From Escherichia phage P818: a DNA stretch of 49,175 bases. The stretch lies in sequence record ON062054.1. One strand, 5' to 3'. Positions 1 to 49,175 of this stretch are shown here, one piece after another. The position numbers and the translations under genes were made by a program. The number at the start of each line of letters is the position of its first letter. Positions within the stretch are counted from its first letter, which is position 1. The notes below the pieces were generated by a model that had not been told where the DNA came from, ran no database searches, and worked only from the letters and a program-made list of their open reading frames with translations.

Positions 1-30
1 CAAAAACCCCGCTTCGGCGGGGTTATTTTT
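1..30 (-). terminator. Intrinsic terminator downstream of ssb
   Basis: GC hairpin CCCCGC-TTCG-GCGGGG flanked by A/T runs on both sides, immediately 3' of the minus-strand SSB ORF. Confidence 0.6.
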
Positions 31-34
31 ATCA

Positions 35-487
35 TCAAAAGGGAATATCGTCGTCGAATTGGCTTTTCTGCTGCGGTTGCTGACGTTGAGGTTGTTGCTG
101 TTGTTGTTGAGAATGCTGTCGCTGCTCGCCTTGACTATGCTGCTGCGCTGGCTCGCGCTGGCTGAATTGCAACTGAGGACGGATCATTTCAGCGGTGACG
201 TAAACGGTCCCATCATTACCCTGTCGTGAAGATAAGTGAAGTGTATCGGCAGAAATCGAGACAACCTTACCTTCCTGGAACGCTTCATCATACCACTGCA
301 TGACGTTTTCTTTTGCGAAGAACGTAGCGCGGTAGTTGCTGTAAACCGTTTCATCCTCTCCCTGCTGATTGCGAATCTTCATACGCTCTGACAGTTCGAC
401 GGCGTACATTTTCCAGCGACCATTATTGTTACTGCCTTCTTTGGTGAATGGTGCTTTGCGGATCTGTCCAGTGATTACGTGTGGCAT
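35..487 (-). CDS. ssb: Single-stranded DNA-binding protein
   Basis: 150 aa; OB-fold-like N-terminus, Q/P-rich linker, acidic C-terminal tail ending FDDDIPF (canonical SSB-Ct); RBS AAAGGAAAA upstream. Confidence 0.85.
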   Translation of the reverse strand: MPHVITGQIRKAPFTKEGSNNNGRWKMYAVELSERMKIRNQQGEDETVYSNYRATFFAKENVMQWYDEAFQEGKVVSISADTLHLSSRQGNDGTVYVTAEMIRPQLQFSQREPAQQHSQGEQRQHSQQQQQQPQRQQPQQKSQFDDDIPF

Positions 488-525
488 TATATTTTCCTTT
501 TTTGATGGGGCCGAAGCCCCGTTAA

Positions 526-1182
526 TTAGAATTGCTCGATGGATTCAGATTGTACAGGTTCAGAAGGTGCATTTGCAACCTTATCCTCAACCTTTTGATT
601 GTCAGCCTTTTTTGCTGGCTGGAATCCGCGAGCGTTACCAATGCTAAGCTCAGCCTTGCGCTTCTGCAAGTGGTCTTCTGCGATCTTCCATTCCGCCGCG
701 CCAAGTGAACCCTTTGCGCTCTTATAAATCACCTGTAGGTCTTCCAGCTTATCACAGTTGGTGATCAGCTTTTTGTAATCTGCTGCCGTACGCTTTGCGA
801 TCTCTGCGTCGTCATCGCTCTGAGTAATACCAAGTGCCGCGCATAATGCGTAACGGCGACCGTATGAGGTTGTTGAGCCGTAAGCCTGGGCGCTAATCTT
901 CTCGATCGGCATATTGTACTGGAACGCAAGCCACTCGCCAGAACTGTGAAGGATGAGCGTCTCAATATGCATAACCTTTTCGGTTGATGTATCAAGATTC
1001 GACTGAATTACCATTAAGTCATGCTCTTTCAATGCTGGCTCAATGGCCTCTAAGACGTCCGTCAGGTTTGAGTAGTGACTTTTTAGGTGAGTGTTATAGC
1101 CTGATTTTTTTGCGATAGCAAACTGCTTTTTAGCTGCAATTAGCGCTGATGAAACAGTAGAAAACTTCTCTGATGTACGCAT
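526..1182 (-). CDS. Erf-like single-strand annealing protein
   Basis: 218 aa; Erf-family-like core, adjacent to exonuclease and SSB (recombination module synteny). Confidence 0.6.
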   Translation of the reverse strand: MRTSEKFSTVSSALIAAKKQFAIAKKSGYNTHLKSHYSNLTDVLEAIEPALKEHDLMVIQSNLDTSTEKVMHIETLILHSSGEWLAFQYNMPIEKISAQAYGSTTSYGRRYALCAALGITQSDDDAEIAKRTAADYKKLITNCDKLEDLQVIYKSAKGSLGAAEWKIAEDHLQKRKAELSIGNARGFQPAKKADNQKVEDKVANAPSEPVQSESIEQF

Positions 1183-1244
1183 TATATATACCTTTGTTTA
1201 CTTCGTTTGATTTACGGTGATTATAGCAAATCACCGCGTTAGTG

Positions 1245-1261
1245 TTTAGCAAAAAGTGCTA
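1245..1261 (-). promoter_or_regulatory. Dyad motif copy 1 (TAGCA-N5-TGCTA family), upstream of erf/ssb
   Basis: Minus-sense TAGCACTTTTTGCTAAAC overlapping the exonuclease stop; 21 bp then TATAAT (1220-1225) inside a hairpin, then CAAACGAAG box and RBS. Confidence 0.6.
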
Positions 1262-2299
1262 CGCTTCCAGAATGTGCTTGAACTGCTTTTTAATCCAATC
1301 AGGAGTCTCAAGCTCAATCTCTGGTTCGCCGTTGCTGTATGAAGGCCATACGTCATTCGCTTCGCACATTGAGAAAGTATGAATAACGCTCATGTACTGC
1401 GCGCGACCAATCTTAAGCTGATCGCCACTCATCCGGTATGCCATCGGCAAGTAAGGCTCTTTCTTCTCCTGGGCCAGCAAGCGCACAACAACTGGACGCG
1501 TTTCTTCAAAGCACTTGACGAACAGGTCACGCTGCAATGCCATCTTGAGATAATAGCCAAGGTTGAACGCCAGGCGCGGGAACTCTGTCGGGTTAGCGCT
1601 CATTGTCGTTTTGTAATCAGTGATGACGACAATTTCAGGGTGAACCTCAGGATCGTAACCCATGCGGCGTATTGCTTCTGGATCTTTAATGATGTCAACG
1701 TGGTCAAGACGAACCTTGACTTTTACACCGCAAATCACGCCGAATAAAGAATACTCACGGAATGCAGTCTCACTGTTCATGCAAGCATTATGCTCAGGAA
1801 TCATTTCAAGAACCTGACGCATACTTACGCAAGCATCGTAGTCTTCCGCCTTAACCAGTTCCACGCCATCGGCCCATGCCTGACACTGTGCGATCATATC
1901 AATCAGCCACATCACGTTGAGTTCTTCGCCACAATCAACCATCATTTTGATCAGTTCTGGATATTGCTTTCCGCTTGTACCAGTCAGGCCAAATGATTTT
2001 AATTTCGTTGCCAATGCTGCCTGGCTTGTGATTACGTTCTTAATCTCGCTTTCTTTCGGTGCTCGGCGATACTGGCGCTCAAACAGTTCTTTACTCTCAA
2101 AGTTAGTGTGCGACTGCGTACCGAAGACCATCGCTTTAGTCGTCGAGTTCATTTCAAACTTCCACGCCGCAGGGCAAGTACTGTGGATCTTGCTGAGTGA
2201 CGAGCCTGATACATACTCGGCGGTCCACTCATCTTTGCTGTGGTAAAAGTCGTTGCTCATTTCTTCTGACGTGAAGTATTGAAACAGTGGCTTGGTCAT
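1259..2299 (-). CDS. Putative recombination exonuclease
   Basis: 346 aa; first gene of exo-erf-ssb operon; assignment mainly by synteny, weakly by sequence. Confidence 0.5.
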   Translation of the reverse strand: MTKPLFQYFTSEEMSNDFYHSKDEWTAEYVSGSSLSKIHSTCPAAWKFEMNSTTKAMVFGTQSHTNFESKELFERQYRRAPKESEIKNVITSQAALATKLKSFGLTGTSGKQYPELIKMMVDCGEELNVMWLIDMIAQCQAWADGVELVKAEDYDACVSMRQVLEMIPEHNACMNSETAFREYSLFGVICGVKVKVRLDHVDIIKDPEAIRRMGYDPEVHPEIVVITDYKTTMSANPTEFPRLAFNLGYYLKMALQRDLFVKCFEETRPVVVRLLAQEKKEPYLPMAYRMSGDQLKIGRAQYMSVIHTFSMCEANDVWPSYSNGEPEIELETPDWIKKQFKHILEA

Positions 2300-2332
2300 C
2301 TCTTTAATCCTCGTTCGTTGTTGATGTGGGTA

Positions 2333-2360
2333 ACTATACGCGCTTGGTTGCGTTAGTCAA
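2333..2360 (-). promoter_or_regulatory. Canonical sigma70-type promoter for the recombination operon
   Basis: Minus-sense TTGACT-16 bp-TATAGT followed by leader TACCCACATCAACAACGAACGAGG and RBS; no dyad motif here. Confidence 0.55.
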
Positions 2361-2585
2361 GTGGTTACATGTAGATATTTGTAATCACGTGTATGCAATG
2401 GCGTCAGTTACATAAAATGGCTATCCAGACCAGCTATAGCTTGATGTAAACAGCGTGTATATCGTGTATACCATTTTTCACGGAGGGTGCATTGGTATGC
2501 GGGTGATTAAGTACTGTATAAATGTACATATTATAATTTTATAACCGGAACACTCTATAGAAGTAGTTACATGATATACACAGTA

Positions 2586-2690
2586 ATATATATAATAATA
2601 ATAATAAGAGTAAAAGGTTGATATATATAGATATTTTAGTGTAACCATTGCGTAAATCGGCGTAAAAGCGCGTATATCATTTTCAGCGGA
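2586..2690. repeat. Control-region element, copy A
   Basis: (TA)n plus (ATA)n tract followed by GATATTTTAGTGTAACCATTGCGTAA; about 70% identical to 31889-32000. Confidence 0.6.
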
Positions 2691-2716
2691 AGAGATTGTA
2701 TACATCGATTTACATC

Positions 2717-2730
2717 GGTTACGCGTAACC
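2717..2730. promoter_or_regulatory. Perfect 14-bp palindrome GGTTACGCGTAACC
   Basis: Exact inverted repeat in the 2300-2910 noncoding region. Confidence 0.4.
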
Positions 2731-2755
2731 GTGATTTATGGTGGAATTGGCGATA

Positions 2756-2776
2756 AATGGCACGTTTTGCTAAAGA
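2756..2776 (+). promoter_or_regulatory. Dyad motif copy 2 (degenerate: AATGGCAC-N4-TTGCTAAAG)
   Basis: 22 bp downstream is TATATT (2795-2800); upstream of the 2911 gene. Confidence 0.45.
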
Positions 2777-2910
2777 CATCTGACTATCTTTAGGTATATT
2801 TAGGCGCATGGAGGCAATGGTGTCGTCATCTTTCCCTAAATTTCAGGAAAAGGTGGATTTTAATCAATCATTATCCAAATATGGATGATCCAAACTGAAG
2901 AGAGACGAAA

Positions 2911-3573
2911 ATGAATCTAGCATCACTTAATGAAGACGTAAAAATGAACAGTTATGATTTTTTGAATAATGTTGTCAACCCAGCCAGAGATGGGGCGGGA
3001 GAGTCAAAGCTGCGTCACAACTGGTTTCTTGAAAAAATTGAGGATGAGATTGGTGCTGAAAATTTGTGCTACCGAAAATCGGTAGCGCAAAATACGAGCA
3101 ACCCAATGGCAAGGAGTCAGAAAATTGATATTGTGGATTTAAACATGGAGCAAATGCTTCTTGTTGGAATGCGTGAGTCAAAGGTGGTTCGACTCGCGGT
3201 TCTTGATAAGCTTAAGCAGATGCAGGCCACCATCAACAAGCAAGCGGAAGTAATCAGCCAGATGGTTAGCATTGATGAGCTAAAAGAAGCACGCATGATG
3301 CTTGGTGTGGCTAATGCGCAGAACGCTCACCTTAGCCAGCGAATCATTGCTGAGCAGCGCATTAACGAAATCCTCCTTATGGATAAGAGCATCGATGAGA
3401 GGCTTGACCTTCTCGCTTGCGAGGCTCGTCAGTCCTGGGCATCACGTTCCGATGAAATGGAAGATAGGTTTAAGTATGAAGCGCAATGCTTTGCTCTTAA
3501 AGAAAAGACGGAAGCACTGACCGGATTGATCGAGAATAAACTTGGTATCGACATTAAGCCGTTACTGGAAAAG

Positions 3574-3579
<6 letters not shown>
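2911..3579 (+). CDS. Hypothetical protein (possible regulatory or DNA-binding)
   Basis: 222 aa ORF with RBS; coiled-coil-rich C-terminal half; no confident family assignment. Confidence 0.5.
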
Positions 3580-3891
<312 letters not shown>

Positions 3892-4826
3892 TGGCTCAAG
3901 GTATTTATATAGACCTCAATGACGGAAGAAAGCCAATGACAATAACCGCAGGGATGCGTGCTTTAAACTTTGCTGGTAACTTCAATGTCTCCAGTGGTGG
4001 ATTTAGAAAAAATTTTTCAATTCAGGGTAATGAAGGAGCGTCAAGGTTCCTTATCCCTAACAATGGCGCATACTCATTCGAACTTGATAGGGGAGTTGAG
4101 GTTTACTACATAAATGGATTCTCATCAACAGCATCAAGCGGAACAATATCGATTGGCTATGAGAATGGATATTCTGACCGTATAACTCAATTTTCTGGTA
4201 CTGTTGTTGAGGTACTAAGAGCATCGACGGGACAGGGTATTTATGTTGCTGATAGCACTGATTTTACTTCGATAACAACCACTGACAGGTTGCTGGTGTG
4301 CAAGTTTGCCCAGAGGATATCTTTCACCAATACATACACCCTTCCAATTTATGGGATACCATTTGGAAAGTGGAATAACTCAGGTGTATCAGTTGAATAC
4401 AATGGTAGTAACCAGCTGATATGTACAAACATAAATACTGAAGATACTGGTGATACACCAGGAAGTGTCACTATGGATTTGATTATCTTCCAGATGGTCG
4501 CTCCAACCCCTGGTCCTGGACTGAACATATTTAACTCAAATGGTGTTTGCACATTATCAACCGTTACGAGGCCATTGGTTGTTTCTGGATTCATAAACCT
4601 GTCAGGAAACAATCAATACATTGGAGAATCCTACTTCCCGATACTAAGATGTGGATTTAACACCAGGGCCATTCCTGCATACAAGGAGTTAAGGAACAAG
4701 GGAATTGTGATGAGCAATGGTTATGTTCGCTCAGGAACTGGTTCAAGGATTGTCAGATACGAGATAGGAAACAGACCTGACGTAACAATATCAACACCAC
4801 TTCCTTACCTTCCAGATATGTATTAA
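3892..4826 (+). CDS. Hypothetical beta-rich protein co-transcribed with cor
   Basis: 311 aa; ATG right after the cor stop (TAATG) with GGAG RBS; Gly/Ser/Thr/Asn-rich. Confidence 0.6.
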
Positions 4827-4830
4827 AGAT

Positions 4831-4856
4831 AAAGCCCCTTTCGGGGCTTTTGTTTT
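4831..4856. terminator. Bidirectional intrinsic terminator between convergent genes
   Basis: AAAGCCCCTTTCGGGGCTTT hairpin with T-runs on both strands. Confidence 0.7.
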
Positions 4857-7800
4857 AGAAAGTACCTACCACAACTCTTCCTCCTCCAGGCAAGTTAACC
4901 GTTATTCCGTTTCCGTTAATCTGTACCGTATTGTTTGTTCCGTTGAATGCGAATTCACCACTGTTGGCGTACAGTTTACCGCGAATCTCAGCGTTACCAG
5001 ACTTATCAATCCTCCAGCCTGTGCTTCCTGCTACGTAGTTGCTGGACTGAATAAAGTTACCAATCTTCGCGTTAGTAATTGAGCCATCGCCAATTACAGC
5101 GCTTTGGATGATTACGTTTCCGTTCTCTACAACGAAGGGGAGTTGCCATTGACCGGAACCAGAACCAATTCCGTTACTGATTGCGAATCTGTTTGCGTCA
5201 AAAATGAACTGACTGCGAACGTTTCCATCAGTGCCAACTAGCTCCATGCTCATCCCTGCGCTATACTCAACCCCATTATATTTTAGACCTAACTTAACGC
5301 CGTACTGAGCGCCAGCGGATTCTGCATCCACCCAGGAATCAAGTTTTTCATTCAGTGCTGCCTGAGTATCTCCAAGCTGAGCACTCAGAGCTGTATCCGC
5401 CGTGGTCCTTGCTTCCGTTTCGGTGGCTAGTGCCGTCTGAACTTCAGTTATGGAGGCTACGACCTCATCATCAATCTGCGCTTTAAGCTGAGTGAGAGCC
5501 TCTACGCGAGCCTGAGTTTCATCGGCAATAAGATTCACTGCCTGAACGTATTCAGCCTTTCTCTTGCCGTTCTCCTTGGTCATTCGTCGAACGTCAGTAT
5601 CGTTTGCAAGTGCGTTTTCAAGAATTGACTCCGCCTGCGCCTGAATAGCTCCGTTTGACTCAATGGCGTTCTGCTGTAGGTACTTAAACCCCTCGGAATT
5701 CTCGATATCAACCTTTATCTCTCCAATGATTGACTCAACGTCATCGCTTGCCATTCCGCGAACAATGTCAGACCAGTCAGAGGCGTTACCAATCCTGTCT
5801 ACCAATCTTGCCCTGTACCAGTTCACATATCCTGCCGGTAGTGTCGAGTGCCAGTACTCGTACTGAGGGTATGGAATCATTGTTAACAGGCTTGCGTTCT
5901 CCTCGCCTGTGTGACCTCCGGCGCCATTATCTGGTATCTGCTGCAACTCAGTGTAGGCAGTGTCGCCAGAACCTTCAGGGAAACCCCATTTAACCCGTAT
6001 CCCAAACACCTGGTCGTCAGATGCAGTTATGACTGTTGGTTTATCTGGCTTCCCAATCTTACCCGTCAATCCGACGCTGACAACTTCAGACCATGGAGAC
6101 GTGTTTCCACCGCTTGAGATACTCCTTACGCGTACGTGATAATTACCCGCATAAATACCTTCCACTTCAACCTCTGAGCTTGCTGTGCGCGGCACGTTCA
6201 TCCAGTTGCCGTTATCCTTTCGCCACTGCACGTCGTACTTGCTCGCGTACTGAACCTTGTCCCACCCTATCACCATTGTCTCAACGCTCATCCCCTGCAC
6301 AATTCGAGAGTATGATGAAACGATAATGTTTTTTGGTGGCTGCATGTTGTCAGGATCAACAATGCTTGTTGGTCGGTCATCAATATTTACGCCGTAGTCG
6401 ATCTCATCGTATTTGTTTGGATCGTATTCAACCGCCGTGATGCTGTACGTGAACTCATCGTCTCCGTCGCCCTTCGTGATTCCGGTTACAACGTATTGCT
6501 GCAAGGCCACATCAGTGCGGTCGATTGCGAACACTGTGTTGGGTTGAACATCAAAACCGAATCCAACGTTAAGCTCAATGGTTTTCCCGTCCGCAGAAAC
6601 TTTTGAAATCGTCCGGCGCACCGGATTTCCGTCAGCCTTGTTCACGATAATGAAATCACCAGCGCGCGCATCGACCTTAAAGTGTGTGAACACTTGCAGG
6701 CCAGAAACTTCCATCACACGACCTGATAACGAAAGCGTCAGGTTACTTGACCAGAAGTTATCAGCGATTGCTACCACGTCGCCAATCATCGGAATCATAC
6801 CCTCAAGGCCAGTAGCAAAACTCACCGTCGTGCTGCGAAGGTTTGTTTTGAGAACCCAACGGCCCCGTCGATTCGCTTCACTGCGTCGAGTACACCCGAT
6901 CGCCGTGATGCTTGTCGGATTATGACCGAAGCGTAATGAGGCGTTAAGGTCGAATACCCCCTCAATGTCCTGGCTGTACATGTTCTGCTCGTCGTCGAAC
7001 GTGACGTTGCAGGTTGTGTACATGCTTTTTTCACTTGCGAACGTATAGGCAAATGAGCCATCAACGACGTTGTCGTTAGTGAAAATATATGAAGCCTCTC
7101 TCGGTCGGTCGATGACAATTGAGAGGCTCTCACCGTTCCAGAAGCTCATCCCTCGGAAGATTGAGCAAATATCTCGAACCAGATTGTAAGCCTCAACCTG
7201 AGATTGGATTACCACATCGCAAAGGTAGCGAGGCTCCAACCCTCCGTGACCGTCAGGAACCTTCTGATCGCAGTATTGACCAGCATCATATAGCGACCAC
7301 TTATCAACGGCGATCCCCAACTCTCTTTGGTCGAGTCCGTAGCGCTGATTGGTGATCAAATCATAAAGCACCCACGCCGGATTATTTGACCATGCTTTTT
7401 TAAAACTCCCATCCCATGTGCCGCTATATTCACGTAGCTCTGGGTTGTAGTTGCTCGGAACGTTAATGAGCTTCCATTTCTTTTTCGTGCTAATGCTTGG
7501 GATTTGCGTGAATAGATCGCTGTTAAACTCGACGTAAACAAGACCAGTCAGAGGGTAACGGAATTTAGCATCAACCACTTCGGCATAAGACTGAATGTTT
7601 ATCGTGTCAACGACGCGCGAATCAGTTGAATCAGCCGTAACGCGTCGCACACGCAATAGAACCTGACTATTGAACTTTGGGAGGTCGATTCGTTTTGTTT
7701 TGTCATATCCGCTAATTGTCTTACCGTCGATTACGTCTGATAAAACTTCCTGGTAGTTCCCGCCATCAACCGCCATATCTACGGCCCACTTCACAACCAC

Positions 7801-8220
7801 GCCGACCATATCGCCGTTTTCTTTCGTGGTAACGCCGCGAGGCATCAGGATTTTTACGCGGACTGCTGATAGCTGCTTATTCGTTACCGAGATCACGTAA
7901 GGCGTCGTTGTTTTCAATTCACGACCTACAGTGAACTCAGCCGCCGTGTCGTTGAATCCTTTGATGTAATCCTGAGTCTGCGTTCCAGGGCGAAACTCAG
8001 CCGTTACGCCTTCATAGTTAACCTCGCCGGATGGTGCAATTACAGGAACATCATTAAGATATAAGTCCTTTAATGAGAAATTAGCATCAACCTCGCCATC
8101 ACTAACGGCGAGCAAAACCTTAATCTTGTTGATTGAGATCAGGTTATCTTCCATCTCCTGTGGGGTATGCGGCTTGCTGCTGCCACCCTTTCGGCCCGTC
8201 ACTACATTATTTTTAATCAT
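4855..8220 (-). CDS. Central tail fiber / host specificity protein (lambda J-like)
   Basis: 1121 aa, last gene of the tail operon after I/K/L/M homologs. Confidence 0.8.
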   Translation of the reverse strand: MIKNNVVTGRKGGSSKPHTPQEMEDNLISINKIKVLLAVSDGEVDANFSLKDLYLNDVPVIAPSGEVNYEGVTAEFRPGTQTQDYIKGFNDTAAEFTVGRELKTTTPYVISVTNKQLSAVRVKILMPRGVTTKENGDMVGVVVKWAVDMAVDGGNYQEVLSDVIDGKTISGYDKTKRIDLPKFNSQVLLRVRRVTADSTDSRVVDTINIQSYAEVVDAKFRYPLTGLVYVEFNSDLFTQIPSISTKKKWKLINVPSNYNPELREYSGTWDGSFKKAWSNNPAWVLYDLITNQRYGLDQRELGIAVDKWSLYDAGQYCDQKVPDGHGGLEPRYLCDVVIQSQVEAYNLVRDICSIFRGMSFWNGESLSIVIDRPREASYIFTNDNVVDGSFAYTFASEKSMYTTCNVTFDDEQNMYSQDIEGVFDLNASLRFGHNPTSITAIGCTRRSEANRRGRWVLKTNLRSTTVSFATGLEGMIPMIGDVVAIADNFWSSNLTLSLSGRVMEVSGLQVFTHFKVDARAGDFIIVNKADGNPVRRTISKVSADGKTIELNVGFGFDVQPNTVFAIDRTDVALQQYVVTGITKGDGDDEFTYSITAVEYDPNKYDEIDYGVNIDDRPTSIVDPDNMQPPKNIIVSSYSRIVQGMSVETMVIGWDKVQYASKYDVQWRKDNGNWMNVPRTASSEVEVEGIYAGNYHVRVRSISSGGNTSPWSEVVSVGLTGKIGKPDKPTVITASDDQVFGIRVKWGFPEGSGDTAYTELQQIPDNGAGGHTGEENASLLTMIPYPQYEYWHSTLPAGYVNWYRARLVDRIGNASDWSDIVRGMASDDVESIIGEIKVDIENSEGFKYLQQNAIESNGAIQAQAESILENALANDTDVRRMTKENGKRKAEYVQAVNLIADETQARVEALTQLKAQIDDEVVASITEVQTALATETEARTTADTALSAQLGDTQAALNEKLDSWVDAESAGAQYGVKLGLKYNGVEYSAGMSMELVGTDGNVRSQFIFDANRFAISNGIGSGSGQWQLPFVVENGNVIIQSAVIGDGSITNAKIGNFIQSSNYVAGSTGWRIDKSGNAEIRGKLYANSGEFAFNGTNNTVQINGNGITVNLPGGGRVVVGTF

Positions 8221-8256
8221 GATGTTTAGCCTTTCGTGCGATTTATCGAAGTTTCA

Positions 8257-8264
8257 TTATACAG
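8257..8264 (-). promoter_or_regulatory. Extended -10 element (TGTATAAT) upstream of J
   Basis: Minus-sense TGTATAAT just downstream of an internal terminator hairpin. Confidence 0.35.
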
Positions 8265-8265
8265 G

Positions 8266-8292
8266 CACAAAAAAACCCGCGCAAGGCGGGTT
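8266..8292 (-). terminator. Intrinsic terminator/attenuator between I and J
   Basis: Minus-sense ACCCGCCTTGCGCGGGT hairpin followed by TTTTTTT. Confidence 0.55.
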
Positions 8293-8296
8293 TAAC

Positions 8297-8890
8297 TTAG
8301 GCCATATCTTCCGCAACGCTGTAGGCTGAGAACGTTGCTCCGCCAACTGTTCGATACCCGTATGGCACAGGGATCGGGTTTCCTGCTGCGGTAGTGTTTA
8401 CTGCGCCGCCGAATGCGTATGATGGTTTGTTCTTGCTGCTTTGAACCTCCATCTTTGAGCCGCCTTGCTGCGGTGAAATCATCTGCATTACGCCGCCGAG
8501 AACCATCGCGCCGCCCATCATGAATGCTGATGTTGCGAATGTACCCATTAGCGCCAGCGATGCGCCGCCAGTGTAGAATGCCGCCACCATCATTACCGCG
8601 CCTACAACAATCTGGAACATCCCGCCGTTTTTTGAGCCTGTAGGGATCGGGATAATGCGAACCTCTTTAGCACAAACGAATGCGGCCTCGTCATGCTGAC
8701 CTACATTCTTTCCGTCAACGAATACTGCGAAGTGCATACGTGAGCCGATCTCACTCTGCATGAACTCCTTAAACCCTTCCACCTGGGATGATAACGCCCG
8801 AATTGCTTCGGGGTATGAGTCAACGTCGAACTTATGGAAAACACCGAATCGACGGCCCAACGAGCCGGATAGCTTGATCGTTTTTAACAT
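8297..8890 (-). CDS. Tail assembly protein (lambda I-like)
   Basis: 197 aa, Gly/Ala-rich hydrophobic C-terminus; 7-nt overlap with upstream K-like gene. Confidence 0.55.
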   Translation of the reverse strand: MLKTIKLSGSLGRRFGVFHKFDVDSYPEAIRALSSQVEGFKEFMQSEIGSRMHFAVFVDGKNVGQHDEAAFVCAKEVRIIPIPTGSKNGGMFQIVVGAVMMVAAFYTGGASLALMGTFATSAFMMGGAMVLGGVMQMISPQQGGSKMEVQSSKNKPSYAFGGAVNTTAAGNPIPVPYGYRTVGGATFSAYSVAEDMA

Positions 8891-9609
8891 TTCTCTAACT
8901 CCTTATGCCTACATACCATCACCGTGTGTTCCTGGAACCAGCCTGAGTAAATGTCTGTCTTTGACAGCTTGCCGAATGCATGGTGAAGGAGTTGATTGTT
9001 TCCAAGGTAAATGCCTGCATGATTCCACACCTCGGCCTGTAGTTTCATGATTACCATGTCGCCAGGTTCAGGATCTTTCCCTGTTTCAACGAATCCCTCT
9101 TTGATGTAGTTGTCCTGGTATAGATTCTCTCCATACTCAGGCTTCCACCATTCGTAAGGCTTTCGGAAGTCATTCAGGATTACGCCTTGCTCTTTGTGCC
9201 ACGCCATCACTAAGCCCCAGCAATCGAATGAGCCAAGCGACCAGGGGCGACCAATCAGAGGCATGACTTCTGGATGAACGATTCTCATGTCACCTTCTGG
9301 CAGACTTACAATCACCCATGGCAATTCCATCTCATTCAATACGCACAGGTCGTGAGCGCTTGGTAAAGTGGTCGCCCCGTCGCCAGTGTGACTATGGACG
9401 ATGGCGATCGTGGTTAGGTCGTCGTCATCCTCAATGCAGGAGTATTGAACAGGGTCAAGTTGGAATCCTTTTTCCGGCTCAGAGTGAACATTGTCAACGG
9501 GCCAGTATTTCTGAACCCGCCCCTTTTGAGTCACCACCCCGCAACATTCATTGGGGTATACTGATTTCGCATGTTCGAAGATTGCCATCTTAATTTTGCC
9601 ATTAATCAT
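8884..9609 (-). CDS. Tail assembly protein (lambda K-like): JAMM/MPN plus NlpC/P60 domains
   Basis: 241 aa; JAMM motif HSHTGDGATTLPSAHD; Cys and His consistent with NlpC/P60; ATGA overlap with L. Confidence 0.75.
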   Translation of the reverse strand: MINGKIKMAIFEHAKSVYPNECCGVVTQKGRVQKYWPVDNVHSEPEKGFQLDPVQYSCIEDDDDLTTIAIVHSHTGDGATTLPSAHDLCVLNEMELPWVIVSLPEGDMRIVHPEVMPLIGRPWSLGSFDCWGLVMAWHKEQGVILNDFRKPYEWWKPEYGENLYQDNYIKEGFVETGKDPEPGDMVIMKLQAEVWNHAGIYLGNNQLLHHAFGKLSKTDIYSGWFQEHTVMVCRHKELEKC

Positions 9610-10352
9610 TGGTTTTTCCTGTCAAGTGATGCGATCGCACAGCCGCCGAAATCTAATTCATTTTTGTCGCCGAATCGTAATTTGCAGGCAGTTACAGTTC
9701 CTGCGCATACGTCCTGTGACGGATCAGTTACTGGATTGTTGTCTTTGTCAAACATCCGGCTTCCATTGTAACCGCAACCGCGTCCGCTTCGATACCATCC
9801 ACGCTGTGCCCAAAAACAAACACTCTGAGTAACTCGCGGTGGAATCATGATTCCGTCCATGTCGTATGGTGAAGTCAGATCAAATCGCGCAACGTTCTGA
9901 TCCACAAAGTTCGGCCTCTCAACGTAGTAAACGTATTTTCTGAAGTCACCGGGGGAAACATCGCCGTTGCTGCCGAGCATTTCTCGTGATGTTATCCAGA
10001 TAGTCACCTTAGCCTGCATCATGCCATTGTAGGATCGGATAAGGGCCGATACTCTGCTGTCAAGGTTGGATAAGGTTAACTGTGGTTTTCCTGCCTTTCC
10101 GTTACCGTTTAGGTCAATGCCTGATATGCCGAAAGGACGAGCGCCATATTCATTTCCCTGAAAGGTGATTGTTTTTGGCTGAAGGCTACCGCCTGGCTGT
10201 GTGGCTGCGAGAATCTCCTCCGGCGTAAACTGGATGTTTTCGTTGTGCATCCTATATACTTGCGCTCCAAACTTTGTGCCATCTATGTCAATCAGCGTTA
10301 TAATCTCGCCAGGAAAAAGCCCCTGCAAGACGTTCTCAAACTTAGGTGTCAT
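9606..10352 (-). CDS. Minor tail protein (lambda L-like)
   Basis: 248 aa; C-terminal Cys cluster consistent with gpL Fe-S site; synteny. Confidence 0.65.
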   Translation of the reverse strand: MTPKFENVLQGLFPGEIITLIDIDGTKFGAQVYRMHNENIQFTPEEILAATQPGGSLQPKTITFQGNEYGARPFGISGIDLNGNGKAGKPQLTLSNLDSRVSALIRSYNGMMQAKVTIWITSREMLGSNGDVSPGDFRKYVYYVERPNFVDQNVARFDLTSPYDMDGIMIPPRVTQSVCFWAQRGWYRSGRGCGYNGSRMFDKDNNPVTDPSQDVCAGTVTACKLRFGDKNELDFGGCAIASLDRKNQ

Positions 10353-10396
10353 GGGATTACCTCCAATAAAAAAGCCCCCCGTTAGGAGGCTTTATT

Positions 10397-10744
10397 CTAC
10401 ACCGCTGTGAAGGCTTCTACAATGGTGCATTTTACGACAAGAAGGCCTCGACCGATTGGCTGAGTATTCAGCGTGTCAGGCTTCAATAGGAAGACGCCGA
10501 TCTTGTCCTCCGGTGGGGTAAAGGCAAAGGCTTTCAGTCTGTGCGATCGCAAAAATTCGCGCACTTCTTTCCAGTCCTTGCCAACGTAACTGATTGCGTA
10601 CTCTCGTCGCTCAGTGTTGTAGCCAGACGATGCAACCTGGCGGAATCCATTACCAAACTGCACCTGCCTGTCATTGTTGGTGACGGTCATCACGCCGCCA
10701 CCATCCTGAACCTGTACGCACCACTTGAAAACGTCTAGGGCCAT
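10397..10744 (-). CDS. Minor tail protein (lambda M-like)
   Basis: 115 aa directly downstream of the tape measure gene. Confidence 0.5.
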   Translation of the reverse strand: MALDVFKWCVQVQDGGGVMTVTNNDRQVQFGNGFRQVASSGYNTERREYAISYVGKDWKEVREFLRSHRLKAFAFTPPEDKIGVFLLKPDTLNTQPIGRGLLVVKCTIVEAFTAV

Positions 10745-10747
10745 TTA

Positions 10748-13654
10748 TTACGCTCCTGCTTTTCCGTTGATGTAATTGTAAACTTCGCCACCCTGGGAGC
10801 ATGATTCCTGAATCATTTGCTTGAAAATCATTTTCACGCCTTGCTCCATACCCTTCGGATCGCTACCGTTATTGATGCTAACAGGGATGCTACCAATTGT
10901 CACGCCGCCAGCCATGATTGCACCGCCACCGCCGCCACCGCTTGAAGTTCCACCAACCATCCCACCATTCGCATAACCGCGCATCATTCGATAAAGGTTA
11001 TCGACGCCAATTCGCTTGGTAGCTTCCTTGGTCATGACAAACTCACCTTTATGAACCGTGCCCGCTGGCTCATACTTACCGCCATCTCCGGTATAGCCGC
11101 CAGTGGCGAACCAACCTGAGTTGGCGAAGGAGAAACCCTTGCCGCCGCCGCCCATCATGCCTGACAGTGAGTTAAAGATTACCATCTGCGTGATCATCTT
11201 AATGATCTGGCTGATAATGCTCTTTGCAAAGTCAGCAAAGTTTGCTTGTCCAGTCATCAAAAACTCAGTCATCATATCTGACAAACCGTTCAGGGAGTTA
11301 GTTGCGATGTCATATACGTTTCCGTACATATCCGTTGCGCTATCTCCGTAGTCCGCAAATGCTTTCTGCGCACCAGCCAGCCAATCTCCACGAAGCTGAT
11401 CCTCTTGTGCATAATACTCCTTCTGCTTATCAAGCATATTATTCAGCGCCTGGTCATCCTCCCCGCCGCCTTTAGCCATGTAATCAGCTTTAATTCTCTC
11501 AAGCTGAAGCTGCCTTTCAGCTTCACGAGTACCCATGGACCTTGTCTCGTTCAGAGCCTTGCTGGCTGCGTCCATCTGCATGATGAACTTCATTGAATCA
11601 TCATTCAGCTTGTTTATTCTCTCCTGAGCAACAATCTGATCACCAAGTTCAGCCTTTTCCTTAGCTAGAGAGAGAACCTTCTGCTGACTGGCGAGCAATG
11701 CCTTTTCCTCATTTGTTAGCTTGCGCTTAGCCTGAGCATCCTGCAGGATTGCAATCTGTGCTTCTGTTGACCACAGTGCCTTCCTCTGACTTGAGATCTT
11801 GTCGTTAATAGACGTATGCTCTTGCAATGTTTTAAGCTGGGCCTTGAGAACGTAAAGCTCTTTATCAAGCTGCTCTGTTGCTCCTTTCGTTATCCTATCT
11901 TTCTTATTCCTCTTCCTGTTTTCCTCTTCAATCTTTTTAGCTTCTTCCGCTATTGCATCTTTTGTTTCCTTGCTGTATTGCTTCTCCATATCGCGTCGGT
12001 TCTTGAGAGCGTTGATGTAACCCATTTCGCCCTTTTCTACTCGCGCGTTAATCACGTCCAGATCTTTTGCTAATCCTTCATACGTCTCCTTTGAGCCTTT
12101 AGCAATCGACTCTTGCTGCGAGAGAATATCCTTACCGAAATCATCCAGCCCAGGAAGGCTCTGCGTTGCCTTTATTGCCGAAGCAATAAAGTTGGAGATG
12201 TATTCGTCACCTTTGGCGAGAATCATTTTAACCTGAATTACCGTTCCGCTAACCACGTCAATTATTAGGTTAAGAGCGCCAAGAGTGTGATCACCAACCC
12301 AACCCCAGGCATCGGATGCCCACTTCTTAATGTCATTCCACATCTTTTCAAGCGGCGTTGCTGTATCTGCAATCTTGCTCATTCTCTCCTCCATGACATC
12401 TGCAAATATCTTAGTTGCCTCCGTCACGGCTTCGGTTTCGCCTTTTGTTTTGACAATCCCGTTAATATAAGTCAGTTGGCCTTTTTCAAGGAAGTTGTAC
12501 TGCTCATTCAGCTTCGCCAGGCCTTTCACCGGATCATCTGCAATCTTGTCGAAGTCCTTAATAATATCGCTTGATGCTCGGCCTGTAGCGGCTGACCATT
12601 CAGCGGTGGTGCGGGTAATATTCCTGATTTGGTCTTGGGTATATTTCCCACTCTTAGCAAGTTCAGTAGCAATATCACGAACAGTTCCGATGGTGGCGTT
12701 ACCAGTTTCTGCAATCTTGGTAGCGATCCGGTCGAGTTCTGCGGCGCTAGATGCAGCGAATCCACCAGTTTCAATCAAGGCGTTTTTCATGTCACTGATA
12801 TTACGGTAGGAGTCGTAACCAGCTTTAGCCAGGCCAGCAAGTGCGATACCCATCGCAGTCATTCCAACAGTAACCGGATTCAGGTACGAAAGCAAAACCT
12901 TGAACGTGTTACCAACGCCGCCGAATGAGTCCTTGATCTGCCCACCTTGCTGAACTGCAACTAGCCATACTGGCATACCTGAGGCGAGCGATGTAACCAC
13001 GTCCGTGATCTGAGCCGGAAGCATTCGCATGGCGTTCTTGTACTCACCAGCGGAAAGGCCAGCCGCATTTGTCGCTACAGTCTGCTTGTTCATCGCTGCG
13101 ATTAAAGGCGCGGCCTGAGTCGAAACGCCAAGCTGTGCCGCCTTCAATTCGAGGAGTTCAGCCCTGGTCATTGTCGCAGCGTTAGCTTGTTCTTGCAGTG
13201 ATTTAAGGAACCTGTCAGCGTCCTTTGTTGCCGCCTCTTTGGCTTTTGAGTTAGCCATAGCCGCACGGCCTTCTTCGGTCAGCGCCATCTTGGATCGGTT
13301 AAGCGCATTGATCTGAGTTTCAATCATGCTTGACAGATTGAAGAACTCGGCGTCTGGAACTAGGCCTTTACTCCAGAGGTTATCCAGGTCAACGCTCGCC
13401 TTCTGCAACTGGCGCATTTTTCCGATTGTAGGATCAATGGCTTTCTCTACGTCGGCAAATTCTTTCTTCTGGCGCTTAACCTCGTTGTTGAACTCTTTCA
13501 TCTTCTGCTTTGCTACTTGCTCAGCATCAATGAAATTGTCAAAGCTCTTTCCGGCTGTGTTGTTCGCTCTGGATAAGTCATCCAGAGATTTAACCGCCGC
13601 ATCAACCTGGGATACGTCAACCCCAAGCGATAGCCCTGCAAATTTATCTGTCAT
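10748..13654 (-). CDS. Tail tape measure protein
   Basis: 968 aa; long coiled-coil regions, internal hydrophobic segment, Gly-rich C-terminus. Confidence 0.9.
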
Positions 13655-13665
13655 AAAACCCCCAT

Positions 13666-13690
13666 ACGAAAAAAGCGCCCGTAGGCGCTA
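13666..13690 (-). terminator. Hairpin/attenuator between chaperone and tape measure genes
   Basis: AGCGCCCGTAGGCGCT palindrome with flanking T/A runs. Confidence 0.45.
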
Positions 13691-14319
13691 TTATTTTTTG
13701 TGCATCTGCTTAAGCGCTTCCGCTTCCATCACACGCACATCATTTAAGGCCATTTCTTCACAATCTATTTTATAGATTCGAAATAGCATAGGCAAGACAT
13801 TATAATCAAGCCCGTAAGCTCCGGCTCCGGCAGATCTCCATTGCGTTTGCATCGCGGTGAATACTTCCCATGACTGGTATGTTTCCTCGTCGAACTGCAA
13901 TATCTCCGGCTCTTCGTTGTCGTAGTCTTCACGGGTTAATCCGTATGCCTCAAGCTCTGAGTCGGTGGGCGCTCGCCTGAATAATAGCTCGACCGCCCGT
14001 TTTAGTTTTTTACTCGGTAGCCAGCCAGCGCTTGAGTGTAGGTTGAGATCAGGCCACCAACAACGGCAGGGTAACTATCAACAAGCTTATTGATGTTTTC
14101 ATCATTGAACTCGTCCTCAAGTTCCCACCCGCTAGCCAGGGATTTTACAAACTGAGCGCCAGTCTGTTTTTCTGCATTTTTCAGCGTGGCGTTAAGTTCG
14201 GATGACGTTAGCGCCTTGACAGTGAATGAAAACGAAGCTTCAACGCCGTTCGGCAATACGAATTTAACCGGAAGCGGGAAGTCTGGCAGGCGTTCAGATA
14301 GGGTTACTTTAAAGCTCAT
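13691..14319 (-). CDS. Tail assembly chaperone fusion (G-T-like) by predicted -1 frameshift
   Basis: The -1 frame is open from the slip site at the 3' end of the 14002-14319 ORF through 13691. Confidence 0.5.
14002..14319 (-). CDS. Tail assembly chaperone (lambda G-like)
   Basis: 105 aa between major tail and tape measure genes; ends with slippery heptamer. Confidence 0.6.
   Translation of the reverse strand: MSFKVTLSERLPDFPLPVKFVLPNGVEASFSFTVKALTSSELNATLKNAEKQTGAQFVKSLASGWELEDEFNDENINKLVDSYPAVVGGLISTYTQALAGYRVKN
14005..14011 (-). other. Slippery heptamer A_AAA_AAC (programmed -1 frameshift site)
   Basis: Minus-sense GTA AAA AAC TAA; plus-strand GTTTTTT at 14005-14011. Confidence 0.5.
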
Positions 14320-14392
14320 GGTTTTTTCCTCTTTGTTTGAATTGGTGATATTAAATCACAAATAAAAAAAGGGGACAATAGCCCCCCTTGCA

Positions 14393-15064
14393 TTACTCAG
14401 ATTCTTTCATGTGCGTGTATTTGCCATCAAGCGAGATGGTCAGAATGGTCGTTTCATCTTCGTTCATCACCGTGTTAGGGATGTCATCGAAAGATGGCGT
14501 ACCGGAGAACGTGCGGATAGGATAGCTCGCTTTAGGTACAAACATTCGCATAGCGCGGGTCTTGCCGTCTTCGTCGTAACCAATCAGTAGCTGAGTGATT
14601 GGGTTGGAGTAGTCGAAGTCGAACGTATACGCGATGGACGTCGCAGATTTAAAGGTCGGGATCTGCTTTTCACGGTCATCTGAAAGACACTGCTTGGTAT
14701 AGAACTGCTGCTCGCCACCAGATTTTGCGATGTCGCTCACGCATGGAATCTCAATCCAGCTTTCGATCTTAACGAAGGTGGAGGCGCCGCCAGCGGGGAA
14801 CTTGTTAAGGTCAGCCGTGGAAGTGCTCTTATCGCCTTCAAGCGTGATTGATGTGTCGCTAACCACTTCTTTTACGCGCATTACGCGGTTTTTAAATGCA
14901 GCCCACACGCTTTCCAGCACCAGGACGTAATCGCCTTTCACAATGCCAGTGGTTGACGCAACAGTCGCCACCGGATTTTCTGCGTTGCTAACTGCCGTAG
15001 CTTCAATCTCGGTAGCGGATCGGGTCTGCTCAATAAAGATTTGGGAACCGTTAGGAAGTGCCAT
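14393..15064 (-). CDS. Major tail protein
   Basis: 223 aa; strong AAGGAG RBS; position upstream of chaperone/tape measure. Confidence 0.6.
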   Translation of the reverse strand: MALPNGSQIFIEQTRSATEIEATAVSNAENPVATVASTTGIVKGDYVLVLESVWAAFKNRVMRVKEVVSDTSITLEGDKSTSTADLNKFPAGGASTFVKIESWIEIPCVSDIAKSGGEQQFYTKQCLSDDREKQIPTFKSATSIAYTFDFDYSNPITQLLIGYDEDGKTRAMRMFVPKASYPIRTFSGTPSFDDIPNTVMNEDETTILTISLDGKYTHMKESE

Positions 15065-15077
15065 AGTTAATGCTCCT

Positions 15078-15479
15078 TTATTCGTCGTGTTGTACTGTGA
15101 AGCGGATTGGAATTAACCAGCCTCTTTGTGATTTCTGCACGGGCTTTTGGCTCGCGCCTTCAAAAATAAAACCTACAGAAAGGATTTTACCATCTTCGAA
15201 GAAATTAGCAATTTCTTTCGCCAGCTTGCGTGCGTCATCCATGCCAGTATCAGGCGAAAAAACAATGCCAATCTGTACAAGGCCACGAATCCTGATACAC
15301 TTCCGGCTCAGAGACTTATACGTCTTCTCTGCCGGAATGTAATCAAACTTCAACCACGTAGAGCCATCATCAGGCTCGGTGAATGACACGTTCTCATACA
15401 TGATCGGGAATCGACTACCAAACTCACCATAAAGCGCCTTGCGCGCCGCGACCGCCAGGTCATAATCGTCATAAACCAT
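15078..15479 (-). CDS. Tail/neck protein (possible tail terminator)
   Basis: 133 aa; start refined to ATG with AGGAAT RBS, 11-nt overlap with upstream gene. Confidence 0.4.
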   Translation of the reverse strand: MVYDDYDLAVAARKALYGEFGSRFPIMYENVSFTEPDDGSTWLKFDYIPAEKTYKSLSRKCIRIRGLVQIGIVFSPDTGMDDARKLAKEIANFFEDGKILSVGFIFEGASQKPVQKSQRGWLIPIRFTVQHDE

Positions 15480-15912
15480 TTTTATTCCTTGATTCAATAA
15501 TTGCTTCTGCCATGTAAGATCTCAACCGGATAGCCACTAGACCAAGAACACCAGCGGGAGCTTGCTGTGAATGTCCATACTCCAGAGCATTTGCATAGAT
15601 CAGCATGTTAGAAAAATAGATGGTAGTTACCGCGCCGCCACGACCTAACGGCAATGCGTTAGCTGTTCGTATGCCTGCTGCAATGGTAGCGTTACCGGAT
15701 TTATCATACTCATTCAGCGCGTACATTGGGATGTGATTATAGGTTATCTGCCAGTTAGCTCTAAAGCGACCTGTATCAACTGGTGAGCCTTTGACTAAAT
15801 CGGCGTGTACAGCCTTGACGAACTCACGAATAACGTCATCAAGGCCTGATTTTACCTGCTTAATCCACTTCTCTATATCTCCCTGGAATTTCCTGACGAT
15901 ATAGTTAGCCAT
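15469..15912 (-). CDS. Neck / tail completion protein
   Basis: 147 aa; 8-nt overlap (ATGGCTAA) with upstream gene. Confidence 0.4.
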   Translation of the reverse strand: MANYIVRKFQGDIEKWIKQVKSGLDDVIREFVKAVHADLVKGSPVDTGRFRANWQITYNHIPMYALNEYDKSGNATIAAGIRTANALPLGRGGAVTTIYFSNMLIYANALEYGHSQQAPAGVLGLVAIRLRSYMAEAIIESRNKNGL

Positions 15913-16285
15913 GCGCCGCTACCTTACGCAAAATAGGGCGGTATGCGATAACGTGAGATTGAGTCGGGTTAACTGGTCGATTGTCAACTACGCGCCAGTG
16001 CTGGCCCTCAAGGATGATAATCATCCCGTTCTCAATCGGTGTAACGTTAGAGAAGAATGCCCGCTTGTCGCCCAGCTTGATAGATTCGCCATCAATCATG
16101 TGATAGCTGATCGCTCGCACAGCGCCGAACACTTTACCTCGAACCTCCGGCACTTTCACCTCTTCGCCGTCAACCATTTGGACACCGCCACCAGAGATGA
16201 TGATGTCTAATCCGACCTCATCGTTTCCAGAGAAGGCATTAATCCCCTGATCGGTAAGTCTTTGGATTTCATTATAATCAATCAT
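15905..16285 (-). CDS. Head-tail joining protein
   Basis: 126 aa; start refined to ATGA overlap with upstream gene. Confidence 0.4.
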   Translation of the reverse strand: MIDYNEIQRLTDQGINAFSGNDEVGLDIIISGGGVQMVDGEEVKVPEVRGKVFGAVRAISYHMIDGESIKLGDKRAFFSNVTPIENGMIIILEGQHWRVVDNRPVNPTQSHVIAYRPILRKVAAHG

Positions 16286-16695
16286 CGCACGCACCCCCGC
16301 GTCCGTATGCCAGAGATAAGGCCGAAGCCACCGCCTTTCTTCTTGTTAAGAACGTCGAACATCTTACCCCATGGGGTTTGTGTAATCTGACGCCCGTCAG
16401 TGTTCTGAGTTACAGAGCCGTAGCCAGTGGAAAATTCACCGCTCAGGGAGAATGACGTTACTCGCCGTGAGTAGTTCTCCAGACTTTCATTCTCTCCCTT
16501 CATTGCACCATCCAAAAACATCAAGTGCATGGTGTACAGTGCCAGCGCTTTGTAATAATCCTTACCGAATTTATTCTTGCACACAAAGGATTCAGCCAGC
16601 ACCATCCACGCAAGAAATGTTGCAGGATCAACCTTCTTTAATGCTGGGGCTAGTTGGCACATAAACTCGAAAGCCTTAGTCTGATCTTCATTCAT
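16282..16695 (-). CDS. Head-tail adaptor / head completion protein
   Basis: 137 aa; start at MNEDQ with GGAGG RBS after a terminator hairpin. Confidence 0.4.
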   Translation of the reverse strand: MNEDQTKAFEFMCQLAPALKKVDPATFLAWMVLAESFVCKNKFGKDYYKALALYTMHLMFLDGAMKGENESLENYSRRVTSFSLSGEFSTGYGSVTQNTDGRQITQTPWGKMFDVLNKKKGGGFGLISGIRTRGCVR

Positions 16696-16711
16696 ATTTT
16701 GCCTCCACAAT

Positions 16712-16735
16712 CAAAAAAGGACCCATAAGGGTCCA
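16712..16735 (-). terminator. Intrinsic terminator
   Basis: Minus-sense GGACCCTTATGGGTCC followed by TTTTTT. Confidence 0.6.
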
Positions 16736-16740
16736 TTGAT

Positions 16741-16986
16741 TTAAACGGTCCCGCCGTTTTCAGCCTCAGGGATGCTCTTAGCCTCTTTCTTCCCTTTCTT
16801 CTTGCTATTAATTTCTTCGGCGATCTCTTTAGTCTTTGTTCGACTCTCTTCAACCTCAAGTCGACCTTCTGCGATCAGTCGCTTGTGAGAGTCATGAAGT
16901 TCTTCAACCTCAAAGAAATCACCAGGAAGAACCATTTTTTCAGGTGTAAAGATGATGCTTACGCTAATGTTTGTTAAACGAATCAT
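16741..16986 (-). CDS. Hypothetical small head-region protein
   Basis: 81 aa; AGAGGAG RBS. Confidence 0.4.
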   Translation of the reverse strand: MIRLTNISVSIIFTPEKMVLPGDFFEVEELHDSHKRLIAEGRLEVEESRTKTKEIAEEINSKKKGKKEAKSIPEAENGGTV

Positions 16987-17032
16987 TTACTAACTCCTCT
17001 TGTTTGAATTGATTAAATTCTACATTAACCAA

Positions 17033-17060
17033 AATAAAAAAGCCACCAATTAAGGTGGCC
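17033..17060 (-). terminator. Intrinsic terminator after major capsid gene
   Basis: Minus-sense GCCACCTTAATTGGTGGC followed by TTTTTTATTTT. Confidence 0.65.
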
Positions 17061-17066
17061 TTTATT

Positions 17067-18014
17067 TTAAGCGGCTGTGATACCCTTCATCACAGCAATG
17101 GTCAGCGGTCGGTAGATTACCAAGCCAGTAGTTTTGGATGTAACAGGCACTTTGAAGTGCAGATCTTTCGGCTGCATAGGCAGCGCGTTAGTTGCCTCAG
17201 GGATCTCAATGCTCATGTTCATCGGATCGTATTCGTAAGCCAGTGCAGCTTTGCCACCTGCGCCATCGTAATCATCAAGAAGCGCCAGATACTGTAGTTC
17301 AACGCCTGGGTTGTTCTTAGTGTACAGCTCTTGATAACTAACTGTGGTATTCGGTGCCAGTTGCTGCATCAGGCGACGCATTGAAGCAGGCAGAAGAATA
17401 CGGTTTGCGCGGTGGAATCCTTGAGTTGCAGTCTCGATACTGTCGATAAGACGAGTAATATCGTTGCTCGCAACTTCTGGGCTTGTCCATGCACCAGTAG
17501 GCGTTACCTGGTTTACGTTGGAAGCCTCGAACACGCTCTTAATGCCATGCGGAGCGGAACCTTTCCATACCAGCTTATCAAGCAGGTTATCGTGAGCCTC
17601 AAAGGCAACGTTTTGCTTGCGAGTCTGCAGGCTGCTACCGAGCGCCGCGCCAGCTTTGATTTCGTCAATGGAGATCAGGTAGGCGTTACCGAAACGGAAT
17701 ACTTTACCTTGCTTCTCTGTCATCAACGCATCAACCAGCGGCAGGTCGTCAGAGTAATCTGCGACAATCTGCGCCACACCTACTGCGTCCAGTTCAGGGT
17801 ACTCGAAATACTTAGCATGGCTAGGGATCTCGTTGCTAACAGGGAACAGGTTAACTACGGATGTAGTAGGGTAATCACGCTCGTAGACACGCTTCAACTG
17901 AGCGGTTAACTGCTTAACAGTCCAGATACCAACAGCGTCAGCCTTATCAACGCCGGAGCGGCGAAGGTGGCTAGTGATTTCGTTTAGTTCGAAAGAGTCT
18001 AATTTCATGGTCAT
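17067..18014 (-). CDS. Major capsid protein
   Basis: 315 aa; flanked by own promoter-like element and terminator. Confidence 0.7.
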   Translation of the reverse strand: MTMKLDSFELNEITSHLRRSGVDKADAVGIWTVKQLTAQLKRVYERDYPTTSVVNLFPVSNEIPSHAKYFEYPELDAVGVAQIVADYSDDLPLVDALMTEKQGKVFRFGNAYLISIDEIKAGAALGSSLQTRKQNVAFEAHDNLLDKLVWKGSAPHGIKSVFEASNVNQVTPTGAWTSPEVASNDITRLIDSIETATQGFHRANRILLPASMRRLMQQLAPNTTVSYQELYTKNNPGVELQYLALLDDYDGAGGKAALAYEYDPMNMSIEIPEATNALPMQPKDLHFKVPVTSKTTGLVIYRPLTIAVMKGITAA

Positions 18015-18048
18015 TTTAAATTTCCTTTTGGGTTAATGTACGTGATTG

Positions 18049-18078
18049 ATTATACATTGCTGAGCCTGAGGATTGCAA
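18049..18078 (-). promoter_or_regulatory. Sigma70-type promoter with extended -10 for the capsid gene
   Basis: Minus-sense TTGCAA-16 bp-TGTATAAT. Confidence 0.5.
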
Positions 18079-18112
18079 TAGTGGGTAGAATCTTTATTTT
18101 ATCTTAATTGAT

Positions 18113-18135
18113 CAAAAAAACCTCCCGAAGGAGGT
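18113..18135 (-). terminator. Intrinsic terminator
   Basis: Minus-sense CCTCCTTCGGGAGG followed by TTTTTTT. Confidence 0.65.
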
Positions 18136-18152
18136 CTTTGTTTTTATACCAA

Positions 18153-18629
18153 TTACTTCTGCAGTAACTGAACTTCAACAAGCGCTGGCTCGCCAGACAC
18201 TGCATCAGCCGCCTGGAACCCGCCAGCTGCAGTACCAAGTGCAAAGTTTGAAACGTCAGCGGCGGTTGAACTTGCAATACCAGCTGCGTTAACGGTGACG
18301 GCTGAACCAAATGCTGGGGCAGCGCCTAAGCTGGTTTGAACCCATATTCGACCATGTGTCATTACGTTTGCCACCTGGTAATCATCAATATCACCAGCTG
18401 CACCGCCATAAGTTCCTTTTGGTGATTCGTAGTGCGATTTAACCAGAACGCCGTATACACTTTCAGCTGACGGAGAGGACAGGACTTTGTGACCATCAAC
18501 AACGGAGCTAACCCCAACAGCCGTACCAACCTGACGAACCAAGCCGGATGACATTGCACAAGCACCATCAATGTTATAAAGGGAAGTATCTGCGATCATG
18601 CCCGCAGTGGCTTGACGACGAATTGCCAT
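18153..18629 (-). CDS. Putative head decoration / accessory capsid protein
   Basis: 158 aa, Ala/Gly-rich; between scaffold/protease and major capsid genes. Confidence 0.4.
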   Translation of the reverse strand: MAIRRQATAGMIADTSLYNIDGACAMSSGLVRQVGTAVGVSSVVDGHKVLSSPSAESVYGVLVKSHYESPKGTYGGAAGDIDDYQVANVMTHGRIWVQTSLGAAPAFGSAVTVNAAGIASSTAADVSNFALGTAAGGFQAADAVSGEPALVEVQLLQK

Positions 18630-18641
18630 GATATTTTATCC

Positions 18642-19778
18642 TTACTTTTTGTTAATTAATTTTTTCAGTCGATCTTGCGGATCAAATGATTCGTTTTCTT
18701 TGACGTCAGACTTGTCGGCAGTGCCGAAAACCTTAACACGCTGAGCGGCCATTTTATCAGACTCTTTAGCCAAATCAAAGGCAGCTTCGATGTAAGAGTC
18801 AGATTTCTCTGCGGCATCAATACCTGAAACCTCCTTGATGTAGGCAACCTTAATTTCTTTCGCGCCAAGCCCATCGCACTTAATGCCAATTTCACCAGCA
18901 ATAGCAACCAGGCCAGCTAGTTCATCAGCGTCAGCTTTTGCTTTAGCAACAGCAGCTTCGATCTGCGCTGGAATGCCATCCACTTTAACTTTCAGAGCGT
19001 CGCGCTCAGCTTCAATTTCGCTAACCTTTTTATTTTTTGCATCTGCATCGGCCTTGATGGATGCGATGTGATCGGCTACTTCTTTGGATACTTCCACTTC
19101 TGCGGAATCAATTTTGATTTTTGCGGTCATTTTACTTTCCTCTTTGGGTAATTGAACATGCTCATCATATTTAATTTCTTCCGAGCCGTCAAGGTTTAAT
19201 CTGGCGATACCTGCGCGCCCATGCTTTACCTTGGCAACGTGGTTAGGGACGATGTTCGTTTGCAGTACATCGAACTCCTCCCACTCATCAGTCATGGGCG
19301 TTCCGTTAGGGAATTGCGCCGCCATACCTTCCGCGTCATCCTTGAAAACATACTCGCCAGTATTGACGTTTCCCCAGCCTTCGCGGTGGATGTCATTGGT
19401 CTTGTAACCAACTGATAATTCTGCTGCGTCGCCACGCTTGGCGGATTCAATTGATTCCCTGTCATGGATTACGATCGGACACTTCAAGCCAATTCCATCA
19501 CGGCGACCAGCGCCAGATAGTGAGCCAACAACAATCTTTCGCGCGTTGTCTGTGCTTACTTCCTGGTGGCCTTCTACGATCGGCATACCGCGAAATAGCT
19601 CCATGGCCTCAGCCTTGAACACTTCGTTAGCCGGACGGAACTCACGCTGCATTGTTCCATCAGATCGCATATATTCCTGAATACCGATTCGTGCAATGAT
19701 TGGCTCATCGTGCATGAATCCGTTCGAGTCAAAGCGTGCTTTCAGTTGCACGCTATCGTATCGTTGCTTAGTTGTCAT
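18642..19778 (-). CDS. Prohead protease / scaffolding protein
   Basis: 378 aa; globular N-terminal half, Ala/Lys/Glu-rich coiled-coil C-terminal half. Confidence 0.5.
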   Translation of the reverse strand: MTTKQRYDSVQLKARFDSNGFMHDEPIIARIGIQEYMRSDGTMQREFRPANEVFKAEAMELFRGMPIVEGHQEVSTDNARKIVVGSLSGAGRRDGIGLKCPIVIHDRESIESAKRGDAAELSVGYKTNDIHREGWGNVNTGEYVFKDDAEGMAAQFPNGTPMTDEWEEFDVLQTNIVPNHVAKVKHGRAGIARLNLDGSEEIKYDEHVQLPKEESKMTAKIKIDSAEVEVSKEVADHIASIKADADAKNKKVSEIEAERDALKVKVDGIPAQIEAAVAKAKADADELAGLVAIAGEIGIKCDGLGAKEIKVAYIKEVSGIDAAEKSDSYIEAAFDLAKESDKMAAQRVKVFGTADKSDVKENESFDPQDRLKKLINKK

Positions 19779-19787
19779 ATATTACCC

Positions 19788-20567
19788 TTATGTAATTGAT
19801 TGTGATTGTTTGCTGGTTGAGAAATCCGGAATTGCCCAACAACGGCAACCGTAAGGCTCCCCAGGGAAAGGATGGTCACTTGAGATCTCAATACGTTTAC
19901 CTTCCCATTTGACGTGCTGTAATCGCTCGCGCTCGTCTAACTTGCCATGCCAAAAATAGTGTGTTACTCCGGCATCGTCAAGGCGCTGACGCATCAGTAC
20001 ACTGTTCCAAGTGGATACAATTCCACGTGAGCGATTCACGGTCCATCCAGTATACACCTTGTAGCGCTGCTTTAAAACTTCATCAATCTGCTGACTGGTT
20101 TTATTGCGCACGTTTTCGACGCGTAGGTTTTGCGACCAGTCAGAGATGATGTCTCTCGCTAACTTTAAAATACTCGCCTCAGCCGAACCGCGCCATTGCG
20201 ATGACTTCTCGCGATACCATGACTCATTGGCATTCGCCCCCAGCACCCCAAGCAAGATTACAGACTGGTTCTTTCCGCCACCTGCCTTCTTAGCCACGCT
20301 GAGGAATTGCTTTGAGTTGAACTTGTATATAGTCAGGGCCAGTGCCGGAAGTGTGGCGACAATTGCTGCGATCATTCCGGCAGCGTATTCCTCTAGCTCA
20401 TCCTCTGCATCATTGATTTCTTCGTCCGAAGCGTCGAATCTCATCCCGCCAGTAAGCGATCTGGCTTTCTTTGCCATCTCGCCTGCGAAGGTTGACAATG
20501 AGCGGCTAAGCTGCCGCTCGCTTGCTTCGGGGTAACTCCATTGGTTTACAATGCCGTTAACCTTCAT
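19788..20567 (-). CDS. Minor head / head morphogenesis protein (Mu F-like)
   Basis: 259 aa directly downstream of the portal gene. Confidence 0.5.
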   Translation of the reverse strand: MKVNGIVNQWSYPEASERQLSRSLSTFAGEMAKKARSLTGGMRFDASDEEINDAEDELEEYAAGMIAAIVATLPALALTIYKFNSKQFLSVAKKAGGGKNQSVILLGVLGANANESWYREKSSQWRGSAEASILKLARDIISDWSQNLRVENVRNKTSQQIDEVLKQRYKVYTGWTVNRSRGIVSTWNSVLMRQRLDDAGVTHYFWHGKLDERERLQHVKWEGKRIEISSDHPFPGEPYGCRCWAIPDFSTSKQSQSIT

Positions 20568-20569
20568 GA

Positions 20570-21832
20570 TTATTCCTCGTTGTTCACCTGCGGGTTAATT
20601 TGTTCGATTTCTTCAAGCTCCGGCGCTGGGCCTTGAATCTTGATAAAGTCTGCGATTGCCTCAAGTGTATCACGCGCTTCGTCACGGTCAATCACCTGAT
20701 CTGCAACCAGCTTAGAGATTGAATCGACGTTATTCTTCAGTGTCTCAGACTGCTCTTTCTCGCTTGGCATTGATAATGGCTCAAAGCGTACAGACCACTC
20801 TTCCTCGCTAATCATCATTGGGATTAACCACTCCAGAAGCGGCCTGTAATACTCGTTACGCTTACGATCAATCATCTTATAGAAAGTCTCAAGCGCTGTA
20901 TTCTGGCTCGCTGACACGCCGCCTACGTTCTTATTCTTGAGGATAATCTCGTGAATCTGAGAATAGTTGACGATGCGATCCATCTTTTTATCAAGGAAGG
21001 TATCCACTCCGCTGATGTCAGAGTTTAGAACATCATACTCCTCGTCGGTAGCGTCGATGCCAACTGTCCGCCCTACACCGCTATTGTCATCAACCTGAGC
21101 CAGTCTAAGTCGCGCCGCATAACGACCTTCGTCATCATCACACAAATCAGCCAGCCCCTTCGCTTTCCATACGCCTTGTTGCTTACGGCGCAATAGCTGA
21201 GTGGCCAGCTCCTCGCAGTAGTTGTAATCCAGGATTGCATCAATTAGACCTTTACTCAGTACCGAAGCGCCCCAATCGTTATTCTTAGATCGAATCATGC
21301 CGGGCACTCGCTCGCCGCCATTGATGTAAATTCGTGAGTAGTGAACATCGTACTCAGGAACGCTTCCGCCAGGGCTAATGGTGTAAATCTTAGGCATTCC
21401 GTAGCGAGGATTTCGCGCGTTCTTCTCGCGGTCCTTGATGCGAACCTGCTCTTTTTCGTATACGCGGATTGATTCAAGCTGCGCACCTTCCTTGATTGGT
21501 GAAGTCAGTAGGCGGTTGTCACGGACTACGGCGACGATGGCGGAGCCACCATAAAGCCGCTCCCATGAGAACGCCTCTACGATCTGCTTATTCAGCTTCA
21601 TTCCATCCCACAAAGATTTGAACGCTTTCTCATCCTTCACACCGTCAAGGCCGAATCCAGGGAAAACCATTTCTTCTGGGATTACATCAACAATTTTCTT
21701 AGCCATAGGATCATCAATGTAAAACTGCGTCACGTACATCTGATCGTATAGCGATGCAAGCGCGCCGCCTGCCGTACCTTCACCCTTAAACGTCTTGTTG
21801 TAAGAGTCGGTCTTTACGCTTTTTTTACTCAT
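20570..21832 (-). CDS. Portal protein
   Basis: 420 aa; between terminase/HNH and head morphogenesis genes. Confidence 0.75.
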   Translation of the reverse strand: MSKKSVKTDSYNKTFKGEGTAGGALASLYDQMYVTQFYIDDPMAKKIVDVIPEEMVFPGFGLDGVKDEKAFKSLWDGMKLNKQIVEAFSWERLYGGSAIVAVVRDNRLLTSPIKEGAQLESIRVYEKEQVRIKDREKNARNPRYGMPKIYTISPGGSVPEYDVHYSRIYINGGERVPGMIRSKNNDWGASVLSKGLIDAILDYNYCEELATQLLRRKQQGVWKAKGLADLCDDDEGRYAARLRLAQVDDNSGVGRTVGIDATDEEYDVLNSDISGVDTFLDKKMDRIVNYSQIHEIILKNKNVGGVSASQNTALETFYKMIDRKRNEYYRPLLEWLIPMMISEEEWSVRFEPLSMPSEKEQSETLKNNVDSISKLVADQVIDRDEARDTLEAIADFIKIQGPAPELEEIEQINPQVNNEE

Positions 21833-21844
21833 CTGCTTTTCTCC

Positions 21845-21877
21845 AAATAAAAATGGCTAGGTTGTTAGCCTAGCCAT
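21845..21877 (-). terminator. Hairpin/terminator between HNH and portal genes
   Basis: Minus-sense TGGCTAGGCTAACAACCTAGCCA followed by TTTTTATTT. Confidence 0.5.
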
Positions 21878-21883
21878 TATACA

Positions 21884-22408
21884 TTATTTGATGTCTATCT
21901 TACCATGGTTTTCATGGTATCCAAGCCTGAACTCGGCTGATTTCCTGGCGCAAACCGCGTCAAACCAATCAGAGAAGTAGCCTAGTGATTTCCTCTCTCC
22001 CTTTCCTGAGTTTCCAATGAAAGCCCACCACTTAGACCTTGACTCATACCAATAAACACCTACACATCCACTCCTATTTCTGACAGATCTTTTCGTGTTC
22101 CTACCGTTATCCTTATGGGTAACAACCCTTAGATTCTCCCTCCTATTATCGTTCCTTACGTGATTTTTGTGGTCTATCTGCATTCCCTCTGGTATGTCTC
22201 CATTATCGAATTCCCACGCAAACCTATGAGCAAGAAGAGACACTCCACCTATCGTTATCCTCACATAACCATCAGCATCAATGGTTCCAGCTATATCACC
22301 TGGGTAGAATTTACTTTTCTTAACCTTAATCATCCATCTAACATGAGTTCCGTCATATGTTAGATAACCTTTGGCAATGTCATATATTTCACTTCTTGAG
22401 CCCTGCAT
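21884..22408 (-). CDS. HNH endonuclease with AP2-like domain (copy 1)
   Basis: 174 aa; DHKNHVRNDNRRENLRVVTHKDNGRN motif; TAATG overlap with large terminase gene. Confidence 0.8.
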   Translation of the reverse strand: MQGSRSEIYDIAKGYLTYDGTHVRWMIKVKKSKFYPGDIAGTIDADGYVRITIGGVSLLAHRFAWEFDNGDIPEGMQIDHKNHVRNDNRRENLRVVTHKDNGRNTKRSVRNRSGCVGVYWYESRSKWWAFIGNSGKGERKSLGYFSDWFDAVCARKSAEFRLGYHENHGKIDIK

Positions 22409-23997
22409 TACATCCCCTTACTTAATCCGGCTAAACGCTTCATTCTAGATACTGGATCATCCAACATGTTCATCTCAAAGTTTACAGCATCAAAGACGTT
22501 ATCGCAAATGTCATCGTGAGGAGATGAATCATCAAACGTGAATGAAACCAACTCAACCTCCATGTCACTTAACATTTCGTGAGACTCGGGAAAAACACAG
22601 CGCCCCGCTTTCATGATTGGCGCCGCGTCCATTGCGCGAGTTACCTTATCCGTATTTCGCTGAACTGGCGTAATGTCAATCGGTAGTTTCTTGTTGATTG
22701 ACTGGATCAGGCCAGTACCGCTCGCCTTGTCTTCAATGTAAACCTTGCGCAGTGAAGTCTTGTTATCCTTCGCCCATTTGAAGCAGTTGCCATAAAAGTT
22801 AAGGGCCATCTTTTCAAGTTCCGGCGCTTCCCACTTACCGCGAATGCCGTCGATGAAATATACGCGGTCCTTATACTTACCCCACAAAACAAATACGCTG
22901 TAGTCGTGTATTTCCTCTGCTTTCTGCGCTGTATCCGCAGTAGTGAACAGGTATTCGAAGCGTTCCGGTTTTGGCATGTTGGCTTTTTCGCCGTCGCCGT
23001 AATACTGGAACCAGTCCGACTTAAACGCGTTACCGCCAAGCGCGATTGGCTTCTGCTGATACTGAGACTCAAATGTGTACAGGTCAGCTTCGCGCAACGC
23101 CAGTAGGCTTTCTGCGCTCTCCTTCGCGGGCCAGAAAGAGAAGTGCTCAACCCCGTCAATCATTACCGATGGGGACGATAGCACGTCTTTATCAAATTCC
23201 TCTTTCAACCAGTCAGGAAGCGTGTCTCTGTATTCCTCAGTTACCAGCGCCGGAATGATTACCTGCTCAAACTTCATGCCACCCATACCGCCATTCATCA
23301 GGAACCAAGTCGCATCGTTTACGTGTAGCCGCTGCTGGACAACAACGCATGGTGTCTTGTCATTCATTCTTCGCGATCGAACGGTGTTCTTTAACAGCGT
23401 ATGACCAGCCTTTCTCTTTACTGCTGAGTATAGGTCTTTCGGCTTCTCAGGGTCATCAAGCGTCAGCATTCCGGTGAAGCCATCATCCATATAACCGCCA
23501 CGCTTACCAGTTACCTGACCACCGATCGCACGTGAAGTTAGAGTTAACCATGCCTTTTCCTTTGAGTTTAGAGCGGTAATGTCACCACCTGAAGCCTTTG
23601 CTAGTTTGCAGGGCCAAAGCTCCTGGAACTCATCAGAGCCGATAATCTCACGCGTCCTGATCCCGTTATCCTTAACGAGACTATCAGAGAATGAGAGGTT
23701 AAGATTCCTTATCTTCTCGCTCCTGAACATACAATACACTGGCATGTGAATGGAGAAGATCTCAGTCTTGCCAGAGCCTGGGGTAATGTTGAATATGATG
23801 TTTTGTATCTCACCTTTGATTATCTGCTCAACCTTCCAGCAAAGGTAGTTGAAGTGCCAATTAGACCTAAACTTTTGAGCCTGTATCAAAGCGAACCATA
23901 TGCGCATAAAATCACTAAAAGACCTCTCGCTCATCACCTTTATTACCGCCTTTTCCTTTGGTGTCAGATCTTCCCAAATCAATATCTTGTTAGACAT
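22408..23997 (-). CDS. Terminase large subunit
   Basis: 529 aa; Walker A-like TPGSGKTE near the N-terminus. Confidence 0.85.
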   Translation of the reverse strand: MSNKILIWEDLTPKEKAVIKVMSERSFSDFMRIWFALIQAQKFRSNWHFNYLCWKVEQIIKGEIQNIIFNITPGSGKTEIFSIHMPVYCMFRSEKIRNLNLSFSDSLVKDNGIRTREIIGSDEFQELWPCKLAKASGGDITALNSKEKAWLTLTSRAIGGQVTGKRGGYMDDGFTGMLTLDDPEKPKDLYSAVKRKAGHTLLKNTVRSRRMNDKTPCVVVQQRLHVNDATWFLMNGGMGGMKFEQVIIPALVTEEYRDTLPDWLKEEFDKDVLSSPSVMIDGVEHFSFWPAKESAESLLALREADLYTFESQYQQKPIALGGNAFKSDWFQYYGDGEKANMPKPERFEYLFTTADTAQKAEEIHDYSVFVLWGKYKDRVYFIDGIRGKWEAPELEKMALNFYGNCFKWAKDNKTSLRKVYIEDKASGTGLIQSINKKLPIDITPVQRNTDKVTRAMDAAPIMKAGRCVFPESHEMLSDMEVELVSFTFDDSSPHDDICDNVFDAVNFEMNMLDDPVSRMKRLAGLSKGM

Positions 23998-24056
23998 AGC
24001 AAAAACCCCTAAACATTAATTGTCAGGGGTTATTTTATCCACATAGTCAGATTTTA

Positions 24057-24575
24057 TCAAATCTTATCAAGTACGCTTTTCACGGCATCCTCAATCGTTT
24101 GAGTGTCATTCACTACATTGCTTACGTTGACCTCAGCCGCCTTGTCGATACCAATGTCTTTGCCTACGAATCCGGCGTTGATAAGGTTGGACGCAGCTAA
24201 CTGATATTTCTGTTCAATAATTACTGAGTCGATGAACTCCATTACCTCAGAGAATCCAGGCGACGCGCGCCAGCTTTGGATCGCACCGGAGGTAACGCCG
24301 CAATAAAGCTGGAAGCCGTTGAGCGTGAACACTCGCGGCTTGTGCACTAAGTTCTCGGTGACAACACCCTGGAAGCTCGCCGTTTCGATTGCCTTGATTG
24401 CCTGGTCCTCGGCCCATGAGAAATACTTAACCGCCAGGTTGAATACAGTCTCAGGTGTCATTGGATGGCGATGGTTCAGATTGGCAATGTCGCCATACTT
24501 TTTATTGTATAGCTCTTTGAAGTTACCGATTCGAACCTTCTCGTTAGCGTGACTGGTGAAGTTTTCGTCTTTCAT
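24057..24575 (-). CDS. Putative terminase small subunit
   Basis: 172 aa immediately upstream of large terminase; GGGGG RBS. Confidence 0.5.
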   Translation of the reverse strand: MKDENFTSHANEKVRIGNFKELYNKKYGDIANLNHRHPMTPETVFNLAVKYFSWAEDQAIKAIETASFQGVVTENLVHKPRVFTLNGFQLYCGVTSGAIQSWRASPGFSEVMEFIDSVIIEQKYQLAASNLINAGFVGKDIGIDKAAEVNVSNVVNDTQTIEDAVKSVLDKI

Positions 24576-24604
24576 AGTTGTTCCCCCTTGTTGAATAGGA
24601 ATGA

Positions 24605-24613
24605 ATTATACCA
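24605..24613 (-). promoter_or_regulatory. Extended -10 element (TGGTATAAT) upstream of the packaging operon
   Basis: Minus-sense TGGTATAAT following a terminator hairpin. Confidence 0.4.
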
Positions 24614-24624
24614 GATTGCAGGCA

Positions 24625-24650
24625 TAAAAAAAGCACCCCGAAGGATGCTT
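24625..24650 (-). terminator. Intrinsic terminator
   Basis: Minus-sense AGCATCCTTCGGGGTGCT followed by TTTTTTT. Confidence 0.55.
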
Positions 24651-24657
24651 AAATGAA

Positions 24658-24879
24658 TCAGTCAACGTATTTGATGGCCCCAGGCTTCCGCCCCGATCGA
24701 ATGTCGTTAATCTCGTTGAACACAGAGATAAAATTGCCGGATACGCGCCACTGCTTTTTCTTCTCATCGTATCGAGCTTGAGCGAACTGACCTCGCTTAA
24801 TTAGCTTGGCTACCAATGAGCAAGATAACGAAATGATCAGGACTAAAGCGAAAATAAAACCATAAATAAACGTCAGCAT
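24658..24879 (-). CDS. Small membrane protein
   Basis: 73 aa; N-terminal hydrophobic helix. Confidence 0.4.
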   Translation of the reverse strand: MLTFIYGFIFALVLIISLSCSLVAKLIKRGQFAQARYDEKKKQWRVSGNFISVFNEINDIRSGRKPGAIKYVD

Positions 24880-25058
24880 GAAATACCCCTTACATAATTA
24901 ACTAAAAATTTATGAGTCGTTGTATCGACTCCGCTCATTTTCTTCACCTTTGAAACGGCTTCTTCGGCGCTGCTGGCCTCAACCTTTGCTTCAAAGTTTT
25001 GCTTACAAGATGCGCATGTGCGACCCATTAGCAAAATAGTTAGCTTGACCTCAAACAT
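24873..25058 (-). CDS. Hypothetical small protein
   Basis: 61 aa; start chosen at ATG 6 nt after GAGG; start uncertain. Confidence 0.3.
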   Translation of the reverse strand: MFEVKLTILLMGRTCASCKQNFEAKVEASSAEEAVSKVKKMSGVDTTTHKFLVNYVRGISC

Positions 25059-25243
25059 ATCAAACCTCATTGTTATGTCCGGTTACGGAGTCCGGAAGGC
25101 TTTCACAATGCCTCGATTGTATTGCGACTTACACTTTGCTTTTGGCGATGCGCTATTTCAATTTGCGGCTTACGAACCGCTCGTTGCCACTTGGCGGCCT
25201 CTTCTGTTTACGAGATTAAAGATACCAGTCAGCGAGATTTCTG

Positions 25244-25438
25244 TCAATCGACTTTTTTAAAAGTTCCATACGTCGGGCAAACAGGGTAGTCGATCGCGAC
25301 CTTGTTCCCCTCGTCACTGTAGACGTAAACGTATCCCTGGGAATCAACTTTTTCCACTGTGTACTCGCAGCCAGTAAAGAACTCATAACCGCGCGCGCCG
25401 ATACACTTGATCACGTCACCCTTCTTGATCTTACTCAT
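25244..25438 (-). CDS. Hypothetical small protein
   Basis: 64 aa; start refined to MSKIKKG with GGAGAAAG RBS and 8-nt overlap (ATGAGTAA). Confidence 0.45.
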   Translation of the reverse strand: MSKIKKGDVIKCIGARGYEFFTGCEYTVEKVDSQGYVYVYSDEGNKVAIDYPVCPTYGTFKKVD

Positions 25439-25670
25439 AGATACTTTCTCCGTTTTCACGTTTTCCAACCAGCCCCTTAAGATAACCAGCAATCCAAATA
25501 AAACGAGAGCGCGATATAATGGTCGCCACGGCCTCGTGGTGCTTGGTAATAATTGAGGCAACCAGTTTATCATCCTTTCGCTCTTTCTTATCTAGAGCGT
25601 CATACGCTGCGTTTAATTGCTTGGCCTTGGCCTTTACTGCGTTCATCTGCGGATCAGTTAATCCAAACAT
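25431..25670 (-). CDS. Hypothetical small protein
   Basis: 79 aa; GAGGTGAAAGAG RBS. Confidence 0.5.
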   Translation of the reverse strand: MFGLTDPQMNAVKAKAKQLNAAYDALDKKERKDDKLVASIITKHHEAVATIISRSRFIWIAGYLKGLVGKRENGESIYE

Positions 25671-25810
25671 TTCTCTTTCACCTCTTTGTATTGTTTAACC
25701 GCACCGCCGAGAACATTACGCGCTGCCTCGGCTGATTCCTTCGTATCGTGAACGGTGCGATGAATCTCTTTTCCGAACTTGCCTACTCCGTATGTGTGAA
25801 TGTAAATCAT
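25658..25810 (-). CDS. Hypothetical small protein (50 aa)
   Basis: Not in the ORF track (under 60 aa); ATGA overlap with upstream gene, open frame to TAA. Confidence 0.35.
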   Translation of the reverse strand: MIYIHTYGVGKFGKEIHRTVHDTKESAEAARNVLGGAVKQYKEVKEKCLD

Positions 25811-26019
25811 TCTTCAATCACCTTATATTCATTTTCGCTAATGCTGATTTCGTCGCCAACATTCACAAACTCTGTTTCACGGATAGCCTGGATTGAAAGG
25901 TCGCCGTCCTTGTATTTACCTGACACCTCTACCACGTCGCCAACCTTAAAGCCACACTCTTCCAGTGTAAGCGCGTCGTCATCAGTAACATAGTCAACGT
26001 CGATAATTTCAATTTTCAT
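25807..26019 (-). CDS. Highly acidic small protein (DNA-mimic candidate)
   Basis: 70 aa with about 20 Asp/Glu versus 6 Lys/Arg; GAGGAAG RBS; downstream of motif copy 4. Confidence 0.55.
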   Translation of the reverse strand: MKIEIIDVDYVTDDDALTLEECGFKVGDVVEVSGKYKDGDLSIQAIRETEFVNVGDEISISENEYKVIEE

Positions 26020-26074
26020 TTCTGCTTCCTCGTTCGTTTCGATGGGGTAACTATACAGCTACCCCGATTATGAG

Positions 26075-26093
26075 TTTTAACAAAAAGTGCTAT
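26075..26093 (-). promoter_or_regulatory. Dyad motif copy 4
   Basis: Minus-sense TAGCACTTTTTGTTAAAA overlapping upstream stop; 22 bp then TATAGT inside a hairpin, then TACCCCATCGAAACGAA box. Confidence 0.6.
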
Positions 26094-26485
26094 CGCTTAT
26101 AATTTCGCGCAATATCTTTCATTGCTCGCCATGCGATAAAGCAGAACATGCCAGGCTCGGTAAAGCGAAGTTTTCCGTACTGGCGGCAAAGTCTGCGGTG
26201 TCGGCGCTTATCACTAATGCGATCTACTTTCTTTTCAGTGACAACCAGGCGTCGTGGGCCTTCGAATAACTCAAATGTAACGGCTACACCACTCGCAAGG
26301 CTTATATTAAACTTGTTTGCTTTTTGCACTGCTTTCCATGTCACACCCGCGACGCTATCCTTAACATCAACCACATTTAAGTAGCGATTTGGTACTCGCT
26401 TAGCATCGTATACCTGACCGACCTGAAAGTAACCCTTTAACACCGGAGCCAGATGTGGCTTAATTTTGATGCAGCGTAATTTCAT
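26090..26485 (-). CDS. Hypothetical protein
   Basis: 131 aa; GAAGGGGAA RBS. Confidence 0.55.
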   Translation of the reverse strand: MKLRCIKIKPHLAPVLKGYFQVGQVYDAKRVPNRYLNVVDVKDSVAGVTWKAVQKANKFNISLASGVAVTFELFEGPRRLVVTEKKVDRISDKRRHRRLCRQYGKLRFTEPGMFCFIAWRAMKDIARNYKR

Positions 26486-26487
26486 GA

Positions 26488-26646
26488 CTATTCCCCTTCG
26501 TTTTCGTCGAATTGTTGATTGTTGATCTGTTTAATTACTTCCCTCATAACTTCCTGGCGATCGTGCTGGCCGTATCGAATTTTCTTTATAGACATCGCCT
26601 CTTTAAGCTCTGCTGCTTGCTTATCTGACAGGTTAATTGTAATCAT
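26488..26646 (-). CDS. Hypothetical small protein
   Basis: 52 aa; start refined to MITINL. Confidence 0.4.
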   Translation of the reverse strand: MITINLSDKQAAELKEAMSIKKIRYGQHDRQEVMREVIKQINNQQFDENEGE

Positions 26647-26647
26647 C

Positions 26648-26818
26648 TTAAATACCCTCTTTAATCTTCTCAACCGCAGATGTGAAAGCATCCAGGTTTA
26701 CATATTCATCAAACAATTCCCACGCGTAAACTTGTGACTCTGGTGTTTGCACCTCATCCCCAAGTAACTCATGAAGACCAATTATCGCCTTGCATTCTTC
26801 TTCTGTTAGGTTAATCAT
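26648..26818 (-). CDS. Hypothetical small acidic protein (56 aa)
   Basis: Not in the ORF track; AGGAAAG RBS; directly downstream of motif copy 5. Confidence 0.4.
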   Translation of the reverse strand: MINLTEEECKAIIGLHELLGDEVQTPESQVYAWELFDEYVNLDAFTSAVEKIKEGI

Positions 26819-26874
26819 CTTTCTTTCCTCTCGTTTGGTATGAGCTAACTATAACAAAACCCGCCGGGGCGGGT

Positions 26875-26894
26875 TTAGCAATTCGTGCTATTTA
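26875..26894 (-). promoter_or_regulatory. Dyad motif copy 5
   Basis: Minus-sense TAA-ATAGCACGAATTGCTAAA, then terminator-like hairpin CCCGCCCCGGCGGG plus T-run in the 22-bp spacer, then TATAGT. Confidence 0.6.
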
Positions 26895-27509
26895 CCATGG
26901 AATATCATCGGCCCATTCGTCAATCTGAGGCCGCAGGCCGCAGGAAATAGCCACCGCCAAAACACCACCTTCAACATCACCATTTACCAGATGCACATCA
27001 TGCTCGTTATATTTCTTGTAATCAGGAAAATGAGATTCCTTGATGCGGATGTAATTACGGCTATCGCCTGCGAAGGTCTTGCCATCCATAAATAGGCGCA
27101 CAACTGTAACGTCGTGACCATCTTCCACTAGCTGAATAACCTCATCAGGGAAACCGCCATCAGTGCAAACAAAGCTAAATCCATCGTCACACAGTCGGAT
27201 ATGTTCACTCATCAGCTTACCGAACTGCTGATTGCCAAAGAGTGGCTTAACTACCGTCTCGCTAATCCAGATCATGAACTCACGGCAGGTCTTGCCACCG
27301 AGAAAGTCATGAGGCATCTCTTTCTGATCGCGGTCGTCGTATGCAGTGATGAACTTTGAGAAAGCTCTTGCACCAAGGATGGATGCTGCAATCTCAAACA
27401 TCGGACGCTTGAAGCTGGTCGGGATGCAATTGTAATCTGCTGCCAGTGCATTGCCGATCGTGTCTTTACCTACGCCAGCAGGGCCGTTGAGAATGATAAT
27501 CTTTGACAT
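26892..27509 (-). CDS. P-loop kinase (polynucleotide or nucleotide kinase-like)
   Basis: 205 aa from MSKIIILNGPAGVGKDT (Walker A) with AGGAAT RBS; C-terminus ends ADDIPW. Confidence 0.55.
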   Translation of the reverse strand: MSKIIILNGPAGVGKDTIGNALAADYNCIPTSFKRPMFEIAASILGARAFSKFITAYDDRDQKEMPHDFLGGKTCREFMIWISETVVKPLFGNQQFGKLMSEHIRLCDDGFSFVCTDGGFPDEVIQLVEDGHDVTVVRLFMDGKTFAGDSRNYIRIKESHFPDYKKYNEHDVHLVNGDVEGGVLAVAISCGLRPQIDEWADDIPW

Positions 27510-27558
27510 TTTGATATTCCTGAGTAGTGGGCGCAATGTGCGCCCGTTAAGTTTAGTT

Positions 27559-28176
27559 TTATTTACCGCTTACGAGATTGCATTTTTTGCACTGGCGAAC
27601 ACCAAACGGAGGTAGCGGATCGCTAAATTCGTGCTCGCAAACTTTCTCTACGCCGTGAGACTTAAGGCCGGAGTGCACGTTGTCGCCATAGTCACACACC
27701 TGATAGGTTGTGATGCCCAGGCTTCGGAAGTGCGCAATAACATTCGGACTATCATCCCACGCTGCGGTGATGCGGTGCAATCCAATGTATCGTAAAAACT
27801 CTTCCTTGATGATCGTATCCTTGCGGTTATCATCAGCATGGCGCATGACCAGAACGTTATATTTAGCGCCAGCATCATACAGCCATTGCGTTGATTCCTC
27901 AACAACAGCATCAGATCGACCAGTGAGTACGATGATGAAAGCGCCGGAAGCGAATAGGCTATTCATTACGTCAATCGTTTCCTGGAATGGCTGATCGAAC
28001 TTGCTCAACGAGTTAAATTCAAGCCATGACTCAGTGAGGTGCAAATCCTTGGTCGGCAGCTTATGCAGGCGGTGAGTCCCGTCCGACAGAGTACCATCGA
28101 AATCAAATATGTAAACTTTCTTGTTTACCGCTTCCGTTTGAAGGTGATGCTTAATCATGGTGTAAAGCTGATTCAT
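27559..28176 (-). CDS. HAD-superfamily phosphatase
   Basis: 205 aa; DxDGT motif (FDFDGTL) near the N-terminus; C-terminal Cys/His cluster. Confidence 0.65.
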   Translation of the reverse strand: MNQLYTMIKHHLQTEAVNKKVYIFDFDGTLSDGTHRLHKLPTKDLHLTESWLEFNSLSKFDQPFQETIDVMNSLFASGAFIIVLTGRSDAVVEESTQWLYDAGAKYNVLVMRHADDNRKDTIIKEEFLRYIGLHRITAAWDDSPNVIAHFRSLGITTYQVCDYGDNVHSGLKSHGVEKVCEHEFSDPLPPFGVRQCKKCNLVSGK

Positions 28177-28232
28177 TTTAACTTCCTTTCGTGTAGTTGA
28201 TGTGGGGATTATACCAGTCAGGATGAATCCCC

Positions 28233-28253
28233 TTTTAATAAATCGTGCTATTT
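28233..28253 (-). promoter_or_regulatory. Dyad motif copy 6
   Basis: Minus-sense AAATAGCACGATTTATTAAAA overlapping stop; 23 bp then TATAAT. Confidence 0.55.
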
Positions 28254-28592
28254 GACGCAGCCATTGGACACTTTCGTCAACTCACTTACGAATTCATCGA
28301 CCGTATTGTGACAAGGATCGCCATTGTATTTAGGATTGCTATCCATCATGCCATCAATAACCTTTTGGATAACCTCGCCAATCGACTTACGGATGGCATC
28401 TTCAACATAGCCAGAGATGATTGTATTAATTGCATCTTTTTGCTTAGACTCTAAATCCTTTAAACGCGACTGCAACGACTCAATTTCATTCTTATGCGAT
28501 CCGTAGGTGACGTACGCTCCGCTATCGTCACGCTCCATTATGTCGACGGTACCGTTTAGTGTCGTGTAGCTGCGTGGTGTGTACCTGTTCAT
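28248..28592 (-). CDS. Hypothetical protein
   Basis: 114 aa; GAGGATG RBS. Confidence 0.55.
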   Translation of the reverse strand: MNRYTPRSYTTLNGTVDIMERDDSGAYVTYGSHKNEIESLQSRLKDLESKQKDAINTIISGYVEDAIRKSIGEVIQKVIDGMMDSNPKYNGDPCHNTVDEFVSELTKVSNGCVK

Positions 28593-28657
28593 GGTGACAT
28601 CCTCAGTTGTTTGTGTTCACTTGACAGGAGACACTATAGCTAATGTCTCCGAGCAAG

Positions 28658-28676
28658 TTTTAACAAAAAGTGCTAT
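28658..28676 (-). promoter_or_regulatory. Dyad motif copy 7
   Basis: Minus-sense AATAGCACTTTTTGTTAAA overlapping stop; 22 bp then TATAGT inside hairpin GGAGAC...GTCTCC. Confidence 0.6.
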
Positions 28677-28891
28677 TCGATGAACCCAACGCGAACCGCA
28701 GCATCAAGTGTGATGTAATCATCAGCCGTCAGCGTTGAGTGAAAGGTGAAGATTCCTGCCTGAATGCCCTTTACCAACTGATCCCGCGTGATTCCGGAAA
28801 TATTGATGATGCCGCGACCGCCTCCAGTGCGCAGAACCACATCACCGATTGCACAAAATTCGACGCCTTTACTGTTAGTGTAGACTTGCAT
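28673..28891 (-). CDS. Hypothetical small protein
   Basis: 72 aa; start refined to MQVYTNS with AAGGAG RBS. Confidence 0.5.
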   Translation of the reverse strand: MQVYTNSKGVEFCAIGDVVLRTGGGRGIINISGITRDQLVKGIQAGIFTFHSTLTADDYITLDAAVRVGFIE

Positions 28892-28893
28892 GA

Positions 28894-29073
28894 TTATTGC
28901 TCCTTCAACTTTTGGCAGATGCCTTTGATTGCTCCGAACGAAATGGCAATGGGCCAGATAGCAGCAACGATCACCATGTCGTACCACTTGTTATCACTAT
29001 TGCTAACGTCTTTTGCAATTGCGTAAACCGGAAACGCGCCCAAGATGTAAAGCACGATGCATAAAATAATCAT
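28894..29073 (-). CDS. Small membrane protein (59 aa)
   Basis: Not in the ORF track; two hydrophobic segments; ATGA overlap with upstream gene. Confidence 0.4.
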   Translation of the reverse strand: MIILCIVLYILGAFPVYAIAKDVSNSDNKWYDMVIVAAIWPIAISFGAIKGICQKLKEQ

Positions 29074-29459
29074 AAGTAACCCTTCCCTACTGTTTCACCA
29101 ATTTCGCGTGATGCCTTTAATTTGTTCCAGAAATCGAACGGGCCGACTGGCTCCCATGCTTTCGGTTTTCCTGGCTCATTCCACCAACCGAGAACTGCCG
29201 CACTGCCGTAGCATGGGTCCATCGGGCGACCGTCGCTGAAATAGCTTTTGAATACGCGATTCAGTTCATCACTGCCAACCATGATTGAGTTAGCTGGAGA
29301 CTCAATTCCATATTTCTTCTCAAATTCAGTCTGATCAACAATAAACCCTTCCACAACGATCGGGTAAGAACCAGGATCGCTTGGGCTAGTCTCTTTCGGG
29401 TGGAGCTTGCGATAGTTAGGATAGTCATAGATGTTAGGGTTAAGTAAACGCACTTTCAT
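29070..29459 (-). CDS. Hypothetical protein
   Basis: 129 aa; AGAGGA RBS. Confidence 0.55.
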   Translation of the reverse strand: MKVRLLNPNIYDYPNYRKLHPKETSPSDPGSYPIVVEGFIVDQTEFEKKYGIESPANSIMVGSDELNRVFKSYFSDGRPMDPCYGSAAVLGWWNEPGKPKAWEPVGPFDFWNKLKASREIGETVGKGYL

Positions 29460-29527
29460 TTGTTAATCCTCTGTGATTGGTTGCCTCTGCTTCAATAAGG
29501 CAACTATATCAAATGGCCTTGCGGAAG

Positions 29528-29548
29528 GTTTAGCAAAAAGTGCTATTT
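29528..29548 (-). promoter_or_regulatory. Dyad motif copy 8
   Basis: Minus-sense AAATAGCACTTTTTGCTAAAC; 22 bp then TATAGT. Confidence 0.6.
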
Positions 29549-29647
29549 AACAAACACCAGAAAAATAATCACCAGGAACAGGGTAGCCAATGATAATCCA
29601 AGCGTCAACAGTGTCATCAACAGTTTAATAACGTCATAGAGTTTCAT
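29543..29647 (-). CDS. 34-aa hydrophobic single-TM peptide
   Basis: MKLYDVIKLLMTLLTLGLSLATLFLVIIFLVFVK; ATGA overlap with upstream gene. Confidence 0.3.
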   Translation of the reverse strand: MKLYDVIKLLMTLLTLGLSLATLFLVIIFLVFVK

Positions 29648-29862
29648 AAAACTTCCACCTCATCCTCTGCAAATGGCCAGTCGCCAGGTAGCATACCTTT
29701 CTTGCTGAGCGCCGGAATGAAATCTGCGTCAACCATGTATATCGTACCCTCATCACCTTCTTCATATTTCCAGGCCATCGCCACTACTGGCAGCTTGCTT
29801 TTATCAACGCCCTGATACGGAGACTTGATAATACGGATCTTAATCATTTCTTCATTGTTCAT
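29644..29862 (-). CDS. Hypothetical small protein
   Basis: 72 aa; GGAGAA RBS. Confidence 0.5.
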   Translation of the reverse strand: MNNEEMIKIRIIKSPYQGVDKSKLPVVAMAWKYEEGDEGTIYMVDADFIPALSKKGMLPGDWPFAEDEVEVL

Positions 29863-30010
29863 TCTGATTCTCCATGCAGTGAGCCATTTTCATGCTCACG
29901 TAGTGCCTCTAAATGGGCATACAACGGCCCGTTATTTTACTTACCCAACCGACCAAGTGACTTGAGATTATGTCTGTATAGCTGCATTACGTGCTCATTA
30001 TGGTGACTAC

Positions 30011-30217
30011 TCATTGCTTCTCCGCCTCGTCAGCCGCCAGGATTAACGCCGCCGCTAACTTGCGGGCCGCGTCAGGTGAATATTGCATAAGTGTTTGGCC
30101 GTCGCCGTAGTCGTCAGGATCGAAGTCCAGGTTTACAATATGCCCGCGAACGGTTCCCATCGTGACACTGACCTCAGCTTGGTCAAAGTGAACATCGTCA
30201 ATACGTACAGTTTCCAT
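30011..30217 (-). CDS. Acidic small protein
   Basis: 68 aa (start at METVRIDD, 7 nt after GAGGAA); about 14 Asp/Glu versus 5 basic. Confidence 0.5.
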   Translation of the reverse strand: METVRIDDVHFDQAEVSVTMGTVRGHIVNLDFDPDDYGDGQTLMQYSPDAARKLAAALILAADEAEKQ

Positions 30218-30272
30218 AATCATTTCCTCTTCGTTGTTGATAGGGTAATCATAGCTGACTACCCGATTTATT

Positions 30273-30292
30273 GTTTAGCAATTCGTGCTATT
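30273..30292 (-). promoter_or_regulatory. Dyad motif copy 9
   Basis: Minus-sense AATAGCACGAATTGCTAAAC overlapping stop; 22 bp then TATGAT then TACCCTATCAACAACGAAG box. Confidence 0.6.
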
Positions 30293-30512
30293 GCGAACGA
30301 TTGCGAACGATTTCGAATTTAGCCATTATGACGCCAAGGCTTTTTATCATAAGAGCTTCACCTATCGTCTTCACTATGTACTCATTGCCATCAACCTTGA
30401 TGTAGTATGAGCCATTAAAACAAGGTATTGGCTTAGCCACGTATATCCCGCCATTTACAACTGAAAGGTTGTGGTGATTTGCTTGCCTTACATACACACA
30501 TTTTATAAGCAT
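30288..30512 (-). CDS. Hypothetical small protein
   Basis: 74 aa; 1-nt overlap with upstream gene; 3' end contains a tandem 10-bp duplication. Confidence 0.5.
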   Translation of the reverse strand: MLIKCVYVRQANHHNLSVVNGGIYVAKPIPCFNGSYYIKVDGNEYIVKTIGEALMIKSLGVIMAKFEIVRNRSQ

Positions 30513-31078
30513 TAATATTCACCGTTCAGGAGAGATTTCGCTTTCCGGTAGAACTGGATGGCCTTCTCCACCTCATCGGCATCATAGCCATGAATCATGT
30601 CTGAGCTTGCCTGCAATTTGCTATGAGATTTGCGCTCAACCGATCTCCATGAGTCGCACCACTTGTGAATGTCTCTCCCATACATGCCCACCAGGTATGG
30701 GTGTGCATATATCTTGTCACCAATAAGGCAAATGATTCCCGCGTCCTGTAGTGATGGTAGGATATTGTCAATCAGGTTATTCATTACTCCATTACGCTCG
30801 ACGAACGGCTGGACCTTTCTGATCGCCTCATATGTTGAGCGAACTCCCACAACGCCTTTTCCATTTATCGTTTGCTTCCAGATCTTTTCAACCACGACGC
30901 ATTGTTCACGACTTAGGTTTGCGCGACGCATAACTTCCACTTCGCACCAGTACTTTTGTGACTGTCGGTATCCGTTAGCATTGATTGCTACTCGTAGTGG
31001 TGGAAGCCCATCTTCCGTAGCAATCTTCATAATCTGCTCATCTGTCAGCTTCTCTTCGTTAAAATCAAACATCCCCAT
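30512..31078 (-). CDS. Internally deleted paralog of the 34720-36303 replication ATPase
   Basis: 188 aa; N-terminus and a later block nearly identical in protein to the 527-aa protein; central Walker A/B region absent. Confidence 0.6.
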   Translation of the reverse strand: MGMFDFNEEKLTDEQIMKIATEDGLPPLRVAINANGYRQSQKYWCEVEVMRRANLSREQCVVVEKIWKQTINGKGVVGVRSTYEAIRKVQPFVERNGVMNNLIDNILPSLQDAGIICLIGDKIYAHPYLVGMYGRDIHKWCDSWRSVERKSHSKLQASSDMIHGYDADEVEKAIQFYRKAKSLLNGEY

Positions 31079-31605
31079 TATTTTGTCTCCTTAATCATTT
31101 CCTGGTACATTTTGATTGCCTTGATGGCCCCTGTAATCTCATCGCCTTCAAACTCAGTCACGGATGGCATCAGCTTGAGTATTTTGACCTTAAAGTCGCT
31201 CACGGCCTTCTCTGCAATCTGGCAGTTTGCCTTCACTCGCTTTCCTGTCTGGATTGCGCCATCAACCAAAGACAGATAAGCACACCGAACCTCGACGTCA
31301 TCACCGAAATCACCATCCTTAATTGAAAGTTTTGCACGAACGTTTGCCGCCTGTATCTCTGGCATCCTGGCTACCGTATTGGAGACATATGACGCCTTCA
31401 GCTTTGCCATACTGTACTTGCCACCTACATCCAGATCCTCACGACTTATGCCTCCCATATCACTAGATGTGAGGCCGTAAACCTGGCGAGCTATTAGGTG
31501 GATTGGGACGTGGTAGCTGCGGTTCTCGGACTTGAGCGCTTGCTCCGCCATGTAGCGGATAACGTCACCAAGGCTTACTGCTTCTTTGTGTTCTGACATA
31601 CTCAT
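31078..31605 (-). CDS. Hypothetical early protein
   Basis: 175 aa; GGAG RBS; downstream of a sigma70-type promoter in control region B. Confidence 0.55.
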   Translation of the reverse strand: MSMSEHKEAVSLGDVIRYMAEQALKSENRSYHVPIHLIARQVYGLTSSDMGGISREDLDVGGKYSMAKLKASYVSNTVARMPEIQAANVRAKLSIKDGDFGDDVEVRCAYLSLVDGAIQTGKRVKANCQIAEKAVSDFKVKILKLMPSVTEFEGDEITGAIKAIKMYQEMIKETK

Positions 31606-31641
31606 TACTCCTGATTGGTTGGTCTTCGTTAAGATGACTCC

Positions 31642-31669
31642 ACAGTATCACATATCTACGCGTTATCAA
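31642..31669 (-). promoter_or_regulatory. Sigma70-type early promoter (leftward) in control region B
   Basis: Minus-sense TTGATA-16 bp-TACTGT followed by CATCTTAACGAAG box and RBS. Confidence 0.45.
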
Positions 31670-31888
31670 GTGTTATCAGTGCAAATTTTCTGAATAGTTA
31701 CAGATTTATGCCAATTTCGCCATATATAGCTAAATGTAAAGTCTGCGTACAGTTTGTAGATAAAGATTTTTAGCAAATTGGCCCCTACATGCCTTTTTAT
31801 TCCTACAATGTCGTCATATTCCTACAAGTGTAGGAAAATATCATAGAAAACTATCGCAATATCACATATCAACCATCTACATTATCTA

Positions 31889-32000
31889 CATATATATATA
31901 TTAATAATAATAATATAGATAAATGGTTATTATATAAGGATATTTTAATGTAACCATGGCGTAATTAAGCGTGATGTGCGTACATGATTCCCACGGAGTG
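31889..32000. repeat. Control-region element, copy B
   Basis: (TA)n plus (ATA)n tract followed by GATATTTTAATGTAACCATGGCGTAA; about 70% identical to 2586-2690. Confidence 0.6.
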
Positions 32001-32116
32001 ATGGCGTGTCTACATGGCATAACATAAATAACGCGTATGCGATGAAATCGTGTGGCGGAAAATCCTACCAGGCGATCAGGGGATCAGATCTCACCCCATC
32101 ATTCCCCCCATAAATG

Positions 32117-32215
32117 AATCATTGCTCAATTCGCAACAATCGAAAACATCATTGCAATAGATGCAATATTGCTATATGTGCAATAGTCATGAGAATCATT
32201 GCAATAGCTGCAACA
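32117..32215. repeat. Iteron-like cluster (ATCATTGCAATAG-type repeats)
   Basis: At least four direct copies of TCATTGC(A/T)(A/C)A(A/T)T(A/C)G within about 100 bp, just upstream of motif copy 10. Confidence 0.55.
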
Positions 32216-32231
32216 ATCCATAAATCGAACG

Positions 32232-32249
32232 AATAGCACTTTTTGCTAA
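32232..32249 (+). promoter_or_regulatory. Dyad motif copy 10
   Basis: AATAGCACTTTTTGCTAA; 23 bp then TATTGT then TACCTCATCGAAACGAAGGAG and ATG at 32301. Confidence 0.55.
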
Positions 32250-32300
32250 TGACCGATCAGGTGTGATTCGCTATTGTTACCTCATCGAAACGAAGGAGAT

Positions 32301-32735
32301 ATGAAGATGAAGAACGGCGTAATTTACAAGCACAGTGACGGAACTACTCGGTTCGTCACGACCTCAGGCCGGATGTATATTTGGGCTTACGGAGCCTGGC
32401 GGTTCAAGGTACAGATGCATGAGGCGACGTATAATATGTTCCTCCGCGCTGCACGACTCAAAGATAACAAGGTGTTCGTTGCGAAGAGTCGCAAGGTATT
32501 CATGGATAATCGCGTCGCGTTCGATCCTATTGACTACCAGGCGGTTGAGTTCACTGGTCTAAGGTTGAGTAAAATTCGGTTGTTGCGCAGCGAACAGATT
32601 GCAATGATTCAGCAAAATTCGGCTATTGCGCACGCCACGGAAGCACGACATCGCCTCCTGACTGGTTATCAGCCCATCATCACGCCGACGCCGTTTTACG
32701 TGCATAAGCAACGACCACCGAAAATCCATAAATAG
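32301..32735 (+). CDS. Hypothetical early protein
   Basis: 144 aa; start refined to ATG after AAGGAG RBS. Confidence 0.55.
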   Translation: MKMKNGVIYKHSDGTTRFVTTSGRMYIWAYGAWRFKVQMHEATYNMFLRAARLKDNKVFVAKSRKVFMDNRVAFDPIDYQAVEFTGLRLSKIRLLRSEQIAMIQQNSAIAHATEARHRLLTGYQPIITPTPFYVHKQRPPKIHK

Positions 32736-32749
32736 CACTAATTGCTAAA
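32730..32749 (+). promoter_or_regulatory. Dyad motif copy 11
   Basis: AAATAGCACTAATTGCTAAA overlapping stop TAG; hairpin in spacer; CATAAT; CATCGAAACGAAG box. Confidence 0.6.
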
Positions 32750-32813
32750 CGAAGCCTCACGGATTGAGGCATAATCATTTCATCGAAACGAAGTACACAA
32801 AGAGGAAGTAAAA

Positions 32814-33038
32814 ATGTCAGTTAAAGCTCAGAACGTAGTGGCACACATCGAAGCAAAAGGCCGTGCAATCGTCAAGCTGGACCGCGCCGCAGGCGTAAGC
32901 CAAATTACCATCACGCGCCGTGAGTTCGACCGCTACGTTGTTGGAACACATCCAGGCTCAATCATCCGTAGCCTCACCCGCGCCGAGATGGTCAACCTGT
33001 TAAACGATAACTCACTTTACATCAATTCCTGGAGCTAA
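32814..33038 (+). CDS. Hypothetical small protein
   Basis: 74 aa; AGAGGAAG RBS. Confidence 0.55.
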   Translation: MSVKAQNVVAHIEAKGRAIVKLDRAAGVSQITITRREFDRYVVGTHPGSIIRSLTRAEMVNLLNDNSLYINSWS

Positions 33039-33040
33039 CA

Positions 33041-33256
33041 GTGAATCAAGATAATTTCTGGAGCCGCCACCGCGCGGCACTTGAAGCCGGACTAAATGAA
33101 GAGTGGGCGCTCAAGGTTGCTTACGGATGCATCGAACTCGATGACGCATTGGGCGTCATGGATATGGATCTGGAAAGCGAAAGCAACCAGTCAGTGTACG
33201 GGATCGGGGATGATTTCGACTACCGCTTAAAATTTGATGACGGAATACCGTTCTAA
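33041..33256 (+). CDS. Small acidic protein with SSB C-terminal-tail mimic (ends FDDGIPF)
   Basis: 71 aa; GTG start 6 nt after GGAG; acidic; last residues KFDDGIPF versus SSB FDDDIPF. Confidence 0.55.
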   Translation: MNQDNFWSRHRAALEAGLNEEWALKVAYGCIELDDALGVMDMDLESESNQSVYGIGDDFDYRLKFDDGIPF

Positions 33257-33265
33257 GGAATCATG

Positions 33266-33505
33266 ATGAAAATTCGCTGCAAAAACGTAATCACTAGCAC
33301 AGACAAGAAGGTTTTAACACCATTCGTAAAAGGCTCTGTATACGACGCTGAGCCGCTAATCATTAACGGCAAGACAATCCCGAACGAATGGGTTATTAAT
33401 GGCGCTGAGCGACCGCACAAGCACGATTCTGGCTGGATTGCTATCGCAGGCTGGGAGGTCGGAATGTTTATCCCTGGTATTGCAACTTTTGACAAGGTGA
33501 AATAA
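33266..33505 (+). CDS. Hypothetical small protein
   Basis: 79 aa; start at second ATG (5 nt after AAGGAA). Confidence 0.5.
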   Translation: MKIRCKNVITSTDKKVLTPFVKGSVYDAEPLIINGKTIPNEWVINGAERPHKHDSGWIAIAGWEVGMFIPGIATFDKVK

Positions 33506-33663
33506 TGCTCAAGCCATCCGATTTGAACTACTACGACAACGACACGATCGCGAAGCTCTCAGGTCAAGGATGGTATCCATGGAGCACCAGCGCTCAGGTT
33601 GAAGACTTGCAAAGCAGTTACGAAATCACACAGAAAGCAATTGAGAAGGCTAAGAAGAAATGA
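33505..33663 (+). CDS. Hypothetical small protein (52 aa)
   Basis: Not in the ORF track; TAATG coupling upstream, ATGA coupling downstream; AAGGTGA RBS. Confidence 0.35.
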   Translation: MLKPSDLNYYDNDTIAKLSGQGWYPWSTSAQVEDLQSSYEITQKAIEKAKKK

Positions 33664-34229
33664 ATAGAAAAAGAAGTCCAGACGGAAAATTTTCTGGTGA
33701 TCCGCTACTACCTGGAGGTTTTCATAATTGCAACTCATGCGGAATTAAAAAGGAGGCTGACGATAAAAACTTTAGAACAATAAATAAAGGAAAAACATGC
33801 GAGAGCCTAAGCAAAACTTGCAGAAAATGCGAGTATCAAAAAGGAAAGGATAAACACGCAAGGAACATGAAAAACCCTGAATTTGCAGATGCTAGAAGGG
33901 AAAGGTGCAGGAACTGGAGGAGCAACAACAGAAGTAAGGTGGCGCTTAAAAATTATCAAGCAATAGATAAAAAGAAAGGACTTACATGCACCATGACAAT
34001 TGATGATGTTGAGGAGTTGCAGTCAATGCCATGCTACTATTGCGGAGATACGGATCGGGTTGGTGCTGACAGGATTGACAACTCACTTGCTCACACGCGC
34101 AAAAACTGCCTTCCATGTTGCCCTGATTGTAATATCTGTAGGAGTAACACTTTTTCAGTTGATGAGATGATGGTGATAGGCAAAGCGATAAGACTCGTAA
34201 AGAAATCAAGAAATAGCACGAATTGCTAA
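33660..34229 (+). CDS. HNH-type endonuclease / zinc-finger protein
   Basis: 189 aa; multiple CxxC pairs and RIDNSLAHTRKNCLPCCPDCN motif. Confidence 0.6.
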   Translation: MNRKRSPDGKFSGDPLLPGGFHNCNSCGIKKEADDKNFRTINKGKTCESLSKTCRKCEYQKGKDKHARNMKNPEFADARRERCRNWRSNNRSKVALKNYQAIDKKKGLTCTMTIDDVEELQSMPCYYCGDTDRVGADRIDNSLAHTRKNCLPCCPDCNICRSNTFSVDEMMVIGKAIRLVKKSRNSTNC

Positions 34230-34230
34230 A
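34211..34230 (+). promoter_or_regulatory. Dyad motif copy 12
   Basis: AAATAGCACGAATTGCTAAA (translated as NSTNC-stop); terminator hairpin in 22-bp spacer; TATATT; CATCCCATCGAAACGAA box. Confidence 0.6.
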
Positions 34231-34294
34231 GCCCTTCGGGGCTTTTCCTGTATATTCATCCCATCGAAACGAAACACACTAAAGGAAAATAATC

Positions 34295-34648
34295 ATGGCT
34301 ACCACACTGACAAAGAACTTCGTGAGTTCAGACAATAAACTCTTTAAAGCTCGAGTGAAAGATGATGTAGAGCAAATCAAGGTAAGTGGCAAGTGGGTTA
34401 ACCTGGATATCAAAGGTCGTTACATCAAGACTAAAACCCTTTACGTTACGAAGGTGAATCATAAATCTGCCGTTAAAAAATACTTCACGCAAGGTAAACG
34501 CTATCAGGTTGACATGCGCGCAGGACTCGGTAGTAACGCTGGTTACATCTTTGATAATGATGGAGTGGCCTGGCAGTTGTACCGCTCGGATGACGTCGGA
34601 TTCGAAACGTTATGCGGAACCTACCGATTTGAGGCGGCGTATAAATAA
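34295..34648 (+). CDS. Hypothetical protein
   Basis: 117 aa; AAGGAAAA RBS. Confidence 0.55.
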   Translation: MATTLTKNFVSSDNKLFKARVKDDVEQIKVSGKWVNLDIKGRYIKTKTLYVTKVNHKSAVKKYFTQGKRYQVDMRAGLGSNAGYIFDNDGVAWQLYRSDDVGFETLCGTYRFEAAYK

Positions 34649-34719
34649 GTAGCATTTTCTGGCAAGCGGTTTTACCATAGGTGCGTTAACATTAGCGCAC
34701 CAACTAAGGAGTTATTTTA

Positions 34720-36303
34720 ATGTTTGATTTCAACGAAGATAAATTGTCAATCGATCAGGTAATGGCTGTAGCCGCTGCCGACAACCTGCCGCCTTTGCGC
34801 GTTGCCATTAATGCGAATGGGTACAGGCAGAGCCAGTCGTTCTGGAAAGCTCCAACAGAAATCGACTCGGGCGGTGACAAATATCCGGTTATCTCACTTG
34901 GTAACGATTATGATGTCGTTGGCAAGCTGTCAAGCAATGCCGCCCGCTCTGTCCAGTTCCCTGAGTCGTCAGCATACATGCATTTCCTCGGATGCATATC
35001 AGCCGCCATGCTGGGCCGCTTTACGGTTGAGTATCACGGAACACAACAGCCGACCGCTCTGTATGTCGTAACCAGTCAGCCACCATCGACAGGTAAATCA
35101 GCCATCAACTCACTTTCGCTGGCCCCGATGATCGCAGAGACTGAACGACTCAACGAGATCCGAAAGCGCGACCGCAAGAAGATTATGGCTAAGCTTTCCG
35201 CTCTATCCAAGGAGATGAAGCAGGAGAAATCACCATCTGACATGGCGGCGCTGTTTGAGGAAAAAGAAGAACTGGAAGAAAAACTGGAACGCCTTTGTGA
35301 CATCGTATTCCCCGTATCCGACACCACGCCGGAAGGTCTTGCGCGAATCAACAACCGCCAGGGCAACTTTGCAGTAATCTCGGATGAAGCAACGAGCGTG
35401 AACTCACTGTTAGGCATGACCTATGGTGACGGCTCAAAGAAAACGAACAGCGAGCTTGTGCTTAAGGCTTGGGATGCTGGTAACGTATCTATCGCCCGTG
35501 CGAACGCAGACAATAACATGAGCTTCATTGCGATGGGCTGCATATCTGTAATTGCACAGGATGAAACAATAAACGCGATCATGAATGCTGGTGCGCGTGG
35601 TATCGGTGTGTCAGAACGTTTCTTGCTTGTGCGTGAGAAGTCATTCCTTGGCGAGCGTGTATTCGTTGACGAAAAAGGCGAATCAACATACGAGCCGATT
35701 GATGGCGGACTCAAGGCGGACTACTTCCGTCTGGTCCATGAGATCATGAGCGAACACGAAGTCAATCTGACAGTGAGCACATCGGCGATGAAATATCTCA
35801 ACCGTGCGCGTCAGGATATGGAACCTCACCTTGCGGACGGCGGGAAGTATTCACACACAATGCTTCGCGGCGCGCTGGGTAAGTTCGATAAGCAGGCCAT
35901 CAGGATCGCAGCTGTTCTTCACACTGTGCGTAACTGGTTTAATCCCAATGGCGGGAGTCCGCAGAAGTCCAGAGAGATTGAGCTTGACACAATGCAGGAA
36001 GCGGTAATTATGTTCCAGGAACTGAGTAAGACTTATCTGTCATCTGCAAACGCTGCTGGTCATGCTGGCGACCATGCGGAGATGAATAAGCTGATCGATA
36101 TTCTGATCAAGCAAGGTAAGAACGGGAAAGGCGTTGTAGGTGTACGATCCCTATATGAAGCGGCTCGCAAGGTTAAACCCTTTGAAGGGCAAAGTGGTGT
36201 AATGACTCGCATCAAAGATCACCTGATCCCTATGCTTGATGAGAAGAACTATACGTGCCTGATTGGTGATAAAATTTACATTAATCCGCGACTGCTGGGG
36301 TAA
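34720..36303 (+). CDS. P-loop NTPase, putative replication initiation/helicase-loader-type protein
   Basis: 527 aa; Walker A PSTGKS and Walker B VISDEA; N- and C-terminal blocks shared with the 30512-31078 paralog. Confidence 0.6.
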   Translation: MFDFNEDKLSIDQVMAVAAADNLPPLRVAINANGYRQSQSFWKAPTEIDSGGDKYPVISLGNDYDVVGKLSSNAARSVQFPESSAYMHFLGCISAAMLGRFTVEYHGTQQPTALYVVTSQPPSTGKSAINSLSLAPMIAETERLNEIRKRDRKKIMAKLSALSKEMKQEKSPSDMAALFEEKEELEEKLERLCDIVFPVSDTTPEGLARINNRQGNFAVISDEATSVNSLLGMTYGDGSKKTNSELVLKAWDAGNVSIARANADNNMSFIAMGCISVIAQDETINAIMNAGARGIGVSERFLLVREKSFLGERVFVDEKGESTYEPIDGGLKADYFRLVHEIMSEHEVNLTVSTSAMKYLNRARQDMEPHLADGGKYSHTMLRGALGKFDKQAIRIAAVLHTVRNWFNPNGGSPQKSREIELDTMQEAVIMFQELSKTYLSSANAAGHAGDHAEMNKLIDILIKQGKNGKGVVGVRSLYEAARKVKPFEGQSGVMTRIKDHLIPMLDEKNYTCLIGDKIYINPRLLG

Positions 36304-36306
36304 ACA

Positions 36307-36669
36307 ATGTTCCTGCTCGACGTGTACAGGTTTTGTGAAGGCTATGAAAAGTTCAACCGTCAGCACCTGGCGGTATTCATATACAAGCATAGGGAGTGCG
36401 AGCGTCTTGCGAAGGCCGCAGGCGTGACTCCTCGCTATTTCGCATCATCATCATCAAAGGAGTTTATTGCAAGATGTATGGCAGAAGGATACCTTGACGG
36501 CGTGAATAACTGGTACTGGTCCAAGGGCGCGCAAAAAAGGCCATTTGAATTTCATTTCAAGTGCTATGGCGGTGAGGGTGATCGCTATACATGGGAGATG
36601 ATGAACATAGAGAAGATGAGCGATGGAGAGTTATTTGGAAAGTCAGGTCGTAATCGACGCGATAATTAG
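36307..36669 (+). CDS. Hypothetical protein
   Basis: 120 aa; ATG 4 nt after upstream stop. Confidence 0.5.
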   Translation: MFLLDVYRFCEGYEKFNRQHLAVFIYKHRECERLAKAAGVTPRYFASSSSKEFIARCMAEGYLDGVNNWYWSKGAQKRPFEFHFKCYGGEGDRYTWEMMNIEKMSDGELFGKSGRNRRDN

Positions 36670-36820
36670 ATGCAGCTCTGAGAATGCTATCAGTGAGGAT
36701 GGTCTTAACCAAGCCCTTCTTTCAATGCTTAACTCATCCATGCGCGCAGGGCGACGTGATGAGCATACATTGTGCAATAATGAAGGTGAATTGTTGCTAC
36801 TGGTGCAAAGATTTGGATAA
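36623..36820 (+). CDS. Hypothetical small protein (uncertain)
   Basis: 65 aa ORF overlapping the 3' end of the previous gene in another frame; weak RBS. Confidence 0.25.
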   Translation: MESYLESQVVIDAIIRCSSENAISEDGLNQALLSMLNSSMRAGRRDEHTLCNNEGELLLLVQRFG

Positions 36821-36853
36821 AAAAAGGGAGCCTTTCGGCTCCTTTTATTTTTT
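36820..36853. terminator. Bidirectional intrinsic terminator
   Basis: GGGAGCCTTTCGGCTCC hairpin with A-run upstream and T-run downstream. Confidence 0.65.
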
Positions 36854-37234
36854 TCGAAAAAAGGTCCATATTGTAAATGAGAAAAGCAATAGGCTAATTA
36901 GAATTAAAGCAAGACCAAATGCAATCCTTCCACCTCCTTCCTCATTCCTGATCTCAATCTTATCAGCGATGATGTTGTCAGCCTTGATGCTTGATGTGCT
37001 GACGGATTTCCCGTTGGAAGTATCAACCTTCCCAACCTTTGAATCTTTGATAGTGGTGTCATTTTCGTTTGACTTATCCACCTTTCCGGTAACGCCTACC
37101 GCTTGCTTCACGTTCTCGGCCCCAGCCTGTGCTGTAACTTCCGGCTTGCTGCCAATTAATCCGGTCAGCGCAGATGTTGCTGAGCACCCAGATAAAGCCA
37201 TGCACATTACTAACGCTGCAATCCACTTAAACAT
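36845..37234 (-). CDS. Unimolecular spanin (u-spanin)
   Basis: 129 aa; N-terminal lipoprotein signal with lipobox LSGC and C-terminal TM helix; start embedded in 3' end of endolysin gene. Confidence 0.65.
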   Translation of the reverse strand: MFKWIAALVMCMALSGCSATSALTGLIGSKPEVTAQAGAENVKQAVGVTGKVDKSNENDTTIKDSKVGKVDTSNGKSVSTSSIKADNIIADKIEIRNEEGGGRIAFGLALILISLLLFSFTIWTFFRKK

Positions 37235-37695
37235 AACTTAATCTCCTCATTCCTGCGATTCACTAACCCCTTAACGACAACCTTCTTGCCATTAACGGTA
37301 GCCTTTGTCCACATCCCGAGAGCCTTGCAACCCTGCTCAATCTTACCCTGGTTAATTAACTTAACGGCAGTAGATTTCCTCATAGCTGAGCCGCCAACAT
37401 TGTAGCTAAAGCTGATTAAAGCCGCCCTTGTTTGCGGTGAGATTGGGTAGGTGACTGCATTCTGAACATACTTAGCATGAATCTGAATGTGTTTCTCCAG
37501 CAGGTTCCGGCACTCCCTGTTACTGTAAGTTTTACCCAAAACTACGTCGGGGCCAGTAATACCGGAACACACCGTAGGGATTCCGGCAATGTCCATGTAA
37601 GGCTTGTTCTCCACACCCTCAACGAGCTCAATAAGCGGTGCCGCGATGTATATTGCCGCAGCTGTCGCCGCACTAATTATCAGCTTCTGCTTCAT
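37210..37695 (-). CDS. SAR endolysin (T4-lysozyme-type muramidase)
   Basis: 161 aa; weakly hydrophobic N-terminal signal-anchor-release segment then E-x8-D-x5-T catalytic triad spacing. Confidence 0.75.
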   Translation of the reverse strand: MKQKLIISAATAAAIYIAAPLIELVEGVENKPYMDIAGIPTVCSGITGPDVVLGKTYSNRECRNLLEKHIQIHAKYVQNAVTYPISPQTRAALISFSYNVGGSAMRKSTAVKLINQGKIEQGCKALGMWTKATVNGKKVVVKGLVNRRNEEIKLCLSGLQR

Positions 37696-37911
37696 TTACT
37701 TGCTCCTTATCTTGATTGCTGTTTTTAAGTCTCCTGATTCAAGAGCGCGCCTAATGGCCTGGCTATCCTTAAACTTCCAGTAAGCCCCCCAAGCTCCAAA
37801 AATTATCAGAGCGATAAGGCTGATTATTGCTATGGTCATTTGACCAGTCGCTGCGCCAGTCACCGCAGCCCCGCCAGTTGATGCTGTAGCAGCGTTAATT
37901 ACTTCTCTCAT
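37696..37911 (-). CDS. Holin (pinholin candidate)
   Basis: 71 aa; Ala/Gly-rich segment plus TM helix, charged C-terminus; stop and endolysin start adjacent (TAAATG). Confidence 0.55.
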   Translation of the reverse strand: MREVINAATASTGGAAVTGAATGQMTIAIISLIALIIFGAWGAYWKFKDSQAIRRALESGDLKTAIKIRSK

Positions 37912-37990
37912 GTGATCCGCCTTTTATTTATTTGTCAATGTTTCAGTTAGTAAAAACATGATACATTAGCGACGCTCGTAAAAGAAGCAT

Positions 37991-38016
37991 AAAAAAAGGG
38001 AGCCTAAAGGCTCCCC
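37991..38016 (-). terminator. Intrinsic terminator upstream of lysis cassette
   Basis: Minus-sense GGGGAGCCTTTAGGCTCCC followed by TTTTTTT. Confidence 0.6.
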
Positions 38017-38042
38017 GTTCGTAACGTTATGTTTTTAATGCG

Positions 38043-38216
38043 CTAGTCAGCGATAATAAATTCAACCAGCGCACCATCAATAGGCGCAAAAATCCACGTC
38101 ATATCGTCGCCGTAAATCTTGTAGTTACCGTCACCTTGATACTCGGCGCTGTAAGGATTGTTAACAGTGAAAGGAAGGGTTTTAGATGTGTTCTTAACGC
38201 AAAATAATTTAACCAT
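38043..38216 (-). CDS. Hypothetical small protein (57 aa)
   Basis: Not in the ORF track; AGAGGA RBS; directly downstream of motif copy 13. Confidence 0.4.
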   Translation of the reverse strand: MVKLFCVKNTSKTLPFTVNNPYSAEYQGDGNYKIYGDDMTWIFAPIDGALVEFIIAD

Positions 38217-38267
38217 GATTGAATCCTCTGTAAGTGAGATATGAATATAGCGCCATATAGGCGCTAT

Positions 38268-38289
38268 GTTTTAACAAAAAGTGCTATTT
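38268..38289 (-). promoter_or_regulatory. Dyad motif copy 13
   Basis: Minus-sense TAA-ATAGCACTTTTTGTTAAAAC; hairpin AGCGCC...GGCGCT in 22-bp spacer; TATATT. Confidence 0.6.
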
Positions 38290-39418
38290 ACATACCAGGG
38301 CGATAAATGTGTCGACCAACCTCTCCGAACTCCTTGTGGTAAACAATTGCAGCCGCTTGGCGGTATGATCGCCACCCTCCGCGAGCGGCATATGCATCCT
38401 TGCTAGCCAGCGCTGGGTGAACCTCGTCAATCCCAAGAGTGCACTCTGTAACAGTTGCATGATGGAAATGGCCGGAGTGGCAGTAAACAAACTCACATTC
38501 ACCAAAGTCTTTGCGGTAGTCGGTCGCCATTGCTGCGAGTCGACCCTCAGCTTTCTTCATCGTGTGACCGTGCGTGTAACCAAGTAGTGTTGAACCAAAT
38601 CTTGTTTTGTGCATGATTGCCGGACTGGTATCAACAAACACTCGACTCTCGTCTTCATAAAATGCAGCCATTGCCGCGCGAAGCCAAATCATACCACTTT
38701 GGTCATGATTTCCCTCTATAATCTGAATCTCGACATTTTTATGCTTTTTAAGCATCTTCTCTACTGCACCACGAATTGAGCGAATCGCAACATAAACTAA
38801 CTTAGCATATCGGCTATCCTGATCAAGGCAGTGTCCGCTTGCTGGAGTTACCGCCTCCAACCCATCAGAGTGGAGGAAGTCTCCACCAACTAAAATCACG
38901 GCTTTCTCTGAGGCTGGTGATACAGAGATTGCGTGGTCAAAATATGACCCCATTAATTTCTCTGCCGTTTTAGTGTCATAATTCTCACCAGATTCATGGC
39001 GATGTGCCATCATGCCGATATGGATATCGAAAATAGGGTAAAGAGTCATTAATTCAGACTTGACCTCATTGCCTGAGTGGATTACCACATCTGCCTTCGG
39101 CAACTCCGAACAAAAAGCCTCACGCGCCTGTTCCATCAGAACCTCAAGGCGCTCATTATCAATTGAGGTCTTAACCCACCGGATCTTCTCGTTACCTTCC
39201 GCATCAATCATGGTTGACGTGCCTTTTACAGCGAATCCATCAGGAACATATTTAGCAACAGCTTTGTTACCGTGTCCGTGACCTTTCTTGGCCAGGTTGC
39301 TTGAGCGTTGCTCAACAGTTCTAATGTTCATCCCATATTCCTGGGCGATCTGACGCAGTGTTTTACCAGCTTCGCGCTCGGCAATGAATTGTTCGTCGCT
39401 AATTTTCTTAATTGACAT
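38288..39418 (-). CDS. Metallophosphoesterase (protein phosphatase-like) with N-terminal HTH
   Basis: 376 aa; N-terminal sigma-70-region-4-like HTH; calcineurin-like motifs GDFLHSDG, GNHD, GHTHGH, GHFH. Confidence 0.7.
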   Translation of the reverse strand: MSIKKISDEQFIAEREAGKTLRQIAQEYGMNIRTVEQRSSNLAKKGHGHGNKAVAKYVPDGFAVKGTSTMIDAEGNEKIRWVKTSIDNERLEVLMEQAREAFCSELPKADVVIHSGNEVKSELMTLYPIFDIHIGMMAHRHESGENYDTKTAEKLMGSYFDHAISVSPASEKAVILVGGDFLHSDGLEAVTPASGHCLDQDSRYAKLVYVAIRSIRGAVEKMLKKHKNVEIQIIEGNHDQSGMIWLRAAMAAFYEDESRVFVDTSPAIMHKTRFGSTLLGYTHGHTMKKAEGRLAAMATDYRKDFGECEFVYCHSGHFHHATVTECTLGIDEVHPALASKDAYAARGGWRSYRQAAAIVYHKEFGEVGRHIYRPGM

Positions 39419-39421
39419 CTT

Positions 39422-39907
39422 TTATTCTCCGTGATTCTTGTGAAATTTAAATTTTCTTTGAAATTGCATTCTACACAATTTAGCTTCCTCTATCGAGCCA
39501 AAGTAACCAAGGTGCATTAACTTTCCATCTACCTTTATCCTGGCGACATACTTTGATAGAGGTTTATGCCATGAAACACCAGTAACTCCGGTTGAGTTGT
39601 CAGATCGCATAGACTGGTTTCTTCCATTCTCCGTCCTTGTAACAAGTCTCAAATTCGATATGTTATTGTTGCTCCTGTCATGGTCTATGTGGTCTATCTC
39701 CATCCCTTCAGGTATATCTCCGTTATGGAGATACCAAACGACAATATGAACCCTGTAATTTTTTTTGTTAAACATCATTTGCCAGTATCCAGTTACTTTA
39801 CTGACGCAACCGCACTTACTGCCAACTTTTATCTTCTTGCTTTTTGATCTCTTCCAGACCAAATGAAGATCATCATCATACTCAACAAAATCAATAAGCT
39901 CTTTCAC
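39422..39907 (-). CDS. HNH endonuclease with AP2-like domain (copy 2)
   Basis: 161 aa; EIDHIDHDRSNNNISNLRLVTRTENGRN motif; paralog of copies 1 and 3. Confidence 0.8.
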   Translation of the reverse strand: MKELIDFVEYDDDLHLVWKRSKSKKIKVGSKCGCVSKVTGYWQMMFNKKNYRVHIVVWYLHNGDIPEGMEIDHIDHDRSNNNISNLRLVTRTENGRNQSMRSDNSTGVTGVSWHKPLSKYVARIKVDGKLMHLGYFGSIEEAKLCRMQFQRKFKFHKNHGE

Positions 39908-39988
39908 ATTTAAATCCTTATCGTGTTAGTAAGTAGATGATAATAAAACCAATTATCGGCGGTAATAATACAGGAATTAAGCAGCGCA

Positions 39989-40240
39989 TCAAATCTTTTT
40001 CAACCATGTTGTCAAAGTATTTGGCTCAACGGCTTCGCCTGCATTTTCTGATTCGCTTGGAACCATCATACCAGTTGAAGGGCTAAAATACATCAGGCGA
40101 TAACCGCCACCGCGCGAGCATGGCACATCTTCGAAGTCCGAAGGCAACCAGTCAGCAAAAGGGATAATTGCGAACGTCTCATTGTTGTTGCTGCAAGTCG
40201 GGTATTTGTCAGCGTCAAAATCAAGGCCTGGTAAGTTCAT
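39989..40240 (-). CDS. Hypothetical small acidic protein
   Basis: 83 aa ORF. Confidence 0.45.
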   Translation of the reverse strand: MNLPGLDFDADKYPTCSNNNETFAIIPFADWLPSDFEDVPCSRGGGYRLMYFSPSTGMMVPSESENAGEAVEPNTLTTWLKKI

Positions 40241-40482
40241 TTATATCTTCTCGCTGCGTCTTTCGTTGCTTGAATGCAGGCCTTGTAATCAATCTTCACC
40301 GGAGTTGCCGGAACTCTGATCAGCTTACGCGGCCTTTCGTGTATATACGTCATCTTTCCGTTGAATATGACGCATATATCTTTAATATCGAAATGCTTGG
40401 CTATAAGCGCAATATCATCACTTATTCCTGCCTCCTTGCAGTGATCCCAAACAGCATGACGGCCTACCTCAACAGTTACCAT
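40237..40482 (-). CDS. Hypothetical small protein (start uncertain)
   Basis: ORF track gives 40237-40563; shortened to limit overlap with 40469-40702. Confidence 0.3.
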   Translation of the reverse strand: MVTVEVGRHAVWDHCKEAGISDDIALIAKHFDIKDICVIFNGKMTYIHERPRKLIRVPATPVKIDYKACIQATKDAARRYK

Positions 40483-40702
40483 AAATGTCAAAGCCCCCTG
40501 ACATGGCTTGATAATCTGCGATAGGCAAGTGACCATAAGCGCCCTTGAGATAAGTAACGGCAATCACTTCGTCAAGACCGCCGTCCTTACCAAGCGACAG
40601 CGCTTCACTTGCACACTCATTAGCCAGGCGAAGCAGGTGCGGCAGTAAAATATTTTTACGGTATGCCTGCTGGTTGTAAGTGCTAAAAGGTTGCTTCTTC
40701 AT
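40469..40702 (-). CDS. Hypothetical small protein
   Basis: 77 aa; GAGGAA RBS; directly downstream of motif copy 14. Confidence 0.5.
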   Translation of the reverse strand: MKKQPFSTYNQQAYRKNILLPHLLRLANECASEALSLGKDGGLDEVIAVTYLKGAYGHLPIADYQAMSGGFDIYGNC

Positions 40703-40757
40703 GATGATTCCTCGTCTCGTTGGTATGAAAGAAGTATACCCGCGCGGTGGCGGGTAT

Positions 40758-40777
40758 GTTTAGCAATTCGTGCTATT
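40758..40777 (-). promoter_or_regulatory. Dyad motif copy 14
   Basis: Minus-sense TAA-TAGCACGAATTGCTAAAC; hairpin CCCGCCACCGCGCGGG in 22-bp spacer; TATACT. Confidence 0.6.
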
Positions 40778-41012
40778 ACGCAAAATCTTCGGGGCAAGCA
40801 AGCATATAGTCTTCAAGGTCTTTCCGTATTGCACGGCTCCAGCTATTAAGTGGCTTATCTCTAATCTCTTCAAATGACATATCCAGATCTGAGAACTCCC
40901 AAGCGTCACCATTAAACCCCGCTTTAGTTAGCTCCTTGCAGACGATCGCGCGGAATAAAAGATACTGACCATTGTGGTTTAGATTAATTTTCATACCGCT
41001 CATTTTAAACAC
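40776..41012 (-). CDS. Hypothetical small protein
   Basis: 78 aa; 8-nt overlap with methylase gene. Confidence 0.4.
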   Translation of the reverse strand: MFKMSGMKINLNHNGQYLLFRAIVCKELTKAGFNGDAWEFSDLDMSFEEIRDKPLNSWSRAIRKDLEDYMLACPEDFA

Positions 41013-41733
41013 TCCGTTTACGTGGTTTCTTACGGCTTACGCCAGGGCAAATATCAGCGACGCTAACATATGTAGTCTTCTGCGTCTCGCCTTCTTTCAG
41101 TTTTCGCATTACAAAAATAACAGAGCCTTTATTATTACCATCGACAGGCTTTCCGGTCAGGCCTGATATGAATGCCAGCCTTCCGGTTCGGCAGTATTCC
41201 TGCTGGTCAATTTCTGTTATCTCCGCCTCAATCCAGATGATTTCAGCCGCGTTGCGTCTGGCTTCTGCAAACCACGCCGTTGAGTTATCACCAGGAAGCA
41301 ACATATCAATCTGATTGTTGTGTTCCATCTGCTCAATCGCTTTCTTCACGAAAGGATCTGGATGTGAGTATGGCGGGTTAAGCCATATGTGCTTATTGCT
41401 ACCCCAACAAATTTTGAGACAGTTCACTTGCTCGCTGTAGAACTTTTCGCAAACAGCATTGTTAGCGCTGGCGGCGGCGTCAATGTCATACTTCCCATAA
41501 CGCGACTCCATCCATGAGATCACTTCTCTGTCAGTGGCCCATAGGTCACGAACTGCGTCAGGCGTCTTGCTTCCGGCGTATCTGTTTCCAGTTACCTGAT
41601 AGAAGGTGTCTGGCTTAACCGCCTGGTAATGACCATTTCCAGGAACAAGCGCATTAGTAACAAAATTTTCACGCTCGATCTGCTCAAAGATAACGAATGC
41701 GTCATGAGTATCCTTGTCGTTTGAGTCGATCAT
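41005..41733 (-). CDS. DNA N6-adenine methyltransferase (phage Dam-like)
   Basis: 242 aa; NPPY catalytic motif. Confidence 0.75.
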   Translation of the reverse strand: MIDSNDKDTHDAFVIFEQIERENFVTNALVPGNGHYQAVKPDTFYQVTGNRYAGSKTPDAVRDLWATDREVISWMESRYGKYDIDAAASANNAVCEKFYSEQVNCLKICWGSNKHIWLNPPYSHPDPFVKKAIEQMEHNNQIDMLLPGDNSTAWFAEARRNAAEIIWIEAEITEIDQQEYCRTGRLAFISGLTGKPVDGNNKGSVIFVMRKLKEGETQKTTYVSVADICPGVSRKKPRKRSV

Positions 41734-41734
41734 C

Positions 41735-42007
41735 TTATTTAACCTCGGTAACTTTGCAGTTATTAACAGCGACGAACCCGCCGACGCTAACTTTGACCTG
41801 ACTTTCAGTCACGTTGTAAACTGCCTTACCCAAGAAAGTTTGCAGTTCGTAGTGATCGCCTTCACGCTCAATAACAACGCCCTTGTCTGAAACAATCTGC
41901 GACTTGGTTACTGTGAAGGATTCCTTACCGCAATCGTAAAACTTGGTATCTTCTGCACAGCCTGCCATTGCCACAACTGCTAGTAAAGCGATGATTGACT
42001 TTTTCAT
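41735..42007 (-). CDS. Putative lipoprotein
   Basis: 90 aa; signal peptide MKKSIIALLAVVAMAGC with lipobox Cys; AAGGAAAA RBS. Confidence 0.5.
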   Translation of the reverse strand: MKKSIIALLAVVAMAGCAEDTKFYDCGKESFTVTKSQIVSDKGVVIEREGDHYELQTFLGKAVYNVTESQVKVSVGGFVAVNNCKVTEVK

Positions 42008-42071
42008 TTTGTTTTCCTTGGTTGGTTACTTCGTTTCGATGAGGTGATAATACACAACCTCACCGATTCGC

Positions 42072-42092
42072 CTTTAGCAATTAGTGCTATTT
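42072..42092 (-). promoter_or_regulatory. Dyad motif copy 15
   Basis: Minus-sense AAATAGCACTAATTGCTAAAG overlapping stop; 22 bp then TATTAT in hairpin; CACCTCATCGAAACGAAG box. Confidence 0.6.
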
Positions 42093-42515
42093 TGAAATCA
42101 TTTCTTTGAATGCTGCAAGAAAACCCTCGCGACCGTAGGCTACAGCTGCGAAGCCTCCTGATTCTCTTACGCTTTTTAGGAAAGACTTCTGTTCATCACT
42201 TACGTGTTTTGCTTGTTTTTTACCAGCTCTCTTTAGTTCTATGGCACCAAACGGATAACTACCGCGCAATGAATCAGGTATTAAAAACATACAGTCTGAT
42301 ACCCCTTTAAGTAGTCCTTTAGCTTGGTCTTTCCTTGCTTGCCCAAATGTTTTCTTGTTCTCGTTAACTACATGAAAGAATACCATTTCTGGATAGTTGT
42401 ATTTAACCCAATCAGAGCAAAAGATTTGTTCGTCATCCTCCTTAGGGCATGACTTAACCGGGCCAGGGTAAAACTCAATGTAATCAACTTTGTCTGTAAT
42501 TTTCATATCAATCAT
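42087..42515 (-). CDS. VRR-NUC domain nuclease
   Basis: 142 aa; PD-(D/E)xK-like D...ELK pattern; 8-nt overlap with helicase gene. Confidence 0.55.
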   Translation of the reverse strand: MIDMKITDKVDYIEFYPGPVKSCPKEDDEQIFCSDWVKYNYPEMVFFHVVNENKKTFGQARKDQAKGLLKGVSDCMFLIPDSLRGSYPFGAIELKRAGKKQAKHVSDEQKSFLKSVRESGGFAAVAYGREGFLAAFKEMISK

Positions 42516-44502
42516 CCATAGTAAAAGATTTGTTTGCGATAATATCTTGAGACTTCTGGTTCTTACGGTGTGTAATCCTTAATGGAGCTCGGAAAAGGTG
42601 AGCATTAGTCATAATCATTTTAGCATTACGCAATCTGCCAATTCTAAAAGCCTCGGTCCTGTTCTCTATGTGAGCCGAGCAAAATGCTTTCCATTTTACA
42701 GAGCAAACTCGATGGTCTGACTCTGGGAAAAACGTCTCATATGCTCGGAACCTATCCCCACTGTGAGCCATGACCTCATATGAAGCAACAATACCTGACT
42801 GGTTCTTTGTTAAACAAATCTTGAAATCATAAACTCGCAACCAGTCCCCTTTGCGGTACATTTTCCCAGATAACTTAGCGTTTGGGTCTATTAGCATCTC
42901 TCCGCAGCATCGACAGTTTTTAGCTGCAACATCATTCTTCTCTCTACAACCTTTCTTAATAATAACTTTTGTCTGTTGGTCCTCTATATCTTCACACAAG
43001 CGAAACTGAAAGAAGTGCTCACAACGCTTCCCGTCAATTACGTTATTGCAACGACGAGCAAAAGGAGAGTTCTCATAACTACAGGCCGGACATATTCTTG
43101 GCCCATCACCGCCTTTGCGTGAAGACTTAAATTTCTGGTCCTGAACTTCCTCTATGATTGGGTCAAAGTATAATTCTGCCATGTCATCAAGGGTGCCAGC
43201 GAAGTCTAGTACCACGTGATCATCCTTAACCATCCCCATCTCCTTGTGCTTCTTCTTTAGGATACGCATACCTCGACCAAGCAACTGAATAAGCAGGGTG
43301 ATGCTTCCAACCTTGCGAAGAATTATTGAAGTATCCCACGGCGGGACGTTCACGCCGGTTGTGAGGCAACCAATCTGAAAGATGAATTTATACTTACCTT
43401 CAGCTGCGTCAGAAAGAATCTCACGACGCTTTTTCTCACCAGTAGAGTCAGTTACTATAGCCCAGGTTACACCCTCAGGAAGCGCCGCGGCTGCTTCCTC
43501 GCAATGCCGCTTGCCTGAGCAAGTTACTAGTGCTGCGTTACGATTTTCCATAAACTTGGCTGCGAACTGCATAATCTTTTGAGTCATGGACTGGTTTTGG
43601 TGAATTTTTTCCTGCATCGCATCCATTTCTTTCTTGCTAAAGTCTTTCACTCCATCACTTCCATCTGGAGCAAACTCGCTAAGGTCATAACCTAAATCGC
43701 CAACCTCGCCGTAAACAGTTGGCACAACAAACCGCAAATCAACCAGGTAATTGGTTGGCACCTGAATCACTGTTTTGCGCCAAAATCCACGGATATTTGG
43801 ATTGCTAACAACGATATGATCATTGTTGCGATACGGGCTACCAGTTAGGCCAAAGATACGAAGCTCTCGACCATACTTCTCACGACAACGACGTTTCATT
43901 TCAGTAATGATTAGCGTGTACTGCGCACGACCCGTGCCAAGCAATCCAGTATTAACGCCTTCCTTAAAAACCTTCTCACCTTTCTTTGTGCTCATTTGCT
44001 CAAATGTTTCTTCGTTCTCCTCGGCTTCAACGATATCCATGTGATCGACCATGTGGCACTCATCTATAGCTATAACGGCAGGAACATAGTCACCAAGCCC
44101 CTTAAATAAGCCGTTAGCCGCAGTTCCTTCGCTAGCAACTATGGTTGGGTAATAAACTGATTTAACGTTAAGGCCAGCGCAATAGACGCTATTACGAATG
44201 CCAAAATTGCGAAGCTCTTCGCTGTCCTGGCTCACGATCTCAGACTGGCGAGATAGCACCATATAAGGAAGCCCTAACTGTTCCATTCTCTTACCGATCA
44301 TGGCGAGAATGATAGTTTTACCAGCAGAAACCGACAGGTCTGCTATGAATGGGCTTTCATACTTCCCGATAGCCTTACCGATCGCATCAAATGTAACGCA
44401 CTGGAAATCGTAAGGAGTTATCTCTCCAAACGAGAATTCTCTCTTAATCTCTTCCATGCGATTTTTATCAAAGTTGGCGACCATTTTTTCAACGGGTAAC
44501 AT
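42508..44502 (-). CDS. SF2 ATP-dependent DNA helicase with C-terminal zinc-ribbon region
   Basis: 664 aa from ATG with AAGGTG RBS (ORF track start is upstream TTG); Walker A GKT, DECH box, Cys-rich C-terminus. Confidence 0.8.
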   Translation of the reverse strand: MLPVEKMVANFDKNRMEEIKREFSFGEITPYDFQCVTFDAIGKAIGKYESPFIADLSVSAGKTIILAMIGKRMEQLGLPYMVLSRQSEIVSQDSEELRNFGIRNSVYCAGLNVKSVYYPTIVASEGTAANGLFKGLGDYVPAVIAIDECHMVDHMDIVEAEENEETFEQMSTKKGEKVFKEGVNTGLLGTGRAQYTLIITEMKRRCREKYGRELRIFGLTGSPYRNNDHIVVSNPNIRGFWRKTVIQVPTNYLVDLRFVVPTVYGEVGDLGYDLSEFAPDGSDGVKDFSKKEMDAMQEKIHQNQSMTQKIMQFAAKFMENRNAALVTCSGKRHCEEAAAALPEGVTWAIVTDSTGEKKRREILSDAAEGKYKFIFQIGCLTTGVNVPPWDTSIILRKVGSITLLIQLLGRGMRILKKKHKEMGMVKDDHVVLDFAGTLDDMAELYFDPIIEEVQDQKFKSSRKGGDGPRICPACSYENSPFARRCNNVIDGKRCEHFFQFRLCEDIEDQQTKVIIKKGCREKNDVAAKNCRCCGEMLIDPNAKLSGKMYRKGDWLRVYDFKICLTKNQSGIVASYEVMAHSGDRFRAYETFFPESDHRVCSVKWKAFCSAHIENRTEAFRIGRLRNAKMIMTNAHLFRAPLRITHRKNQKSQDIIANKSFTMDD

Positions 44503-44521
44503 ATATAAACACCTTATAAAT

Positions 44522-44550
44522 TTGGATTTGTTGCGTTTCATTGGTATAAT
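44522..44550 (+). promoter_or_regulatory. Sigma70-type promoter for the 44601 HTH gene, overlapping the helicase promoter -10
   Basis: TTGGAT-17 bp-TATAAT with TGG extension; leader CCATCGAAACCAA then motif copy 16 then RBS GAGGTG. Confidence 0.5.
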
Positions 44551-44569
44551 AACAGCCATCGAAACCAAT

Positions 44570-44589
44570 GTTTAACAAAAAGTGCTATT
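44570..44589 (-). promoter_or_regulatory. Dyad motif copy 16 (shared by divergent helicase and HTH promoters)
   Basis: Minus-sense AATAGCACTTTTTGTTAAAC; 21 bp then TATTAT (44546-44551), 44-nt leader to helicase ATG; same site lies after the predicted start of the plus-strand promoter. Confidence 0.6.
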
Positions 44590-44600
44590 GAGGTGATAAA

Positions 44601-45074
44601 ATGAATGCAACTGATAAGCGTACTCTTAACGGCAATAACGGAACTATCCGCACAGAAGATAAGAAGCAGCGTAAGCGACCGTCAGGTTACTATGTTCTCA
44701 AGGATGAAGTAAAGGCCGGATTAAGAGCGCGACTTGATATTGTATTTGAGTTCTACGGCAGCAAGGCGAACATGGCTAAGCAATTAAAGGTTACTCGACA
44801 GGCCGTTGAAGAATGGTTTAAGCGTGGAATGATGTCGGCACGCGGCGCTCAACTGGCGCACAACAGATATAAGCGAACTGGCGAAGGGTTCCGCGCTACA
44901 TTCTGCCGCCCTGATCTGCAATTCGACGGGAACGGCAAGCCGCTAACGCTGCGTTGCAAAAAGCGTCACATGCTGCGCGTCGTCACCGAGGCTGAACTAG
45001 CCACTAAGCCTGAATGTCGCTCATGGCGAAAAATTAAAGCAGCAAACGAAGCAGCACGGAAAGCTAAAGAATGA
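44601..45074 (+). CDS. HTH DNA-binding protein (Cro/YdaS-like), candidate regulator
   Basis: 157 aa; HTH-like segment SKANMAKQLKVTRQAVEEWFKRG; basic C-terminal half. Confidence 0.55.
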   Translation: MNATDKRTLNGNNGTIRTEDKKQRKRPSGYYVLKDEVKAGLRARLDIVFEFYGSKANMAKQLKVTRQAVEEWFKRGMMSARGAQLAHNRYKRTGEGFRATFCRPDLQFDGNGKPLTLRCKKRHMLRVVTEAELATKPECRSWRKIKAANEAARKAKE

Positions 45075-45080
45075 CAATCA

Positions 45081-45096
45081 AGGGGCGCTAGCCCCT
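45081..45096. terminator. Hairpin between convergent genes (weak terminator)
   Basis: AGGGGCGCTAGCCCCT palindrome; no strong T-run. Confidence 0.35.
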
Positions 45097-45105
45097 TCAT
45101 CTGAT

Positions 45106-45654
45106 CTATCTATCTCCGTCACACCCAAACTCACCATGATAATAATTACTGGCTTTTAAGTACGCTTCACGCGCCGACTCCTTTGTGGTATGCCTTCCTA
45201 GCCATATTTTTTTATTATTAACCCATATCCACGCCGTGTACTTCCCTGTTTGCTTGCAGAATCCAACGCCTTTTACTCCTGATGTATTGTGAGATGGTTT
45301 TTTCATATTTCTATTGTTCTCAGATGATGACGCTTCCCTTAGGTTTTCTATCCTATTGTCAGTCCTGATCCCGTTTTTATGATCTATATACTTAGAAGGC
45401 CATTCACCTTTACAAAGCGCCCATGAAACCCTATGGCATTTAACGTCGAATCCGAAAAATCTGAAAACCTTATAACCAGATTTATGGACCGTTCCGGCCT
45501 CATCTCCAGATTTAACCCTATTAGATGTGCTTTTTACCCAAATTATAACTCCGTTGTCGTATTTAAGGTAATTCCTAAGCATATCAATACTAATCAATGA
45601 CTCTTTTGCCTTCATTAAATCAAAGTCTTTGCTCATTTCATTTTCCTCATTCAT
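45106..45654 (-). CDS. HNH endonuclease with AP2-like domain (copy 3)
   Basis: 182 aa; YIDHKNGIRTDNRIENLREASSSENNRN motif. Confidence 0.8.
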   Translation of the reverse strand: MNEENEMSKDFDLMKAKESLISIDMLRNYLKYDNGVIIWVKSTSNRVKSGDEAGTVHKSGYKVFRFFGFDVKCHRVSWALCKGEWPSKYIDHKNGIRTDNRIENLREASSSENNRNMKKPSHNTSGVKGVGFCKQTGKYTAWIWVNNKKIWLGRHTTKESAREAYLKASNYYHGEFGCDGDR

Positions 45655-45697
45655 GTGTTATGCTTTTAATCATACCAACCGTAACATGAGATAGTCA

Positions 45698-46639
45698 ATG
45701 ATGGATATGTATCAAAAAGAGGAAGTTATACCTTACATGAAGGGTCTTTGGAGGGAAGCTCTGCAATCAATATGTGGCCTTGATAACTCATACTTCACGA
45801 AGCGACATGGGCCATGCCCGCATTGCTTTGGAAAGGACCGTTTCCGGTGGACTGACGAACTAGAATCCCCTGGTGACGGCGGCGCGATCTGTAACGGATG
45901 TGGTAACGATAAAGGCGTCGGCTGGATGATGAAACTGACTGGTGAGCCTTACAGTGAAGTGATTAACATCCTTGGTAGATTCCTTGGTAAAGTTCCGCAG
46001 GATTACAAAGCTAAGGCTTACCGCAGGGCGTCTCGCGTACCGGAGAAAGGCCTTGGCAGGATGGCGGATCATGAGTCGTGCGTATCTGTAATGGAGCGCA
46101 CAGAAAAGCGCGAGAGCACCGATTTAAGCGTGTATGAGTGCCTAACCGAAGATTCATATGATGTTGGCGTAAAAGTGCGTCAGAATGGCACTGAGGAGCT
46201 AATACACGCACTACCGTGCTACATGGTCCACCATGACGGAATTGATGAGGATATGTGTAACGTCATGTTTGCTTATGATAATGGCGAATACACTTTCCTT
46301 GCGCGTGATTATTCTCGCGGCTCAGTGGTTAAGCTGGGGAGTGGTGAGGATGATGCAGCTATATATATGACAAGCGATCTGATTGATGGTTATCGTGTGA
46401 AGATGGCGACCAGTCAGGAAGTGTGGGTGACTTTCTCCCCTGAGAATCTTGAGATTGTTGCTTATCGTTATCGTGGCGATCGAGAGTTGCGAGTTGCTTG
46501 TGCGGCTGACGATTTGAGAACGCTTTACATGGCTGATGAGAGAGATTTGAAGGTCGTCGTGCCGAACGGTGGAAACTTCAAGATGGGCCTTGAGCGAAAG
46601 CTATATACGCCGCAGGATCTGATAGATAAGTATTCATGA
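45698..46639 (+). CDS. Putative DNA primase (zinc-binding N-terminal domain)
   Basis: 313 aa; CPHC...CNGC zinc-ribbon-like motif near N-terminus; adjacent to helicase. Confidence 0.55.
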   Translation: MMDMYQKEEVIPYMKGLWREALQSICGLDNSYFTKRHGPCPHCFGKDRFRWTDELESPGDGGAICNGCGNDKGVGWMMKLTGEPYSEVINILGRFLGKVPQDYKAKAYRRASRVPEKGLGRMADHESCVSVMERTEKRESTDLSVYECLTEDSYDVGVKVRQNGTEELIHALPCYMVHHDGIDEDMCNVMFAYDNGEYTFLARDYSRGSVVKLGSGEDDAAIYMTSDLIDGYRVKMATSQEVWVTFSPENLEIVAYRYRGDRELRVACAADDLRTLYMADERDLKVVVPNGGNFKMGLERKLYTPQDLIDKYS

Positions 46640-46644
46640 CAATT

Positions 46645-46668
46645 ACCCGCTACGGCGGGTTTTTTTAT
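46645..46668 (+). terminator. Intrinsic terminator after primase gene
   Basis: ACCCGCTACGGCGGGT hairpin followed by TTTTTTT. Confidence 0.75.
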
Positions 46669-46692
46669 TCCTTTGTTATGATACAATGCTCT

Positions 46693-46710
46693 TTAGCAAT
46701 TCGTGCTAAA
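46693..46710. promoter_or_regulatory. Dyad motif copy 17 (perfect palindrome TTTAGCA-ATTCG-TGCTAAA)
   Basis: Only perfect copy; lies between an extended -10-like TGATACAAT (46679-46687) and the tail fiber RBS. Confidence 0.6.
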
Positions 46711-46733
46711 CAACAATATAGGAGTTGATTATT

Positions 46734-49175
46734 ATGGCAATTTATGACTTAGGAGCTGCATCTCTAGCCGCAAATGGCGAGGTAGCTGGTGTTGGGACAA
46801 CGTGGAAAGCGCCGCTTACACTGATTCGTGTAGGTGCTACAATTGTGTTTAAAACTGAACCTGTACAGATTTACACAATCTCAGAAATTATCAGCGACAC
46901 TCGGATTAATGTTTACAACCCTAATGGTGAAACAGTTCCTGCTGGCACTGGTTACGCGATTCTTGCTCACGATGGGATTACTGTTCAGGGGTTAGCTCAG
47001 GATGTTGCGGAGACTTTGCGTTACTATCAGTCACGCGAAACTGAGGTTGCAGATGCTGTTGATGCTTTTAACAATTTTGACTCTGCGGATTTTGAATCAA
47101 AAGTAGCTCAGGTAAACACACAGCATGGCGACGTTGTTACTATTGGAGTCCAGGTTGCAAATGATGCCGTTCAGGTTTCAAATAATGCTTCATCAGCACA
47201 AATTAACGCTACCAATGCATCATCTGCCGCCGATAGAGCAGAAGCAGCCGCAAACTCCGTGTCTGGATCCTTAACCTTAAACTTCTCAGATGGAGGGACA
47301 GTAGAGTCTACAAATCAGCAGGTTTTATACATCAATGGAAGTGATGTTAGGTCTTATGTCTGGACTGGGTCATTTCCAAAGACGATTACAGCCGGTTCAA
47401 CTCCTGAAACGTCTGGTGGCGTTGACTTAGGCGCGTGGGTTAGTGTTGGTGATGCATCATTAAGGAGTGAGCTACTTACGCCATCATCAGGTATAAAAGT
47501 TGATTCAACCAATATTAATATAGCCGCCCAGCATCCTGCTACTAAAGACATCCCGTTAAACGCATTTGCGAGCCAGATGGTTAGTTTACTTAATTTTCAG
47601 GGGGTGGTAGCAGATGGCATAACCGATACACGAGCCGGGGTACAAGCCGCGATAGACGCGTGTGCCCTCGCTGGGGTTACGTTATATATCCCAGACGGTG
47701 TGTATGCTTTCGGAAACTTCTTCACCCAACCTTCTAATTCCAAGCTAGTTTTCGGTGAAAATGCGTGGTTTAAACTACTAAATAACACCACCTGGCCGGG
47801 ACTTGGTGGTATAGGTCACTTCCACAACACTGGAACTAACTATAATGATTTCCTTAATACGGACGGTGAAACTATTAAGTATGTAGAAGCTACCAATGTA
47901 GTCACTGTAGGAATGAAGCTAGACTGTAACAATATTGAGGGTGAAAACGGCATTTCATCGTCATGTGGTTCTAACATCCGCCATATCCGCCCTATAGTTA
48001 AGAATACAGTGCACACAAACACCGCTCTTGGCGGTAGGGCGTTTCAGATAGAAGGTGAGCTAAACCAAGATATTATAGTATCAGATGCCACTATTATTGA
48101 TTGCTCTATTGGGTGCAATAGTCAAGGTTTAGCAGGCAGCACAACTGCCAATACCCGCGCGGTAACTTACGACGGTATTTTCATGAAAAATGTTGGAGTA
48201 CCATTTAACATCGACGGGCAGGTATCAAACCCAGAAAACGCAGACGGCAGAGTGCATTCAGTAACCGCATACAATGTAACATTGCATAATTGCGGGGGGC
48301 CGAGAGCACCATTTGCGTCCCAATTAGACGGCGGCATCATTTGTGGGGATAGGGGGGCTGGTTTAGCCGTATATGGTCTTCGCTTGGTAAATGATGATTC
48401 TTATGGTGGTATAGGTGCGGTGTTTAGAGGGGTTATTTATAACGTAGCTATACACGACGCGGATTTAACAGCCCCTTATATTAGTGCCATTGTCGACCAC
48501 ACTCCGCCGGGGTTTGGCTCACCATCGCCGGCAGCATTAGGTGGTTTTGTGTCGACAAGGAACGTTAAAGTAAACGCGAATATTGACTACATAGCTAATG
48601 GGCCTAACAACAGTATAGGTCCTCACAGCCTTAGATTAGATATAGATATGGCTAAGGCATCTATTACAACATTGTTTGGTTCGAGCATAGCCACGGACAA
48701 TACCACGTACGCTATGGTGGAAATACTGGATACCAACACCGGAACAAGTAGCGGGTATCGGTCCTTTGGAGACATATACCGTGAGGGTAATTCACCGGAT
48801 GTTTGTATAAAAAGAAAGGATTCAATCGGTCCTATAGTCCCGATTGATGCGTCCGGCGCGAGTCTAACCTTTACCCCTAATGGGACCCAACGTTTTGTTA
48901 AAAATGGAAATACCGTCACAATATCTATCAATGTAACTTACCCAACCACAGGGGACTCTCGCTCTGCGACCATAGCAGGTATTCCGGTTCCTGGAGTAGC
49001 AGGAGTAAATTATTGTGGCATTGGTACTGTTCTTAACGGTGCCGCTGTTGGTACTATTGCGGTGGTTAAAGGCGGGGAAAATTTTATAAGACTTTTAACT
49101 CCAACCGGCACCAATACCCTAAACAGCGATTTATCTGGTAAAGATATTTCTATAACACTTACGTATATGTTCTGA
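46734..49175 (+). CDS. Tail fiber protein
   Basis: 813 aa from ATG 9 nt after AGGAG; Gly/Thr/Asn-rich repetitive central and C-terminal region; stop is the last codon of the window. Confidence 0.65.
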   Translation: MAIYDLGAASLAANGEVAGVGTTWKAPLTLIRVGATIVFKTEPVQIYTISEIISDTRINVYNPNGETVPAGTGYAILAHDGITVQGLAQDVAETLRYYQSRETEVADAVDAFNNFDSADFESKVAQVNTQHGDVVTIGVQVANDAVQVSNNASSAQINATNASSAADRAEAAANSVSGSLTLNFSDGGTVESTNQQVLYINGSDVRSYVWTGSFPKTITAGSTPETSGGVDLGAWVSVGDASLRSELLTPSSGIKVDSTNINIAAQHPATKDIPLNAFASQMVSLLNFQGVVADGITDTRAGVQAAIDACALAGVTLYIPDGVYAFGNFFTQPSNSKLVFGENAWFKLLNNTTWPGLGGIGHFHNTGTNYNDFLNTDGETIKYVEATNVVTVGMKLDCNNIEGENGISSSCGSNIRHIRPIVKNTVHTNTALGGRAFQIEGELNQDIIVSDATIIDCSIGCNSQGLAGSTTANTRAVTYDGIFMKNVGVPFNIDGQVSNPENADGRVHSVTAYNVTLHNCGGPRAPFASQLDGGIICGDRGAGLAVYGLRLVNDDSYGGIGAVFRGVIYNVAIHDADLTAPYISAIVDHTPPGFGSPSPAALGGFVSTRNVKVNANIDYIANGPNNSIGPHSLRLDIDMAKASITTLFGSSIATDNTTYAMVEILDTNTGTSSGYRSFGDIYREGNSPDVCIKRKDSIGPIVPIDASGASLTFTPNGTQRFVKNGNTVTISINVTYPTTGDSRSATIAGIPVPGVAGVNYCGIGTVLNGAAVGTIAVVKGGENFIRLLTPTGTNTLNSDLSGKDISITLTYMF

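Follow-up and report, generated by a model that had tools for sequence, protein, structure and literature searches.

A conserved four-palindrome array near the predicted packaging start of the T1-like Escherichia phage P818

Four 17-bp imperfect palindromes with the pattern ATTGCW-N5-YGCAAY were identified in the genome of Escherichia phage P818 (ON062054.1), a T1-like phage of the Drexlerviridae; the whole 49,175-nt stretch analyzed is referred to below as the window. Together they provide eight TTGCW/WGCAA half-sites over 94 bp (32121-32214), with the packaging (pac) start of close relatives on one side and the first rightward early promoter on the other. The palindrome array is real and apparently undescribed before. 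The preferred reading, to which we give a probability of about 40%, is that the array serves as a platform for a dimeric protein and marks the region where pac packaging begins. Its close rival, itself quite possible, is an upstream operator array, perhaps one read by the host regulator CytR.

Identification of the palindrome array

The original prediction described iteron-like direct repeats at this place, with at least four copies within about 100 bp. The quoted repeat sequences are present at their positions and the copy number holds, with four exact sites in the array, but each unit proved to be an imperfect inverted repeat (Table 1). As proposed at the time, a repeat search was used to define unit and spacing: it recovered a 17-nt family at 32151, 32168 and 32198, as well as a 31-nt direct pair at 32116-32146 and 32193-32223, and site 4 repeats the site-1 unit in direct orientation (74% over 31 nt). 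The half-sites are 5-6 bp long around centers of N5-N7, and three of the four sites carry an 'ATC' prefix. The start-to-start spacing of 30/17/30 bp corresponds to 2.9/1.6/2.9 helical turns; phasing is thus not uniform, which answers the earlier question of helical phasing in the negative.

Table 1. Features of the control region and terminase genes in the P818 window
Feature	Position	Strand	Description
Large terminase subunit (TerL)	22408-23997	-	Pfam Terminase_6C; phrog_38, E 3e-108
Small terminase subunit (TerS)	24057-24575	-	Pfam GP3_package, E 2e-8; phrog_606, E 4e-54
AT-rich ATATA/AATAAT block	31880-31945		Position conserved in MSK, UDF157lw, T1 and TLS
Putative first pac cut zone	32066-32089	-	Placed by homology; packaging would run leftward
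G-poor run	32100-32120		CATCATTCCCCCCATAAATGAATC; between cut zone and site 1
Site 1	32121-32137		ATTGCTCAATTCGCAAC; flanks 5' GAATC, 3' AATC; exact ATTGC-N7-GCAAY
Site 2	32151-32167		ATTGCAATAGATGCAAT; perfect 6-N5-6 palindrome; 5' flank ACATC
Site 3	32168-32184		ATTGCTATATGTGCAAT; abuts site 2, junction TGCAA-TA-TTGCT
Site 4	32198-32214		ATTGCAATAGCTGCAAC; flanks 5' GAATC, 3' AATC
T1-like direct repeat (motif copy 10)	32233-32249	+	ATAGCACTTTTTGCTAA; starts 18 bp after site 4
Putative sigma-70-type promoter	32249-32277	+	-35 ATGACC (32249-32254), 17-nt spacer, -10 TATTGT (32272-32277)

The clustering of the sites is far beyond chance. The exact pattern ATTGC-N7-GCAAY occurs six times in the 49-kb window, four times within the array; when one mismatch is allowed, 31 occurrences are found against 10.5 +/- 4.8 in shuffled sequences, and none of 100 shuffles reached 31. 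For the exact core TTGC-N7-GCAA, half of the eight occurrences fall into the 94-bp array (shuffles: mean 0.77, maximum 4), the others being scattered singletons at 11224, 12358, 21179 and 36794. Within the window the four-site cluster is confined to this place, the single locus looked for in a pac signal. On its own, the word TGCAAT shows no window-wide enrichment (57 observed, 47 expected); therefore, the signal is one of local clustering. An inverted partial copy, GAATCATTGCAAT, at 32598-32610 lies inside a gene that differs between relatives and was treated as a chance match.

The array is non-coding. Two open reading frames cover it, at 32114-32236 on the plus strand (40 aa) and at 32126-32239 on the minus strand (37 aa), and some GenBank records annotate a coding sequence over it as 'membrane protein', as would suit the view that the repeats are a by-product, either of a small coding gene or of chance or recently duplicated functionless sequence. 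This explanation is highly improbable: the plus-strand frame contains stop codons and/or lacks an ATG in most relatives and that of the minus strand is interrupted in Rogunaviruses and in JeanPiccard, which led us to reject a coding function, while the clustering far above chance and the concentration of conservation on the half-sites speak against a by-product. A structured RNA or single-stranded DNA was rejected as well, since folding of the array as single-stranded DNA gave no structure signal (z = -1.27) and the sole Rfam match was at chance level (E 0.79) and outside the array.

Conservation of the array among relatives

The four-site array is kept in 128 phage records (Nouzillyvirus, Braunvirinae and Rogunavirinae), so the conservation in related genomes on which the original prediction had been staked was found, and about 22 relatives examined in detail retain all four sites with the 30/17/30 spacing. 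Column conservation is 0.97 in the half-sites (0.96 for those of site 1) and 0.83 in the central bases, with six to nine different central heptamers per site among relatives; in the case of site 2, nine heptamers occur among 21 relatives, at a half-site conservation of 0.97. The half-sites persist although the structural and packaging proteins of these phages are only 40-65% identical. This pattern strongly supports the prediction of a cooperative protein-binding array. Of the earlier proposal that an initiator or regulator binds here cooperatively, the protein-binding part is thus favored by the difference between half-sites and centers, and a regulator is a live option, while the 'iteron-like' label did not hold.

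Beyond the four-site clade, a two-site core is present in many other Drexlerviridae lineages, and a site-1 homologue with a GCAAC-AATCA flank was found in T1 and in the lineages L176, L190, L263 and L264. Site 3 is specific to the four-site clade, and in other lineages GTCAAAATGAC palindromes occupy its place. The sites are absent altogether from TLS, L200 and L266; TLS has different palindromes at the equivalent position, which in its genome are confined to the same control-region locus. In all lineages inspected, a comparable G-poor run rich in CATC/AATCA is found ahead of the sites or of the elements that replace them. Site clusters are unique, with one in the P818 window, one in MSK and one in the first 180 nt of T1. 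In a scan of IMG/VR, the loose pattern gave mostly chance matches and the tight pattern only seven known phages.

Relation of the array to the packaging start

The ends of related genomes place the start of packaging next to the array. For MSK, PhageTerm gave a start at 36862 on the forward strand (p 1.6e-9; PMC8421802), the UDF157lw record was reorganized by PhageTerm (PMC10838988), and the SU57 end was inferred with the same program in a paper stating that the pac site 'was not identified' (PMC7718038). These ends, which come from two subfamilies, map to the left of site 1, at 38 bp for MSK, 32 bp for position 1 of UDF157lw and 55 bp for SU57. In T1, the 2800-bp terminal repeat begins at record position 1, which lies inside the homologous site pair and aligns with the right edge of site 2; the records of Rtp, Rogue1, ESCO41 and XT34 open inside the array or at its edge, those of ESCO41 and XT34 directly after site 4. 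The pac of TLS, placed by restriction mapping and by a 6-bp resemblance to P22 (PMC11447400), has two palindromes about 83 bp away, at the place that corresponds to the array. Packaging from the ends of the relatives runs leftward, toward TerS/TerL, as in T1. We infer the same pac cut in P818, at a zone where GATC occurs three times in 22 bp (32070-32091).

In the proposed mechanism, the four two-fold-symmetric sites would be filled by a sequence-specific dimeric DNA-binding protein, so that the bound complex would mark this single place on the concatemer, with the array as the non-packaged flank of the pac region. A P22-gp3-like TerS together with TerL, the subunit that would make the pac cut, may then place the first cut in poorly conserved DNA, 30-55 bp left of the array, after which heads would be filled leftward by a headful mechanism. 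We infer both the binding of a protein to the sites and its use in packaging. As TerS shows no covariation with the sites, the sites may be recognized through a phage accessory protein or one of the host.

Several observations weigh against a packaging role: the cut-zone DNA is not homologous between subgroups, the termini data are the ends of relatives and not those of P818, and some lineages (TLS, L200, L266) lack these sites. Ring-shaped small terminases are not expected to read palindromic dimer-type sites, direct repeats being a better fit. Proximity to the cut discriminates weakly, because every element placed upstream of the first rightward promoter would of necessity fall within about 150 bp of the cut. 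A weak lead exists in lambda, where a stretch of ninG (42838-42854) is similar to T1 site 1-17 and identical to it at 11/11 positions of TGGTGTGCAAC; a T1 packaging start in lambda was reportedly mapped between genes P and Q by Drexler in 1984.

Repeated boxes for terminase or accessory proteins are known from SPP1 (pacL/pacC/pacR), P1 (pac hexamer clusters) and lambda (cosB R1-R3, with IHF). Like these, the P818 array is a cluster of short boxes at one locus, beside and not at the predicted cleavage point, with a cut expected in non-conserved DNA tens of bp away and packaging that would be unidirectional, and the GATC cluster of the cut zone recalls the Dam-sensitive hexamers of P1 pac. Unlike these, the P818 boxes are 17-bp palindromes and not direct or asymmetric boxes, do not covary with TerS and lie 7.5 kb from the terminase genes, their packaging role in a T1-like phage being a predicted one. 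P22 gp3 is the nearest TerS relative by Pfam, and its pac, as quoted in PMC11447400, is a single asymmetric 22-bp sequence inside gene 3, unlike the array.

Relation of the array to the early promoter

As originally described, the array lies directly upstream of motif copy 10 and of the first rightward ORF, which starts at ATG 32301 or 32307. Motif copy 10 belongs to a 21-nt-type repeat with 17 copies in the window (at most one mismatch; 0.06 expected), described for TLS as the intergenic direct repeat aaATAGCACnnnTTGnTAAAA (German et al. 2024, PMC11447400). The copy beside the array has a conservation of 0.99 and sits at the UP-element position of a sigma-70-like promoter. This promoter is putative, because it was read from the sequence and was not reported by the consensus promoter scan; in relatives, a -10-like hexamer (TATAGT, TATGAT) is found at the matching distance. 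No promoter-like site was found within the array. The 21-nt repeat resembles the array in that its TAGCA-N5-TGCTA is a 5-N5-5 pseudo-palindrome one base off the array half-site, but its 17 copies are genome-wide and all along transcription, whereas the array occupies one locus; when compared with ATAGCACnnnTTGnTAA (oriented with transcription, about 76 nt before the start codon), none of the array units matched, only their neighbor at 32233-32249.

This neighborhood is the basis of an alternative in which the array plays no direct part in packaging and instead serves the first rightward early promoter as an upstream operator set. A phage dimeric helix-turn-helix regulator, for which the candidates are a Cro/YdaS-like 157-aa protein (44601-45074) or a small early protein, would bind the four palindromes at about -70 to -165 and repress or activate early rightward transcription. 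Two-fold-symmetric 17-bp sites with half-sites of 5-6 bp are the classic geometry of Cro/CI-type operators, and P818 has four such sites in tandem, ending 18 bp upstream of the repeat/promoter unit. Near the promoter, the control region is pieced together from repeats that differ by lineage (GGAATAA/TTATTCC sets, GTCAAAATGAC, TAGACCAATCGGTCTA), a pattern to be expected of exchangeable regulator sites, and the Cro-like protein is 88-89% conserved within the four-site clade versus 52-53% in T1 and TLS. We nevertheless hold a phage operator to be somewhat unlikely: the array is clear of the core promoter, with 35 bp between its end and the putative -35, array sites are missing from the remaining 16 repeat-type promoters, and the Cro-like protein, whose Pfam matches fall under the curated cut-off, has a recognition helix that does not follow the sites. 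The lambdoid OR/OL operators, with three 17-bp pseudo-palindromes for Cro/CI dimers, share with the array the symmetric tandem sites in a divergent early control region, the conserved half-sites and the variable centers. They differ in that the P818 sites are clear of -35/-10, that no repressor gene adjoins the array, the sole Cro-like protein being 12 kb off and showing no covariation, and that the T1-like phage is virulent.

In the other form of the operator alternative, a host regulator would bind the cluster, the best candidate being CytR, the LacI-family cytidine repressor, which would gate early transcription and/or pac access by the nucleoside pool. The CytR consensus has been given as TGCAA-N2-3-TTGCA, as the octamers AATGCAAC/GTTGCATT and as AYGTGCAAC-N10-13-GTTRCATT, with half-sites inverted or direct and zero to three helical turns apart, and CytR normally works with CRP (PMC3454398). 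Its half-sites are the same TTGCA/TGCAA pentamers as in the array, where six of the eight are perfect, and two inverted pairs, one at N2 (TGCAA-TA-TTGCT, where sites 2 and 3 meet) and one at N13 (ATGTGCAAT-N13-ATTGCAAT, between sites 3 and 4), fit the published consensus. T1 carries GTTGCATG and AATGCAAT, and elsewhere the pentamers are rearranged into direct AGTTGCAWGATGA repeats (L260) or TGCAA-N4-TTGCA (Weberviruses), CytR operators likewise tolerating varied arrangements. The pentamer cluster is the global maximum of the window (7 per 100 bp; shuffle maximum 5), and a host reader would explain why none of TerS, the helicase termini and the Cro-like protein covaries with the sites. On the other hand, a 5-bp word match is weak evidence, and outside the four-site clade the pentamer clusters are within shuffle expectation. 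The array would also depart from natural CytR operators in lying in phage DNA and in having eight half-sites instead of two; no convincing flanking CRP boxes were recognized, as a visual check for TGTGA-N6-TCACA gave poor half-matches only, GGGGATCAGATCTCAC at 32079-32094 and TGTGATTCGCTATTGT at 32262-32277. On balance, a set of CytR sites appears unlikely.

Comparison with replication origins

The four repeats share their intergenic region with an AT-rich block, and they could be the iterons of a replication origin, bound by the DUF3987 helicase (34720-36303) and/or its 188-aa paralog assembling beside this block. The replication origin of T1-like phages is not defined in the literature. Helicase identity within the four-site clade is 90-93%, compared with 40-65% for most other proteins, and the recombinant L168 combines a 91% identical helicase core with divergent N and C termini and no array. 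The C-terminal domain shared by the helicase and the paralog is modeled as a winged helix (pLDDT 82.6); its Foldseek matches are weak (E at least 0.04) and nearly all to winged-helix proteins, including ORC/Cdc6. An origin is still very unlikely, given that the presence of sites is uncoupled from the helicase termini, that the paralog is missing from T1, TLS and apparently L176/L190, and that about 175 bp, with the predicted pac cut among them, separate site 1 from the AT-rich block. Moreover, the units are palindromes at 30/17/30 and not single-orientation phased direct repeats, and no covariation with an initiator DNA-binding domain was found. The TLS study states that no iteron-like repeats exist and does not mention the palindromes (PMC11447400). 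GC skew was rejected as origin evidence, as it merely follows the direction of transcription.

We compared the array with iteron origins, namely lambda ori (four 18-bp iterons in gene O plus an AT-rich region), P4 ori/crr and the origins of SF3 helicases such as SV40 site II. The four internally symmetric sites are like the lambda iterons, and the AT-rich block in the region and a phage helicase with a predicted winged-helix end domain are further likenesses. In contrast, the spacing of the array is irregular, the AT-rich block lies about 175 bp off, and the array is neither inside nor beside the helicase gene and is uncoupled from the end domains of the helicase.

Candidate readers of the sites

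Proteins that might read the sites were checked for covariation with site presence. TerS was rejected on this ground. A signature (FQG[VDE]V.E versus FQGR.YQD) first separated eight lineages with sites from three without, but failed when TerS-anchored metagenomic loci were added, as L263 has the 'no-site' signature and two sites; its TerS is 74-75% identical to those of L200/L202, which have no sites, versus 51% to that of P818. The P818 protein is 56% identical to its MSK counterpart and 55% to that of T1. The specificity co-evolving with TerS that is looked for in a pac was thus not seen. The recognition helix of the Cro-like protein is equally uncoupled from the sites, reading THQTIQQW in L176/L190 (sites) and THQVIQQW in L199/L200 (no sites), and this candidate was also discarded.

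The ATPase at 34720 and its short paralog, suggested as binding proteins in the original prediction, did not stand up either, since the sites do not follow their shared N- and C-terminal domains when T1, L176 and L190 are compared with TLS and L168. Identities of the N/C termini are 36/52% in T1 and 48-50/51-52% in L176/L187/L190, all with sites, versus 60/79% in L168 and 56/61% in TLS, both without; L177 is also site-less. The short paralog is present solely in the four-site clade and absent from T1 and TLS, and a tblastn search in L168-L207 found the C terminus of the helicase alone, so it appears to be absent from L176/L190 too. DUF7174, the first leftward gene, was rejected because it is found both in lineages that have sites and in lineages that lack them, and its identity within most of the clade is just 28-57%. 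The failure of covariation for TerS, the helicase and the Cro-like protein suggests a reader that has not been considered, possibly a host protein.

Implications for T1-like phages

T1 is one of the original 'T' phages, and its pac sequence and replication origin are still not defined. The conserved four-site array, at a single locus 30-55 bp from the inferred ends of three relatives, is a concrete, mutable target for the pac and origin questions. It may be useful for engineering of T1-like phages, in pac-carrying transducing vectors, and for linearizing the genomes of over 100 database records consistently. That TerS, the helicase and the Cro-like regulator do not covary with the sites is informative in itself. 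An improbable extension is that a protein other than TerS reads the packaging start of the T1 family, a CytR-like host dimer or a phage accessory protein that on the four palindromes would set the first cut and gate the early promoter. If true, packaging initiation would be coupled to a host metabolic signal, for example the nucleoside pool arising from T1-type degradation of host DNA.

Architecture of the intergenic array

The window covers almost the whole genome of a siphophage of the T1-like type (Drexlerviridae) and matches most closely the Nouzillyvirus phages p111, P817 and GaoY1-9D (90-95% identity around the array). The array lies in a divergent intergenic region of 695 bp, with a minus-strand gene block to its left and plus-strand early genes to its right. 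The strings quoted in the original prediction of iteron-like direct repeats are present there, and these repeats are real and clustered; however, they are most simply described as four imperfect palindromes, ATTGCW-N5-YGCAAY. A repeat finder grouped 32151, 32168 and 32198 into one 17-nt family and paired 32116-32146 with 32193-32223 as direct copies of 31 nt. Sites 1 and 4 share GAATC/AATC flanks, and site 2 directly abuts site 3. The start-to-start distances of 30, 17 and 30 bp correspond to 2.9, 1.6 and 2.9 helical turns; thus, the array is symmetric in layout and not uniformly phased.

The clustering of the sites is not due to chance: four of the six exact matches to ATTGC-N7-GCAAY in the 49-kb window fall inside the 94-bp array. 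With at most one mismatch, 31 matches were found versus 10.5 +/- 4.8 in shuffled sequences (0 of 100 shuffles reached 31), and the exact TTGC-N7-GCAA core occurs eight times versus a shuffle mean of 0.77. Separately, the first rightward ORF, which most relatives lack, contains GAATCATTGCAAT once more, exact and inverted, ~400 bp beyond the array; this stretch corresponds to the left portion of sites 2 and 4 with its flank.

Coordinates of the array and associated features in the window
Feature	Position	Strand	Sequence or remark
TerL, large terminase subunit	22408-23997	-	left-hand gene block
TerS, small terminase subunit	24057-24575	-	left-hand gene block
188-aa protein	30512-31078	-	helicase paralog
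Gene block left of array	begins 31605	-	DUF7174 protein, then 188-aa protein, eventually TerS, TerL
Second repeat set	31800-31839		TTCCTACA twice, direct, at 31801 and 31820
18-bp palindrome	31820-31837		TTCCTACA-AG-TGTAGGAA
GATC cluster	32070-32091		CGATCAGGGGATCAGATCTC
Site 1	32121-32137		ATTGCTCAATTCGCAAC
Site 2	32151-32167		ATTGCAATAGATGCAAT
Site 3	32168-32184		ATTGCTATATGTGCAAT
Site 4	32198-32214		ATTGCAATAGCTGCAAC
T1-like intergenic repeat	32233-32249		ATAGCACTTTTTGCTAA; 18 bp after site 4
Putative sigma-70-type promoter	32249-32277
Early genes right of array	begin 32301 or 32307	+
Inverted copy of GAATCATTGCAAT	32598-32610	-
80-aa early protein	33263-33505
DUF3987 helicase	34720-36303	+	among rightward early genes
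Dam-like methylase	41005-41733		phage-encoded
Cro/YdaS-like 157-aa protein	44601-45074

Conservation of the array

Conservation in related genomes, on which the original prediction had in part been made to depend, is extensive. BLAST with the array alone as query retrieved 128 phage records, every one with at least 80% identity. The four sites and their 30/17/30 spacing are kept in the ~22 relatives inspected, including Nouzillyvirus (p111, CJ19, ESCO41), Braunvirinae (MSK, SU57, three Piccard phages, TR3, CEB_EC3a, Rtp-like phages) and Rogunavirinae (UDF157lw, C119, AHP24, Opt-719, Sf12, Sd1, phiEB49). Over 21 distinct sequences, column conservation is 0.97 in the half-sites, 0.83 in the central seven bases (6-9 different heptamers per site), 0.85-0.89 in the inter-site spacers, 0.70-0.76 in the left flank and 0.57 in the promoter spacer. 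Recent common descent alone does not account for this conservation: the structural and packaging proteins of the window share no more than 40-65% identity with their MSK and UDF157lw counterparts, often being closer to T1 and TLS, and the first rightward gene varies among array-bearing phages. Together, these observations are strong evidence for selection on eight half-sites predicted to be contacted by protein.

Marked mosaicism was observed across the whole window. The tail and head genes (about 8300-16700) are 65-80% identical to T1/TLS versus 35-60% to MSK/UDF157lw. The helicase, the 80-aa early protein, the Cro-like protein and a DUF7244 protein share 81-93% identity with MSK/UDF157lw, and their T1/TLS counterparts are absent or 45-71% identical.

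The array was rejected as a gene: a 40-aa plus-strand ORF has stops or lacks an ATG in most relatives, and a 37-aa ORF on the minus strand is interrupted in Rogunaviruses and JeanPiccard. The GenBank records of AHP24 (AHP24_65), AHS24, CEB_EC3a, BUCT-XGG-1 and Phagiculus carry a "hypothetical" or "membrane protein" CDS over the array; such calls are probably spurious, since the reading frames are not conserved between relatives. The array gave no single-strand folding signal (z = -1.27) and no Rfam match.

Helicase-anchored and TerS-anchored loci from IMG/VR and metagenome assemblies extended the comparison. A two-site core (a G-poor run, ATTGC-N7-GCAAC-AATCAA, ~13 nt, RTTGC-N7-GCAAY) is found in T1, PHB17-like phages and the uncultured lineages L176/L187, L190, L263 and L264, to which the clade of the window adds sites 3 and 4. 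The slot of these two sites holds, in other lineages, GTCAAAATGAC palindromes (one or two copies) and/or TTATTCC/GGAATAA sets; lineage motifs were seen there in L176, L190, L263, L264, L171, L197, L204-L232 and at the T1 record end. Inverted sets of two TTATTCC and GGAATAA(T) lie just upstream of the first rightward repeat in T1, Weberviruses, L171/L197, L264 and L266, the L168 version being GGAATAAT tandems; Weberviruses have TGCA-rich clusters with differing spacings. Among the loci examined, the sites are absent from the TLS-like, L200 and L266 lineages.

The putative rightward promoter

The T1-like intergenic repeat, already described for TLS (PMC11447400), occurs in 17 copies in the window (others at, e.g., 32732, 34213 and 44572), none of them before the first leftward genes. 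The 21-nt repeat is a pseudo-palindrome, TAGCA-N5-TGCTA, and matches at 13 of 15 positions YAGHAWATTWTDCTR, which we take to be the Lrp consensus. A -10-like hexamer follows 22-23 bp downstream (TATTGT in the window, TATAGT or TATGAT in relatives), with a weak -35, ATGACC, 17 bp before TATTGT, so that the unit spans 32233-32277. This putative promoter was not called by a consensus promoter scan. With the -10 and -35 so placed, the repeat would sit where an UP element does, and the array would cover roughly -70 to -165. Copies of the repeat, 22-23 bp ahead of a conserved -10-like hexamer, may occupy the UP-element or class-II activator position of weak sigma-70 promoters. In the main rival reading, nearly as probable as that of a pac-proximal platform, the array would serve as a set of upstream operators of the first rightward promoter, bound either by host CytR or by a regulator of the phage.

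The packaging start in relatives

T1-like phages package by a headful mechanism from a pac within this untranslated region, the sequence of which was never defined (PMC7718038, PMC11447400, PMC8421802). For MSK, PhageTerm put the packaging start on the forward strand at 36862 (p 1.6e-9; PMC8421802); for UDF157lw, the deposited record had been rearranged with PhageTerm (PMC10838988); and for SU57, the authors chose as the end a PhageTerm candidate where coverage changes abruptly (PMC7718038). In alignments with the window, the three ends fall 38 (MSK), 32 (UDF157lw) and 55 bp (SU57) left of site 1 (~32066-32089), and packaging would proceed leftward from this cut zone, towards the terminase genes. 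The T1 record starts exactly at the edge of a homologous site (1-17, GTTGCATGGTGTGCAAC; further sites at 31-47, GTTGCTTAGAATGCAAT, and 164-180), its first 2800 bp being annotated as a terminal repeat; the Rtp, Rogue1, ESCO41 and XT34 records likewise have their first base within the array or at its border. Position 1 of TLS, assigned by restriction mapping (PMC11447400), is ~83 bp from two overlapping, perfect 16-bp palindromes at the position of the array (TAGACCAATCGGTCTA; TAGACCGATTGGTCTA on the record strand; 49791-49820), which lie 9 bp upstream of the first rightward repeat and nowhere else in the TLS genome; L168 has one copy of this type. Taken together, the mapped ends and the T1 and TLS layouts show that the order of cut zone, G-poor run, palindromes and repeat-type promoter recurs in the array clade, T1 and TLS, the palindrome type depending on the lineage.

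Three GATC within 22 bp lie exactly in the zone of the relatives' virion ends, recalling the Dam-controlled hexamers of P1 pac. At the homologous place p111 has three; in the aligned sequence all three are retained by CJ19 and a single one by T1; clusters of 3-4 occur nearby in TLS and L168, and none in MSK-type phages. A second conserved repeat set, left of an AT-rich block, is kept in MSK and UDF157lw, and T1 has three CGATTAACA and TLS two TGTTCACG at its position. Its 18-bp palindrome is presumably identical to the EvgA box of E. coli (TTCYTACA-N2-TGTARGAA), and the repeat of TLS to what we take to be the P4 ori iteron, TGTTCACC.

We favour the array as a pac-proximal platform (probability roughly 0.4) because of where it lies, its restriction to one locus, the architecture shared across the family and a weak lambda lead. 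A dimeric protein would occupy all four palindromes, on the side that is not packaged, and terminase would cut 30-55 bp from the array before packaging leftward. Proximity argues weakly here, because an element upstream of this promoter could not be far from the cut in any case, and the absence of TerS covariation and the palindromic geometry speak against the platform. The lambda lead is AATGCGTGGTGTGCAAC in ninG (42838-42854), which lies between P and Q. It agrees with the T1 site GTTGCATGGTGTGCAAC at 14/17 positions, including all of the last 11 (TGGTGTGCAAC; BLAST E 1.2 for the whole lambda genome); the 10-mer TTGCATGGTG recurs in lambda at 27166, 33458 and 39901. Drexler reportedly mapped the T1 packaging start "esp-lambda" between P and Q.

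Candidate DNA-binding proteins

Three phage candidates (the helicase with its paralog, the Cro/YdaS-like protein and TerS) were tested by covariation, and all failed. The 188-aa paralog is a "headless" helicase, combining the helicase N-terminal ~45 aa and C-terminal ~90 aa without the ATPase; its C-terminal part is modelled as a winged helix (pLDDT 82.6), with weak Foldseek matches nearly all to winged-helix proteins. Helicases are 90-93% identical within the clade. In the recombinant IMG/VR contig L168, which lacks both array and paralog, the core is 91% identical to that of the window and exactly the two end domains diverge (N-terminal 57-60%, C-terminal 77-79%), which suggests exchangeable specificity or interaction modules. 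The helicase and paralog, proposed earlier as readers, do not follow the sites, which are present in T1 (termini 36/52% identical) and L176/L190 (~50/52%) and absent from L168 (60/79%), TLS (56/61%) and L177, despite the closer termini of L168 and TLS. With the sites uncoupled from the helicase termini and arranged as palindromes at 30/17/30, replication-initiator iterons, the leading idea of the original prediction, become very improbable.

The Cro/YdaS-like protein, with Pfam matches below cut-off, has almost the same recognition helix with sites (THQTIQQW) and without (THQVIQQW). For TerS, a signature splitting site-bearing from site-less lineages collapsed once more loci were added: L263 TerS (two sites) shares 74-75% identity with its counterparts in L200/L202 (no sites), against only 51% with that of the window.

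As none of these proteins co-evolves with the sites, a host protein may be the reader. Published half-sites of E. coli CytR are the same TTGCA/TGCAA pentamers as those of the array; of the published arrangements, TGCAA-N2-TTGCA recurs where sites 2 and 3 meet, and AYGTGCAAC-N13-GTTRCATT occurs between sites 1-2 and 3-4 (PMC3454398). CytR tolerates variable half-site spacing and orientation (PMC3454398), a flexibility that would be compatible with the diverse arrangements of other lineages. The pentamer cluster exceeds the shuffle maximum in the four-site clade only, and no good CRP boxes were found around the array. CytR is a candidate reader, a lead and not a finding.

Implications

Pac boxes, operators and iterons are all familiar classes of element; the array itself appears undescribed. 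The 2024 TLS re-annotation stated that iteron-like repeats do not exist (PMC11447400), the SU57 paper did not identify a pac site (PMC7718038) and the MSK paper searched for ATATA repeats only (PMC8421802). The array gives the long-open questions of the T1 pac and origin a simple mutational test.

Follow-up and report, generated by a model that had tools for sequence, protein, structure and literature searches.

The 71-residue protein encoded at 33041–33256 of the window (the whole stretch of DNA that was analysed, 49,175 nucleotides of Escherichia phage P818, sequence record ON062054.1) ends in FDDGIPF, a near copy of the C-terminal tip of the bacterial single-strand DNA-binding protein (SSB). 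Hundreds of related phages keep an ending of this type, which makes a functional docking tail probable. A further reading, that this subfamily mimics the SSB tip, its free Ile-Pro-Phe plugging the pocket for that tip on one host SSB-interacting protein, or on a few, while the N-terminal domain adds specificity, is plausible but unproven, and we favour it only tentatively. The feature itself is real and seems to be undescribed; the docking code is known, the carrier and its implied use are not. The window belongs to a T1-like phage (Drexlerviridae), and in this region it is about 93–95% identical to Escherichia phages CJ19, vB-EcoS-XT34, ESCO41 and BUCT-XGG-1. The gene and the parts of its product are as follows.

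33041–33256, forward strand: gene of the small protein, with a GTG start and a TAA stop (33254–33256), encoding an acidic product of 71 amino acids, MNQDNFWSRHRAALEAGLNEEWALKVAYGCIELDDALGVMDMDLESESNQSVYGIGDDFDYRLKFDDGIPF
33031–33034, forward strand: ribosome-binding site GGAG, 6 nt 5' of the GTG
33041–33184, forward strand: N-terminal domain, residues 1–48, with three predicted short helices and the family motif ALGxMDMDxES at its end (from alignments and AlphaFold2)
33185–33202, forward strand: spacer, residues 49–54, of low confidence (pLDDT below 50) and holding the most variable columns in the subfamily
33203–33253, forward strand: C-terminal module, residues 55–71, subfamily-specific, GDDFDYRLKFDDGIPF, the best-conserved part of the protein in the subfamily
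33233–33253, forward strand: terminal heptapeptide FDDGIPF, the SSB-tip look-alike

The preliminary description of this DNA had proposed a small acidic early protein ending in FDDGIPF. The open reading frame was found as placed; it has a GTG start, a length of 71 residues and an acidic composition (pI 4.05, with 16 Asp/Glu against 5 Lys/Arg), and the C-terminus reads ...YRLKFDDGIPF. We infer early expression from the position of the gene among small genes upstream of the helicase. The GGAG lies directly 5' of the stop codon of the preceding gene (33036–33038), and this position suggests that the small protein is produced by coupled translation. The same GTG start and the same arrangement of GGAG and stop codon are present in a close relative (L008). 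Promoter and terminator scans around the gene gave nothing better than shuffled sequence.

The phage encodes an SSB-like protein of its own, with which the tail can be compared directly.

35–487, reverse strand: phage SSB-like protein, 150 amino acids, ending ...KSQFDDDIPF, tail codons at 38–58

This protein matches PHROG 44, 'single strand DNA binding protein' (E 6.9e-26). It has no Pfam SSB match, and its match to TIGR00621 is marginal (E 0.019) and falls mostly in the Gln-rich C-terminal part. The protein looks like a host-type tail on a divergent ssDNA-binding core. Six of the last seven residues are identical between the two proteins (FDDGIPF and FDDDIPF), which bears out the earlier claim of a near copy of the SSB tail. 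The codons are ttt gat gac gga ata ccg ttc in the small protein versus ttc gac gac gat att ccc ttt in the SSB gene; most synonymous sites differ, which indicates that the similarity is held at the protein level and rules out a recent gene conversion or DNA copy from the SSB gene. The likeness fades beyond these seven positions: the eight residues before IPF are YRLKFDDG, with a net charge of zero, versus PPMDFDDD in Escherichia coli SSB.

In the published description of SSB-tip pockets, the terminal Phe enters a hydrophobic pocket, its alpha-carboxylate meets a basic lip and the Asp residues face a basic ridge (PMC10164576). The terminal Phe side chain and free alpha-carboxylate of the small protein match this definition of the tip, as, less clearly, do its upstream Asp residues. 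The terminal aromatic residue with its free carboxylate is present (...IPF followed directly by the stop codon), as is the Ile/Leu-Pro-Phe core, in the form IPF. The Asp run before the core is D-D-G rather than the D-D-D of SSB, with further acidic residues upstream (GDDFD). Disordered presentation is consistent with the AlphaFold2 prediction, in which residues 41–71 have no secondary structure and a pLDDT of 49–55, as would suit a flexible peptide. An OB-fold ssDNA-binding domain was not detected in the small protein, which has no Pfam, NCBIfam or PHROG SSB match and a predicted fold of three short helices.

The small protein matches phrog_9085 over its full length (E 1.1e-34), and its first 48 residues match phrog_9323 (E 5.4e-23); both families are annotated 'unknown function'. 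Relatives were found by tblastn in 457 phage records, including T1 ST6 (YP_003939.1, ending DDYIPW), and the family also occurs in many metagenomic clusters. Alignments give an N-terminal domain of about 45 residues with the consensus xGLNxEWAxKVAxxxxxLxxALGxMDMDxES, which the small protein keeps. In the family alignment the middle 20–40 residues cannot be aligned, and the last three columns are almost invariantly a hydrophobic residue, Pro, and Phe or Trp. A divergent homolog of 59 residues, Rogue1 gp73 (L082, 322–501), ends in CCDGLGCVECLPFI and was missed by tblastn with the target protein as query; its existence extends the family into Rogunavirinae.

The preliminary description had set the existence of relatives lacking the terminal motif against a role for it. 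To avoid circularity, we counted tails among proteins retrieved with queries consisting of the N-terminal domain only, and short homologs were found to keep the tail. A search of 1.84 billion cluster representatives returned 39 matches. Among the short ones, 23 of 29 end in hydrophobic-P-[FW], two of these with an added Trp; the others are one ISF ending (a P-to-S change), four fragments or frameshifts, and one protein of 96 residues with a different end (P0082). The corresponding search of IMG/VR gave 74 loci encoding 68 short and 6 long proteins, and the tail is present in 65/68 of the short ones, the exceptions being one P-to-Q change and two truncated sequences. The long relatives have no such tail (0/7 among the cluster representatives and 0/6 in IMG/VR, 0/13 overall).

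These long relatives carry the N-terminal domain, with its ALGDMDMD motif, inside proteins of 150–310 residues from unrelated phages (L077–L081, L069, L078; P0069, P0070, P0075, P0080, P0086–P0088). Phages with this longer form include phages of about 158 kb, a PolA-encoding phage and a siphovirus, and the proteins have no PF tail. In some of them there is a fusion to a CPAC..CPAC zinc ribbon (phrog_3786) or to phrog_15368; the ending ..AAWEWQNEKNAWLDSRL is shared by many.

Within the subfamily of the small protein (34 distinct representatives, 76–96% identity), conservation is highest in the last 17 residues, where the mean minor-residue count is 1.06 versus 2.56 in the N-terminal domain. The last seven residues are invariant in all 34 save for one F-to-Y change at position -7. 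Such endings are otherwise scarce. In six complete genomes of the family, with 2825 stop-to-stop ORFs of at least 45 amino acids, endings in hydrophobic-P-[FW] are confined to the SSBs, the small protein, a single kinase and a spurious ORF of 55 residues, and about 700 kb of flanking sequence around the 74 related loci holds only two unrelated ORFs with this ending.

The same data bear on whether the ORF or its tail has any function of its own, the ending being a product of chance or of constraint from an overlapping signal. The protein is small, starts with GTG and has no known domain, as such a reading would expect. Against it stand the recurrence of the family in the phage records and metagenomic clusters, the preservation of the tail with different codons and in different DNA contexts, a background rate for such endings of about 1 in 2800 ORFs, and the position of the downstream ribosome-binding site, which falls after the stop codon. 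The conservation data exclude chance and lack of function, an explanation to which we give almost no credence.

The relatives differ in the kind of tail that they carry, and five types can be distinguished.

FDDGIPF: the subfamily of the small protein itself
DDDDYIPW: T1 type, strongly acidic
CxC..CxxC knuckle and then (I/V/L/M)PF: position -5 is usually Asp or Glu
Knuckle with one residue after the Phe: CRECIPFW and CSECVPFL; CVECLPFI in Rogue1 gp73
CKRCFPF: the largest group of relatives, with Arg at -5

IPF is the commonest ending in the family, with IPW, FPF, LPF, VPF and MPF as variants, and [DE]-x-[IVL]-P-[FW] is common to most subfamilies. An acidic, SSB-like context is found only in the subfamily of the small protein and in the T1 subfamily. 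As read from the sequences, the published pocket would suit these two types well; the fit is tolerable for the acidic knuckle types and poor for the extended and the basic ones. Several features speak against mimicry: the Arg at -5 of the CKRCFPF group is expected to repel the basic ridge; an extra residue after the Phe (IPFW, VPFL, LPFI) displaces the alpha-carboxylate that SSB-tip pockets need; and T1-type tails end in Trp, while the eight residues preceding IPF in the target itself are net neutral. The N-terminal domain, moreover, has no recognisable fold or partner.

These variants raise the alternative that the family element is a hydrophobic-Pro-Phe(-hydrophobic) plug, ancestrally borne on a CxC..CxxC zinc knuckle and directed at a host pocket other than that for the SSB tip, so that FDDGIPF would resemble SSB by convergence or coincidence. 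In most subfamilies four Cys residues directly precede the tail, the FPF type is preceded by Lys/Pro/Ser-Arg, and in relatives ending IPFW, VPFL, VPFW or LPFI the Phe is not strictly C-terminal. In six complete genomes, furthermore, the SSB tail is always ..DFD[DS]DIPF while the small-protein tail is IPF, IPW, VPFL or FPF, which means that the two do not covary. Against this alternative stand Ile-Pro-Phe, the exact SSB tip, as the commonest ending, the independent occurrence of Asp-rich contexts in two knuckle-less subfamilies (DDDDYIPW and FDDGIPF), and an acidic residue at -5 as the rule outside the FPF group. No better-fitting known pocket motif could be named, and we consider the alternative rather improbable. 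The tail of the small protein matches neither QL[SD]LF, the beta-clamp motif, nor DIPAFL, the C-terminal peptide of FtsZ. Readings of the tail as a beta-clamp motif, an FtsZ C-terminal peptide, a degron or an outer-membrane beta-signal all appear to be poorer matches.

The surroundings of the gene are conserved among T1-like phages.

32814–33038, forward strand: 74-residue gene (phrog_4344), a conserved neighbour, upstream in 64/68 loci
34295–34648, forward strand: basic protein of 117 residues (phrog_2684), a conserved downstream neighbour, in 64/68 loci
34720–36303, forward strand: DUF3987 helicase (Pfam PF13148, E 2.9e-39), which closes the conserved block, in 65/68 loci

The gene order is the phrog_4344 gene, the small protein, a variable insert, the phrog_2684 gene and the DUF3987 helicase (64–65 of the 68 loci, and also L004). 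Between the small genes and the helicase the window has an HNH/endonuclease VII-like gene (phrog_1035, 33660–34229, forward strand); a positional homolog occurs in only one of the 68 related loci, and the gene is therefore probably a mobile homing endonuclease.

Klebsiella phage cp45 lacks the small-protein gene. Enterobacter phage BHUENT1 carries it, although the helicases of the two phages are 99.8% identical and their flanking genes about 90–100%. The two phages differ by a cassette swap (L090 1843–2544 in cp45, L089 38625–39774 in BHUENT1) in an otherwise near-identical region: cp45 has an unrelated ORF of 233 residues with no Pfam match, and BHUENT1 has the small tailed protein together with a 114-residue ORF and an HNH endonuclease. 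The cargo of the slot that follows the phrog_4344 gene is variable, and the absence of the small-protein gene from near-identical surroundings shows it to be dispensable. A copy was detectable in 457/900 helicase-bearing records; the true share is higher, since tblastn does not pick up divergent forms such as Rogue1 gp73. Together with its absence from cp45, this distribution speaks against the gene product as an essential replisome subunit and favours an accessory factor for host interaction. The idea of an essential replisome adaptor is likewise weakened by cp45.

The tail could instead dock on a phage-encoded partner (the DUF3987 helicase, the primase, Erf or the exonuclease) at the same sites that read the tail of the phage SSB; the small protein and the kinase described below would then be accessory subunits at a replication or recombination hub. 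The place of the gene in the conserved block that ends with the helicase is in keeping with this idea, as is the T1 annotation, which has a helicase, a primase and an SSB and no DNA polymerase. A similar tail on a metabolic enzyme, the dNMP kinase, makes most sense as recruitment to the site of replication, and tail-mediated contacts of this sort have a precedent in T7 (PMC4124056). Nevertheless, cp45 does without the gene next to a nearly identical helicase and flanks; the N-terminal domain also occurs in phages without the DUF3987 helicase (L006, which has its own PolA, L007, and the phages of about 158 kb); and tail types differ between phages whose helicases are 65–71% identical. On balance we regard docking on a phage partner as unlikely. 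An obligatory link between the N-terminal domain and the DUF3987 helicase is ruled out, as long relatives sit in unrelated phages.

The kinase that appeared in the background count is the other protein of the window with an ending of this kind, outside the SSB.

26892–27509, reverse strand: dNMP-kinase-like P-loop protein, 205 amino acids, ending WADDIPW, tail codons at 26895–26909

Nearly all members of its close clade (at least 70% identity) end in [DE][DG][IL]PW, versus more distant T1-like phage kinases, T1 ST62 included, which are about 15 residues shorter and have no tail. The conservation within the close clade indicates that a second non-SSB protein in this lineage acquired and kept an SSB-like tail, and the conserved DDIPW of this protein counts in favour of mimicry. 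A broader proposal is that the SSB tip serves as a portable address label on non-SSB proteins of T1-like phages, with the mini-protein plugging or re-targeting a specific host SSB-interacting enzyme and the kinase tethering nucleotide supply to the replisome; we hold this to be possible but doubtful.

Natural fusions point in a similar direction as regards the tail. Two metagenomic clusters (P0050 and P0051) contain in-frame fusions of 46–49 residues that join about 29 N-terminal residues to the last 20 residues of the small protein. The N-terminal part comes from the upstream variable gene (a homolog of window 32274–32735), and the junction reads ..AYG/IGDDF... In L093 (1104–1253) the fusion replaces the upstream gene, the 74-residue gene and the N-terminal domain, and the tail alone is kept. 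Fusions that retain only the tail suggest that the tail module works, or at least persists, on its own. Codon 53 of the window's gene (33197–33199) encodes Tyr (SVYGIG) where almost all close relatives have Asp (SVDGIG), and this Tyr makes a YG that matches the AYG microhomology at the fusion junction.

The Erf-family annealing protein of the window (526–1182, reverse strand) ends in ...QSESIEQF, and the endings in T1 and three other genomes include ...SITNFE, ...DISSFN and ...SITDFE. This conserved C-terminal S-I-x-x-F(x), which is distinct from IPF, is possibly another docking tail.

The AlphaFold2 model of the free small protein has helices at residues 6–15, 20–27 and 33–37 with a pLDDT of about 70–81, and a C-terminal half of low confidence without structure. 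When E. coli exonuclease I (ExoI), a 30-residue GS linker and the small protein were modelled as a single fusion, the mean pLDDT was 52.8, ExoI itself came out unfolded and the tail had a pLDDT of 28–34, which makes this model unusable as evidence for or against docking. Searched by fold, the free-protein model matched only uncharacterised members of the family in BFVD and nothing in the PDB with an E-value better than 2.8, and a PDB sequence-profile search of the small protein returned nothing. Neither the small protein nor its relatives and conserved neighbours matched Pfam, NCBIfam or PADLOC. As regards defence and anti-defence families, the small protein has no PADLOC match and no named PHROG function.

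GenBank records of the family all call the protein hypothetical, and our full-text literature searches found neither a description of the family nor a natural protein that copies the SSB tip outside an SSB; phages of this family fall outside the scope of the HIDEN-SEQ essentiality preprint. These searches agree with the preliminary description, which had not recognised the protein as a described function of the T1 family.

Taking mimicry of the SSB tip as the preferred reading, we propose that the small protein would be a dispensable, two-part host-interaction protein of T1-like phages, in which a three-helix N-terminal domain of about 45 residues and a flexible spacer would carry a C-terminal docking peptide with FDDGIPF. 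The free C-terminal Ile-Pro-Phe would enter the SSB-tip pocket of one host protein, or a few, from among the genome-maintenance or defence proteins whose normal docking partner is SSB; the hydrophobic hole would take the Phe, the basic lip the alpha-carboxylate and the basic ridge the Asp residues. The acidic N-terminal domain may provide a second contact and the source of specificity. Since it has a single tail and no DNA-binding fold, the protein would act as a competitive plug or a re-targeting adaptor rather than as a substitute for SSB. The analysis establishes the sequence, the conservation of the tail across the family, its predicted flexibility, and a dispensable gene in a variable genomic slot; docking in the SSB-tip pocket, the role of the N-terminal domain, the identity of the target and the outcome are four points that we infer. 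A candidate target, sensible but unproven, would be exonuclease I, or else a different nuclease or helicase of ssDNA that endangers the intermediates of phage Erf/exonuclease recombination.

Two variants of this mechanism appear less attractive. Since the phage has kept a canonical tail on its own SSB, and a broad competitor would hinder the phage too, a broad decoy is unlikely. Recruitment of SSB partners to phage DNA, which the preliminary description had offered beside competition, is unlikely as well given an acidic helical domain with no detectable DNA-binding fold.

The SSB tip is a hub peptide that organises at least 17 bacterial enzymes of replication, repair and recombination, and it is a drug target. 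If the tail does bind a tip pocket, phages would tamper with the SSB interaction network through a short peptide mimic, and, if the binding is antagonistic, the small protein would be the first natural protein antagonist of that network. Binding would also make available a set of tail variants tuned by evolution (IPF, IPW, FPF, IPFW), ready for mapping the specificity of the pocket, and it would give a function to a gene present in roughly half of T1-like phages, which are widely used in therapy collections. It would further connect this family with recent work on a defence system whose trigger threshold is set by phage SSB-like tails together with exonuclease I. The tail on the dNMP kinase suggests that this label also serves to localise enzymes.

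The closest known counterpart is the C-terminal peptide of SSB itself (...MDFDDDIPF). The small protein shares with it an extreme C-terminal Ile-Pro-Phe after Asp-Asp and Phe, carried on a segment predicted to be flexible, and the phage infects enterobacteria whose SSB tip is FDDDIPF. The carrier differs, being a helical acidic protein of 71 residues that has no OB fold and shows no sign of binding ssDNA or forming tetramers. There is also Gly for Asp at -4, the upstream YRLK is not acidic, and Trp, Phe at -3, basic surroundings or one more residue at the end are all tolerated among relatives of the small protein.

Ugi, p56, Ocr and Gp5.9 are small acidic phage inhibitors that mimic DNA by means of a folded surface. 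They resemble the small protein in size, in acidity and in the plausible block of a host DNA-metabolism enzyme by mimicry. The small protein, in contrast, would mimic a short linear peptide, and no sequence or fold similarity to these inhibitors was found.

Phage T7 offers another parallel, and its gp4 has a tail similar to that of gp2.5. The acidic, Phe-terminated tail of gp2.5, the T7 SSB, docks on the T7 DNA polymerase and helicase (PMC4124056). The parallel lies in the use by T7 of an acidic tail with a terminal aromatic residue for docking on replication proteins of the phage, such tails being read or carried by more than one protein. The T7 tails, however, bind the phage's own polymerase and helicase, whereas the T1 annotation is without a DNA polymerase, and the motif of the small protein is the host IPF tip, not the T7 sequence.

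Phage SSBs that carry the host tip are a further relevant group, and include the SSB of this phage (35–487) and Bas52_0087 of phage Bas52, a large OB-fold SSB-like protein ending in FDDDIPF that, with exonuclease I (SbcB), modulates the DRT10 defence system and is linked to its activation (bioRxiv 10.64898/2026.04.29.721553). In these proteins, as in the one described here, a phage protein presents the tip of host SSB. They are OB-fold proteins that coat ssDNA, which the small protein is not; it would present the tip off the DNA, which favours competition over recruitment to ssDNA. The work on the Bas52 protein and exonuclease I indicates that SSB tips borne by phages matter for host nucleases and immunity.

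Follow-up and report, generated by a model that had tools for sequence, protein, structure and literature searches.

In the 49,175-nucleotide stretch of Escherichia phage P818 analysed here (sequence record ON062054.1; hereafter the window), a leftward helicase operon and a gene for a Cro-like helix-turn-helix (HTH) protein diverge from a short intergenic region in which the two promoters share one -10 core, and a motif of the marbox type lies over the -35 position of the helicase promoter. We regard this promoter anatomy as close to certain. A bidirectional switch driven by a host activator is the best explanation of the locus overall, and we hold it with slightly better than even confidence. 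The locus is made up of the following features.

42508-44502, minus strand: helicase gene, 664 aa from the ATG at 44502, at the head of a leftward operon (helicase, VRR-NUC and following genes)
44522-44527, plus strand: -35 hexamer TTGGAT of the rightward (HTH gene) promoter, read from the sequence, with a 17-nt spacer to TATAAT
44539-44570, both strands: inverted repeat CATTGGT (44539-44545) / ACCAATG (44564-44570), which brackets the shared -10
44542-44551, both strands: shared -10 core TGgTATAATA, with the plus-strand TATAAT at 44545-44550 and the minus-strand TATTAT at 44551-44546
About 44539 (minus strand) and about 44557 (plus strand): predicted divergent start sites, placed from the -10 position plus 7 nt, 18 bp apart
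44570-44589, minus strand: marbox-type motif AATAGCACTTTTTGTTAAAC, with GCAC at 44585-44582 and AAA at 44573-44571, 19 nt from TATTAT
44590-44595, plus strand: Shine-Dalgarno (SD) sequence GAGGTG of the HTH gene, read from the sequence; GAGG or GGAG is kept in relatives
44601-45074, plus strand: Cro-like HTH gene, 157 aa, of the Rtp52 / T1 gp23 family, annotated as 'transcriptional regulator' in relatives

The surrounding region (42000-46700) is 80-86% identical to Rtp-like and T1-like E. coli siphophages (Drexlerviridae). The helicase product matches Pfam Helicase_C (1.4e-09), and in relatives it is annotated as an ATP-dependent helicase. Its true start is the ATG at 44502, preceded by the SD sequence AAGGTG, rather than the upstream TTG of the mechanically called open reading frame (ORF), and with this start the intergenic region between the helicase and HTH genes is 98 bp long. 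Leftward, the helicase gene is followed by those for a VRR-NUC nuclease and a Dam methylase. Rightward, the 44601 gene is followed by an inserted HNH-AP2 endonuclease gene on the opposite strand and then by the primase and tailspike genes.

The motif over the helicase promoter is one of many in this genome. Its general form is AATAGCAC-N5-TTGYTAAA, with 16-18 copies in the window, and the pattern TTTAGCAANNNGTGCTATT has 18 matches there, while 0.6 would be expected. In 15-16 co-oriented copies, the motif is followed after 19-21 nt by a -10 hexamer (TATAGT, TATAAT or TATTAT), and then by a leader, an SD sequence and a start codon, with leaders that often start CATCGAAACGAA. Because of this common layout, we take it that the motif is the upstream half of a promoter family for most of the predicted transcription units. 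At least one further unit, the leftward gene ending at 31605, seemingly has a motif-free promoter. The copy at 44570-44589 is an ordinary member of the family which points leftward into the helicase operon, and its position weight matrix score (31.6) lies inside the family range. It overlaps the position of the leftward -35 (TAAACA, 44574-44569), and it also lies within the predicted rightward leader, at about +13 to +32, where it abuts the SD sequence of the HTH gene. A preliminary description of this DNA had likewise put a motif copy in the leader of the HTH gene, past the predicted start. It had also put the motif 21 bp upstream of TATTAT; the upstream placement is correct, but the gap is 19 nt when counted from AAA, and the figure of 21 depends on which end of the motif is chosen.

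The same motif is found widely among relatives. In phage T1, there are about 20 motif sites, one of which lies upstream of helicase gene 22, divergent from regulator gene 23. The motif is also present in Klebsiella phage GH-K3, in phages Motto (labelled Pseudomonas aeruginosa) and Vc1 (labelled Vibrio cholerae), and in 79 IMG/VR loci. When viral contigs were scanned for ATAGCACNNNNTGCTAAA, the multi-copy contigs among the matches listed were T1-like, and the single matches were chance-like. Vc1 and Motto have a G+C content of 44-45%, and the retention of the motif in such Vibrio- and Pseudomonas-labelled phages may speak against a host activator.

The marbox is the DNA site recognised by the host stress regulators MarA, SoxS and Rob, which are monomeric activators of the AraC family. 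The motif was compared with the published marbox consensus, 5'-GCAHWWWWTGYYAAA-3' (PMC6900184). The window holds 16 matches to it with at most one mismatch, compared with 1.4 expected, and eight of them are perfect, including the one at 44571-44585. A 20-position form, which we take to be AYnGCACnnWnnRYYAAAYn, has 18 matches in the window with at most one mismatch (1.1 expected), and here too the helicase copy is perfect (44570-44588). In all, the copy at 44570-44589 shows zero mismatches to both GCAHWWWWTGYYAAA and AYNGCACNNWNNRYYAAAY. Another copy, ATGGCACGTTTTGCTAAA at 2757-2774, and the mar marbox of E. coli as quoted in PMC8279559 are the same except at one position in 18. The agreement extends to the variable positions: when 155 distinct sites from 85 loci were pooled, the positions that vary (T/c at 3, C/t at 8, W at 10-11 and C/t at 15) were the degenerate positions of the marbox.

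As a cross-check, a matrix built from phage sites only was run on seven E. coli K-12 promoter regions. The published marbox came out on top in mar (p = 0.001) and in micF, and in acrAB the best match was the known marbox, at the acrR start codon. The top matches in fumC and zwf are presumably the marboxes of these promoters, and nothing was found in the sodA and fpr regions. With the phage matrix, scores are 24-34 for phage sites; chromosomal marboxes reach at most 16 on its shorter 20-position core, and the two scales differ.

Position and orientation point the same way as the letters. A class II marbox is one in forward orientation with its centre between -36 and -55 (PMC12052159), and the phage sites are forward, lie over the -35 and are centred at about -40 relative to the predicted starts. 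In the cryo-EM complex of Rob and RNA polymerase on micF, Rob contacts G-47 and A-45, and sigma region 4 is displaced from the -35 (PMC9178005). A gap of 20 nt, the commonest in the phage family, places the G and A of GCAC at the same two positions, -47 and -45. Like most phage copies, micF (in MG1655) has AAA, 20 nt and then its -10, TAGAAT; the helicase copy, with its gap of 19 nt, is shifted by 1 nt. Conservation within the motif is asymmetric, as the distal GCAC and the proximal GYTAAA are both invariant, and positions 8 and 12 are conserved and non-complementary. A single protein molecule whose two reading heads differ would account for this asymmetry better than a symmetric dimer would. 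Judged by sequence and spacing, then, the motif is a marbox in class II register.

Compared with the E. coli class II promoters micF and fumC, the phage promoters share the asymmetric 20-bp marbox with GCAC in the A site and YAAA in the B site, its forward placement over the -35, and a canonical -35 that is weak or absent. Unlike the E. coli promoters, the phage marboxes form a general promoter type in a virulent genome, at 16-25 per 45-50 kb, and they are much nearer to consensus than the chromosomal ones. A protein of the MarA/SoxS/Rob type would be the simplest account of the reader, since the motif agrees with the marbox in its sequence, its variable positions, its orientation and its register, and such proteins are available from the host; on balance we lean towards this identity for the binder. 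No phage-encoded homologue of MarA, SoxS or Rob was found by tblastn and a three-sequence HMM when the window, T1 and GH-K3 were translated in all six frames. Similarly, Pfam scans of 26 window ORFs of 95 aa or longer gave no AraC-type protein.

The strongest alternative, which we consider unlikely, is that the motif has another reader: it may be an extended core element for sigma-70 RNA polymerase (a -35-like TAAAC with an upstream contact), or it may be bound by an unrecognised phage protein, for example a small early one whose MarA-like fold has diverged beyond the reach of sequence searches. Many window ORFs have no Pfam match, which leaves room for such a protein, but neither the HMM nor Pfam gave one of the AraC type. 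TAAACN resembles a weak -35, but with sigma-70 only, most members of the family would be weak promoters, as they have 3-4 of six -35 positions, an 18-nt spacer and no extended -10. In addition, conservation peaks at GCAC, which lies 10 bp upstream of the -35 position, and this sequence is not that of an UP element. Cells that are not under stress contain little MarA or SoxS, and most of their Rob is sequestered (PMC2787020). T1 multiplies rapidly in ordinary broth, a condition in which Rob is mainly inactive (PMC2787020), and this favours the alternative. Dependence on such scarce activators would be odd for a fast lytic phage, and basal activity or a phage helper would be needed. Against this, the host proteins, when present, would occupy consensus marboxes anyway.

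We also considered promoters of the T4 MotA/AsiA middle type, which resemble the phage family in that a conserved box replaces the -35 ahead of a normal -10 and contains TGCTA or TGCTT. In T4, the centre of the MotA box is at -30, and 11-13 bp separate the box from the -10. In the phage family, the spacing is 19-21 nt and conservation extends as far as -50, and the MotA type was rejected on spacing; no homologue of MotA or AsiA was seen.

A slightly less probable alternative, and in our view a doubtful one, is that the motif is read by the 44601 protein itself, which the preliminary description had proposed as the most economical motif-binding factor. The protein would be made early from its motif-free sigma-70 promoter, recognise, as a dimer, the TAGCA-N5-TGCTA of each copy of the motif, activate from about -41 and shut off its own gene. 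Several properties of the protein suit this role. It has an all-alpha Cro fold with a helix-turn-helix, it occurs in 824 Drexlerviridae records, and no other gene is annotated as a transcription regulator. A Cro/YdaS-like HTH protein had been described earlier for this gene; the Cro-type fold holds, whereas the Pfam gathering scores are not reached, with 20.8 bits for P22_Cro (cut-off 30.2) and 22 bits for YdaS_toxin (cut-off 30). Several homologues carry precomputed matches to PF15943 or PF14549, and a profile search of PDB sequences weakly retrieved proteins of the same kind.

The conservation pattern of the family argues against this role. We aligned 28 diverse homologues and 48 distinct sequences from the loci. 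Mean column conservation is 0.57 in the HTH (residues 54-71) compared with 0.88 in residues 5-44, and within the HTH it falls to 25% at residue 66, in the recognition helix, 50% at residue 70 and 56% at residue 71. Helix 3 reads TRQAVEEW, SNQTVQGW, SIQVVQQW or PYVTVRNAY, depending on the group, and 27 HTH variants are paired with one identical motif consensus, so that the recognition helix and the operator show no co-change. The invariant parts of the protein lie elsewhere, in an N-terminal basic segment, DKRTxNGNNGTxR...RKRPxGYYVLKDEVKAGL, and in a C-terminal one, GYRAxFCRPDLxFDxNGKP...C.

The shape of the site can be weighed in the same way. The motif has inverted arms of 5 bp whose centres are 10 bp apart, and this 5+5 bp repeat would also suit a dimeric HTH protein, an observation which counts against a host activator. 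If the site is read as an operator for a dimer, complementarity is limited to these 5+5 bp. Of the distal GCA, the G is kept in 99% of sites, but its symmetry partner at position 15 is C in 70% and T in 26%, without compensation at position 5; C8 and T12 are conserved and non-complementary, and AA flanks both ends. If the 44601 protein were the reader, it would have to be by chance that the motif agrees with the marbox wherever the consensus specifies a base and also stands in the class II register. The promoter of the Cro-like gene, which has no motif upstream and a perfect extended -10, is what would be expected of an early activator gene, and in this respect it also speaks against a host activator; it is not unique, as the unit ending at 31605 seemingly has a motif-free promoter too. 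The persistence of the motif in relatives with non-enteric labels fits a phage-encoded reader as well.

A related system is the lambda OR region, where cI bound at -42 activates PRM and represses the divergent PR, the same logic as that of a 44601 protein acting from about -41. The lambda promoters PR and PRM are separate, about 80 bp apart, and have symmetric operators. Unlike lambda OR, the phage locus has overlapping -10 hexamers and an asymmetric site, and this site stays constant across phages whose candidate proteins differ in the HTH. The inverted repeat CATTGGT/ACCAATG around the shared -10 was tried as a separate operator for the 44601 protein and is probably not one. Inverted repeats are a feature across the promoter family (stems of at least 6 bp in 55% of promoters, compared with 5% of shuffled sequences), most family promoters have such repeats with unrelated sequences, and a relative with the same recognition helix carries no copy of this one. 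Taken as a motif reader, the 44601 protein is a poor candidate and probably not the reader, because its HTH is its least conserved part and the motif is invariant and asymmetric. The known host proteins would be more economical readers of what is, by sequence and register, a consensus class II marbox.

The second component of the locus is the promoter core itself. The rightward promoter is of the sigma-70 type: four of six -35 positions match, the spacer is 17 nt, and the -10 is a perfect extended one with TG at 44542-44543 (-15/-14). The leftward promoter reads TAAACA (44574-44569), 17 nt, TATTAT (44551-44546), and it has its own upstream TG at 44554-44553. With this extended -10 and a -35-like hexamer that matches at four of six positions, the helicase promoter may be fairly active even without an activator. 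The two -10 hexamers are offset by 1 nt and share five of their six bases, so that both overlap within one short pseudo-symmetric sequence, as in bidirectional promoters. In bacterial bidirectional promoters, the commonest spacing between start sites is 18 bp, and spacings of 10 or 23 bp are also given (PMC12825309); the predicted starts at this locus are 18 bp apart.

Most of what had been described for this core agrees with our reading. All elements named earlier at 44520-44600 were recovered from the sequence and by promoter scan, 1-2 nt from where they had been placed; TTGGAT, 17 bp and TATAAT are read directly ahead of the 44601 gene, with the extended -10 in addition, and TATTAT does overlap the plus-strand -10, which makes simultaneous occupancy of the two promoters impossible. 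One term has to be changed, as the promoters are not face-to-face but back-to-back (bidirectional), firing apart from the predicted starts at about 44557 and 44539.

The layout is conserved. We examined 62 distinct intergenic regions between the helicase and HTH genes, drawn from the 79 IMG/VR loci and the T1-like genomes named above. All 62 have a reversed marbox, a gap of 19-20 nt and a minus-strand -10 that overlaps the plus-strand -10, with an offset of 1 nt in 54 and 4 nt in eight, and the marbox starts 20-23 nt past the plus-strand -10. The plus-strand -10 is TATAAT in 49 regions, TACAAT in eight and TATCAT in three, and the minus-strand -10 is TATTAT in 52, TAGTAT in seven and TATGAT in three. 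An equivalent of the plus-strand -35 is also present in all 62 at a spacing of 16-18 nt, with a quality that ranges from TTGTCA to TTCATG. Within the window, among the 15 clear promoters of the family, the base after the -10 completes a TATAAT on the opposite strand only at the helicase promoter. Furthermore, the predicted plus-strand transcript starts with CCATCGAAACC, which matches the leader start CATCGAAAC of the motif promoters. From the layout kept in 62 of 62 regions, the extra base found at the helicase promoter alone and the family leader start, we conclude that the putative rightward promoter is selected for and is no accident of symmetry.

It is very improbable that the plus-strand promoter is an unused by-product of -10 symmetry, in which case there would be no switch and the Cro-like gene would be expressed by other means. 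In favour of this view, any -10 hexamer is by nature almost symmetric, and the plus-strand -35 is poor in some relatives (TTCATG, TTTATT). The kept -10, the completing base and the family leader speak against it; in addition, there is no alternative upstream promoter for the Cro-like gene, the helicase gene being on the opposite strand, and independent BPROM and phiSITE annotations of SU57 and EC3a place a promoter there.

Returning to the switch driven by a host activator, we propose that it would work as follows. A monomeric activator of the host MarA/SoxS/Rob family (RamA in Klebsiella and Salmonella) would bind the marbox and draw RNA polymerase leftward through contacts with sigma region 4 and with the alpha C-terminal domain. 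With a forward 20-bp marbox in place of its -35 region, the leftward promoter would be of class II. Since polymerase would need the shared -10 core in both orientations, strong leftward activation would exclude rightward initiation, and the level of the Cro-like protein would fall. When the activator is absent, the better core promoter of the Cro-like gene would win. The start sites, the binding protein and the direction of regulation are the predicted parts of this scheme.

A demonstrated parallel to this arrangement is PacrA/acrR of E. coli, where SoxS strongly activates acrA and abolishes acrR transcription through competition for RNA polymerase, and bound SoxS does not block elongation (PMC12825309). 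As at the phage locus, the divergent genes share one -10 core, and the marbox lies within the transcribed start of the divergent regulator gene. In both cases, the activator raises one direction and lowers the regulator gene by competition for RNA polymerase, which for the phage is the proposed logic. There are also differences. In our scan, the acrAB marbox has the opposite orientation to acrA, lies further upstream and is taken as class I-like, whereas the phage copy is forward and of class II. The regulators differ as well: both E. coli promoters are repressed by AcrR, a TetR-type protein, whereas the phage regulator is Cro-like. The earlier idea that one site gives two outcomes, with the helicase up and the HTH gene down, survives in its logic and in the placement of the site, with acrA/acrR as a parallel; the part that probably does not survive is the 44601 protein as the reader.

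Class II marbox promoters and bidirectional promoters are already known. What is undescribed in the literature that we found is a lytic phage family with consensus marboxes as a general promoter element and, at its junction of replication and regulator genes, a bidirectional promoter under marbox control. A search of the literature other than the original T1 and Rtp genome papers gave no paper that links marbox, Rob, MarA or SoxS to T1-like phages, and the T1-like genome papers that were checked give only counts of software-predicted sigma-70 promoters. An earlier remark on a 'conserved promoter sequence' in the T1 and Rtp genome papers is possible. If the 44601 protein were the reader after all, a Cro-fold protein acting on a marbox-like sequence would also be new.

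In a wider sense, the Drexlerviridae may run nearly their whole transcription programme through host MarA, SoxS, Rob or RamA, using 15-25 consensus class II marboxes per genome, a proposal we make tentatively and with less confidence than the switch at the helicase locus. If it is true, it would explain how transcription is organised in a phage family that brings neither an RNA polymerase nor a sigma factor, and phage development would be coupled to the antibiotic, bile-salt or oxidative stress state of the host. The helicase/Cro-like promoter would then turn a host signal into a choice between replication genes and a phage regulator, and the many high-affinity phage marboxes could titrate activators off the host resistance regulon. 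The family would also give researchers a natural set of class II marbox promoters close to the consensus, as well as a bidirectional switch of natural origin. Furthermore, induction or mutation of mar, sox, rob or ram in the host, states that are common in multidrug-resistant clinical isolates, would alter the growth of T1 and of hundreds of therapeutic-candidate phages of Klebsiella, E. coli and Salmonella, and the regulation of antibiotic resistance would be tied directly to phage susceptibility.

A systematic overlap between the end of a gene and the promoter of the next was seen in the gene map of the window. At the following sites, the upstream gene has its stop codon within the marbox (the 20-bp repeat matching the host MarA/SoxS/Rob consensus) or adjoining the distal end of the marbox, and this codon is frequently the TAG of AATAGCAC.

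26090, 26892, 28248, 28673, 30288, 38288, 40776 and 42087, minus strand: gene stop codons in or at a marbox
3579, 32735 and 34229, plus strand: gene stop codons in or at a marbox

A short inverted repeat, perfect but variable in sequence, is also found at most marbox promoters. It lies either in the spacer or around the -10, as in GGGGTA..TATAGT..TACCCC, with the 3' arm ending immediately upstream of the predicted start site. Of 62 promoters, 55% have a stem of 6 bp or more, compared with 5% of shuffles. Inverted repeats are likewise present at the marbox promoters of the relatives T1, GH-K3 and Motto, and some of the repeats correspond to terminator hairpins in the T1 annotation. From the predicted +1 onward, many promoters of the family share a conserved leader, CATCGAAACGAA, and this leader recurs in the three relatives T1, GH-K3 and Motto. 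The same CATCGAAAC is predicted to open the transcript of the Cro-like HTH gene at 44601-45074 (44601 gene), whose promoter is motif-free. The leader may act as a 5' element of the RNA or as a DNA site close to the +1.

26033-26058, 28630-28655, 30245-30270 and 42045-42070: examples of inverted repeats at marbox promoters
3628-3639, 26033-26044, 32285-32296, 32782-32793, 34262-34273 and 42030-42041: examples of the leader, 3' of the -10
44557-44566: the same leader start, at the 44601 gene

In the product of the 44601 gene, conservation is highest at residues 5-45, a basic and partly disordered N-terminal stretch, and at residues 96-128, a C-terminal region with the pattern FCRPDLxFDxNGKP...C and two invariant cysteines. 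Neither of these parts matched a family or a solved structure, and a conserved partner in the host, not DNA, may be what they contact. Between this gene and the primase gene, an HNH-AP2 homing-endonuclease gene is inserted, which has no counterpart in the relative SU57 and has one on the other strand in EC3a. At the equivalent place, T1 has a marbox promoter for the primase, of which the window keeps only a weak remnant (45047-45071) within the final part of the 44601 gene.

45106-45654, minus strand: HNH-AP2 gene
39422-39778: second HNH-AP2 gene

Marbox-like sites were also found outside the promoter layout. Sites of this kind directly adjoin the start codon of the tail protein J-like gene, in both the window and T1, and that of terS in T1. 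They leave no space for a -10 and do not match this layout, and they are kept between T1 and the window. The sole marbox copy symmetric enough for use in either orientation is TTTAGCAATTCGTGCTAAA, whose 7-bp arms form a perfect palindrome. It is flanked by the primase terminator (46645-46660) and the tailspike start, and a suitable -10 follows it on neither side.

8224-8243 in the window, 25017-25041 and 8358-8382 in T1: marbox-like sites at start codons
46692-46710: palindromic marbox copy

Between divergent units, an AT-rich, non-coding region of 625 bp (31606-32230) contains repeats of CTACA and iterons of the TTGCAATAG type (32116-32223), together with a 71-nt element whose second copy lies at 2593-2663 with 80% identity. 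This stretch has the look of an origin or of a packaging region. A motif-free promoter, TTGATA, 16 nt, TGaTACTGT, apparently serves the leftward gene that ends at 31605.

The same marbox promoters are present in T1-like genomes of 44-45% G+C deposited under non-enteric hosts, namely MG0656xx (Campylobacter), PP134917 (Pseudomonas syringae), ON843697 (P. aeruginosa) and NC_054898 (V. cholerae). Either these phages have been assigned doubtful hosts, or the enteric MarA/SoxS/Rob are not needed for the motif to function.

Follow-up and report, generated by a model that had tools for sequence, protein, structure and literature searches.

The 19-bp box at 46692-46710, which lies immediately upstream of the tail-fiber gene, is best explained as a reversed marbox that would serve as an operator-like brake on a factor-independent late promoter. 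We hold this explanation with moderate confidence, and we infer both the repression and the binding protein from features of the sequence. Being directed away from the gene and lacking a properly spaced -10, the box would be unable to recruit RNA polymerase productively, and since a bound protein would cover DNA held by the polymerase, the site is most likely an operator. In the mechanism that we propose, the tail-fiber gene would constitute its own transcription unit, with a strong terminator ending the preceding primase unit and a -35-less TGaTACAAT restarting transcription ~40 nt before the ATG. A protein on the box would occupy DNA that the polymerase must hold in its open complex, and such a protein would lower or delay tail-fiber transcription for as long as it is available. 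More speculatively, the block might be lifted when replicating phage DNA, with 17-25 consensus sites in each copy, titrates a limited pool of the regulator.

Genome context and the predicted tail-fiber promoter

The window, by which we mean the whole stretch of DNA that was analyzed (49,175 bp), is the complete genome of a T1-like siphophage (Drexlerviridae) in circularly permuted form, and its nearest relatives are p111 (genus Nouzillyvirus) and ESCO41. The focal box is contained within the 94-bp gap that separates the DNA primase gene (45698-46639, plus strand), identified from the ORF list and from the DNA primase/helicase annotation in p111 and T1, from the tail-fiber gene (46734-49175, plus strand; ATG at 46734). 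The gap is ordered as primase stop, terminator, TGaTACAAT, 4 bases, box, 9 bases, and ribosome binding site (RBS). A terminator scan identified the intrinsic terminator that ends the primase unit (46645-46667, plus strand) as the stem-loop ACCCGCTACGGCGGGT at 46645-46660 followed by a run of seven T residues. Its RNA folds at -12 kcal/mol (z -3.4), and it has both the GC-rich hairpin and the T run of an intrinsic terminator. A terminator at the primase/tail-fiber boundary is kept in essentially all of the 73 related upstream regions described below.

Downstream of the terminator is the extended -10 of the predicted tail-fiber promoter (46679-46687, plus strand), in which TG at 46679-46680 and the hexamer TACAAT at 46682-46687 are present and a -35 is not. 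This arrangement of TG, one base, and TAnnnT agrees with an extended -10 sigma-70 promoter, for which a -35 is dispensable. A simple promoter scan omits TGaTACAAT because the scan requires a -35, and it lists TAAACA-17-TATTAT instead. Judging from the -10, the promoter is predicted to be active with a start site at ~46694-46696. The Shine-Dalgarno sequence AGGAG (46720-46724, plus strand) is found 9 nt before the ATG. The tail-fiber gene was recognized from its ORF and from alignment of its N-terminal domain, which is conserved across Drexlerviridae; the 3' part of the gene is mosaic, and in the window this part (47535-49175) shares 93.7% identity with phage Ro145clw. The literature that we searched yielded nothing relevant on the promoters or start sites of T1-like phages, and the papers on these phages contained generic sigma-70 predictions or nothing (PMC4070988, PMC13164509, PMC8421802).

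Copies of the box across the window

The 17 copies of the motif in the window are defined by the palindrome pattern TTTAGCANNNNNTGCTAAA with ≤3 mismatches, which would be expected to match 3.2 times; none of 100 shuffled sequences reached 17 matches. One of the 17, located inside an ORF at 30974, looks like a chance match. A weight matrix derived from the canonical copies adds the copy at 28234 and, weakly, those at 8225 and 45048. In total, 16 copies in the window follow a canonical layout consisting of AATAGCAC-N4-TTGCTAAA, an interval of 19-21 nt (mode 20), a TATAGT-like -10, often the leader CATCGAAACGAA, an RBS, and an ATG, and the orientation of the box follows that of the gene in all 16. 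Plus-strand copies are located at 2756-2774, 3575-3593, 32232-32250, 32731-32749, and 34212-34230, while the minus-strand copies are located at 1245-1263 (with a class II-like promoter), 26076-26094 (at the head of the leftward packaging/structural block), 26874-26892, 28234-28252 (25 bits in the weight matrix and missed by the palindrome pattern), 28659-28677, 29529-29547, 30274-30292, 38270-38288, 40759-40777, 42073-42091, and 44571-44589 (the leftward helicase promoter). None of these promoters has a -35 hexamer, and with the start placed by reference to the -10, the box is centered at ~-42. The first-pass annotation had likewise assigned the other copies to -42, and this is confirmed by the distance from the end of the box to the -10 hexamer, which is 19-21 nt and most often 20. 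The layout is common to ~25 boxes in T1, ~21 in p111, and 16 in the distant Vibrio phage Vc1. A scan of viral contigs for the box returned multi-copy matches on contigs of 45-53 kb, with single chance matches dominating among the matches listed.

Two other promoter types were considered for the canonical copies. A sigma-54 promoter (TGGCAC-N5-TTGCW) is suggested by the GGCAC...TTGC of the copy at 2756, but GG and GC are spaced 9 rather than 11 apart, and a -10 of the sigma-70 type is found 20 nt downstream. The TTGCTA within the box was likewise ruled out as a -35, being 22 nt from the -10.

The box is an asymmetric, consensus-strength marbox

To characterize the box further, we pooled 57 copies from the window, T1, and p111. 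The box is consistently asymmetric in this set and is not a true palindrome. Its left element GCAC is invariant (G5 in 57/57 copies), whereas the mirror position is C in 37 copies and T in 20, which corresponds to the Y of the marbox. Position 8 is C, versus A at its mirror, and the outer bases differ as well, with AA on one side and the equivalent of TT on the other. Thus, the two-fold symmetry with equally conserved half-sites of a Cro/cI-type operator is absent, as the half-sites differ consistently in the 57 copies.

The published marbox consensus is 5'-GCAHWWWWTGYYAAA-3' (PMC6900184). It is matched exactly by 28/57 copies and with one mismatch by a further 23/57, such that 51/57 fit with ≤1 mismatch. 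Exact matches number 8-11 in each phage genome, compared to 0.05 in shuffled sequences, and we calculate the chance of an exact fit to be ~2e-7 per position. The copy at 2756 (AATGGCACGTTTTGCTAAA) is identical at 17/18 positions to the mar marbox of E. coli K-12 (GATTTAGCAAAACGTGGCATC), as read from the genome sequence. When measured on the sequence, the class II micF promoter of E. coli consists of GCACTGAATGTCAAA, 20 nt, TAGAAT, and the annotated 5' end, and 20 nt is also the most frequent distance between box and -10 in the canonical phage copies. Class II marbox sites are described as forward oriented, clustered near -41, and associated with no recognizable -35 (PMC10268841; PMC8811837; PMC12052159), and the canonical copies have the same properties, with a marbox consensus in forward orientation at ~-41 and no -35 hexamer. 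From these results, we conclude that the box is a consensus-strength marbox, a type of site that is read by MarA, SoxS, or Rob monomers, with binding of these proteins to the phage copies being a prediction.

The focal box runs backward across the predicted start site

The focal box reads TTTAGCAATTCGTGCTAAA on the plus strand, and its canonical reading is on the minus strand (TTTAGCACGAATTGCTAAA). Its palindrome, TTTAGCA-ATTCG-TGCTAAA, occupies 46692-46710, so the sequence and end coordinate reported in the first-pass annotation are correct, while the start is one base to the left of the 46693 given there. That annotation had also singled out the focal copy as the sole exact inverted repeat among the 17. 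It is indeed the only copy with 0 mismatches and the only one with 7-bp arms, but nine others are perfect over 5-bp arms. Since these nine are perfect as TAGCA-N5-TGCTA, the focal copy differs from them only in the outer two bases. In the weight matrix the focal box scores 21.5 bits and does so on the minus strand only, and its match to the marbox consensus is 14/15 on the minus strand and 13/15 on the plus strand. It thereby points leftward to the primase terminator and away from the tail-fiber gene. The score is lower than the 26-31 bits of its counterparts in relatives, which counts against its role as a brake.

The box begins 4 nt after TACAAT and, if +1 is put 7 nt past the hexamer, covers ~-3 to +17 with its center at ~+7 relative to the predicted start. 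A position downstream of the extended -10, upstream of the tail-fiber RBS, and away from -42 had been proposed for this site from the outset, and each of these placements is correct. No TAnnnT is found 19-21 nt to the left of the focal box in the window, where the sequence is GGAATA/AGGAAT, nor is there one in the Rtp-like and T1-like lineages. Since no -10 is found at the canonical distance on the side to which the box points, the focal copy could not act as a class II activator site; it has neither the forward orientation nor the -10 at 19-21 nt of a class II marbox promoter. A leftward promoter at the focal site was likewise ruled out, as a -10 at 19-21 nt is missing in every lineage examined.

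The focal box and its position are conserved among relatives

With a profile built on the conserved N-terminal domain, we searched viral contigs for tail-fiber homologues and compared 73 distinct upstream regions, calling a box wherever the weight matrix gave ≥20 bits. A box is present in 28/73 of these Drexlerviridae regions, and it is backward in 28/28. In 27 of the 28 box-bearing regions, a TGn plus TAnnnT hexamer ends 4-5 nt before the box. For example, the Rtp-like group has TGcTACAAT-ccaa-CTTAGCAATTCGTGCTATT, while the T1 group has the same box geometry at an otherwise unrelated promoter, TTGCAA-17-TGaTAAAAT-cattg-CTTAGCAATTCGTGCTATT. Among representatives of 10 lineages, pairwise identity is 84% in the box versus 39-40% in both flanks. 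This difference, together with the constant geometry, indicates that the focal site and its position are under selection.

In contrast, the symmetry of the focal copy seems to be incidental. Perfect 7-bp arms are confined to one clade (the window, p111, and ESCO41), and the ordinary asymmetric form (...TGCTATT) is found in 25/28 distinct regions, the exceptions being the window, ESCO41, and one intermediate. The arms of the tail-fiber box are 6 bp in one lineage and 5 bp in most, and the stem is broken in three lineages by variants that are not compensated on the other side (TTATCA in L143, TTACCA in L169, and TTAACA in L199). Because the symmetry is limited to a clade and the broken stems are uncompensated, selection is not directed at the symmetry, and the box is unlikely to work as an RNA hairpin. 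The 7-bp symmetry is better regarded as a two-base change (ATT to AAA) peculiar to this clade, for which no role is evident. Consequently, the emphasis originally placed upon perfect palindromy is not sustained, given its restriction to a clade, the asymmetry of 25/28 distinct regions, and the consistent asymmetry of the 57 pooled copies.

Two large Drexlerviridae groups that lack the box retain the terminator together with a TGcTATTAT or CATAAT promoter. It follows that the promoter would work without the box, which makes the box a dispensable modulator. We nonetheless list these box-less groups against the interpretation of the box as a brake. As for the earlier proposal of occlusion rather than activation, the argument from position is supported, since the geometry is conserved in 27/28 regions and a protein covering ~-3 to +17 would block the polymerase; the argument from the palindrome is not. 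With the promoter and start as predicted, the focal site is a marbox within the polymerase footprint of a factor-independent promoter. A plain steric block does not explain the strict conservation of orientation, which may be a matter of inheritance.

Boxes at other late promoters

Within the structural block of the window, each strong terminator is followed by a -35-less TG-type -10, as exemplified by TGgTATAAT at terS and TGTATAAT at both the major capsid gene and gpJ. The predicted tail-fiber promoter is a member of this same class of -35-less TG-type late promoters. A weak forward box of 16.4 bits (8225-8243, minus strand) separates the terminator plus TGTATAAT from the ATG of the host-specificity gene gpJ, whose RBS it overlaps, and it is conserved in p111 (4202) and T1 (25020). 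In T1 and p111, the near-consensus promoter TTGACG-16-TGcTATTAT upstream of the major capsid gene has a backward box as its spacer and -10. Vc1 has a backward box at the corresponding place, and the window has no box there. T1 contains further boxes before terS and before the tape-measure chaperone gene. The box at 44571 is also relevant in this respect, as it extends from ~+14 to +32 of the rightward TTGGAT-17-TATAAT promoter of a gene for a Cro-like protein (44601-45074), upstream of its RBS. Lying between this plus-strand TATAAT and the RBS, it demonstrates that a position downstream of a -10 is not unique to the focal copy in the window. Taken together, the boxes at gpJ, the major capsid gene, terS, and 44571 point to a recurrent though patchy placement of boxes inside factor-independent promoters or slightly downstream of them.

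Alternative roles for the focal box

Rather than acting as a brake, the reversed box might stimulate the tail-fiber promoter, either by distorting the DNA beside the -10 through bending or unpairing or by acting from downstream in the manner of some AraC-family activators. There is a precedent in flgBP2, which MarA activates from inside the core promoter by distorting base pairing (PMC12781870), and the constant 4-5 nt to the -10 and constant orientation in 28 regions suggest a stereospecific relation with the polymerase. Indeed, activation would account for the strict conservation of both orientation and spacing, neither of which is needed for a pure steric block. However, the promoter at flgB is a sigma-28 promoter that is defective in melting, while the promoter here has a good extended -10 that is used by box-less relatives, and the site covers the start and downstream duplex, which are occupied by the polymerase. 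We therefore consider activation to be improbable. Slightly less probable still is that the site is functionless, being either left over from a former leftward promoter or produced by recombination at the mosaic tail-fiber boundary. Such an origin would agree with a box that points left, where there is neither a gene nor a -10, with the mosaic nature of the tail-fiber gene, and with the absence of the box from two large groups, but it is difficult to reconcile with a box that is 84% identical across 10 lineages with both flanks at 39-40%, or with the same distance to the -10 in lineages whose promoters are otherwise unrelated.

As RNA, the palindrome could form a 5'-terminal hairpin that stabilizes the tail-fiber mRNA or masks its leader, and the isolated 19-mer does fold at -4.9 kcal/mol (z -4.3) with the predicted start at its left edge. 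A transcript beginning at 46694 would retain only a 5-bp stem, however, and its whole leader folds no better than shuffled sequences (z -0.13). This value and the uncompensated stem breaks in L143, L169, and L199 led us to reject a structured 5' UTR element, and the same DNA box is used at 16 promoters, which leaves the RNA hairpin very unlikely. We give the least credence to the idea that the ATT to AAA change in the window clade has rendered the box readable in the forward direction, creating a class II-like promoter with the TATTAT at 46730-46735, 19 nt farther on. This spacing is within the canonical 19-21 nt, the promoter scan lists TAAACA-17-TATTAT, and both mismatches in the 13/15 plus-strand match to the marbox are in the central W tract. 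Yet transcription from such a promoter would start at ~46742, which is past the ATG and is not followed by an in-frame start codon with an RBS; in addition, the plus-strand weight-matrix score is <12 bits, and the TATTAT is absent in other lineages. Overall, we favor the reversed marbox as an operator.

Candidate proteins that may read the box

Pfam scans of 30 non-structural phage ORFs found no AraC/MarA-type protein, and a phage-encoded homologue of this kind was accordingly rejected as the binder; the sole regulator-like protein has a Cro fold. This Cro-like helix-turn-helix protein of 157 aa (44601-45074, plus strand) is a homologue of T1 gp23 and belongs to phrog_2856, annotated as 'transcriptional regulator'. 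The protein that reads the box is probably a host regulator of the MarA/SoxS/Rob type, with the phage Cro-like protein being considerably less probable and something else accounting for the remainder. A host-type binder is favored because the box has the asymmetry of a consensus-strength marbox and because the helix of the Cro-like protein varies while the box does not. Among these host proteins, Rob is the probable binder, as it is the abundant and constitutive member of the set. MarA and SoxS are scarce in unstressed cells, which counts against the host-factor reading, and we know of no precedent for a lytic phage that depends upon host stress regulators, which does so as well. Separately, one family member has been reported from Vibrio cholerae, and this is also listed against a host factor.

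If the Cro-like protein were the binder, the box would be the operator of its dimer, which would activate from -42 and repress over core promoters, namely those of its own gene and the tail-fiber gene, and the perfectly symmetric focal copy would be its best-fitting operator. The protein is found in 824 phage records, or essentially the whole family, and its annotation as a regulator fits this role. Its gene also has the factor-independent TTGGAT-17-TATAAT promoter with the box at 44571 just downstream. Moreover, the box has a 5-bp dyad with half-site centers 10 bp apart, and a 19-bp pseudo-palindrome at -42 would suit a cI-like dimer. Several observations are nonetheless at odds with this idea and render it unlikely. 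The 57 copies are asymmetric, with invariant GCAC opposite YYAAA, as in a monomer-bound marbox, and chance cannot account for the exactness with which the box fits the marbox consensus and the sites of mar and micF. Few segments of the protein are less conserved than its putative recognition helix (e.g., TRQAVEEW, SNQTVQGW, SNSLLTTW, and CCVRLTNAY), whereas the box is unvarying across genera and is identical in the window, T1, and Vc1. Furthermore, if a repressor built up over the course of infection, late genes would be turned off rather than delayed. It should be noted that the Cro-like protein does contain invariant blocks at its N-terminus (DKRxxNGNNG...R.K.R) and C-terminus (FCRPDLxFDxNGK), and these may read DNA. 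The palindrome-binding dimer that was implied by the first-pass annotation is thus the less likely binder, in view of the asymmetry of the 57 copies and the variability of the Cro-like helix. A host MarA/SoxS/Rob-type protein remains our preferred candidate.

Wider implications

The larger lead from this analysis is that the promoters of T1-like phages resemble class II mar/sox/rob promoters. Extending this resemblance, we tentatively suggest, with rather low confidence, that T1-like phages may wire nearly their whole transcription program to MarA/SoxS/Rob through 16-25 consensus-strength marboxes per genome. Most would be class II sites for the early, replication, and lysis genes, and reversed or downstream sites would serve as operators on factor-independent late promoters, namely those of the tail fiber and gpJ, together with that of the major capsid in T1, p111, and Vc1. 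Titration of the regulators by replicating DNA would cause activated promoters to fade and operator-blocked late promoters to open, yielding an early-to-late switch that does not require a phage switch protein. Phage development could thereby be coupled to the bile-salt, oxidative, or antibiotic stress state of the host, and the phage sites might draw regulators away from host resistance genes.

At the level of the focal site, one box would have two opposite uses in a small lytic phage, turning genes on from -42 and, as predicted here, holding back a late structural gene when placed over its start. This provides a testable handle on temporal control in T1-like phages, whose transcription program is essentially undescribed. 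If Rob, MarA, or SoxS drives these promoters, a very common family of coliphages and Klebsiella phages, which includes therapy candidates and laboratory contaminants, would depend upon the regulators of intrinsic antibiotic resistance. In that case, salicylate, bile salts, oxidants, and mar mutations should all affect the growth of the phage, and infection should perturb the mar/sox/rob regulon. Searches combining T1-like phages or Drexlerviridae with MarA/SoxS/Rob, marbox with phage, and the box sequence itself found no such link in the literature covered; the T1 and Rtp genome papers lie outside that literature, and an earlier description in them is possible.

Comparison with known regulatory systems

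The focal site appears to follow a known regulatory logic, the re-use of an activator site as an operator, in a new setting. According to PMC12052159, MarA, SoxS, and Rob repress where a marbox overlaps the core promoter, as at pbpG, with purA and hdeA also cited. In repression of the pbpG type, an activator family that works from -41 represses from inside the polymerase footprint, and the focal box at ~+7 would be within the range of -35 to +25 that the same paper allows for marboxes in any orientation. The two sites differ in that the marbox of pbpG, as described there, is in the promoter spacer, whereas the phage box is downstream of the -10 and over the predicted start.

Relative to class II Mar/Sox/Rob promoters such as micF, the canonical phage copies share a forward marbox, 20 nt to the -10, a center at ~-41/-42, and the lack of a -35, while the focal copy differs in being reversed and in overlapping the start site. 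The phage boxes are also of consensus strength and, at 16-25 per 49 kb, are far denser than expected by chance, with MarA/SoxS/Rob as their predicted binders. The middle promoters of T4 have a MotA box centered at -30 in place of the -35, which is read by the phage proteins MotA/AsiA, and they keep the sigma-70 -10. The likeness is that a lytic phage exchanges the -35 of many promoters for an activator box while keeping the sigma-70 -10; the difference is that the box described here is at -42 and resembles the site of a host regulator, with no AraC-like protein among the 30 phage ORFs scanned. A further parallel is provided by lambda cI, for which a single operator family activates PRM from ~-42 (OR2) and represses where the operator overlaps the promoter (OR3). 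In both cases the position of the site would set the sign of regulation, with a center at -42 for activation. The lambda operators are, however, read by a symmetric phage-encoded dimer, whereas the phage box described here is asymmetric and marbox-like, and the helix of the phage's own Cro-like protein is variable.

Non-canonical boxes at late promoters

A weak forward box (15-16 bits) precedes the host-specificity gene gpJ at 8225-8243 (-), where it is placed between a terminator plus TGTATAAT and the gpJ ATG and overlaps the gpJ ribosome-binding site (RBS). This box is kept in three genera, with counterparts at 4202 in phage p111 and at 25020 in T1. The gpJ box may thus add another late promoter to those with an operator-type site, or the RBS that it overlaps may account for its conservation. 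A backward box, i.e. one oriented against the gene it precedes, lies before the major capsid gene of T1 (15069, -), p111 (14118, +), and Vibrio phage Vc1 (5713, -). In T1 and p111, a near-consensus promoter (TTGACG/TTGACC-16-TGcTATTAT) has its spacer and -10 within this box. It has been lost from the window, where it is absent at 18015-18150 and the major capsid promoter reads TTGCAA-18-TATAAT instead of the box-containing form. One of the 17 pattern hits, at 30974-30992 (GTTAGCATTGATTGCTACT), probably matches the box by chance: it falls within an ORF, no -10 follows it, and its weight-matrix score is <12 bits.

The Cro-fold regulator and the tail-fibre gene

The family-wide "transcriptional regulator" with a Cro fold is encoded at 44601-45074 (+), and its best-conserved regions fall outside the helix-turn-helix (HTH). 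These comprise an N-terminal stretch (DKRxxNGNNGxxRxxDxKxR) and a C-terminal stretch (FCRPDLxFDxNGK...C). Candidate roles for the protein include that of a DNA arm and that of partner to the polymerase or to a host factor. The end of its gene carries a weak box at 45048-45066 (+), the counterpart of the primase promoter of T1, where the layout is box-20 nt-TAACAT; in the window, no -10 accompanies this box. Between the regulator and primase genes, the opposite strand carries an inserted HNH endonuclease gene (45106-45654, -). Further downstream, the tail-fibre gene, whose stop codon is the exact end of the window, is 93.7% identical to the 42-kb phage vB_EcoS-Ro145clw over its 3' two-thirds (47535-49175). 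Because this phage has nothing else in common with the 4.2-kb query (45000-49175), the receptor-binding module is mosaic.

Features shared by canonical promoters

In most canonical promoters of the window, the interval from the box to the start site contains a strong inverted repeat whose loop or 3' arm includes the -10 hexamer (e.g., GGGGTAgctgTATAGTTACCCC). The 36-nt stretches following each canonical box (for example, 26040-26075 on the minus strand, 28623-28658, 30238-30273, 1209-1244, and 42037-42072) had a mean fold z of -2.8, with 9 of the 16 falling below -2. Some of these repeats correspond to the upstream gene's terminator, and others have no T run. In addition, a leader, CATCGAAACGAA, is conserved at or just past the predicted start site, downstream of the -10, in about eight canonical promoters of the window (e.g., 3622-3633, 32281-32292, and 34259-34270). 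A conserved leader downstream of the canonical -10 is likewise found in T1 and Vc1, and CAACGAAAC (eight copies) and ACCAATCAG (18 copies) occur near the RBSs of Vc1. Together, CATCGAAACGAA and the Vc1 motifs may represent a common 5' UTR signal that acts in processing or translation.
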